A DNA stretch of 36,183 nucleotides from a virus (lineage: Duplodnaviria > Heunggongvirae > Uroviricota > Caudoviricetes). Location of the stretch: IMG/VR virus record IMGVR_UViG_2737471857_000022. One strand, 5' to 3'. The position numbers and the translations under genes were made by a program. Numbering within the stretch: position 1 is the stretch's first letter; every line of letters begins with the position of its first letter. Below the pieces are notes generated by a model. That model saw only the letters and a list, made by a program, of their open reading frames with translations, searched no databases and had not been told where the DNA came from. This document shows, piece by piece, positions 1 to 36,183 of the stretch.

Positions 1-351
1 ATGCGAGGGACAGTCGAAATTATGCGTTATCCCGTCACTCTTACACCCGCGCCGGAAGGCGGTTATATGGTTTCTTTTGTGGATATCCCTGAAGCGTTGA
101 CGCAGGGCGAAACTGTCGCTGAAGCGATGGAAGCGGCAAAAGATGCTTTACTGACCGCATTTGATTTTTATTTTGAAGATAACGAGCTTATCCCTTTACC
201 TTCGCCATTAAATAGTCATGATCACTTTATTGAAGTGCCTTTGAGCGTCGCCTCTAAGGTATTGCTGTTAAATGCTTTTTTACAGTCAGAAATCACTCAG
301 CAAGAGTTAGCCAGGCGAATTGGCAAACCTAAATGTTGTAAACCCCAATAA
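1..351 (+). pseudogene. hicB: hicB-type antitoxin gene, 3'-truncated: HicB-like sequence for ~111 codons, then 5 foreign codons (CCKPQ) and stop
   Basis: ORF 1..351. Residues 8-111 (MRYPVTLTPAPEGGYMVSFVDIPEAL...ELARRIGKPK) match my recollection of enterobacterial HicB (N-terminal domain plus start of the C-terminal HTH). The frame diverges at nt 334 and stops at 349-351. Everything downstream is phage-like. Confidence 0.55.
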
Positions 352-372
352 CTAAAATTTTTGCAATAAAAA

Positions 373-395
373 AGCCCCATCACAAGGACAGGGCT
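373..395 (-). terminator. weak hairpin plus T-run downstream of the minus-strand ORF 415..720
   Basis: AGCCC/GGGCT stem (373-377 with 391-395); A-run 367-373 on + strand is a T-run on the minus strand. Confidence 0.3.
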
Positions 396-414
396 ATAGA
401 ATCAATCACTTACA

Positions 415-720
415 TCACTTAATATCTTTCATTTTACGGATACGCGCGCTTGCTTCCGGTAGTTCATCCAGTGTTACGTGATAAGCAAGCATACAGACAG
501 GAGTCGGATCGAATCCCTCATGAGTATTGATCAGATGGCTATTCCCGCCTTTAAATTCATCCTGTCCATCCCACATAGCGTACACGTCATCTTCTGCTAC
601 ATAGATAATCAATCCAATAGGGGAGTTAGTAAGCTGGAAGATGCAGCCAGTAGAATCAATACGATGTTCCCGAACGTCATCAACAGTTTCAAAGTCAATC
701 TTAATATCTTTAGTCTTCAT
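415..720 (-). CDS. hypothetical protein (101 aa), first gene inside the putative prophage left end
   Basis: Intact ORF; GAGGG Shine-Dalgarno about 6 nt upstream on the minus strand; no family recognised. Confidence 0.55.
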   Translation of the reverse strand: MKTKDIKIDFETVDDVREHRIDSTGCIFQLTNSPIGLIIYVAEDDVYAMWDGQDEFKGGNSHLINTHEGFDPTPVCMLAYHVTLDELPEASARIRKMKDIK

Positions 721-1017
721 GATTTGCCCTCGCGTGAAAATATTTTCGATTATTTATAAAAAAGACTTGACAAAATCAAAAGGTACTGTTCCACGGGTGA
801 AATAAAGGGAGTTTTCGGCACCCCGGTTTTTGATGTGCGTGTGAGATTTCAAAACAGGTGCAGTGCAGCCCACCAGCGCGGTCGCTACGCGACTATTAAC
901 ACCAGCCAATCCCTTTCCATGCCTCGATCTTTCCCTTCGTTATAAAGCGTTTTAGGCGCTCTCCTGAATGCGCAGATCAGATAAATAATTTTACGCAAAT
1001 TTAATGGAGGATAACCA

Positions 1018-1578
1018 ATGAAAGAAGAATTAACCCTTACAGAAATTTCCCGCTTATACGGCTATACAATTAACGCCGCTAAGAAATGGCAAGAACGAGG
1101 AATGCCATTTAACACCAATACACGACGCGTACCGCTCAAGGAAGGGACCGAATGGATAGCAAAAAATATCATCAGTCCACTCAGGGAAACTACTGTCAAA
1201 GAACAAATCGACGTAGAGAAGTTACGCCGCGAGAGAGCATTAGCGGACGCAGCCGAACGAGAGAACCAGGAAGCAATGAATCTCCTGATTCCCGTCGGGT
1301 ATGTGGAGCAGGAGCTAGCGGAATACTGCGGGAAAGTGAAGCAGACTATTTTGCAGATCGCCACAATCGACGCTTTAGAAATTCTCGAATCTGCCACTGA
1401 CCAGAAAACATTGAAGAATAAGCTAAGGGAGATCATCGAGCGTCGTTTAAATGAAGTAGGGGACTTGTTCGAAAATGCAGATTTGGGAGAAGACGAGGAA
1501 GAAGAATTACCATTAATGGATGAACCGGAAGAACAAGAACAAGAACCAGAAGAAGACGATGAATTTGATGTGTCTTAA
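1018..1578 (+). CDS. Nu1-family HTH DNA-binding protein with acidic C-terminal tail; possible small terminase subunit
   Basis: N-terminus LTLTEISRLYGYTINAAKKWQERGMPF plus EKLRRE resembles lambda Nu1 winged HTH (recalled). 186 aa against Nu1 181 aa. GGAGG SD at 1003-1007. Not adjacent to the large terminase gene, so the role is uncertain. Confidence 0.6.
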   Translation: MKEELTLTEISRLYGYTINAAKKWQERGMPFNTNTRRVPLKEGTEWIAKNIISPLRETTVKEQIDVEKLRRERALADAAERENQEAMNLLIPVGYVEQELAEYCGKVKQTILQIATIDALEILESATDQKTLKNKLREIIERRLNEVGDLFENADLGEDEEEELPLMDEPEEQEQEPEEDDEFDVS

Positions 1579-1625
1579 AACGCGTTATAAATAAATGTAT
1601 GAAAGATGTTGATGGTCAACGTCTA

Positions 1626-1655
1626 CGGGGGATGTTCTCCCCCGCTTAACTTTTA
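1626..1655 (+). terminator. hairpin GGGGGA-TGTTC-TCCCCC with weak T tract
   Basis: Inverted repeat at 1627-1643 directly after the stop of CDS 1018..1578. Confidence 0.35.
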
Positions 1656-1670
1656 AGAGGATATAAAACT

Positions 1671-1955
1671 ATGGCTACTTTTATTACCTATGCTGTCATC
1701 ATTACTATTCTGGCAGTTATTTCTGCTTATAAACTCGGAACCGAAAATAGAGAACGTGCTGAATTATTCTTAGGTGCGTTTGTTGCATTTTCTAGTCTCG
1801 CGTTAATTGTCGAAGGAATTTCTTATATTGTTGGCCTAGTTAGTATGACACTTTTTAACTTCCATCCGGCTATTTCTATGCATCTACTGCTTACTGTATG
1901 CTGGGTATATTGCTTAATCGAATTTTTAACGTTTGTTTTCAAACAGACTAAATAA
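1671..1955 (+). CDS. small integral membrane protein (94 aa, about 3 hydrophobic helices)
   Basis: ORF with AAGAGG SD; strongly hydrophobic segments (ITYAVIITILAVISAY, FLGAFVAFSSLALIV, LLLTVCWVYCLIEFLTFVF). Confidence 0.55.
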   Translation: MATFITYAVIITILAVISAYKLGTENRERAELFLGAFVAFSSLALIVEGISYIVGLVSMTLFNFHPAISMHLLLTVCWVYCLIEFLTFVFKQTK

Positions 1956-2112
1956 TATTGTAATCTGCCATTTCTCCTTATGTGGTTTTAACAGGGGGCT
2001 TTCGAAAGAGAGTTCCCGGTTAAAAGCCATAAAACACATTCAGTACAGTGTTTTTCATAGTCAGTGACTATACAACATAAAAACATAACAAGTATAGATT
2101 GAGTATTAATCC

Positions 2113-2138
2113 TCCCGCCCTTCGGGGCGGTTATTTTT
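2113..2138 (+). terminator. rho-independent terminator (CCGCCC-TTCG-GGGCGG plus TTATTTTT)
   Basis: Perfect GC stem with UUCG tetraloop followed by a T tract. Confidence 0.7.
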
Positions 2139-2217
2139 CTGGCTTTACTAGATAATGTAGCATTATGTTCATTATAAATCCTCATCTTTGTTGTGCAAAC
2201 CTAACCTAAACTTACTA

Positions 2218-2243
2218 GGGACTCTTCGGAGTCCCTTTTTTTA
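2218..2243 (+). terminator. rho-independent terminator (GGGACTC-TTCG-GAGTCCC plus TTTTTTT)
   Basis: Perfect 7-bp stem, UUCG loop, 8 T. Second terminator about 80 bp after the first. Confidence 0.75.
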
Positions 2244-3182
2244 TTGGCAGTAAGAAAAGTTAGTACCGTACATTTCATCATGAAGCATTGCAGCATTGCG
2301 TTTCTGTTCTTCTTCCTCATCTTCTACATCACTAGAAAAATGAGATTTGCCCTTAAAAGAACGAAGTAATTGCAGTGCAGCCATCGGATCACGCATCACA
2401 TCGATTTTCACTTCTACTTCATCATTTGCGGCCTCATCAGCCGCGTTTTCAACTACTGCTACCGGAGCAACTTCTTTAGCTTTCAGTTCTTCAATCTCAG
2501 CTTTCTGTGCTTCGATAATCTGGTCTTTTTCTTCCAGTGCAGCTTTCAGTTCTGCGATCTGTGCTTCCAGTGCAGCAAAGCGATCTTCAACAACCGGAGA
2601 AACAGCATTCACCTGTGCTTCCAGTTCCAGAAATGCTTCGCAAGATTCAATACGTTCTTTCTCTTCACCTTCATAAGCAACCAGTTCTACAACTTCTTTT
2701 TCGGTAGCGTGGCTGTTAAAGAAAACAGCAAAGTAAGGATTGCCGGATTTAGTGAAGTTCAGTTTAGCTTTTCCGGTAACTTCTTTACGACGACCGAAGG
2801 TGATCTGGCAATCAGCGGTATCCTGAAAATCCATGTTAGGAGCGGAAACGATAGCAGTATCACCAGCAATAACCAGGTGGAACAGTTCAGAAGAGTTCTT
2901 AACGGTAAAAGTAACGATGTGGTCTACTGCAACGTCTTTAGCAGGTTTAACGCGGTCGATTGCTTTACGAATGCCGTTAGGCAGTTTACCGTCAACACCA
3001 AAGCCAGCCGCGATCAGTGCTTCACGATGTGCTTTAAAGCCAGCGAAGGCGGATTTCTGCTGCGCAAAGGAAACATGAGCAACAACTTTCGGCTGAATCT
3101 TCTTGTTTGCTTCGGTGCCAAATTTGATAACTGCTTTAGCGTTGGTTACTTCGTTAGTGAAAAAGTTAGCGGAAAATAACAT
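2241..3182 (-). CDS. hypothetical protein (313 aa) with central coiled coil and acidic C-terminus
   Basis: ORF with AGGAG SD 8 nt upstream; heptad-like EAQIAELKAALEEKDQIIEAQKAEIEELKAKE; no family recognised. Confidence 0.6.
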   Translation of the reverse strand: MLFSANFFTNEVTNAKAVIKFGTEANKKIQPKVVAHVSFAQQKSAFAGFKAHREALIAAGFGVDGKLPNGIRKAIDRVKPAKDVAVDHIVTFTVKNSSELFHLVIAGDTAIVSAPNMDFQDTADCQITFGRRKEVTGKAKLNFTKSGNPYFAVFFNSHATEKEVVELVAYEGEEKERIESCEAFLELEAQVNAVSPVVEDRFAALEAQIAELKAALEEKDQIIEAQKAEIEELKAKEVAPVAVVENAADEAANDEVEVKIDVMRDPMAALQLLRSFKGKSHFSSDVEDEEEEQKRNAAMLHDEMYGTNFSYCQ

Positions 3183-3295
3183 TATAAATACTCCTGTGGA
3201 AAGTTAGTTTTAATTGTTCATTTCAAGCCTCCTTTGCTGCAACAAGGGAGGCTTTTTCTTTTTTTAAAGCCATCATATAATTCTCAGTCAAAGTA

Positions 3296-3478
3296 TCAGT
3301 AAACCTCTGCGGTTATCTTTACTTTAATGTCATACTTCTTTAAGAGTTTATGAAAGGTTGATTTATCGATACCCTCATTTTTAAACCACTCTTCAATTCT
3401 CACACCCGGCGTTAACTCAAAGTAGCGTTTAGCCATTTCTAAGATGATTTCGCGAGTGAACTTAACAGGTCGTGCCAT
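3296..3478 (-). CDS. small HTH DNA-binding protein (60 aa), Hin/resolvase-type HTH-like
   Basis: AGGAGG SD 5 nt upstream; ARPVKFT...GIDKSTFHKLLKKYDIK resembles a GRPxK-type HTH; paralogous to CDS 6886..7113. Confidence 0.55.
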   Translation of the reverse strand: MARPVKFTREIILEMAKRYFELTPGVRIEEWFKNEGIDKSTFHKLLKKYDIKVKITAEVY

Positions 3479-3994
3479 CTCGAATCCTCCTACAATGTGG
3501 ATTAATGATTTCTTAAAAAAGAGCGTTAACCGCTCACTATTATTTATATGGGGATTGTATTTTATTTTTCAACCCCTCACATTTATCTCTTATATATGTA
3601 TTTACAACAGAGATATGTTAAAATGTTATTCAGATGTTATCAGGCGTGTTAAATGTGTTAAACCACAGCACGAATTGCTAAAGCGAAGAACACGATTTAA
3701 CCAAATTGATGTATATTCAATCAATTTAGAAAAAGGCATAGCACTTTTTGCTAAAGCGGTGAGCATTAATTGAGCTATGAATTGTAAAGATTTGTTACAA
3801 GATTTTCTCTCAGATCCAAATCTTCACAGACATATAACAATTTAACAGAAGGATAACAATAGGAAGGAAAATCGGTAAATTTTCACTTTCAATACAAATA
3901 TTATGACATATTTATCTCTAATTTTCAAGTATACCACTGTTCCTGCACAGTGTCAACAAAGGACTTTCAAACCTACACTAGCCCTACACTATGA

Positions 3995-4237
3995 AAATTG
4001 CCCCCGAATTTTTGCCCCTGAACCAAAATCCCCTAGATTTCACATCCCATTTTTGCCCCTGAAACCCACTATTTTTGCCCCTGAAATTCTGGGAAACAGT
4101 GATTTTGCCCCTTATTTTTGCCCCTGAAATGCCAATAATTGCCCCTGAAAATCTAATTTTTGCCCCTGAATTTTGCCCCTGAAAAGGATTTGTGAGAAAA
4201 ACTCTTTATAAAACATTAACTTAGTGAGGGGCAAAAC
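3995..4237. repeat. iteron array: at least 6 perfect and 3 degenerate direct copies of TTTTGCCCCTGAA plus one inverted copy
   Basis: Perfect copies start at 4010, 4051, 4073, 4116, 4158 and 4171. Degenerate copies near 3997, 4103 and 4139. Inverted copy GAGGGGCAAAA at 4225-4235. Confidence 0.85.
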
Positions 4238-4239
4238 AG

Positions 4240-4860
4240 GGAATCGGGCGTGCATAGATATTATATAACACATTCGCTACGCTCATGTGTAAAACCAAAA
4301 ACAACAAATAACCAAAAAGATATTAGGAGGGCGTAGCCCGACTGCGCGAAGCGCTAACCAATTACTTCTAGTAACACTAATTTAAACTAGATGATACTAG
4401 ATGGTCTTAGAAGGAATTAACTAGTTTGCTCGCTCGCTTCGCTCACTCTCAAACGTCTGCGACGCCACTGCGTGGCATCGAGAATCACTTCTGAAAGGAT
4501 TTTCTTGAAAGGGATTTTAAACTAGTTACTAACTGATTCTAGAAAGATAGTAATAATCACTTTGAAGATAATAGTAGTTAACTGGTTACTAGATGATTCT
4601 AGATCACTTTAATGATCATGAAAGGTATTGGTTATCCCTTCGGGATTGCAACCTTCGGTTGCTAAATTGCTTCCGGATTATTATTTCTCCAAAAGAAAGA
4701 TTCTTATATTCTAAAGATACTTCTTCGTTTTGATGATGATTTAATCAAAATCTATGAAGGAGGCGAAGCCGACTGAATACCAATTCCTTTCAAATTAGAC
4801 AAAAATTTCTCGTTATAAATAATAGTGTACTTTGTTTGATTCACTTTCTTTTAGAGGATT
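4240..4860. other. about 600 bp non-coding region with clustered ACTAG(A/T)T motifs and tandem UUCG-loop hairpins
   Basis: No ORF of 60 aa or more with an RBS. CTAG-containing motifs at 4366, 4387, 4396, 4420, 4521, 4537, 4588 and 4597. Hairpins at about 4458-4480, 4633-4645 and 4648-4663. Confidence 0.4.
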
Positions 4861-4866
4861 TCCACT

Positions 4867-5319
4867 ATGATCAATACTAAAACTCCTTTCATTCTTCTGG
4901 GTCTGAACCATGATGATAATCTGGCTATGATGCATGTTTTCGCTAATCGTGGTTATAACATCATTCGTCATTCCGAAGACTCCAATTTCTCAACTGCTTT
5001 CTATGCTCTTAAACGTAATGGTCGCCCTACGGTGATCGTAGACTGCTTTACTGATGAAGGTCGTGAACAATACAACAACATTCCGGCAATTATTGTTCGT
5101 GATGACCTGCCGTTTGATGTTCGTGAATATGACGTTGATTTAGGCTCTTACTATGGGATCGCCGATCTTGACCAGATTATGGCTGATTATGGTAAACAAC
5201 CCGCTCAGGAAGCCCCAGAACACGATGAACAAGACGAAGATGACGACGACTACGCACCAATCTGCTTCTCTTCTCAGAATGGCTTCTACGGTTACGATGA
5301 AGGCTTAGATATGCTGTAA
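4867..5319 (+). CDS. hypothetical protein (150 aa) with acidic C-terminal tail
   Basis: ORF with GAGGA SD; codon usage consistent with neighbours; no family recognised. Confidence 0.6.
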   Translation: MINTKTPFILLGLNHDDNLAMMHVFANRGYNIIRHSEDSNFSTAFYALKRNGRPTVIVDCFTDEGREQYNNIPAIIVRDDLPFDVREYDVDLGSYYGIADLDQIMADYGKQPAQEAPEHDEQDEDDDDYAPICFSSQNGFYGYDEGLDML

Positions 5320-5341
5320 GTTAGGTCAACCCTTTGGCGTC

Positions 5342-5383
5342 TTGTCAAGGGGTATTGACAAAATTTTCTGACTTTTTTATGAT
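5342..5383 (+). promoter_or_regulatory. sigma70-like promoter (TTGACA-17 nt-TATGAT) overlapped by palindrome TTGTCAA-N6-TTGACAA
   Basis: -35 at 5355-5360, -10 at 5378-5383, inverted repeat at 5342-5361; a further TTGACAA at 5392-5398. Confidence 0.45.
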
Positions 5384-5439
5384 TATCGCACTTGACAATT
5401 TTGAACCTATTTGACCTAGATTTGTAAAGAGGATGTAAC

Positions 5440-5772
5440 ATGAAAGAATTTACCATCACTAAATCCCTGTATGACTGGACTGTTAAAATCTCCGGCAAAA
5501 CCGTTTCTGTAAGCCCTAGCCATGTAGAAAATGATTGGGGCGTATCCCGTGAAACTATCTCCCGTAGTATGCATGTTCCGTTTGATCTGATGTCCTTAAC
5601 TGGTATTCATGCAATGCTGGAAGTTCGCGAACAATTCGAAGCTGGTAATCACAATGCGACTCCAGTTAGCAATCACCTTCTTACTAATGAAGAACGTGAA
5701 ATCATCGAAAACTGGCGTTATGAATATGCGATTCCTTATTATGAAGAAGATCAGGTAGAAATCGATTGGTAA
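5440..5772 (+). CDS. hypothetical protein (110 aa)
   Basis: ORF with AGAGGA SD; no family recognised. Confidence 0.6.
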   Translation: MKEFTITKSLYDWTVKISGKTVSVSPSHVENDWGVSRETISRSMHVPFDLMSLTGIHAMLEVREQFEAGNHNATPVSNHLLTNEEREIIENWRYEYAIPYYEEDQVEIDW

Positions 5773-5861
5773 TAAATTTCTATTATAAATAAAATTGTTC
5801 CGGTGGTGATGCCGGAACTAGGAGGACCAAATCATTAAACCGTTTAAGGGGAATTAATACT

Positions 5862-6737
5862 ATGAATACTGTTACTACTATGAATACTGCTAACGTTTCT
5901 TTTGATGCTTCTCTGACTGCCACAAAGAAAGAATGGCAAATCGATAAAACCGCTTCAATGTCTCTGGTTGTTGATAACACCAAACCGCTGACCATGTCTA
6001 CTTTGCAGATCGCGCAAATGATGGATCGCGTAGACCGCCACCGTGATATTAAGCGAACTGTTGACCGTCTCGTTTCTTCCGGTGTAATTGTCCACACGCC
6101 AACGGCGCGCGAACAACTGGAAGATAAATTTGGTCGTTCTCGTGAAATTGAAGTTTATCTTCTTGATGAACGTTCGTCATATATTGTTGTTGCTCAAATT
6201 TCGCCAGAATTTACCGCTTTTATCGTTGATGAATGGAAGCGACTGAAAGAAGAAAATGAAAAACTTCGCTCTACTCCTGTTAACCCGTATGCAGACTTTG
6301 AAGAAACAGACTGGATCGAACTGGCATTAGATGAAAAACGCAAAAATAAAAAACTGATTGAGCTACACATTCGCAAATCCGTAGATAGCCATTCTATGAC
6401 ACGTCTGTTAGGCGCTAAAAAGGGCGCTACGAAGGTTAAAGAAGCACTAACGGCCTTGCGTACTGCTGGCTACATTGAGCGCGTCTACGATGAAAATAAC
6501 AAGCCGTGTGGGTATGTTGCTAATGACTCTTCTCTGTCTTTCTGCCGCATGAATGCTCACTACCAACTTGAGTTTACTGTTGATGTTCTTCCGGTGCTGG
6601 TTGAATTGGGCGTTTTGGAAGAAGAACAGAAAGCAACTCTTAAACTACCGCAGCCAAATAACACTATTCTGATTCAAAATAAAGCGGCTGAACGTCTCCG
6701 CCAGAATGTTGGATCACTGGAAGTCTTCGGACTGTAA
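5862..6737 (+). CDS. Rha-like phage regulatory protein / antirepressor-type protein (291 aa)
   Basis: Segment LTMSTLQIAQMMDRVDRHRDIKRTVDRL resembles the Rha-family N-terminal motif (recalled); AAGGGG SD. Confidence 0.5.
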   Translation: MNTVTTMNTANVSFDASLTATKKEWQIDKTASMSLVVDNTKPLTMSTLQIAQMMDRVDRHRDIKRTVDRLVSSGVIVHTPTAREQLEDKFGRSREIEVYLLDERSSYIVVAQISPEFTAFIVDEWKRLKEENEKLRSTPVNPYADFEETDWIELALDEKRKNKKLIELHIRKSVDSHSMTRLLGAKKGATKVKEALTALRTAGYIERVYDENNKPCGYVANDSSLSFCRMNAHYQLEFTVDVLPVLVELGVLEEEQKATLKLPQPNNTILIQNKAAERLRQNVGSLEVFGL

Positions 6738-6844
6738 TTAATTTTTAGCCTCGCCTCGTGCGGGGCTTTTTCATACCTACATCACGCGACTTTTCGCGCC
6801 ATCTTCCACCAACCCGCCGATGGCGTTTTGGACACCCTACAGAT

Positions 6845-6870
6845 ACAAAAAAGCCACTCCGAAGAGTGGC
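6845..6870 (-). terminator. rho-independent terminator for the minus-strand operon 7754 to 6886
   Basis: GCCACTC-TTCG-GAGTGGC hairpin; A6 on + strand is T6 downstream on the minus strand. Confidence 0.65.
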
Positions 6871-6885
6871 AAAGAGAATCAAAAC

Positions 6886-7113
6886 TCAAAAACCTGTTGC
6901 TTCTACGATCTGACCATCACCGATCTGAACATAGAATTTAATGTCTAACTTCTTCATATTCTTATAGAATTGGGCGATTGAGATCCCATGTTCACTAAGA
7001 ATCTGTTCTTTCGCTTCCTTACCACGATCCGCTGTATAATAAGCGTAGGCAATATCAGCCATCTGTTCAGCGTTAAAACGGGCAGGGCGACCGCGAGTAG
7101 CTTTAGTAGTCAT
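6886..7113 (-). CDS. small HTH DNA-binding protein (about 75 aa from the second ATG; ORF opens with GTG at 7146)
   Basis: RGRPARF...GISIAQFYKNMKKLDIK HTH, paralogous to CDS 3296..3478; GGAG SD suits the ATG at 7113. Confidence 0.5.
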   Translation of the reverse strand: MTTKATRGRPARFNAEQMADIAYAYYTADRGKEAKEQILSEHGISIAQFYKNMKKLDIKFYVQIGDGQIVEATGF

Positions 7114-7148
7114 AGTCATTTTCTCCAAATTAAAGTGAATGTTCACCT

Positions 7149-7754
7149 TTATTTAGAGGACTTACATTTTATCGGAAAAAGTTCTTCATCGTCAATACTC
7201 ATAAAGAACTCTGCCTTAATCCCGTACTTCTTCAACCGTGAATAGTATGTACCCCGACTTATATCAACCTTGCGAAGCACTTCAAAGAACCCTTTAGGAT
7301 CGTTGTAATAGTGGCTATAACGCACGTTAGCGAGTTCAACGAATAGTTCCCTTGTATCACCATAGCCTTTCTTGAAAGCCTCGTTACGATAGCGTGTAAT
7401 TGCGTGATTCAATCTCTTCTGTTTCAACACTTCCCTGATCGGTGTCCACTGCAACCGATAGATAGGACCGTCATCAATGCGATAATAACGCTTGATATCA
7501 AAATCAAACCAATCTCGGACTCTCCGAAACTCTGTATGTGATGTTCTATGCTTCTTAAAGAAGTTGTGAACGTCTGTATAACCATTATCGCGGTAAAACT
7601 CTATTAAAATCTCTTTCGCTTCCTCACGACTAAAGCCAGATGTTGTGTAGTCGGTTTTTAAATGCTTATGCTTAACTGGCAAACGATATTCATGATCGGT
7701 ACAACAAGACAAGGCTAATTCTACTTCATCTCTTTGTTGCTGATTAATTAGCAT
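7149..7754 (-). CDS. hypothetical protein (201 aa) with C-terminal HTH related to the two small HTH proteins
   Basis: AAGGGGG SD 5 nt upstream; C-terminal [16 protein letters not shown] matches the HTH motif of 3296..3478 and 6886..7113. Confidence 0.6.
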
Positions 7755-7841
7755 ACAACCCCCTTAAATCTTAATACCCGTATTTATCAAAATATCAACA
7801 ATTTAATAAATACCTTCATATTTCGTAATGAGGGTAATTAC

Positions 7842-9749
7842 ATGAAACTGATTTCTAATAAGGCCAAATTAAAAAAGATTCTCAGAAATGCAGCCAAATA
7901 TATTACGCCACCGCCTAAACTCCTCCCTTCTGAATGGTGCGAAGCGAATATGGTGCTGGTAGATGGTCCTCAAGCTGGGGATAAAGTTAAATTGCTGTCA
8001 TTCCAGAAAGGCATGATTGATGCTCCTTTCCTTGAGAACAAGAAAAAGTATGTTCTGATGACCAGTGCGCAGATCGGAAAGACTACCATCCTGAACGGTA
8101 TCCTGTTTAACCAGATGGCTAACGATCCATGCAATATGATTATCGGACAATCAACCGCTAAAGAAATGTCTCAATATCTCGCGGGTAAGATCCGACCGTC
8201 CATCGAAGCATGTGATGCATTAAAAGACGTGGTTACAGACAAGAATGATCGCAATGCGGTTAACAACAATAACCAGCTACAGCTAAAAACGAATCACTTC
8301 CTGTACATGGTATCGCTTACCAGTCCATCAACCCTACGTGGTAAGACCGCAAAGGTTGGATTGCTTGACGAAATCGATGCTGCTACAGCCTCAGAAGAAG
8401 GTGATCCGGTGGCGCTGGCTGCTAACCGTTTAACTACCTTTGGCGATGAAGGTCGATTAGTCGTATCCAGTACCCCGACCAGTAAGCTCGGAAGCATTAA
8501 CCAGCAATGGTTATCAAGTGATATGCGTATGTTTTTTGTTCCGTGTCCTCATTGCGGTAGACACCAGGTGATCGAGTGGGAAAACGTACAGTTTGAATGG
8601 CGTAACATCGATGGTAAGAATTTACCCGATCCTGATACCGCTCGTTATATTTGCCCCCATTGTAAGAACGCATGGACAGAAGGGGAACGAATCAGGGCAG
8701 TAGCGCAAGGCGAGTGGAGAGCAACCCGTGAAAGTGAAGTAGCAGGATTCTGGATTAGCCGTCTGTATTCACCTTTCAGCACGATCCGCGCTTGTGTGGT
8801 TGATTTTAGTCATGCGTGGCAATCCTTTGATTTACAATCATTTTATAACACCGTGTTAGGCAAGGTATACGACGATCAGGACACGGCAGTAGAAGCAAAT
8901 GAACTGGAACAACTCAAAACAGATGTTTCTATCGAGAATATCCCTGATGACGTGATTTTCTTGTGTTCAGGAATCGACCAGCAATTGGACCGCGCAGAAT
9001 CTACCATCTTAGGTGTAGCGAAAGATAAGGTTTACATTCTGGATCACCGCAGCTTTTACGATCATAACTGTGAACGATATGAATCACCTGTTTGGGATCG
9101 TCTGGTTAACTTCAAGAAAACCAAATTCTATAACGTTAATGGTGAACGTGTGCCAATGCTCGCCAGCTTCCTTGATACATCGAACGGTCGATTCACTCAA
9201 GCCGGATACCGTATTTGTGGCAAGTGGAAGAACCTACACGCGATCAAAGGTAGTTCATCCGGTAATGCTCCAGTGATTCCGGTTAAACCTACCCGCACAG
9301 GTGGTCATGAATTGCTTATGTTGGGTGTTAACGTTGGGAAATCTGCTGTTCGTGAAATGCTGGTTAGAAACCTGAAAGACAATCCTCACATCGGCTTAGA
9401 AATATCAGAAACCGTTCCTGATGATTATCTCGATCAGCTTTTGAGTGAATCCATCAAGCGTACTACTACTGGCGTGCGTTGGGTGAAAAATCCAGGTAGT
9501 ACCCGAAACGAGGCTCTCGACTGTCTGGTTTATAGCTATGCTGCTTCTCGCTACGTCCTTTCAAAAATGTCATGGGATAAACTCATTGCAATGAAAGACA
9601 GCTTAAACCGTGTTGTCGAAGAACCCGTAAAAGCTCCTGAAACGCAATCTGACGAGCAAATCGAAGAAACTAAGCCAATCACACGACCACAACGTCAAAA
9701 CATCGCCAGACGTCCAAATAGAGGCCGTAGTTGGGTAACATCGTTCTAA
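7842..9749 (+). CDS. terminase large subunit, lambda GpA-like (635 aa)
   Basis: P-loop TSAQIGKT near residue 75, two Cys-x2-Cys pairs ([16 protein letters not shown]); size and position ahead of portal. Confidence 0.85.
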
Positions 9750-9755
9750 TAACTC

Positions 9756-9773
9756 GCCGTCCTTCGGGGCGGC
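9756..9773 (+). other. stem-loop (GCCGTCC-TTCG-GGGCGGC) after the terminase gene, no clear T tract
   Basis: Inverted repeat with UUCG loop; possible RNA processing or attenuation site. Confidence 0.35.
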
Positions 9774-9821
9774 TTACTCCTAAATATTGTTAATCCAATA
9801 ACAATTAAATAAGGGGTAATT

Positions 9822-10316
9822 ATGAGTTTAGAACTAATTCCCTTAGTAATTCGTAAAGGCGAAAAAGTCACGCTGGCGAATGAAGAGGGTGTAACAATTC
9901 AGGTAGGAAATAGTAAAGGTATCATTTATCAGGTTGATGATTCTCCGGCTAATCACGAGATTAAAACCTTAGATTTTGCCGAAGGTAAATATACCATCGT
10001 AACAACTTTGGAAGATGAACTGGTATCAATGCAGGAATTAACTGTTTTGCCAGTATTCGCCAAACAATCCAAAAAAGAATATCTGCGGGAAACTATCGCC
10101 AAAATCGAGCAAGTTATTTTCGCCCGTTTATCTGGGGACGAAGCCGCATTATCTCAAATGACAGTGAAAGGGAATACTTTCGTTTATGAGTCATTAGGTG
10201 TTCTCCAGACTCTAAAAGTCGATTATGAACGTCAGTTATCAAAATTAATTCAAGCCGAACGACGTAAACAGGGAATTAGCCCGATTAAAAATATTAAAGT
10301 ACGTCTTACGCGATAA
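9822..10316 (+). CDS. hypothetical head-associated protein (164 aa) in the lambda W position
   Basis: ORF with TAAGGGGTAAT SD context between terminase and portal. Confidence 0.6.
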   Translation: MSLELIPLVIRKGEKVTLANEEGVTIQVGNSKGIIYQVDDSPANHEIKTLDFAEGKYTIVTTLEDELVSMQELTVLPVFAKQSKKEYLRETIAKIEQVIFARLSGDEAALSQMTVKGNTFVYESLGVLQTLKVDYERQLSKLIQAERRKQGISPIKNIKVRLTR

Positions 10317-10326
10317 GGGGTAAATC

Positions 10327-11835
10327 ATGTTTAATCTTTTTCGACGCAAAAAGGTGGTAGAAACTCCAGTTAAAACTAATCACCGCCAGCAACAAAAATT
10401 ATTCATCAACAAATCTGTAGAAAAATACCAGAATGACCTGAATAAACGAAGTTTAGGATTGGTGGGTGATCGCATTGATGGATCGCTTCAACAAGATACT
10501 ATCACAGGAACCTTCAATAAGGCTCTTAAATCGAACGCTAAACGCCTTTATGATCAGGGTCGTACTCTGGCCTTAAACACTGCTGTAGGCAGTCGCTACA
10601 CGCAATACATAACCGATATGGTGGTTGGTACTGGCCTAGATCCGAAACCATCTATGGTTAAATCAAACGGGAAACTTGATAGCGCACTGAATAAGCAGAT
10701 CGAGAATGCTTTCTGGAAGTGGGCGCAGAATGCTAAACGCTTCTCTCGTAATGGTCGCTTTAACTTCCGTGAATTGCTGGTAATGGCTGAACGTGAGCGC
10801 GTTATGGGTGGTGAGTGCTTCATCGTTTTAACTAAAGAAAACAATGAGTTAAACGTTTCTATCCTGTCTGCTGATAAGTGCGACTGGACGCTCAACCGTG
10901 AAGTTAGTAAAGACCGCGCGATATATCAAGGTGTGGAGTATGACGTAGAGACAATGCGCCCTGTTGCATACTGGTTTCGTAAAATCAACCTACTGACTCA
11001 GACCTACACTGGTGATAACTATCGCGTAGATGCTTCTCAAGTATGCCATTATTATCAACCACTTGCGGCTGAATCTCTTCGTGGTGTGACTGACTTCCTG
11101 CCAGTGATTAAGGACATTGCTCATCAAGACGCATTCCGCGAAGCAGTTTTAATACAGAAGAGAATCGCAGCTACAGCAATGGGTTTTATCGAGCGCCCGA
11201 AAGATTCCGGTGACGATTTTGATACTGGTGAAGATGAAGACCAATATCAAGCGCCGGACGTTATTCACGATTTCGCGCCCGGTACTATTCAGGAACTGCC
11301 GGAAGGGGCAACGATCAAGAGTATTCAGAGCAACCAAAGCGGCGACGACTTTAACAGCTTTAACAGTGGAATGTTCACGAGTATCGCAATGGGATTGGGC
11401 GTGTTCAATCAGGGCTTAACTGGTGATACTAGCCAGATCAACTACAGCGCTGCACGCTTTGGGGAACTACTTCAACGTAACCGCGTTAAAGCACTGCAAA
11501 ACAAATTAATTGAAACGGTGGTATTGCCAATTTTCGAAGCGTATCTGCGTCATTATTCCGCGCGTGGTGTTGTTCCGATTCGTATTACTGCAATCCCGCA
11601 TGTTATCGATAATACAACTATTATTAGACCACGTTTCGAGTCCGTTGACGTCAATAAAGATGTGAGCGCCGATATTGCTTTAATTGATAAAGGACTTAAA
11701 TCACGTACTGCTGTTATTCTTGAACGTGGTGATGATCCTGAAAAAGTATTCTCAGAGATTCAAGCCGAAAAAAGCGCACTAAATATTATCGTTAATGGCG
11801 AGAGCAAGGATAACCCTTCTCAAGCCGATCCCTAA
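10327..11835 (+). CDS. portal protein, lambda gpB-like (502 aa)
   Basis: Position after terminase, size, acidic Asp/Glu-rich segment; TAAGGGGTAAA SD. Confidence 0.8.
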   Translation: MFNLFRRKKVVETPVKTNHRQQQKLFINKSVEKYQNDLNKRSLGLVGDRIDGSLQQDTITGTFNKALKSNAKRLYDQGRTLALNTAVGSRYTQYITDMVVGTGLDPKPSMVKSNGKLDSALNKQIENAFWKWAQNAKRFSRNGRFNFRELLVMAERERVMGGECFIVLTKENNELNVSILSADKCDWTLNREVSKDRAIYQGVEYDVETMRPVAYWFRKINLLTQTYTGDNYRVDASQVCHYYQPLAAESLRGVTDFLPVIKDIAHQDAFREAVLIQKRIAATAMGFIERPKDSGDDFDTGEDEDQYQAPDVIHDFAPGTIQELPEGATIKSIQSNQSGDDFNSFNSGMFTSIAMGLGVFNQGLTGDTSQINYSAARFGELLQRNRVKALQNKLIETVVLPIFEAYLRHYSARGVVPIRITAIPHVIDNTTIIRPRFESVDVNKDVSADIALIDKGLKSRTAVILERGDDPEKVFSEIQAEKSALNIIVNGESKDNPSQADP

Positions 11836-11843
11836 TAACCAAC

Positions 11844-11860
11844 GGGGGCGCAATGCCCCC
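11844..11860 (+). other. stem-loop GGGGGC-GCAAT-GCCCCC after the portal gene
   Basis: Perfect 6-bp GC stem; no T tract. Confidence 0.35.
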
Positions 11861-11880
11861 AATTAATTAAAGGTGATTAA

Positions 11881-13884
11881 ATGCTTAAATTTCGCCGCGA
11901 TCTTAACGGTTACGGTGGAGTTATTAACGAAGGGCATAACGATCAATACGAATTTGAAATTGCTTTCTCAAGTACACAGCCTTATCAGCGCCAATTTTGG
12001 GATGAGCAAAATCAAGAAATGGTGGTATTAGATGAAATTCTGGTACATACACCGGAAGCGGTTGATCTGTCTCGTCTGAATAATAACGCTCCGTTGCTGT
12101 TCAATCATAATTTCGATAATCACATTGGTGTAGTCTGCGACGCTCGAATCGATGCGGATAACGTAGGCCGTGCTCTGGTTAAATTCTCTAAGCATGGCAC
12201 TTTGGCTAATGATATTCGCAATAAAGTCATTGAAGGTACGATGGAAAAAATTTCTGTCGGTTATGACATTAAAGAATATCACATCGACTACACCAAAGGG
12301 CAATTGATTGTTACTAAGTGGGCGCCTTTTGAAATTTCATTTGTGACGGTTCCCGCAGACGATTCGGTCGGTTTAAATCGCTCTCTAAATACTATCACAG
12401 TTAATTTGGGGGCTAAACGCGATATGACTAAAGAACAAATCGAAGAAATCAAAGAAGAACAAGAACCCGCTCAGGTTGAAGAAACTCCGGTAGAAGAAAA
12501 TAAAGAACCGAAAGTTGAAGAAACTCAAGAGCGCCAAGTTGAAGAGAATAAAGAAGATGAAAATCTCGAAGACGGAAAAGACGCTAAACATCCTGAAAGT
12601 GTTGATGATGATAGTTCAACTGTTCGGGAAACAGAAGAAGTAAAAGAAGAACGTGAAGCCGCTCCGGTTGAAGAAGAAAAAACCGAAGAAGTGGCTGAAC
12701 GTTCCGAAGAAGACGAAGAAGAAATCCGAGCAATCGCGCGGGAACTAAATATTGACGACGAAGAATTGAAACGCGCATTGGCAATTAAAGACATGACGCC
12801 GGAAGCATTCCGCACTAAGGCACTAAATAATCTCGTCAATGCTCAACGTAATAACGAACAAATTAAGGACTCTAAAATGGAAAAAACTTTTGACCTGAAC
12901 AACGTAATTCGCTCTCTGGTAGATGGTGAAGCTCTGGGTGCTAACGAAGCCGAGTTTTCTGCAATGGCTGCTACTGCAACTATGCAGCGTGGTCGTGCTG
13001 CTCGCGGTGGCTCTGTATTCGTTCCGACTGCTGCTATGCGTGCTGCTGCTGATGGTAACACCAAAGCTACTCTGACCGCTGTAACCGACGAAAAACTGCT
13101 GAATGATTCCTATGTAGCGATGCTGTTGCCGGAATCCGTTCTGGGTCGTCTTGGTGTGAAAGTCCTGTCTGGTCTGACTTCGCCGACCGCTATTCCTAAA
13201 ATGACCGCTTCCAGCGTTGAATCTTTCGGCTTCGTTGATGAAAACGGTGCTGCGCCGGAAGGTAAAGCTGAATTTGCAAACGTGAAAATGGCTCCTAAGA
13301 CGTTTGCTGGTGGGAATCCGATCAGCAGAGCTAGCCTCAAGACCGTACCCGGCATCGCTACCCTGATCACTGATCACATTAACCAGGCTGTTCGCATCAA
13401 ACTGGAACAACTGATTCTGTCCGACAAAGAAAATGCTCGTGGTCCGGCTGGTGTGATTAAACAACTGGTAGATGCTGGTCGCGTAGAGAAGAAAGCTGCT
13501 TTCTCTTATAAAGACTTCCTGAAAGAAATTGCTAAACTGACCGACGCTGGCGTTCCTGCTCAGGCGATCAAGTTTGCAATGAGCGGTGCAACTGCTGCTG
13601 AACTGGAATCTACCCTGAAAGATAACGGTGTTTCCGGTTATATCATCGAAAACGGTAAACTGGCTGGTTACGACGTAGTTACTTCTGGTGTTATTCCGGT
13701 AGACCACATCGTTCTGGGATCGTTCGACGCTATTACCATCGGTGAATGGGGTGGTCTGGAACTTGACATTGATGACACTACCTACCGCGCACAGTCTGCT
13801 ATCGTTCCGCGTATCTGGGTAGATCTGGATTACGTTGTAACCCAGCCGGAAGCGCTGAAAGTTCTTCACATCTCCGCTGAATGA
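11881..13884 (+). CDS. single polypeptide fusing prohead protease (HK97 gp4-like), acidic scaffold/delta linker and HK97-fold major capsid protein (667 aa)
   Basis: N-terminal 170 aa carry protease-like motifs (LLFNHNFDNHIG, ISVGYDIKEY, EISFVTVPADD). Residues about 180-300 are Glu/Lys-rich low complexity. The C-terminal 340 aa are capsid-like. Confidence 0.8.
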   Translation: MLKFRRDLNGYGGVINEGHNDQYEFEIAFSSTQPYQRQFWDEQNQEMVVLDEILVHTPEAVDLSRLNNNAPLLFNHNFDNHIGVVCDARIDADNVGRALVKFSKHGTLANDIRNKVIEGTMEKISVGYDIKEYHIDYTKGQLIVTKWAPFEISFVTVPADDSVGLNRSLNTITVNLGAKRDMTKEQIEEIKEEQEPAQVEETPVEENKEPKVEETQERQVEENKEDENLEDGKDAKHPESVDDDSSTVRETEEVKEEREAAPVEEEKTEEVAERSEEDEEEIRAIARELNIDDEELKRALAIKDMTPEAFRTKALNNLVNAQRNNEQIKDSKMEKTFDLNNVIRSLVDGEALGANEAEFSAMAATATMQRGRAARGGSVFVPTAAMRAAADGNTKATLTAVTDEKLLNDSYVAMLLPESVLGRLGVKVLSGLTSPTAIPKMTASSVESFGFVDENGAAPEGKAEFANVKMAPKTFAGGNPISRASLKTVPGIATLITDHINQAVRIKLEQLILSDKENARGPAGVIKQLVDAGRVEKKAAFSYKDFLKEIAKLTDAGVPAQAIKFAMSGATAAELESTLKDNGVSGYIIENGKLAGYDVVTSGVIPVDHIVLGSFDAITIGEWGGLELDIDDTTYRAQSAIVPRIWVDLDYVVTQPEALKVLHISAE

Positions 13885-13905
13885 ACTCCTGTAGAACCAT
13901 CTGAA

Positions 13906-13927
13906 CCTTCCCCCAAATCGGGGGAAG
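13906..13927 (+). other. perfect hairpin CTTCCCCC-AAAT-CGGGGGAAG, 22 nt after the capsid TGA stop
   Basis: 8-bp stem; lies inside an in-frame stop-free stretch following the capsid stop codon. Confidence 0.45.
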
Positions 13928-14018
13928 AAAATCTGATTCCTAAACCGGAAGAAGAATCCCAGACGGTTACGGCGAAAGCCACAGTTAAAAAACAGCGTAA
14001 AACTAAAGAATAATAATT

Positions 14019-14046
14019 AGCCCTGCCTAACGGTGGGGCTTTTTTG
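14019..14046 (+). terminator. terminator-like hairpin plus T6 after the capsid gene
   Basis: AGCCC...GGGGCT followed by TTTTTTG. Confidence 0.5.
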
Positions 14047-14075
14047 TATGTAAATACTCCATAAAGGGGGTAACT

Positions 14076-14366
14076 ATGTTCAAATTATCAGAATCACAAT
14101 TATCAAGAATGTTTAAGAGTGCTCCTGTATTTTCGGTGGAAGGTGGTAAATCAATTCGTGCTTATCATGAAATTACTACTACCGACGAACAAGGGGTAAT
14201 GACAGAAACAGAATTTCTATTTTGTCGTGAGGGAGACTTAAAGCAAGGTGATATTGTCATTGTAGAAAATCAGCGTTTCAAAGTTCAATACGTTAAGCGC
14301 AATGGTGACAATACTTGTGATTGCTTTATCACTTTAGCAGGGGGTACACATGCTCGCTACCGTTAA
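14076..14366 (+). CDS. head-tail joining protein, lambda FII-like (96 aa)
   Basis: C-terminal LKQGDIVIVENQRFKVQYVKRNGDNTCDCFITLAG resembles lambda FII (LRRGDTLTIGEENFWVDRVSPDDGGSCHLWLG, recalled). Confidence 0.55.
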   Translation: MFKLSESQLSRMFKSAPVFSVEGGKSIRAYHEITTTDEQGVMTETEFLFCREGDLKQGDIVIVENQRFKVQYVKRNGDNTCDCFITLAGGTHARYR

Positions 14367-14772
14367 TAATATGCCGAGACTGAAAATCAAACGCGCCTTG
14401 CAAGATATTATCGAACAAGATTTAGGTCTGGCTTTAAACGTAGAACAAACTCAGCAAGGCTTTAGTGATGACGTGGTTTGTTGGATTACTGGCATGAATG
14501 AAACTTATACGCGTGTTCGTGGTGGTAATGCAATGCAAGCTGAATGCGTTATCGAAATGCAGTTATATTCTCAGATTCATGAAACGAAAATTCATGAGGG
14601 TATTTGCCAGATAATCCAGATTCAGCCAGATAACCCACGATTTAAAGATTTGGGCTTCTCTATTTCAGATATCACTCCAGTAGCTTCTAATACCGATTAT
14701 GACGATGATTCTAGTGATGGGGGTATCGTTGGGACACTTAGCCTTAAATTTTCTTATCTAGCGCGTTTTTAA
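14350..14772 (+). CDS. tail terminator, lambda gpU-like (140 aa)
   Basis: GGGGG SD; DVVCWITGMNETYT...QAECVIEMQL and C-terminal DYDDDSSDG resemble gpU (recalled). Confidence 0.5.
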   Translation: MLATVNNMPRLKIKRALQDIIEQDLGLALNVEQTQQGFSDDVVCWITGMNETYTRVRGGNAMQAECVIEMQLYSQIHETKIHEGICQIIQIQPDNPRFKDLGFSISDITPVASNTDYDDDSSDGGIVGTLSLKFSYLARF

Positions 14773-14781
14773 GGGGTAATA

Positions 14782-15615
14782 ATGAATATTACACAAGATA
14801 ACTTAGACATTTTCACGGGGTCGCATGTTGAAGTCTCCGTGTCTACTATGGTGGATAACCAGCCGGACTTTTTCGATCCTGCATTTAGTCCTATCGAGAA
14901 CATCGCAGCATTCCCGACGATAACCGAATCCACAGAGATCCAGACGTTAGAAGAGTATGATCAGGACGCTACTGGTAAACTTGCTGGCTATCGTAAACTT
15001 GAATCAACTACGTTAGTAGTAAACCGTGTTCTGGATGACGAACATCAAGACATGTTGATGAAAGCGGTGAATGATAAAACTCCTTTACGCTTTCGTATGT
15101 TCTATGTTGTGAACTCTGGTTACAGTGCTGCTAACACAGGTTACTACGTCATTTTTGACGCTTATGTCTCGTCACATAAAACAAAATCCGGTGATAACAA
15201 AGTTACTACAATCGAGTTTAAATTAGAACCTGATGGCGGGATTCTAGATCGCGGTATTGCTACCGAAGGCCGGATCTTACGTCAGGGTGATTTTGGTTTG
15301 GGTGCTGGTGTAAATCCATTCACGGGTCCGATTGATAGCGAAGCATTAGCCGGAAACCGTTTCGTAACCTATCAGGGATCGAGCGCATCTAACCCATTTA
15401 GTGCTGATACTTCACTAATTCACGTTCAACCTAATGAAGATGGTGGATGGCAATTAACTTGCACCGCTTCTGGTGCACCACGTTTACGAGTTCGCACAGT
15501 CCAGAAAGACGGTAATTCTGGATGGGTGAAATTGTATTCCACAGAAGAAAAACCGACACCAGCCGAGATTGAAGCCGTTTCTATCCATGACCGGATCGAT
15601 TTCGGGGAATACTGA
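14782..15615 (+). CDS. tail-tube paralogue with about 110 aa C-terminal extension (277 aa); candidate fibre-attachment collar/ring protein
   Basis: N-terminal 165 aa align with CDS 20097..20567 (DIFTGS/DIFSGG, IAAFP/CAAFP, KLAGY.../KLVGR...). C-terminus has KPTPAEIEAVS, also found in the fibre. Confidence 0.6.
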   Translation: MNITQDNLDIFTGSHVEVSVSTMVDNQPDFFDPAFSPIENIAAFPTITESTEIQTLEEYDQDATGKLAGYRKLESTTLVVNRVLDDEHQDMLMKAVNDKTPLRFRMFYVVNSGYSAANTGYYVIFDAYVSSHKTKSGDNKVTTIEFKLEPDGGILDRGIATEGRILRQGDFGLGAGVNPFTGPIDSEALAGNRFVTYQGSSASNPFSADTSLIHVQPNEDGGWQLTCTASGAPRLRVRTVQKDGNSGWVKLYSTEEKPTPAEIEAVSIHDRIDFGEY

Positions 15616-15640
15616 TTGCTTCTCTAAATAAAACATGACG

Positions 15641-15672
15641 GGGAGGTTAACGCCTCCCTTATTCCTGTTTTA
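15641..15672 (+). terminator. rho-independent terminator (GGGAGG-TTAACG-CCTCCC plus T-rich tract)
   Basis: Perfect 6-bp stem followed by TTATTCCTGTTTT. Confidence 0.55.
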
Positions 15673-15686
15673 TGTGAGGTGATTAG

Positions 15687-18600
15687 ATGCAATCAATCCA
15701 ATTTAAACGAACTAATGTTTCTGGCAAAAAACCAACGCCGGAACAATTACAGGTCGGTGAGGTAGCAATCAACCTTAAAGACCATGTTATTTTTACCAAA
15801 GACCGAGATCATGAAGTAGTTCAAATCTCTGTTTCTCCTGAAACTCACGCGGCACTAGAATCTAAAGTTGATGCTAACAAACAAGAACTAGATAGCACAA
15901 TTGCAGTAAATGACCGCAATATTCACGCTAAAGTAGATGAAATTAAACAAACTACTGATGCAACCATCGCAGCAAATCACGCAGAAATTAACAATAAAGT
16001 TGATGTAATTAAACGCGAAACCGACGCGACAATCGAGGCCAATAAAAATAAAGCTGCTTCCGACCTTGCTGGTGTTAAAGCTGAATTGTCGGATACCATC
16101 AACGCTAATAAAAATGCGGCTGCTGTAGCAACTCAGGAACTGGACACCCGCATCAATAAAAAAGTTGATGATATTAAATCCCGCACCGATGCAACCATCG
16201 CAAGCAATGACAAAGCAATCAATGACAAGGTTGATTTGATTAAGGCAGAAACTGACCGCACTATCGCAGCAAATAAAGTCTATGCGGAAAATCAGTTAAC
16301 TGACACCTACAATAACCTTACTGGTGTGATTGCAGCCAATAAGCAAGAGGCAGCGGATAACGTCGCAGCATTAACCCGTGATGTTGAAGCCAAAAATACA
16401 GCAATTCATAGCAAAATTGACAACAACAAGGTTTACACTGATTCTGAATTGGCACGCTTAGAAAGCCGTATTGATGCAGCCGATGGATCTGCTGATGGCA
16501 AGTACATCAAAAAACACGTAAACACTTATACTGATGGTTATTTGCTGTCTAAGACCGCAAACTATTTTGATGATCCAAGTGCGCGTAATCTTGATTACTT
16601 TGGTGCATTCCGTATGAATGACCTAGCGGGTCATATTGCTTTAGCGTTACATGTTCCGCATCCATCCGGCGTTAATCATGCTCGTGGTTTTGAGTTCACT
16701 TATGGGTCTAATCCACATGCTACGGTAAGAACATACGGCTATGATGAATTGGGTCATTTGGCATATTCTCACCGCATGTATCATGAAGGTGATAAACCTA
16801 CTCCGGCTGAAATTGGCGCATATTCGAAAGCAGAAATTGACCGCCTGTTCCAGAAGACGCTTAATTTTGGTATCGAGGGCGGTTGGTTTAAACTAGGCAC
16901 TTTGACAATGCCACAGCAACACGGTCGCACCGCTAAGATCCGTTTGGTTGGTGGTAACGGTTATAACGTCGGGATGAATGGACAAGCCAATATTATCGAA
17001 TTGGTGATTCGATGCGGCAACAATAGCCCGAAAGGTGTTGTATTCAATGCTTATTATAGCATCTGGTATCACGAACAACATTTTTGTGCAATTCCTACCG
17101 ATGGTGATAATTACGATCTTTACGCTTACTATGGTGCACATACAGGATTTGTTTTAGCAGAATATCAAGTTTCTTCCGGTGGTGTTTCTTTAAACCTGTT
17201 GGATACTCCTGAATACCTGGGCGGTGAAAAACCTGTTGCAGATGAAATTTTTGATGCTCTTAACATTTCATCGTTCAATAACTTTAGCAACCGTGGAACG
17301 TTAAATTTTGGCGGAAACCATCAAGGCCAATATGATATTGAGCATTTGAACGAACAACAAACAAATGCTAAAAAGATGTTGCGTCGCTTCCGTAGTTCTG
17401 CTCCTGCCACTATCTGGCATGAAACTGTTGATGATAACGCATATCGTCTTGCTACTGGATACGAAGATACAAATCAGGAATTATTACTGACAGCAACAAC
17501 CGGATTACATATCAAGAAATTAACATTGGATGGCGGTGTTGGTGGAAATTCTGGTATTGATATTCGTCGAGGACCAAATGAAGCAAGCCATTTTAATTTC
17601 ATGGATTATCGCACTGGTCAAGATGTTCGTAATGGCTGGTTTGGTTTTGGTGACGGTCAGACGAAAGATTTTATTTGGTGGAACGATAACGGTCAAAACT
17701 CAATCAACCTGATCGAAAACGGTGAATTGCATATTACTGGTGGTAAAGGCCAGAAAATTGTAATGAATAGCGAAGTTGCATTGTCTGAAAATGCTCGTTT
17801 GGCTGTCAAAGGCGGTAACTATGGTTTGATTTTACGCAATGATGGTTCTGGTTTCCATATTCTTACTACCAATTTAAAAGATTCTTTTGGTAGTTGGAAT
17901 AATCGCAGACCATTCAGTTATGATTTTGCGGACGGTGGATTATATTTAGGTGGTACTGAAACCGCTCGGTGTTTACATCTGGGGATTGATGGTAGCACTC
18001 GTCTTGAAGACAACCTGTTCTTTAAAGCTGGTTCTCGTCAATCTATGGACTATATGGAACTCGTCCATTGGGGGGCAAGCAATACAGGTCGAAATAACGT
18101 TTTAAGTCTTCGTGACTCAAAAGGATTTTTCGCAGAATTTGAAAGATTGGGTGATAATACCATTAAAAACTCCTTCTTTGGTAAACTTAAAATTAATCGC
18201 GGATCTGATGCAATTATCATGAATGCCGAAAGTGGTGATTCTTCTGTATATTTGTTGGGTACGTGTGCTGATAACAATAATTGGTATATCGGTAAAGGCG
18301 GCGCTGATAATGGATTGGCGTTCTATAGTTATGCTACTAATGCTGCTGTAAACATTACAAACGCGGGGGATATCGCTCTAAGTCCAAAAGGCATCGAAAT
18401 GACTCATGTCAATAACGTTCGATTCTATGTTCATGGTGAACGTTGGACTGCTAGCCAATCTGGAGGTTGGAACGACCAGTGGGGATTAGAAGCGCCGATA
18501 TTTGTCGATCATGGTTATGTTTCACCGGACTGTTATTACCCAATTATTAAAGGAAGAAGTTTAATCACCAATCAAGGGTATACAACTGCCGTCGATTTTG

Positions 18601-19097
18601 GTCTGCGTCGTGTTCCTAATGCATGGGGACAAGCAATTATTCGCGTTGGATCTGCGGAGGCATCGCCAGCGGCTGGTCATCCTCAAGCTGTATTCGAGTT
18701 CCATCATGATGGTACTTTTTACTGTCCTGGTAATGGTAACTTTAACGATGTTTATATTCGTTCCGATCGTCGTCTGAAAATTAATGTTGAAGATTACGAA
18801 GAAAATGCGGTGGATAAGGTAAATAAACTCAAAGTTAAAACCTACGATAAAGTTAAATCTCTTAATGACCGAGAAGTTATAGGTCATGAGATTGGTATTA
18901 TCGCACAGGATTTACAAGAGGTATTACCGGAAGCTGTTAAAACCGCAAAAATTGGTGGTTTTGATAACCCAGAAGAAATTTTAACAATTTCAAACTCCGC
19001 AGTGAACGCGCTTTTAATTAAAGCGGTCCAAGAAATGAGCGAAGAAAATAAACTTCTTCGTGAACGTCTTGCTGCAATTGAAGCTAAATTAGGGTAA
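15687..19097 (+). CDS. side (L-shaped-type) tail fibre with C-terminal intramolecular chaperone domain, T5 pb1-like (1136 aa)
   Basis: Four about 22-aa repeats (xIxxKVDxIKxxTDATIxAN) at aa 77-200. C-terminal 110 aa (YIRS/DRRLK...GIIAQDLQEVLPEAVK...NSAVNALLIKAV) resemble the S74-type chaperone of T5 pb1 and endosialidases (recalled). Confidence 0.85.
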   Translation: MQSIQFKRTNVSGKKPTPEQLQVGEVAINLKDHVIFTKDRDHEVVQISVSPETHAALESKVDANKQELDSTIAVNDRNIHAKVDEIKQTTDATIAANHAEINNKVDVIKRETDATIEANKNKAASDLAGVKAELSDTINANKNAAAVATQELDTRINKKVDDIKSRTDATIASNDKAINDKVDLIKAETDRTIAANKVYAENQLTDTYNNLTGVIAANKQEAADNVAALTRDVEAKNTAIHSKIDNNKVYTDSELARLESRIDAADGSADGKYIKKHVNTYTDGYLLSKTANYFDDPSARNLDYFGAFRMNDLAGHIALALHVPHPSGVNHARGFEFTYGSNPHATVRTYGYDELGHLAYSHRMYHEGDKPTPAEIGAYSKAEIDRLFQKTLNFGIEGGWFKLGTLTMPQQHGRTAKIRLVGGNGYNVGMNGQANIIELVIRCGNNSPKGVVFNAYYSIWYHEQHFCAIPTDGDNYDLYAYYGAHTGFVLAEYQVSSGGVSLNLLDTPEYLGGEKPVADEIFDALNISSFNNFSNRGTLNFGGNHQGQYDIEHLNEQQTNAKKMLRRFRSSAPATIWHETVDDNAYRLATGYEDTNQELLLTATTGLHIKKLTLDGGVGGNSGIDIRRGPNEASHFNFMDYRTGQDVRNGWFGFGDGQTKDFIWWNDNGQNSINLIENGELHITGGKGQKIVMNSEVALSENARLAVKGGNYGLILRNDGSGFHILTTNLKDSFGSWNNRRPFSYDFADGGLYLGGTETARCLHLGIDGSTRLEDNLFFKAGSRQSMDYMELVHWGASNTGRNNVLSLRDSKGFFAEFERLGDNTIKNSFFGKLKINRGSDAIIMNAESGDSSVYLLGTCADNNNWYIGKGGADNGLAFYSYATNAAVNITNAGDIALSPKGIEMTHVNNVRFYVHGERWTASQSGGWNDQWGLEAPIFVDHGYVSPDCYYPIIKGRSLITNQGYTTAVDFGLRRVPNAWGQAIIRVGSAEASPAAGHPQAVFEFHHDGTFYCPGNGNFNDVYIRSDRRLKINVEDYEENAVDKVNKLKVKTYDKVKSLNDREVIGHEIGIIAQDLQEVLPEAVKTAKIGGFDNPEEILTISNSAVNALLIKAVQEMSEENKLLRERLAAIEAKLG

Positions 19098-19103
19098 TTG
19101 GAA

Positions 19104-19123
19104 AGCGGGGAGAAATCTCCGCT
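19104..19123 (+). other. stem-loop after the fibre gene
   Basis: AGCGGGGA-GAAA-TCTCCGCT, one mismatch, no T tract. Confidence 0.3.
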
Positions 19124-19135
19124 AAGGATTCTTAT

Positions 19136-19432
19136 ATGGGATATTGGGTAAGTAGTGAAATTAATACTAAAATCGATGCTTTAAAATGGCATGTATTTGA
19201 TATTCCTAACGGCTATGGTACTGCTCGTGCTGGTGTCGCTGTAATGCGTCATAATGCTGGTGGTGGGTGGTCTGATGCACATATTAACGTAGATGGTTTG
19301 ACCGTTGCTCGTCGTCGTGGTGGGACCAATTGGGGATCTACTATAAATTCGTTTGTTCCTGCTGGCTGCACCGTCTCCTTTGGTTTAGGGGGTGAAGGTG
19401 GTGTTGAATATTTTAAATTCATGGAGTTTTAA
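19136..19432 (+). CDS. small fibre-module protein, paralogue A (98 aa)
   Basis: AAGGA SD; shares W..(F/Y)FDIPNG(W/Y), Gly-rich middle and TVSF...YFKF with the next two ORFs. Confidence 0.65.
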   Translation: MGYWVSSEINTKIDALKWHVFDIPNGYGTARAGVAVMRHNAGGGWSDAHINVDGLTVARRRGGTNWGSTINSFVPAGCTVSFGLGGEGGVEYFKFMEF

Positions 19433-19434
19433 TT

Positions 19435-19740
19435 ATGGCTGGATGGATAAATCAAAGAATGTCAAACGCTATTAGTATTTGGGCTAATGGTGGATATTTT
19501 GATATCCCCAACGGCTGGGTTACTGATTCATGCGGAATTGTTTTTGCTCATATGGAAGCCATTAACGGTGCTGGTGATCTTGATTCTGAATTGGCTGTAA
19601 ATGGATTGATTGAATCAGGTCATCATGCTGGTGATGCTGGGAGTTGGGGCGCTAGTTCTTTAGTTGGCGCTGGTGCTACCGTTAGCTTTACATTGGGTAA
19701 AGGTAGTTTGCATTATTTTAAATTCAGGAGAATGCACTAA
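19435..19740 (+). CDS. small fibre-module protein, paralogue B (101 aa)
   Basis: Start 2 nt after the stop of A; same motif set. Confidence 0.65.
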   Translation: MAGWINQRMSNAISIWANGGYFDIPNGWVTDSCGIVFAHMEAINGAGDLDSELAVNGLIESGHHAGDAGSWGASSLVGAGATVSFTLGKGSLHYFKFRRMH

Positions 19741-20042
19741 TGGCATTTTGGGTAGATGGCGCTTTGGGGAATAGGGCGGGTAAAGCAAATCAAGGATGGT
19801 TTGATATTCCTAACGGTTGGACAGCCGACGCTTTCGGGACTATTTCATTCTGTGCTCATTCTTCCGGTGGTGGCGGTGGTGACTCTGAATTGCTTATTCA
19901 TGGTTTGTGTGTTTCTGGAAGCCATAAGGGTCATGATTGGGGACAGATTCATTCTTGTATTGCACCGCAAGGGGCGGTAATTACCGTTAGCACAAATAGG
20001 GGGATCGCTCATCTTCGTTATAGACGTTTGAGCAACCGCTAA
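19740..20042 (+). CDS. small fibre-module protein, paralogue C (100 aa)
   Basis: TAATG stop/start overlap with B; same motif set, more diverged C-terminus. Confidence 0.6.
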   Translation: MAFWVDGALGNRAGKANQGWFDIPNGWTADAFGTISFCAHSSGGGGGDSELLIHGLCVSGSHKGHDWGQIHSCIAPQGAVITVSTNRGIAHLRYRRLSNR

Positions 20043-20096
20043 ATAAATAGAATTACGGGTATGTGCCCTATTGTTTAAAATAGAAGGAAAAGAATA

Positions 20097-20567
20097 ATGA
20101 CTACTAAATTTGATATTTTTTCTGGTGGCCTCGTTGGTCTGTTTCTGCATGAAGAAGTAACTAACACCGATCTTGACAGTGAAAGCTATCTGGAAATTCC
20201 AGAATGTGCGGCTTTCCCGGAAACTGGTGTAGAACGTTCTACTATCGATGTTCCTAACTTCGGTGGTCCGTATAACCGTAAGCTGGTTGGTCGTATGTCT
20301 GTACCGGATATCGAACTTTCGATCAACTACATGCCGGGTAACGAAGTACACGAAAAACTGATTAAAGCAACCGAAGACGGTAAGCGCGTACAGCTTAAAA
20401 TTGCTTACTACATCGACGCTACGAAAAAATCTGGTGTGCACATCGCTTATAACGGCTTCCTGTCTAAAACTACCATGACGGGCGGTGAAGATGCTGTAGT
20501 AGGTCGTTCTTTCACCTTTGTAGTAGATGGTGCTCCGGTTAAACAAGCTGTTTTCCAGAAAGTCTAA
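20097..20567 (+). CDS. major tail tube protein, lambda gpV N-domain-like (156 aa)
   Basis: ELSINYMPGNEVHEKLIKATEDG resembles gpV [23 protein letters not shown] (recalled). Sits directly ahead of the chaperone pair and tape measure; strong terminator downstream. Confidence 0.7.
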   Translation: MTTKFDIFSGGLVGLFLHEEVTNTDLDSESYLEIPECAAFPETGVERSTIDVPNFGGPYNRKLVGRMSVPDIELSINYMPGNEVHEKLIKATEDGKRVQLKIAYYIDATKKSGVHIAYNGFLSKTTMTGGEDAVVGRSFTFVVDGAPVKQAVFQKV

Positions 20568-20575
20568 TATTCTCT

Positions 20576-20603
20576 AGCCATCCTTCGGGGTGGCTTTTTT
20601 GTT
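20576..20603 (+). terminator. rho-independent terminator (AGCCATCC-TTCG-GGGTGGCT plus TTTTTTG)
   Basis: 8-bp stem, UUCG loop, T6. Confidence 0.75.
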
Positions 20604-20649
20604 TCCAATTCTAAATAAACATATCTAATTAACTTAAGAGGAAACAATA

Positions 20650-20958
20650 ATGAATATTAATGAAATGTTAGCCGCACTCTCTCCGAAACGCGAATCTCTG
20701 ACCATCGGTGGATTTACTTTCTATGCTCGCCCTATGTCAGTAAAAGAATTTAATGAACATGTTTTCAATACCGATAAAGAAGACCGTGATGAACGTTCTA
20801 TTCTTCGTTGTATTGAAGATGAAGACGGTAAACCAGTATTTGAATCTATTGAACAAGTTAAGGCACTGTATACTAACGTCCGCAGTGAATTAATCGGTTT
20901 AGTTGCTCAAGCGTCATTGATGCAAGATCCGGCGGTAATTGAAAACGAGGTAAAGTAA
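20650..20958 (+). CDS. tail assembly chaperone, gpG position (102 aa)
   Basis: AGAGGA SD; acidic small protein directly ahead of the tape measure. Confidence 0.55.
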   Translation: MNINEMLAALSPKRESLTIGGFTFYARPMSVKEFNEHVFNTDKEDRDERSILRCIEDEDGKPVFESIEQVKALYTNVRSELIGLVAQASLMQDPAVIENEVK

Positions 20959-20987
20959 ACCCGCTTCTGAATTTCTATTTCCGGCAA

Positions 20988-21329
20988 ATGATGAGATCGG
21001 GGCTTAGTAAAGATGAAATGGATAATATGCCAATCACTCTGTTTTGGAAATTATACATTTTCGACACCTACTTAGAACCACAAAGCCCCGCGTTTCATGA
21101 TATGCAGAATGCGATGTTGCAATATTCCATGTATATGACTTCGCAAGGAATGACACGCGAAACTGCACGCAAACTCAAGCCTAGCCAATTCCAATTAATT
21201 AGAGAAGAAAAACTCTTTAAAACTAAAGAAGAACTGGAAGAAATTTCACGCAAGAAAGAAGAAGAACGTAAAGCGGCAATGCTGAACATGTTTGATCCAT
21301 CTTTGCTTGAGAAACTCAGAAGCGGTTAA
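20988..21329 (+). CDS. tail assembly chaperone, gpT position (113 aa); may be made as a G-T fusion by -1 frameshift
   Basis: The frame of this ORF is open back to 20943 and overlaps the last 5 codons of the G-position ORF in the -1 frame. Confidence 0.5.
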   Translation: MMRSGLSKDEMDNMPITLFWKLYIFDTYLEPQSPAFHDMQNAMLQYSMYMTSQGMTRETARKLKPSQFQLIREEKLFKTKEELEEISRKKEEERKAAMLNMFDPSLLEKLRSG

Positions 21330-21340
21330 AGGGGTAATTT

Positions 21341-23770
21341 ATGACAAGACATATAGTAACAATAGAAGGGGATAATAAAGGTCTAAGGAGAAGTACCAAT
21401 GAAGCCGCCGACCTTCTCGATAGTTTGTCTGAAAAGGCAAGTAATATTGATTTTGGTGGTGGCTTATCTGGTCTGACTGGATCTCTTCGTGGGATCGCTG
21501 GCTCTGCTGGTTTGGCTGCTGGTGGTATCGGCTTAGTTGCGACCGCAGTGGTTGCAGCCGCTAAAGCTGGCGCGGAATACGTTAAACAATATTCAGAAGT
21601 ATCTAAGGCGACCGGACTCTCGATTGAATCCCTTCAAAGACTGGAAAAGGAATTTTCTGGTACTGGCCTAACAGTTGAAAAATTTGGCGATATCAACAAA
21701 GACACCTTAGATAAAATGGGTGATGCGTGGGCTAATGGTGGTGGTATTGCTGATGACTTAGAATCGGTTGGTCTTAAGTTAGAAAACTATGCTCACTTCA
21801 TGACAGATCCGCAAGGTGGTATGAAAGCGGCGATCCAAGTGTTCTATGACATGAAGAAAGCCGGAAAATCAATGGCTGAAATCAAGTTCATGATGGAATC
21901 TTTAGCCAGTGATTCAAGCCATATGACCAGCCAGCTTGAGAAATATAATAGTGCTCAAGAGGCGATGATCGCTATTCAGAATCAATCTGTTAACGTCACC
22001 GAAGAAAACGCTAAAAAATATGATAAATTTTCTCAAAATATCAATAAGCTGGAAAATAACCTGAAAGGTGTCGGCATGACCATTACTGGTCCTTTGGTTG
22101 ATAGCTTAAACTGGCTATTTGACTGGTTTAATATTGATTGGGAAAAGAGTTCTCTATTCAGGGCATTAGATCGACTGAATAAAGAAGGCAAGACCGCAAC
22201 TGGCGGTATTCTTAACGCCAACCATAAAGACGCTCAAAAAATTATTGACAAGTACAATAAAGAAAAGCGTTGGAATAATCTGGCAGATTGGGAAAAGGCC
22301 GCGATACGTGGTGCTGGTGTCGACCCTCGTACTGCTGGCTTTGATGTTGAAGGATTTAAGAAACGTTTTGGTGATTCTTATAAGAAAAATGGCTCTCTGA
22401 TTGTTGTCGATAACGGGGAACATCTAACTCGCAAGGCAGATCCTAACCGTGATTTGACTATACCAAATAAACCAGTAAGACCAGAATCATTGGGTAAGTC
22501 TGGCAATGAGAAGAAAGCCGAAGAAGAAGCACGCAAGAAAGCGGAAGAGGCAGCTAAAAAGGCTAAGGAAGCCGCAGAAAAAGCACAGAAAGAACGTGAG
22601 GATGCAATCAAGCGTCTGAATGCACTTGATGTTAAATTGCAAGGGCAGGTCGCCGCGTCTATTGCTTCTCAGAACAAGCAGTTAGAAGCCAGCTTGAAAG
22701 ATTTGGACACTGCTTTAGATCTGGGCTTAATCTCTCAGCAAGACGCAGCCGCGAAACGCCAATCCTTAATCGATCAGAATACTGAAAACGTATACAAAAT
22801 GGTTTTAGGTGCTGATCCGGTTGATGCTTTGAATGCCTTAACACAATTGCAACAAATAAGGGACAACGAGCTAGAAAGCCATAAACGGTTACTTGATGGT
22901 AAAGCTATCTCCTACGAAGAATATATGCGTCGTGTGAACGATACCGAGCAAAACTATTCTCAGATTGAAAATTCTTTACAGGGAATGGATGGTTATAAAA
23001 CCAATCAATTAACTAGTGGTTATGATTATCAAGACTCAAATAATCCGTTTGCTAAATTTAATGCAATCGATAAAGAGAAATCGGAAGCGGAACAAGATCA
23101 TAAGACCGATAAACTCAAGATTGATGGGATCACCGATCCGGCTAAACGGATGGAAGCATTAGAAAAACTCAATGAAAACCATCAAAAACGAATGGCTGCA
23201 ATTGAGAAGAAATATGCTGATGCTCGTCAGTCAATAGCTGATGATATGTATGGCGGTTTTGCTGCTGCAATGACTCTCTTCGGGCAGGAAAACACTAAAG
23301 CAATGCAGATGGCTTTCACTGCTCATAAAGCATTCTCCATTGGACAAGCGACGGTGAACATGTGGACGGCTGCTACCGATGCATGGAACGATCCAACCAA
23401 CGTAACCACAGGTCAAAAAATCGCTGCTGCTGCATTGGCTGTTTCTCAGAACATGGGGAGCATCGCAAACATCAAGTCTACTAACGTTAGCGGTATGGCT
23501 CATGATGGTATTGATAACATCCCTCGTGAGGGTACATGGCTGCTTGATAAGGGTGAACGAGTAGTTGATCAGCGTACTAACGGTGATTTGAAAGACTTCT
23601 TATCTGCTCAAAAATCAGGCGGTGGTAACTCTCAGCCGATTGAAGTTAACGCACCTTTGAACATTAACGGCAACGTTAATAGCTCAGACAAGATGGTCAT
23701 GGATGCTATCAAACGTCATGCTAAGTTAGTTGCTCAGGCGGTAGAAGACGCACAGCGCCGTAAGATGTAA
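21341..23770 (+). CDS. tail tape measure protein (809 aa)
   Basis: Gly/Ala-rich hydrophobic segment near the N-terminus, long coiled-coil Lys/Glu-rich regions, position after G/T; TAAAGGGGTAAT SD. Confidence 0.85.
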   Translation: MTRHIVTIEGDNKGLRRSTNEAADLLDSLSEKASNIDFGGGLSGLTGSLRGIAGSAGLAAGGIGLVATAVVAAAKAGAEYVKQYSEVSKATGLSIESLQRLEKEFSGTGLTVEKFGDINKDTLDKMGDAWANGGGIADDLESVGLKLENYAHFMTDPQGGMKAAIQVFYDMKKAGKSMAEIKFMMESLASDSSHMTSQLEKYNSAQEAMIAIQNQSVNVTEENAKKYDKFSQNINKLENNLKGVGMTITGPLVDSLNWLFDWFNIDWEKSSLFRALDRLNKEGKTATGGILNANHKDAQKIIDKYNKEKRWNNLADWEKAAIRGAGVDPRTAGFDVEGFKKRFGDSYKKNGSLIVVDNGEHLTRKADPNRDLTIPNKPVRPESLGKSGNEKKAEEEARKKAEEAAKKAKEAAEKAQKEREDAIKRLNALDVKLQGQVAASIASQNKQLEASLKDLDTALDLGLISQQDAAAKRQSLIDQNTENVYKMVLGADPVDALNALTQLQQIRDNELESHKRLLDGKAISYEEYMRRVNDTEQNYSQIENSLQGMDGYKTNQLTSGYDYQDSNNPFAKFNAIDKEKSEAEQDHKTDKLKIDGITDPAKRMEALEKLNENHQKRMAAIEKKYADARQSIADDMYGGFAAAMTLFGQENTKAMQMAFTAHKAFSIGQATVNMWTAATDAWNDPTNVTTGQKIAAAALAVSQNMGSIANIKSTNVSGMAHDGIDNIPREGTWLLDKGERVVDQRTNGDLKDFLSAQKSGGGNSQPIEVNAPLNINGNVNSSDKMVMDAIKRHAKLVAQAVEDAQRRKM

Positions 23771-23821
23771 TTAAAAGCCCTCATAGTGATAAATAATCAT
23801 AAAACTATGGGGGCTTTTTCT

Positions 23822-24382
23822 ATGTTCAAATCCAAAAATATTAAAATCACAGATTTTACTCTTAAATCAAAACAACCTTTCTTCAAGGCGCAATCTATTT
23901 CTGGTAAGTTCCAGCGTCGCTTTACTGGTATTCATTTTTATGAAGCAGAATTTACAGCTAATTTCATGGCTCAGGATATTAACGAAGTAAAAGAATTTGT
24001 AGCACGTCACCTTTTTGGTCGTCCTTTTAGTGTGCCACTGTCTTACTTTTCAAAATATACAGGTGATGTACGCCAGATGGTTACGGCTGCTGCTGGTACT
24101 GCTCGCGGTGGGCGTAAGGTGAGAATCTCCAACTTCACCGGAACACTGAAAGCGGGAACTATCATCCAGTTTGAGAACCACAAGAAAATCTACACGATCA
24201 CCGAAGATGTGAAATCAGGTGGTGAAATGAAACTCTTCCCTAACTTGCGTCAGAACGTCCTAGCGGGTGAGGTGATCAAGTATCAGAACGTAGAAGGTGA
24301 ATTTGTTCTCAAAACTGAAAATATCGATTGGAAGATCGCTCAGATTGGCAAGATGAAATTCGAATTAGTGGAGAATGTATAA
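23822..24382 (+). CDS. minor tail / distal tail protein (gpM or Dit position, about 186 aa from ATG 23822)
   Basis: First gene after the tape measure; GGGGG SD 8 nt upstream of 23822; the ORF is open from 23786. Confidence 0.5.
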   Translation: MFKSKNIKITDFTLKSKQPFFKAQSISGKFQRRFTGIHFYEAEFTANFMAQDINEVKEFVARHLFGRPFSVPLSYFSKYTGDVRQMVTAAAGTARGGRKVRISNFTGTLKAGTIIQFENHKKIYTITEDVKSGGEMKLFPNLRQNVLAGEVIKYQNVEGEFVLKTENIDWKIAQIGKMKFELVENV

Positions 24383-25035
24383 TGGCAACTATTCAAGAAT
24401 CATTCAGCAAACTATGCACTAATCTGGACTTCATCGAGGTCTACAACGACCAGACAGGTCAGAACGTGTCTAGATTGACGCTACCGCAGCTTTTCTCCAC
24501 TGGATCGATGTTTCACATTATCGAAGTGATAACAGCGTCAGGGGACGTTCTACGGCTTACAGATGGGTATTTCGATTTGGACTATAACGGATTTACGTAT
24601 CTCGCAACGGGTGATTTTCTTCAAATCTCATCGAATACCGAAGAGAAGGAGATCAACAACAACGGGATCAACGTAACTGTTTCTAACGTTCGCGAAGAAT
24701 ACATTACCCTGATTCGAAACAAGCAATTCGATAAATCAGATGTGAAAATCGAAATGGTGTTCCTGAACCCTAACACGGGCAAGGTTGAAACCACTTACCC
24801 TGTTTTCCGTGGGGTAGTCGATTCCATCGGGATTAACATCGAACATGAATATGATGAGTGTAAAAACGAATCAGAATTTCAGCTTAATAGTATCTGGGAA
24901 GTTCTAGATAAAAACGCTCGTAGTCATGCCTCCGATGGTATCCACCGTTCCTATGTTGGAAACGAGAACGATCTATTCTTCTCTCGTGCCGGGAAGTGGA
25001 ATAGCGAAAGCCGCTGGCATTCATCGAAGAAATAA
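24382..25035 (+). CDS. minor tail protein, lambda gpL position (about 217 aa)
   Basis: TAATG overlap with the previous gene; size similar to gpL (232 aa). Confidence 0.5.
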   Translation: MATIQESFSKLCTNLDFIEVYNDQTGQNVSRLTLPQLFSTGSMFHIIEVITASGDVLRLTDGYFDLDYNGFTYLATGDFLQISSNTEEKEINNNGINVTVSNVREEYITLIRNKQFDKSDVKIEMVFLNPNTGKVETTYPVFRGVVDSIGINIEHEYDECKNESEFQLNSIWEVLDKNARSHASDGIHRSYVGNENDLFFSRAGKWNSESRWHSSKK

Positions 25036-25081
25036 TCCCTTCTCCCTAAGCCTAGTAAATAACTGCATGGAGGTATTCAAC

Positions 25082-25501
25082 ATGCTAAAAACTAGGCTTA
25101 TCACCGATTATATCAATTCTTTAATAGGTCAGGAGTTCGTTCAAGGCGAGAATGATTGCAATCTCATTGCATGTAAGATCATCGATATTCTCGCTGGTAC
25201 TGACCTATATAATTCTCTTTATAAAAAATATTCAACTAAAGAAGAAGGCTTGAAAATCTGCAAAGAATTAAGCGGGTATTCAAATATCCTTCAACCAATT
25301 AAGAAACATTTCAAATTAGTCACTGATGATTTACAGGACGGCGACTTACTGGTCACAGCCCACAAATTAGGAAACCGCAAATATTATTCCGTAGTTCCTC
25401 ATTATTCCGGTTATGGCCTCGTTGAAGAAGATGGTATCTGGATGACCATTCCTGTTTCAGACATTGACTATGAACAAGTTTATAGATTCGGGGGTGAATA
25501 A
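25082..25501 (+). CDS. tail tip assembly protein, gpK position, NlpC/P60-like (about 139 aa)
   Basis: GGAGG SD; ENDCNLIACK with downstream His is compatible with a Cys-His NlpC/P60-type site; stop overlaps the J start. Confidence 0.45.
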   Translation: MLKTRLITDYINSLIGQEFVQGENDCNLIACKIIDILAGTDLYNSLYKKYSTKEEGLKICKELSGYSNILQPIKKHFKLVTDDLQDGDLLVTAHKLGNRKYYSVVPHYSGYGLVEEDGIWMTIPVSDIDYEQVYRFGGE

Positions 25502-28500
25502 TGGGATTTGAAGTATTGGTAGGCGCGGTTATTGCTGGTGCGTCTGCTGGGATGGCTGCTGCTGCAACATTTTCTGTTATGACCGCAGTCGCTATCGGTA
25601 TGGCTGCTGGTGCAATGACCTTGATTGCTTCCACTGTAGGCGCACCAAAAACACCGAAAGTACAAAGCCCAGATAATGCGGTGACACTAGGAACATCAAA
25701 CGATCCTAAGACAGTATTACCCGTCATTTTCGGTACTACCCGCACGGGTGCAATCTGCGTTTACAAAGCAATTTCACAGCGTGAAAACAACAAACTGGTA
25801 CAAATTTTTGCTATTTCCGAAGGTGAGATCGATCACTTTAAAGCACTGCACATCGATAATAAAAACGTTCTCATTAGTCAGAATATGACAATTCGTGATG
25901 GTATTCTCGATAAAGGAAACATTAAAGACGAATACCGCAAAGTGTTAGAAGTCGAGTTTCGCACTGGTAAAAATCCTAACACTGCATTGGATCTGGCTAA
26001 ACATCATTTGGGCGCTGATTGGGATGATCGGTATCAGGGTAACGGCATTGCGACCATGTGTATTGTTTTACGTCGTGATGACAAATCTCTTGCTGCTGGT
26101 GTTGATATTCTCCAGCCAAATAGCCAGGTAGCAGTAGACGTTTGCGGCCTTAAAATCCGTAACCTTGAAACCAATGCTATTGAGGCTAGCACTAACGGCG
26201 TGGACCAGATTTTCCACTACCTAACAAATGAAAAATATGGCTTATCCGTGCCAATTGAAAACATTAACGTTGATTCATTCCTGAAAGTACGTAAACAAGT
26301 ACGCCAGATGGATCTACATTCAAACGGTGCATGTGATCCGAACGCCAGCTTTAAAGAGAACTTGACTAATCTTATGCAGACTTTCGGCGGGGTGATGTTC
26401 GAATCCTTTGGACGTATTACGCTGAAACTGGATGCTCCTGATATTGTTAAGCATACCTTCAATGAAGACAATATCATGATGGGTAAGGTATCACTGAAAA
26501 CAGGTGGCACTAACGGTTATTTCAATACCATTAACGCGATGTATCAAGAACCATCAATTGACTATTCAGAGCAAATGCTACGTTATCCGGCTGATGCTGA
26601 AAACGATGCTACTATTCGTCAAGATGGTCGAATTATCGCTAAAGATATCGAATATCGTTTTGTTAAGTCTAAAGCCCAGATTGATAAACTAGCGAGTGTA
26701 GAACGAAATAAATCTCGTATCACTCAGGTTATCAGCTTCATGACTACTGACGCATTCACTGCCGAAGTTTGGGACGTTATCAGCGTAACCTATGATGAAT
26801 TAAAACTGAATAATTCACTTTGGCGCATTACTGCAATTGATCGCTCGATTGATTCTGGTATTGCTGGGATGATGACTATCACCGCCACAGAATATAATTC
26901 TCAGGTTTATACTGACCTGAACTATGCGGCGACTCCAGACAATAGACCTACTGGTTTACCGGATTCAATGACAGTACAGAAACCGACTAATTTCAGAATT
27001 AAGGCAACTGGTGAGACAATCCACGGTAAAAACGTAACTTTGACATGGGATGCACCGGAAGATTTCAACCGCTACGGTTTCCAGATTGATTACCGTGTAA
27101 GTGGATCGCCTAACTGGATTAAGCTGGGACAGACTTCACAGCAAATTTTCAATATCAATGCACTGGCAAAAGATCGCTCCTACGATTACCGCGTTTGTGC
27201 TTTCGGTATTATTGCTCGTTCCGAATGGGTGGAACTGGTTAACCAGAATCCAGAAGTTACCTATGAACTGCCTACGCCAGTGATCCGCATCAAAAATCAG
27301 GGTAGCACACCAGGAACTTTTGAAGGCAATGATCTGATTATCGAATGGGAAAATCAGCAAGCCTTAGATGTGGTTATCAACGGTGAAGCTAACAAGTTTA
27401 GTGACCTGTTTGAAGCATACATTATCAAGGTAACTAACAAGGCTGGTAAGTCTATTCAGTACCGTACCCGCGATCCTGAATCATGGACTTATACGCTTGA
27501 TATGAACCAGTTTAACGGCCTTTCGCGTGAATTGACGGTAGAAGTATCAGTCAAGGGCTATAACAACTCAGAGAGCGCCCCAGCGCGTTTAGTGGCTATT
27601 AACCCACAGCATAAGCCAATGAAAGGTTTTAGTGCGCGTGGTGGCTTTAATACTGCGTTTGTTATCTGGGCGGATGACGTAGAACATGACTATGCAGGGT
27701 CAATCATCCAGTATGCAACCGATAATACTTTCTCCGATGCAAGGGCAGTGACTACCAATAGCGTTAGTCATACTTCCTTTGATTTGGCTGACGGTGATTA
27801 TTATATCCGTGGTGCTCACTACGATATTTTCGGTATGGATGATGCTGTTTGGTCTGAACCGTATTTCATGCAAATGAAATCTACCATTAGTTGGGACGAT
27901 CAGGACAAAGAAGCACTGGAAGACCTGATCGGTTTACAAGATCGCTTAGATGAAACCATCGCGGATGCTATTGCTCAAGCTGGCGCTAATGCCGATGCTA
28001 AAATCGATGCAATGCATAAGCAAATCACTACCGAAACAGGGCAGACGGTCCAAGCCTCAGCCAATACCTTAAAGAGTCTGATTGCTACCAGCGAGCAAGC
28101 TAGCTCCACTAAGATTGATCAGGTTAAAGCTGAACTGAAAGGCGATATCACCAATGAAGTTAGCGCATCTGCTACTACCCTGAAACAAGCAATTGCTACC
28201 AGTGAGGCAGCAAGCGCAAGTAAGATTGATCAAGTTCGGGTAGAAATGGATGGCAAGATTGCTGGTGTGAATCAGGAAGCAGATGTAAAAATCGATGCTT
28301 TGAAGGGAACCATTAACAGCAAATATAATCTGGCGGTTAATGCAGATGGTCGCGTGGCTGGTATTCATATGAGCGCAACCAACGATCCGGCGCAACCGAC
28401 GAGAATCATCTTTACGGCTGATAAAATCGCGGTAGCTCCACAGAACGGATCGGAAGTATGCCCGTTTGGTATCGAAGATAACAAAGTTTATCTCGATAAT

Positions 28501-29277
28501 GCGATGATTCGTAATGCTGCAATTGGCACAGCCCAGATTAGTGATGCTAGTATCACCACGGCTAAAATCGGCACAGCCCAGATTAACGGCGCTCACATCC
28601 AACACGCACAGATCGGAACAGGTCATATTATTGATGGCTCTATCGATAATGCTAAAATTGGTAACTATATCCAGTCTTATAACTGGAATGGTAACGATGG
28701 ATGGTATATCGGGAAGGATGGCACTTGTCATTTTAGACACGCTAACATTCGTGGTCATTTGGTGGCTGATTCCGGCGAAATGAACAACGTAACGATTAAT
28801 TCAAGTTGCCGCATTTTGGGTATGCTTGATGCTAATCAGGTGCGTGGTGACTTCGTGAAAGCTATTGGTCGTCGATTCCCACATTGGGACGAAAACCCAT
28901 CATTGGGCTATCCCGGTTATCCGCAAGGTACAATCACTGTTCGAATTGAAGATGATCACCCGTTTGATCGTCAGATTATCGTTCCGGCTATTAGCTTTGG
29001 TGGTCTTAATGCGCGTGAAGGCTCGAATAACAATACTTACTATGATAACTGTCGCTTGATTGTTCGCAAGAACGGTGCTGAATTATATAACCGTGCATAT
29101 GGTAGACAGACTGGATTGTATAGTGCTGTTATTGATATGCCAGCCGGACACGGACCAGTTACGCTAACTTTTGAAGTAAGTTCAAGCGCAATCAACAACT
29201 GGACTCCCAGCACATGGATCAGCGATCTTTCTGTAATTGTTACTAAGAAAGCCGCGACTGGTATTTCTGTTTCTTAA
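25501..29277 (+). CDS. central tail fibre / host specificity protein, lambda gpJ-like (1258 aa), with hydrophobic N-terminal 45 aa
   Basis: N-terminal block LVQIFAISEGEIDHF matches the J motif. C-terminus (DDHPFDRQIIVP...DMPAGHGPVTLTFE...VIVTKKAATGISVS) resembles the lambda J receptor-binding end (recalled). Confidence 0.85.
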   Translation: MGFEVLVGAVIAGASAGMAAAATFSVMTAVAIGMAAGAMTLIASTVGAPKTPKVQSPDNAVTLGTSNDPKTVLPVIFGTTRTGAICVYKAISQRENNKLVQIFAISEGEIDHFKALHIDNKNVLISQNMTIRDGILDKGNIKDEYRKVLEVEFRTGKNPNTALDLAKHHLGADWDDRYQGNGIATMCIVLRRDDKSLAAGVDILQPNSQVAVDVCGLKIRNLETNAIEASTNGVDQIFHYLTNEKYGLSVPIENINVDSFLKVRKQVRQMDLHSNGACDPNASFKENLTNLMQTFGGVMFESFGRITLKLDAPDIVKHTFNEDNIMMGKVSLKTGGTNGYFNTINAMYQEPSIDYSEQMLRYPADAENDATIRQDGRIIAKDIEYRFVKSKAQIDKLASVERNKSRITQVISFMTTDAFTAEVWDVISVTYDELKLNNSLWRITAIDRSIDSGIAGMMTITATEYNSQVYTDLNYAATPDNRPTGLPDSMTVQKPTNFRIKATGETIHGKNVTLTWDAPEDFNRYGFQIDYRVSGSPNWIKLGQTSQQIFNINALAKDRSYDYRVCAFGIIARSEWVELVNQNPEVTYELPTPVIRIKNQGSTPGTFEGNDLIIEWENQQALDVVINGEANKFSDLFEAYIIKVTNKAGKSIQYRTRDPESWTYTLDMNQFNGLSRELTVEVSVKGYNNSESAPARLVAINPQHKPMKGFSARGGFNTAFVIWADDVEHDYAGSIIQYATDNTFSDARAVTTNSVSHTSFDLADGDYYIRGAHYDIFGMDDAVWSEPYFMQMKSTISWDDQDKEALEDLIGLQDRLDETIADAIAQAGANADAKIDAMHKQITTETGQTVQASANTLKSLIATSEQASSTKIDQVKAELKGDITNEVSASATTLKQAIATSEAASASKIDQVRVEMDGKIAGVNQEADVKIDALKGTINSKYNLAVNADGRVAGIHMSATNDPAQPTRIIFTADKIAVAPQNGSEVCPFGIEDNKVYLDNAMIRNAAIGTAQISDASITTAKIGTAQINGAHIQHAQIGTGHIIDGSIDNAKIGNYIQSYNWNGNDGWYIGKDGTCHFRHANIRGHLVADSGEMNNVTINSSCRILGMLDANQVRGDFVKAIGRRFPHWDENPSLGYPGYPQGTITVRIEDDHPFDRQIIVPAISFGGLNAREGSNNNTYYDNCRLIVRKNGAELYNRAYGRQTGLYSAVIDMPAGHGPVTLTFEVSSSAINNWTPSTWISDLSVIVTKKAATGISVS

Positions 29278-29295
29278 AATTTAATTCTAATAATT

Positions 29296-29337
29296 AATCC
29301 CGCTTAATTCTTTTGAGTTAGGCGGGATTATTTTTAT
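29296..29337 (+). terminator. terminator after the J-like gene
   Basis: AATCCCGC...GCGGGATT 8-bp stem, 18-nt loop, then ATTTTTAT. Confidence 0.55.
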
Positions 29338-29379
29338 CTAAATAATTCTGCCATTAAATTATAAAATATCGGGGGCGTA

Positions 29380-29658
29380 ATGACTGAAATTATATATGGC
29401 GGTATCGGTGTTATCGCCTTAATTTGTGGTGGTCTTTGGAGACTTCACCGAAATCAATTAGCAACAGAAAATAGATTGTCGAAATTAGAGTCCAATGATG
29501 CATTGTTTAATCAGAAGTTTGAAACAATGCAAAGTAACCACGACCAGATCGCCGAGAGAGTTTATCGCATGGAACAAACACTACACGGTATAGAGAAGAA
29601 AGTGGTTGCGATGGACGCTAAGTTTGACCAAGTTCTCGACATACTCAAACAAAAATAA
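29380..29658 (+). CDS. membrane-anchored coiled-coil protein (92 aa); possible holin or spanin-like lysis component
   Basis: N-terminal TM segment IYGGIGVIALICGGLW followed by a charged helical region; GGGGG SD. Confidence 0.45.
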   Translation: MTEIIYGGIGVIALICGGLWRLHRNQLATENRLSKLESNDALFNQKFETMQSNHDQIAERVYRMEQTLHGIEKKVVAMDAKFDQVLDILKQK

Positions 29659-29676
29659 TAATAAAGGGGTGAATAT

Positions 29677-29847
29677 ATGAAGAATAAACTTAAGAAATAT
29701 TTTGGTTATCTCTTGATTATCGCCCTCACTTATAACGTAGCAATTAGACCTCTGCTAACGTCCTTTGGGCTTGAACTCCCGGCTATGACCGTGGATGAAC
29801 AATTGCTAAGGACACTGGCGGGGGTCTTTTCGTTATTAGGGGGCTAA
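29677..29847 (+). CDS. small membrane protein (56 aa, two hydrophobic segments); holin/antiholin candidate
   Basis: ORF below the 60-aa track cut-off, found by reading; AAAGGGG SD; stop abuts the next ATG. Confidence 0.4.
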   Translation: MKNKLKKYFGYLLIIALTYNVAIRPLLTSFGLELPAMTVDEQLLRTLAGVFSLLGG

Positions 29848-29848
29848 C

Positions 29849-30532
29849 ATGGCAACCAGTACCAATAAACGAAACGCTCTAAGGACTAAGAAAGCGTTAC
29901 GGCAATGGTCTGATAAAGCAACCGATACATTCGAAAGGGCGATAGGGGAAGGGGCGATCTTTGCTGCTCGTGCACTCCAGAAGAAGATTAACAAGAATGT
30001 TGATAGACCTACTCGATGGACTCAGCAAGCTGTAGGTAATACCAACTACAAGAACCGATCAGGGACGAGACACCAAATCTTCATCAAGGGCGCAAGGGAT
30101 AAGGACAAGAAGATCGGCAGTCAGGATGACTATCTGAAACACTATTTCGATGGTGGCAAAATCAATAAGCTAGTGCCAATCGCCAACGGTCAGGTCTTAG
30201 ACTCCCACGGGAACATTAAGGCCATCAAAGGCGGTAAGATGATGCGTAACATCGAAAACGGCAACTTCATCAAGGTAGAGAACAAGGAAGGGACTTTTAT
30301 CATGAAGAAGTACAAGCCTAAGAAATCCCGAACCAAACGCGCTAGGAATGGATCGGCGGTGGCAAAACGTCGCTTAGAGAAACGCATACAGAAACAGAGC
30401 AAGCGAATTGTTGCCGTTAAGTCAGATAAAATTTCTACTCGTTATTCGACGCTAGGATCGTGGGAAAGCAACGAGGAAATGATGCTTAAGAACATTAATA
30501 AGCACATTAAATCGCGCATGAGATACGTTTAA
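29849..30532 (+). CDS. highly basic Lys/Arg-rich protein (227 aa), function unknown
   Basis: ORF translationally coupled to the upstream small ORF; about one quarter of residues are K or R. Confidence 0.6.
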   Translation: MATSTNKRNALRTKKALRQWSDKATDTFERAIGEGAIFAARALQKKINKNVDRPTRWTQQAVGNTNYKNRSGTRHQIFIKGARDKDKKIGSQDDYLKHYFDGGKINKLVPIANGQVLDSHGNIKAIKGGKMMRNIENGNFIKVENKEGTFIMKKYKPKKSRTKRARNGSAVAKRRLEKRIQKQSKRIVAVKSDKISTRYSTLGSWESNEEMMLKNINKHIKSRMRYV

Positions 30533-30570
30533 TCCATAAATACCCTCATAGAATCTTATGGGGGTATAAC

Positions 30571-30918
30571 ATGGCTAAAAATATTTTCACTGAATTTCCT
30601 ACTTATCCGGTCGATCAGCTTTCCGGTATTTTTATTAATGGCATTAGCCCAGAATCTATGACACATGATTTTGAGGCGAAGAGAGTTAAACATAAACAAT
30701 ATAAAGAATGTATCCGCGATCATGAAAAAGGGACCGTGTTTTGTGTCGCTACATTGGCTAAACGTCCTAAATATCGTTTTCGTGTAGGGCAAGAAGTTGA
30801 TGTAGTTAATCCTTATAGCTTTAACTGTCTGGGTGATGCACGCGCGGTGTGTGTAGGCACTGCTCCTTATTATATCAAGGGTATGCGCTTTATTGGTTAT
30901 ATCTTCGAAATGATCTAA
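30571..30918 (+). CDS. hypothetical protein (115 aa)
   Basis: GGGGGT SD lying inside hairpin 30542-30565. Confidence 0.55.
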   Translation: MAKNIFTEFPTYPVDQLSGIFINGISPESMTHDFEAKRVKHKQYKECIRDHEKGTVFCVATLAKRPKYRFRVGQEVDVVNPYSFNCLGDARAVCVGTAPYYIKGMRFIGYIFEMI

Positions 30919-30927
30919 GGGGGTAAT

Positions 30928-31281
30928 ATGTTAAGTAAGCATTTTTCTCGCAAGGAATTTAAATGTAAATGCGGAAAATGTGATTATGATACAATCGACG
31001 CTGAATTACTGGTAATTCTTGAGGATGTACGAGAACACTTCGGTAAACCAGTGATTATTAACAGTGGCAACCGTTGCCCGGCTCATAACAAGAATGTAGG
31101 CGGGGCAACCAACAGCTATCACGTTCGAGGCCGTGCGGCTGACATTGTGGTCAAGGGTGTCTCCCCTGATATTGTCCATGCTTATCTTGATGGGAAATAT
31201 CCTACTCAATACGGCTTAGGAAAATATAAAACCTTTACGCATATTGATTCCAGATCAAAAAAATCACGGTGGAATGGATAA
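30928..31281 (+). CDS. endolysin, zinc peptidase M15 family (117 aa)
   Basis: SGNRCPAHNKNVGGATNSYHVRGRAADIVV ... FTHID gives a His/Asp/His metal-ligand pattern typical of M15 peptidases; TAAGGGGGTAAT SD. Confidence 0.75.
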   Translation: MLSKHFSRKEFKCKCGKCDYDTIDAELLVILEDVREHFGKPVIINSGNRCPAHNKNVGGATNSYHVRGRAADIVVKGVSPDIVHAYLDGKYPTQYGLGKYKTFTHIDSRSKKSRWNG

Positions 31282-31287
31282 AATTAA

Positions 31288-31311
31288 AGCGCCTCTAGTG
31301 GGCGCTTTTTT
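31288..31311. terminator. bidirectional terminator between convergent genes
   Basis: AGCGCC-TCTAGTG-GGCGCT with T6 on + strand and an A/T tract on the other side. Confidence 0.65.
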
Positions 31312-31312
31312 G

Positions 31313-31894
31313 TTAGAATATGCTGGCGACGTTAGCTATATTTCTGACCATTTTTTCATTATAAACAAACGTTTCTGTAGCACCTTCTTTAATATCAAAA
31401 TCACCTTTTACTAGGTTTTTCTTGATAAACAATTCTGCCGCGTATGCGTCTTTTTCGTCTTGAAATTCGAAAGTCTCGATGATATCAAATTTCATCTTAT
31501 TCTGGCATCTTAGCTTATGTTTTCTCGTCAACACATTGTGACTTACTCCAACCTTACCCACATCACCACACCGCATAACATATAATACTGGTTGCCCATT
31601 TTTATATTTGTTGTCATATTTGCTACGATTACACGGGCACACAGTAGGATTATGTAAGAATTGTTTTGCTGTTATATCTCTGATTCTTGCGCAGCTTTCA
31701 CACTCTAGCACAATACGGCTATTGATTGATTTATACTCACCTTTGAATCCGTGATAAATCAAGGGTAAACCCTCGTTTTCAATACGGGTCACGATCCTTG
31801 CTTCCATATCAATTGGATGTGATGGCGCTTTGCCATTTTTGGTGCGGATAAAATTGAACGGGATATCACATGCTTTGCGCACATCATTCATCAT
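31313..31894 (-). CDS. zinc-ribbon plus GIY-YIG-like (T5orf172-type) domain protein (about 193 aa from ATG 31894; ORF opens at GTG 31906)
   Basis: CESCARIRDITAKQFLHNPTVCPC then PVLYVMRCGDVGKVGVSHN..R..H; paralogous to CDS 32423..33421; GAGG SD. Confidence 0.55.
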   Translation of the reverse strand: MMNDVRKACDIPFNFIRTKNGKAPSHPIDMEARIVTRIENEGLPLIYHGFKGEYKSINSRIVLECESCARIRDITAKQFLHNPTVCPCNRSKYDNKYKNGQPVLYVMRCGDVGKVGVSHNVLTRKHKLRCQNKMKFDIIETFEFQDEKDAYAAELFIKKNLVKGDFDIKEGATETFVYNEKMVRNIANVASIF

Positions 31895-31934
31895 AAAAAA
31901 CCTCACTTAATTTATCTTATAGGCATTACCTTTA

Positions 31935-32387
31935 ATGTTGATGATCGAGTTCGTAGAAACCGAATTAACTAAACTGGCTTCCGAAATGGAAGAAGAAACT
32001 CCGGCAGAAGGAACCAGTATTAACGATCTTATTCTGGCAGCAGACACCGCAGATGATAAAGTGATATTCGACGAAGTTGATCCGTCTCTGGTTGAAGCAA
32101 TGAAAGAACCTGAGATCGCCATTGAAGAAACAAAAGAAGAATCTCCAGCAGTTGAACCAGTGGTCGAAGAAGTTAAGTCAGATGTTGAAGAAGCACCGGA
32201 AGTTAAAGTGGAATCTCCGGTAGCCAACATTTTCTCTAACGAAGCAGAACATCGTTCCCCAGCACATGACACTGATTCATTTTGCGATCTTACTGGCTTC
32301 CGTCCGACCATTTGCTTGATCGGTGGCGGTCGTGGTTACTACTCCTGCCCGTGGTCTTCAACCATTACAACAAATTTTTCTCAATAA
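31935..32387 (+). CDS. acidic low-complexity protein (150 aa); existence uncertain
   Basis: Glu/Pro/Val/Ala-rich ORF with host-like codon usage but no clear SD; the antisense ORF 31907..32311 is an alternative reading. Confidence 0.35.
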   Translation: MLMIEFVETELTKLASEMEEETPAEGTSINDLILAADTADDKVIFDEVDPSLVEAMKEPEIAIEETKEESPAVEPVVEEVKSDVEEAPEVKVESPVANIFSNEAEHRSPAHDTDSFCDLTGFRPTICLIGGGRGYYSCPWSSTITTNFSQ

Positions 32388-32422
32388 ATAGTAGTGAACT
32401 TATTATTTTCGAGGACACTAAT

Positions 32423-33421
32423 ATGAATACTACTTTAGCAAAGGATATCGAATTTACCGCAAAAAGCAAACGTGCGACCCCTCCGGTCGAATATGAAACC
32501 AGAATCATTAAAGTTTGTCAAGCGCATGGATGGTTATACAGTGGTTTTGTGCTTCCTGTAAAGAAACCATTCCAGAACACCAAAGTTTGCATAGAAGTTA
32601 ACGGAAAGGTTAAAACGCCATGTATTAGTCATGTTCTAACTGGTCAGTTTACTGGCAAAGATAGAGTATCACCGCCTAAGAAGAAGTTTAGATTTACCGA
32701 AGAAGAACACTTAGAAAACGCTCGCAAGTTCTACAAGCCGATAGGGTGGGATGTGTTAGGTCTGGCTGAACCTTATCAGGGTGTTGACACTAAACTAATT
32801 CTTCGTTGTAAGTGCCACGGAAAGATTCACAAGAAAGGTGATTTACACAATAACCGCAGACAAGGCGGGTTAACATGCCCTTTGGTTAGGGGTGTACTTA
32901 AATCAATTCAGAATGGTAGAAAACAGGTTATCAGAAACAAGTTTGCACAGCGCCCTATGCACTTTTATCTAATTCGTGTTGGCGAGAAGTTTTTCAAATA
33001 TGGAATTACCACTCGCAAAGATCCGATGCAACGGGTAAGAGAACACCAGAAGCACACCAGCGAGAAAATCACCTTTGAATGCTCACATTTGTTTAACATT
33101 GGATGGAAAGCTGGTGATTTAGAAATGGGGATTAAAAAGAATATTCAGGGCAAGAAAATCCCACGTAAGGTAATGAATAGCGGATTCACAGAAACGCTAC
33201 CGATTAGCAAGCTGAAAGATGTTAAATCATTCATCAATGAATACATCCACACCAACCCATCTAAGCCAATGTATTTTGATGATACCAACGCAATCAATCT
33301 GAACAACTACATTAGTGATGAAGACATAGAACGAGATTTATCGCAGTGGATGAATGCACCGTTAGCTGATTTAACACCGGAAAACTTAGAACTCGATTTA
33401 AGCCCTTTAGAGGCTCTCTAA
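32423..33421 (+). CDS. zinc-ribbon plus GIY-YIG-like (T5orf172-type) domain protein (333 aa from ATG 32423)
   Basis: GAGGA SD 7 nt upstream; LRCKCHGKIHKKGDLHNN...LTCP then MHFYLIRVGEKFFKYGITTR...R.REH; paralogue of 31313..31894. Confidence 0.6.
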   Translation: MNTTLAKDIEFTAKSKRATPPVEYETRIIKVCQAHGWLYSGFVLPVKKPFQNTKVCIEVNGKVKTPCISHVLTGQFTGKDRVSPPKKKFRFTEEEHLENARKFYKPIGWDVLGLAEPYQGVDTKLILRCKCHGKIHKKGDLHNNRRQGGLTCPLVRGVLKSIQNGRKQVIRNKFAQRPMHFYLIRVGEKFFKYGITTRKDPMQRVREHQKHTSEKITFECSHLFNIGWKAGDLEMGIKKNIQGKKIPRKVMNSGFTETLPISKLKDVKSFINEYIHTNPSKPMYFDDTNAINLNNYISDEDIERDLSQWMNAPLADLTPENLELDLSPLEAL

Positions 33422-33494
33422 CGCAATTAAATTCAAAAGGGGTACGAATGTACCCCTTAACTGTTTTAGCTCGTTATACGTCGATTTAGGCCGC

Positions 33495-35174
33495 TTAAAT
33501 TCCAAATTCCTGTAATGGACCTGATATTTCCTCTTCTGGTTTCCAGTTCTTATCTGTCAGCATGTCTAAACATGGATGCAAAACAAGCCCGTTACTTTCC
33601 AGAATCTGTCTATCATTGATAGTTTTCAAATCAACGAAGATCCGGCCTTTCCTCGGTCCTCTTGAATTTTCTATTACAACTCTCTGGGTCTTGCCATCGA
33701 TGTATTCCAGTACAAACAAGTTTTTGTACTTGTCAATCCTGCTACACCCGATCCGTTTTAGAGCTTGCTTAATCTTAAACCGGACCTTAATGCGATCCTC
33801 GTTGTAAACATCTTCTAAATCAAATTCTGCGAGCTTCTCCCAGCCTTGAGAGTCAACAGAATACATTTCCTCTTCTGCCATCTTGATCTGATTGTAGAGT
33901 GTTTCACGCTCGCTATTGAGGGTAGTAATCTGATCGGCTAGTTCCTTCGTTGCTCCTGTCATAGCAGAAAGGGCAATCAGGTTATCAATCTTGCGTGATA
34001 TCTCATCAACCTGTACTTTCAACGCCGGAACCGGATTAGCCTTATCCTCAGCAATCCAGATTTTATCAGCCAGCAATTGCAATACAGCTTTCTCTAATTG
34101 ATCACCTCGAAAACTCCAGTTTGTATGCACACATGCAATACGACTAGAGCGCATTGCATCGCATGAATAACGATATTGGTTAGGACGTTTGTTAGTTCCT
34201 TTCACCTTAACCATAGCGGAACCGCAATGTTCACATTTCAATAGACCAACACCACTAAGCAAGGGAATAGGTTTAACTTCTTCCTTGTCTCCATAGTTAC
34301 ATGCTCTAACACCAATGCTTTTCTTAAGGTGATAAAACTCAGCGTCATCTAGCACACGAGGATAATAATCCTTTAACTCATACTTAACGCCATCTACAGA
34401 GATTTCCTTGATACCAATCAAAGCGCGGGTATGGAACAACCTTTCAATCATTGCCCGTGACCAGTTTGAATGCCTCTTGTGACTTGCGGCTGGTGGTGGT
34501 GTGTATGTCGCGTTAAGGTGATCCAGTATCTCGGCGGTTGACCGTCCATTCCTGCGTAATTCCACAACTTCCTGAACAATAGGGAAGAAGACCGGATGAG
34601 GAAGCACATAACCAGATGTGGTATCAGTCCACCACATATTCTTTCCAATTTCCTCGATTGCAACAGCCGGATTTTGTGGATTTTCTTGATGAGCTTTAAT
34701 CTTAATCAATGCGCTTGAGTTAGTACGATTGCGCTTAGTCTGACTTTCCTCGTTAGCTCTCGCAAACAACATGACACTCAACAGCAAATCAATAGGATTG
34801 GCATTAACCGATTCCTTGCTATAGACCTTACCATCCATGCCAGTTACGATAGTTATTCCCCTACGGATAATCGAGAGAAATAGCTCTTGTGCTTCAATGA
34901 TGGATTGGCGAGAGATACGGTCTAAGTTTTCCACAACCAGCCAGCTACCAACCGGAACGGATCGACCAATCTCATCCAGAAAGCGAGATAGTGCACCTGT
35001 TCTACTGTTAGCCCCTTTGAATGCAGATACACCAAAATCCTGATAGCTTGTAACTAGCTCAAGATCATATTTTGCGGCTATCTCTGCGGCTGTTCTCTTC
35101 TGGCGTTCATAAGAACTACCATCCGCTTGCTTCATAGACGAGAAGCGAATATACGAATACAGTTTAGTTTTCAT
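33495..35174 (-). CDS. large serine recombinase (phage integrase), about 559 aa from ATG 35174
   Basis: N-terminal resolvase motifs YIRFSSMKQ, SYERQ, LVVENLDRISRQ; zinc ribbon CEHCGSAMV...YSCDAMRSSRIAC; C-terminal coiled coil. Confidence 0.85.
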   Translation of the reverse strand: MKTKLYSYIRFSSMKQADGSSYERQKRTAAEIAAKYDLELVTSYQDFGVSAFKGANSRTGALSRFLDEIGRSVPVGSWLVVENLDRISRQSIIEAQELFLSIIRRGITIVTGMDGKVYSKESVNANPIDLLLSVMLFARANEESQTKRNRTNSSALIKIKAHQENPQNPAVAIEEIGKNMWWTDTTSGYVLPHPVFFPIVQEVVELRRNGRSTAEILDHLNATYTPPPAASHKRHSNWSRAMIERLFHTRALIGIKEISVDGVKYELKDYYPRVLDDAEFYHLKKSIGVRACNYGDKEEVKPIPLLSGVGLLKCEHCGSAMVKVKGTNKRPNQYRYSCDAMRSSRIACVHTNWSFRGDQLEKAVLQLLADKIWIAEDKANPVPALKVQVDEISRKIDNLIALSAMTGATKELADQITTLNSERETLYNQIKMAEEEMYSVDSQGWEKLAEFDLEDVYNEDRIKVRFKIKQALKRIGCSRIDKYKNLFVLEYIDGKTQRVVIENSRGPRKGRIFVDLKTINDRQILESNGLVLHPCLDMLTDKNWKPEEEISGPLQEFGI

Positions 35175-35193
35175 ACCATTTCCAAACAAAAAC

Positions 35194-35223
35194 GCCCCTA
35201 CCGCGTATTATAACGATAGGGGC
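35194..35223 (-). promoter_or_regulatory. inverted repeat GCCCCTA-N16-TAGGGGC directly upstream of the integrase start
   Basis: 7-bp arms with a TATTATAA-containing loop; followed on the minus strand by GTTTTTGTTT, so it may also terminate the upstream small gene. Confidence 0.4.
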
Positions 35224-35239
35224 ATTGGTTAGTAAGTCA

Positions 35240-35485
35240 TTAATATTTCTTTCCAGTTAGTTTTGCATCACGTTTATTAATATCCTCGATATGACTCCAT
35301 ACACACGCAGTAATAAAGTCGTCATCGTCACCAACTCCGGCAACCTGTGCTAATTCAGTACACAGTTGATTTAAAGAAGGTGCAACGGCAGCACGTTTGA
35401 CACTATCACCCTGTACATATTGTTCGGCATTCGCAGCACCAACCAAACCCAGAGCAAGAACGATACCAGCGATAATCTTTTTCAT
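35240..35485 (-). CDS. small secreted protein (81 aa) with cleavable signal peptide
   Basis: MKKIIAGIVLALGLVGAANA/EQ is a typical Sec signal with AxA site; AAGAGGA SD; two Cys in the mature part. Confidence 0.6.
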   Translation of the reverse strand: MKKIIAGIVLALGLVGAANAEQYVQGDSVKRAAVAPSLNQLCTELAQVAGVGDDDDFITACVWSHIEDINKRDAKLTGKKY

Positions 35486-35530
35486 AGTAGAATTTCCTCT
35501 TGTTATTTGAATTACGATATATTTATATCG

Positions 35531-35656
35531 TTAAAAATTGATGCTAATTACCAGACCAAACACAACCGCACCAATCAAATCAATCCAGTTAATACACAAT
35601 CCGCTATATTCTTTCTTGAATGTCTTGGATGAAATGCCATCATGAAATTGTTTCAT
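35531..35656 (-). CDS. possible 41-aa membrane peptide (MKQFHDGISSKTFKKEYSGLCINWIDLIGAVVFGLVISINF)
   Basis: Found by reading (below the ORF-track cut-off); GGGGTGAG upstream; single C-terminal hydrophobic helix. Confidence 0.3.
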   Translation of the reverse strand: MKQFHDGISSKTFKKEYSGLCINWIDLIGAVVFGLVISINF

Positions 35657-35756
35657 TGCTCACCCCATACTAACGACAATATAAGAAAGACTAATCATGG
35701 TTGTGAGACTACCTCCCACGAATGAGATAAAAGCTAACATGTTTGATTCTCCATTT

Positions 35757-35782
35757 AAAAAGCGGTGGGAATTGCACCCACC
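35757..35782 (-). terminator. terminator for the minus-strand gene 36183 to 35797
   Basis: GGTGGG-AATTGCA-CCCACC hairpin with A5 on + strand (T5 on minus). Confidence 0.5.
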
Positions 35783-35796
35783 AAATTAGAAATTAA

Positions 35797-36183
35797 TTAA
35801 GCGCGAACGATGGTCAGAGTATCCAGCAAACCTTTTTCGTATAATTCGAAACACGTTTTATATTGCTCAATCTGGAAACCATAGCGGGTGATCTTATTCA
35901 GTAGAATAATCACGGTATTCTCATCTAGGTATTGTCCTTGCTTACCAATTACATATGACTCGCGGGATAGTCTCAGCTTACGGAAACCTTTAACACCTAA
36001 TTCCTTAGCCACCGCTTTAATCTCTTTAATCTCACCCTCAGCAGCTACATATTCAGCGTCGATAATCTCAGGTGATGATCTCAGTGCTACCAGAACTAAG
36101 GCCATTGCTTCTTCTTCGGTACGAGCAACACCAGCTTTCTCGAAAGTCATCTCGCCAAATTTACGAATCATGATATTGAACAT
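35797..36183 (-). CDS. hypothetical protein, at least 128 aa; start at or beyond the window edge
   Basis: ORF runs to the last base of the window; no family recognised. Confidence 0.5.
   Translation of the reverse strand: MFNIMIRKFGEMTFEKAGVARTEEEAMALVLVALRSSPEIIDAEYVAAEGEIKEIKAVAKELGVKGFRKLRLSRESYVIGKQGQYLDENTVIILLNKITRYGFQIEQYKTCFELYEKGLLDTLTIVRA

Follow-up and report, generated by a model that had tools for sequence, protein, structure and literature searches.

The prophage-end part of the window, as we call the whole stretch of DNA analysed here (36,183 nucleotides), holds a three-gene cassette encoding micro-proteins of 26, 41 and 81 residues, which lies inside a minus-strand operon running from att to int. 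We infer that this cassette is most likely an accessory module acting at the cell envelope, for example in the exclusion of other phages.

The window comes from an E. coli prophage, that of an uncharacterised temperate phage whose insertion site is hicB. We mapped attR to 42 bp past the last position of the window, adjoining the hicB 3' remnant and ydcR; given this short distance, the three small genes are truly located at the prophage end, as a first-pass annotation had proposed. Its placement of the 81-aa and 41-aa ORFs between the integrase gene and the window end was also correct; it omitted the 128-aa ORF that stands between the three small genes and the true prophage end (Table 1), and which in relatives is swapped for, or joined by, other small genes. 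The integrase carries the three domains of a large serine recombinase (Resolvase, PF00239, 7.8e-15; Recombinase, PF07508, 1.4e-7; Zn_ribbon_recom, PF13408, 6.6e-10) and matches phrog_95 in PHROG; the start assigned by PGAP was confirmed in locus L001. One natural lysogen is ETEC1717 (NZ_CP122876). A DNA search of sequenced phages with this phage gave no match, and the best identity to any sequenced phage did not exceed 31% for the integrase and 43% for TerL. A sister lineage integrates at ycdX instead of hicB, and the L038-type lineage, sought in complete E. coli genomes as the source of a third attP, was absent from them. Our literature search on this prophage and on the hicB and ycdX insertion sites retrieved nothing relevant. 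The 41-aa peptide was not found when one genome per GTDB species was searched, and the module appears confined to Escherichia prophages.

Table 1. Features of the att-proximal operon and of the attL side, in window coordinates
Feature	Position	Strand	Basis or remark
attL core AAACCTAAA	325-333, inside att feature 325..342	(-)	att mapping
TGTAAA, phage side of attL core	337-342	minus-strand reading TTTACA	-35 half of the attP promoter-like site
Large serine recombinase (integrase), 559 aa	33495-35174	minus	last co-oriented gene
Intrinsic terminator (strong), after the 81-aa gene and before int	35226-35191	minus	-22.9 kcal/mol, z -4.9, U-run
81-aa protein, predicted Sec-secreted; swappable cargo of the cassette	35240..35485	minus	ORF, Shine-Dalgarno GAGGA
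ACGATATAAATATATCGT, perfect palindrome of 18 bp where the 41-aa ORF meets the cargo slot	35514-35531	unstranded	
41-aa tail-anchored membrane peptide, core gene	35531..35656	minus	ORF, hydropathy, conservation
26-aa uncharged single-helix peptide MLAFISFVGGSLTTMISLSYIVVSMG, core gene	35660..35740	minus	Shine-Dalgarno GGAG
Hairpin with U5 in the gap from the 128-aa gene to the 26-aa ORF	35763..35783	minus	-11.4 kcal/mol, z -2.7
128-aa protein, first gene of the operon	35797-36183	minus	phrog_14908, function-unknown family, Rho_N/SAP-like motif

The 81-aa protein begins with a signal peptide of 20 residues, composed of the n-region MKK, the h-region IIAGIVLALGLVGA and a c-region ending in ANA, with EQ after the cleavage site; the most hydrophobic 15-residue stretch (residues 4-18) has a hydropathy of 2.6. 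All the features of a Sec / signal peptidase I substrate are thus present in the sequence (charged n-region, h-region, AxA site, no Cys at +1). No lipobox was detected: LPAM_1 did not reach its cut-off, and the residue after the cleavage site is not Cys. The product is therefore predicted to be exported by Sec and cleaved after ANA. Its only two cysteines, C42 and C61, are invariant, as are A18 and A20 of the AxA site across 16 sequences; the 15 homologs found in E. coli, with identities of 73-96%, all retain the cysteines and the AxA site. The dN/dS value between the two allele classes of the gene is 0.19, and by sequence comparison this is evidently a real gene under purifying selection. These results agree with the first-pass description of a protein with a Sec signal, an AxA site and two cysteines.

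The mature part (61 aa) is predicted to form a two-helix hairpin, with helices at residues 27-49 and 55-77 and an AF2 pLDDT of 76-91 in the hairpin. The model suggests that the mature product is a periplasmic helical hairpin, in which Cys42 and Cys61 could form a disulfide. When dN/dS was calculated by part, the helices gave 0.08-0.14 and the loop (residues 50-57) 0.7, a rise that may be read as the signature of an arms race. The protein forms a single 50%-identity cluster among 1.84 billion representatives; in a profile search of the same set, four of the five matches outside its own cluster cover the signal peptide only, the remaining one being a marginal hit (E 3e-4) in a repetitive protein of 1160 aa. 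A Foldseek search with the model retrieved no match at E <= 0.001, the best hits having E values of 4.5 (PDB) and 1.3 (BFVD).

Comparison of 44 related loci revealed that the position of the 81-aa gene is a slot with exchangeable contents. Seven alternatives were observed, encoding proteins of 81, 113 plus 81, 132-139, 77, 75, 62 or 348 aa, some loci contain nothing, and the cargo genes sit after or between the members of the 26/41 pair. In sister prophages, unrelated proteins occupy the slot, some secreted, some lipoproteins and some membrane-anchored. A lipoprotein is encoded in this operon in L038 and L039, which adds to the signs that the module is directed to the envelope. The signal peptide MKKIIAG.VLALGLVGAANA is common to the 81-aa, 77-aa and 132-139-aa proteins, and this exchange of cargo behind a common signal peptide implies that part of the coding sequence belongs to the backbone. 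Such a swap of unrelated envelope proteins behind one signal peptide represents a compact natural system for the diversification of prophage accessory genes. Kinship between the 81-aa protein and the other two-Cys cargoes, of 75 and 77 aa, was considered and rejected, because hhalign and Smith-Waterman scores were no better than those of shuffled sequences; the two cargoes of 75 and 77 aa are relatives of one another. The beta-barrel fold matches that we obtained belong to a different cargo allele and not to the 81-aa protein, and their list is headed by the unrelated barrels Cap15 and OmpW. The alternative 139-aa cargo, a predicted beta-barrel, was compared with the MliC/PliC/PhiA/ACP proteins, which inhibit lysozymes and peptidoglycan hydrolases in the periplasm and whose MliC/PliC members have an 8-stranded barrel fold; it has no Pfam MliC match, and the motifs present are not in the arrangement of that family.

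In the 41-aa peptide, the invariant cytoplasmic head MKQFHDGISSKTFKK is joined by a C-terminal transmembrane helix of variable sequence, with SIN[FI] at its end. Its hydrophobic stretch spans residues 25-39 (15-residue Kyte-Doolittle mean of 2.5), and its homologs fall into 10 clusters with identities of 63-98% in which the first 15 residues are invariant. The dN/dS values of the gene are 0.17-0.27. In the head, pS is 0.55 vs a pN of 0.05, and a DNA-level comparison of three divergent lineages showed that these 15 residues are identical despite 0.55 synonymous differences per site, the codons including a serine switch from TCC to AGC. An in-frame 3-nt indel was also observed, and all five other frames hold stops. 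Judging from this substitution pattern, the ORF is a real gene under purifying selection, and the single-helix membrane peptide that had been put forward as a possibility is thus confirmed as a gene. Lack of conservation in related prophages had been named as grounds for dismissing it; an ORF of 40 or 41 codons is present in 44 of the 44 related loci examined. Given this distribution, the 41-aa ORF does not qualify as an optional conversion gene; together with the 25/26-aa ORF described below, it belongs to a core that accompanies the integrase.

A second hydrophobic ORF, of 26 aa, lies 3 nt upstream of the 41-aa ORF and was overlooked by both the first-pass annotation and PGAP, which leaves the 41-aa ORF unannotated in RefSeq genomes as well. 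The peptide has a GRAVY of 1.6-2.2 and no charged residue. Its partnership with the 41-aa ORF is maintained in at least 41 of the 44 related loci, where it has 25 or 26 aa: the orthologs in L007, L008 and L038 have exactly 26 aa and a common motif, SF...T[IM][IL]S..Y.VV, and the variant in L036 has 25. Among divergent relatives, pN is about 0.4 vs a pS of about 0.7. ATGA overlaps with neighbouring ORFs occur in L007, L008 and L038, and the 26-aa and 41-aa genes are translationally coupled; both products are predicted inner-membrane peptides. In the window, the two ORFs share the same frame, and one natural fusion of them (P0019) was found. A single 26+41 gene expressed by TGA read-through was nevertheless rejected, because the frames differ in L007, L008, L038 and L041.

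The first-pass annotation had assigned a terminator to each of the 81-aa and 41-aa genes. This stands for the former, which is followed by a strong intrinsic terminator; none of 200 shuffled sequences folded as well, and its loop holds TATAAT. The terminator is kept in every relative regardless of cargo, and its presence even where there is no cargo indicates that it belongs to the conserved backbone. It does not stand for the 41-aa ORF, after which only a weak AU hairpin without a U-tract was found (-5.7 kcal/mol), formed by the palindrome and not a terminator. The palindrome shows a symmetric double change in L008, to ACGTTATAAATATAACGT, and is missing where a cargo gene does not follow (L007 and L038). 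The hairpin downstream of the 128-aa gene, ahead of the 26-aa ORF, could serve for attenuation or termination. In L036, its stem is kept by a compensatory change (GGCGGG/CCCGC) and the U-run is lost; L007, L008 and L038, in which there is a direct overlap of the ORFs, have no such hairpin.

A promoter scan requiring at least 9 of 12 matches detected no site at attR or in the host flank that points into the operon, and no recognisable promoter belonging to the 26-aa, 41-aa or 81-aa ORF itself. A site with 9 matches, CTCACA-18-TATATT (35707-35678), is located inside the 26-aa ORF. The best promoter-like site, TTTACA-18-TATAAT, is a consensus match (11/12) located inside the integrase-binding arms, and it forms only across the reconstructed attP of the hicB type; the circular genome contains three sites of this type in total. 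Its TATAAT half lies within the 42 bp of prophage past the window end and its -35 half on the attL side. With the halves on opposite ends of the phage, integration would split the promoter-like site. The attP of the ycdX type has the same geometry, TTGACT-18-TATCAT, despite different arm sequences, so that in silico the -35 and -10 hexamers of both attP types are correctly spaced only by the joining of the ends. No contiguous attP corresponding to the circular form was found in IMG/VR or in the JGI metagenomes, and the circular junction is thus a reconstruction. Since the small genes have no promoter of their own and the best site occurs only across attP, their expression in the lysogen, which lysogenic conversion needs, appears doubtful from the sequence. 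A perfect TATAAT stays at attR and could give basal expression. Read-through from the phage gene upstream of attP was rejected as a source of transcription, because the ORF at 415-720 (minus) ends in a terminator-like hairpin and T-run before attP.

Junction promoters are known from mobile elements, such as the circle-junction promoters of IS911 and IS30 and Pcirc of ICEclc. As in these elements and in ICEKp1, a promoter into a recombinase-proximal operon is predicted here to exist only with the ends joined. In the present case, the -35 and -10 hexamers are predicted on opposite arms of the attP of a phage serine integrase, whereas ICEKp1 and ICEclc carry a complete promoter at their far end that drives transcription across the junction. 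Should the attP-split promoter prove genuine, it would offer a simple way to tie integrase-proximal expression to the physical state of the genome, with a possible use in serine-integrase engineering. Promoter switching has been described in ICEKp1 (PMC13023037).

From these observations, we propose a model in which the products of the cassette would act at the cell envelope. The constant 26/41 pair would be the membrane-resident part, perhaps serving as a scaffold or modulating a host inner-membrane protein that the invariant head binds, and the exchangeable periplasmic protein would be a fast-evolving effector, most plausibly one that blocks the entry of competing phages by superinfection exclusion in the periplasm or inner membrane. 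Transcription would start at a promoter with its -35 and -10 on either side of the attP crossover, so that the circular genome, shortly after infection or excision, would express the operon, which would be mostly silent in the integrated prophage. As a whole, that is, membrane pair, exchangeable periplasmic effector and attP-split promoter together, the model is offered tentatively, and we place it somewhat short of an even chance. It is a modest curiosity open to testing rather than a surprise.

With the operon off in lysogens, exclusion would protect during infection only, which is unusual for a temperate phage. The operon also contains two hairpins with U-runs (35783-35763 and 35226-35191), and these count against the model.

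Envelope exclusion proteins include T4 Imm (membrane), Sp/Spackle (periplasmic, an inhibitor of the gp5 tail lysozyme), P1 Sim and HK97 gp15, with TP-J34 Ltp and lactococcal Sie2009 as examples whose genes adjoin int. The cassette resembles these systems in having small products destined for the inner membrane or periplasm, encoded adjacent to int and att and variable among related phages, and the mature 81-aa protein is, like Spackle and Ltp, small, all-helical and periplasmic, here by prediction. It differs from them in that the 81-aa protein has no sequence or fold similarity to exclusion proteins, expression of the cassette in the lysogen is doubtful, and the variable secreted part comes with two micro-peptides that stay constant. 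The likeness to superinfection exclusion proteins or membrane toxins that the first-pass annotation had suggested was not recovered at the level of sequence or fold, and the same was true for holins and defence proteins. Scans of the three small proteins against Pfam, PHROG, PADLOC and NCBIfam gave nothing beyond a sub-threshold lipoprotein-signal match, and Rfam (E <= 10, 35150-36183) returned only chance-level matches.

The strongest alternative is that the small genes are classical lysogenic-conversion morons, expressed constitutively in the lysogen from the attR TATAAT or from a weak internal promoter and causing superinfection exclusion or a surface change. Morons, in the concept of Hendrix and Juhala, are promoter-gene-terminator units inserted in prophage genomes. 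The 81-aa gene shares with them its variable presence, its own ribosome-binding site and the strong terminator that follows it. In otherwise near-identical prophages it is present, absent or replaced, which supports its behaviour as an accessory ('moron'-type) gene, whereas the 41-aa and 26-aa ORFs are constant. It departs from morons in having no promoter of its own (no upstream promoter-like site was found at the scan threshold) and in that its terminator and part of its coding sequence are backbone. The lysogenic-conversion reading of the first-pass annotation thus fits the 81-aa gene, and fails for the 41-aa gene and its 25/26-aa partner, which are core and not accessory. The position at the prophage end and the isolation of the cassette from int by the terminator are as expected for morons, and both candidate sources of transcription exist, the perfect -10 hexamer that persists at attR and the 9/12 site inside the 26-aa ORF. 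However, attR has no -35 element at either integration site, common variants have a weakened internal site (TATCTT) and L007 and L008 lack it, and no similarity to known conversion genes was found. We regard this reading as possible, but on balance doubtful.

A second alternative places the 26/41 pair in the control of the phage life cycle, as a lambda CIII-like inhibitor of an FtsH-type inner-membrane protease or as a factor that modulates integrase or excision activity, co-produced with Int from the circular genome. Small regulatory membrane proteins known from E. coli and its phages include lambda CIII, AcrZ, MgtS and SgrT, and SidA is a counterpart in Caulobacter. The peptides resemble these in their size of 26-41 aa and in combining a single helix with a short conserved soluble segment, which suggests one larger membrane or membrane-associated partner; they differ in having no homology to any of them. 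A regulatory role is consistent with the linkage and co-orientation of the pair with int in all 44 loci, even without secreted cargo, with the predicted expression from the circular form, and with the invariant 15-residue cytoplasmic head, whose strong purifying selection implies one fixed cytoplasmic partner. Moreover, the rest of the early region contains no repressor or decision gene that PHROG could recognise. On the other hand, neither CIII nor any recombination directionality factor was matched in Pfam, PHROG or NCBIfam, a strong terminator separates the pair from int, and the cargoes between or after the pair are envelope proteins, which fit an envelope role better. We therefore consider it unlikely. 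Quite unlikely is a further reading of the att-proximal operon as a circuit that senses the state of the genome, in which the split promoter would allow the 41-aa and 26-aa peptides to be made only while the genome is circular; these would bind a host inner-membrane or membrane-associated factor and set the outcome between lysogeny and lysis or of integration, and the periplasmic cargoes would use the same pulse against competitors. If true, this would be an undescribed pair of phage micro-proteins and a new wiring of a serine-integrase attP.

The hydrophobic peptides could also be membrane-damaging toxins, of a type I toxin-like or holin-like kind, that serve in abortive infection, prophage stabilisation or lysis timing. 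The 26-aa peptide resembles toxins of the Ibs/ShoB type in size, hydrophobicity and zero charge, and the coupled upstream ORF recalls the mok/hok arrangement. Nevertheless, no plus-strand promoter-like site lies in 35500-35800, no antisense RNA family was recognised, Rfam gave no match at E <= 10 relevant to Hok/Sok, Ldr/Rdl, Ibs/Sib, TisB/IstR or ShoB/OhsC, and no match to Hok, Ldr, TisB or holin families was found in Pfam, PHROG or NCBIfam. The peptides are encoded in a multi-gene sense operon and not in a stand-alone toxin-antitoxin locus, and the candidate holin-type genes, small transmembrane ORFs at 29380-29847, instead adjoin and precede the endolysin gene (30928-31281), about 4 kb from the small genes and on the opposite strand. 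A toxin role is, for these reasons, very unlikely. Should none of these functions hold, the region would be another set of orphan prophage-end genes.

Finally, the notion that the 41-aa and 26-aa ORFs are non-functional, either chance ORFs or leader peptides in an untranslated regulatory stretch preceding the 81-aa gene or int, is hardly credible and appears largely refuted by sequence comparison, since their shortness and lack of PGAP annotation are set against amino acids conserved despite synonymous divergence, an exact length that is kept, the in-frame indel, the stops in other frames and their own Shine-Dalgarno sequences. They are thus two translated-looking micro-proteins that annotation pipelines have skipped, yet they are strictly conserved with a serine integrase, an association present in about 1% of complete E. 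coli genomes.

Both genes proposed by the first-pass annotation, for an 81-aa signal-peptide protein and a possible 41-aa membrane peptide, were found at the int-proximal end in the positions given, as was a 26-aa ORF that it had overlooked and whose product has zero charged residues (GRAVY 1.6). As read from the sequence, the 81-aa protein carries a textbook Sec/SPase I signal (MKK-IIAGIVLALGLVGA-ANA, with cleavage before EQ) and exactly two Cys, and the 41-aa peptide has one C-terminal hydrophobic helix with K11, K14 and K15 ahead of it, in agreement with the earlier description. The suggestion that each gene has its own terminator held for the 81-aa gene only, since the hairpin 3' of the 41-aa ORF is weak and lacks a U-tract.

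Features of the int-proximal end of the prophage
Feature	Coordinates	Strand	Remarks
128-aa ORF	36183..35797	minus	first in minus-strand order from the right window end
Hairpin + U5	35783-35763	minus	-11.4 kcal/mol
26-aa ORF	35740..35660	minus	Shine-Dalgarno GGAG
41-aa ORF	35656..35531	minus	Shine-Dalgarno GGGGTGAG; starts three nt after the 26-aa ORF
AT-rich 18-bp palindrome	35531-35514		between the 41-aa and 81-aa ORFs
81-aa ORF	35485..35240	minus	Shine-Dalgarno GAGGA
Strong intrinsic terminator	35226-35191	minus	-22.9 kcal/mol, z -4.9
Large serine recombinase, 559 aa	35174..33495	minus	Resolvase, Recombinase and Zn_ribbon_recom domains

Although PGAP annotates only the 81-aa gene among the three, substitution patterns, frames, lengths, an in-frame indel and ATGA overlaps lead us to conclude, on comparative grounds, that all three ORFs are protein-coding. 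The two allele classes of the 81-aa gene differ at 48% of synonymous versus 13% of non-synonymous sites (dN/dS 0.19), and constraint is strongest in the two predicted helices (dN/dS 0.08-0.14) and weakest in the connecting loop (0.7). The 41-aa ORF forms ten protein clusters of 63-98% identity in which the first 15 residues (MKQFHDGISSKTFKK) are invariant; in these codons, comparison with the divergent loci L007 and L008 revealed five synonymous changes, including TCC to AGC (serine), and zero amino-acid changes. Its overall dN/dS is 0.17-0.27, the five other frames all contain stops, and one lineage carries an in-frame 3-nt deletion. Orthologs of the 26-aa ORF in L007, L008 and L038 have exactly 26 codons and a common SF...T[IM][IL]S..Y.VV pattern, with synonymous divergence near saturation (pS 0.70-0.75 versus pN ~0.40). 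In these three loci, the small ORFs and their neighbours are joined by ATGA overlaps, a classic sign of translational coupling. A 68-aa protein from an ENA contig (P0019) is a natural in-frame fusion of the 26-aa and 40-aa ORFs (...SMG-WA-MKQ...), a two-helix protein with Trp in place of the stop, consistent with TGA to TGG; this fusion was ruled out as the ancestral state, as the frames differ in other lineages.

The comparison of 44 loci from complete genomes, IMG/VR prophages and Logan/ENA contigs gave the 41-aa and 81-aa genes a different status. A 40/41-aa ORF was present in 44/44, and in at least 41 it is accompanied by the 26-aa ORF or by a variant of 25 aa retaining the C-terminal VYIVV motif. 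What follows the 41-aa ORF varies: 15 loci have the 81-aa gene, and 8 have it together with a 113-aa coiled-coil protein anchored at its N-terminus; 13 encode a protein of 132-139 aa, two a 77-aa protein with two Cys, and one a 348-aa protein. The remaining five have nothing at this position, and four of them carry instead a 62-aa or 75-aa ORF that separates the 26-aa ORF from the 40-aa ORF. The 81-aa, 77-aa and 132-139-aa proteins begin with the same signal peptide, their genes share a ribosome-binding region, and their divergence sets in precisely past the cleavage site. Thus, the integrase is constantly accompanied by the 41-aa peptide and its 26-aa partner, and the 81-aa protein is one of several exchangeable cargoes. 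In the more divergent lineage of L038 and L039, the intervening 62-aa protein lacks a signal peptide and has ATGA overlaps on both sides, and an extra 106-aa lipoprotein (lipobox ISGC; 4417-4737 in each) is located immediately upstream of the 26-aa ORF.

No family was found for the three proteins in Pfam, PHROG, PADLOC or NCBIfam, and no Rfam family matched in the cassette region. When 1.84 billion cluster representatives were searched in full with an HMM, the 81-aa family came back as a single cluster; of five other matches, four were confined to the signal peptide, and the last, to a repetitive 1160-aa protein, was marginal (E 3e-4). Homologs of the 81-aa protein were seen in E. coli only. 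The mature 81-aa protein was predicted by AF2 to be a two-helix hairpin with one Cys per helix (pLDDT 76-91), and Foldseek against PDB and BFVD gave nothing significant for this model. Kinship was detected between the 75-aa and 77-aa two-Cys cargoes, and none between them and the 81-aa protein. The 139-aa cargo was modelled confidently as an 8-stranded beta-barrel (pLDDT 87), which we take as a lead rather than as family membership.

Mapping of the att junctions placed the cassette between attR and int, at a genuine prophage end as had been assumed: the junction sequences define a common core, AAACCTAAA, with attL at 325-333 of the window, inside the 5' part of host hicB (1-333), and attR 42 bp past the window end. 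In E. coli ETEC1717 (NZ_CP122876), the hicB 3' remnant starts 36 bp beyond the 128-aa ORF and is followed by ydcR. The 2.8-kb int-proximal region occurs in 58 of 5,426 complete E. coli genomes, chromosomal every time. Sister prophages (~91% identity across the int region) sit in ycdX rather than hicB, so that the two types are a natural serine integrase pair with switched site specificity; in the ycdX-site relatives (L003, L004, L007, L008, L036-L044), attR adjoins ycdX-ycdY-ycdZ-csgG and the attP arms are altered. No DNA match or close relative was found among sequenced phages, the best identities being ≤43% for TerL and ≤31% for Int.

With respect to expression, the promoter scan revealed no promoter-like site upstream of the three ORFs except for a 9/12 site within the 26-aa ORF, which is not conserved. 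In divergent relatives, the genes overlap one another from att through the 40-aa ORF, which indicates that the att-proximal genes form one operon starting at att, with the caveat that two U-run hairpins lie inside it (35783-35763, 35226-35191). A perfect TATAAT is present in the phage arm upstream of the first operon gene. In the integrated state, host DNA lies 18 bp upstream and matches the -35 hexamer at just 0-1/6 positions, and two scans detected no promoter-like site reading inwards from attR or from 260 bp of host flank. In the reconstructed circular genome (public contigs yielded no contiguous attP), a TTTACA in the other arm comes to lie at a spacing of exactly 18 bp, an 11/12 match that is one of only three on both strands of the whole circular genome; the parts are window 325-342 and the 42 bp beyond 36183 (14786-14830 in locus L001). 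The ycdX-type attP (L003 4570-4640, L035 3240-3290) has TTGACT-18-TATCAT, with different arm sequences and the same geometry. Inspection showed that the hexamers are arm-specific and not mirror images, so the symmetry of attP does not account for them. From these observations, we infer a sigma-70-like promoter with its -35 and -10 elements on opposite attP arms, separated when the phage integrates and reunited on excision or circularisation, bearing in mind that the match is to a consensus and falls within DNA bound by the integrase; it would overlap integrase binding sites. Promoters at the junctions of IS circles are known. The predicted attP promoter likewise resembles the state-dependent promoters of ICEKp1, ICEclc and ICEEc1 (PMC13023037).

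In essence, the first-pass observation was correct, and these are real genes. Our comparisons show three micro-genes at the prophage end whose sequence features target their products to the envelope, with a membrane-peptide pair constantly linked to the serine integrase and a cargo slot behind a common signal peptide. Small envelope proteins at prophage ends are already known as a kind; what is new here is their organisation as a conserved micro-peptide pair with a secreted cargo that can be exchanged, perhaps driven by a promoter split across attP. Family, profile and fold searches found no relative of known function for the three proteins. We tentatively favor an envelope-acting accessory module, in which the periplasmic component would be an effector that changes fast and, most plausibly, keeps competing phages out at the periplasm or inner membrane, the 26/41-aa pair would be its membrane-resident partner, and the operon would be expressed mainly from the circular genome. 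Classical conversion genes expressed in the lysogen, as first proposed, seem less likely: the idea is reasonable for the swappable 81-aa cargo and fits poorly with the 41-aa peptide as a constant companion of the integrase, and it is weakened because the scans found no lysogen-active promoter, although the bare TATAAT at attR may allow basal transcription. A CIII-type regulator of the phage life cycle, or a modulator of Int, is a still weaker candidate, and membrane toxins are more improbable again, the hydrophobic peptides notwithstanding. That these are non-genes is very unlikely in view of their coding signatures.

The prophage lies in the host antitoxin gene hicB (window 1-351; L001 14822-14941), where the insertion swaps the last 39 residues of HicB (QEIARLFNLHHATKIDAVQLAAKALGKELSLVMV...), which we take to be the helix-turn-helix part, for five phage-encoded residues (CCKPQ*) and leaves the N-terminal, toxin-neutralising part intact; hicAB could consequently be derepressed or rewired in lysogens. 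Beyond attP, the small terminase gene (1018-1578) follows almost directly; within window 334-7800, PHROG recognised no repressor, Cro or replication genes, and the sole regulatory match was an Ant-like anti-repressor (5862-6737). Between the lysis genes and int, two endonuclease-like genes (31313-31906, minus; 32282-33421, plus) belong to phrog_681, with a homolog named 'GIY-YIG nuclease family protein' by PGAP and sub-threshold Pfam matches to CapR and MUG113; they are present, absent or replaced across sister prophages (cf. L002, L006) and constitute a second variable region beside int.

The palindrome between the 41-aa and 81-aa ORFs (ACGATATAAATATATCGT) is perfect, overlaps the 41-aa stop codon, is seen only where a cargo gene comes next, and is preserved in L008 through a symmetric double substitution (ACGTTATAAATATAACGT). 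Candidate roles are as a site of protein binding or RNA processing, or as a junction for cassette exchange. Finally, the loop of the strong terminator ahead of int contains a TATAAT with a poor -35 region (3/6). In an RNA starting just 3' of it, the stem would be missing its 5' half and would not terminate transcription, and this element could serve int as an insulated promoter with regulation of its own.
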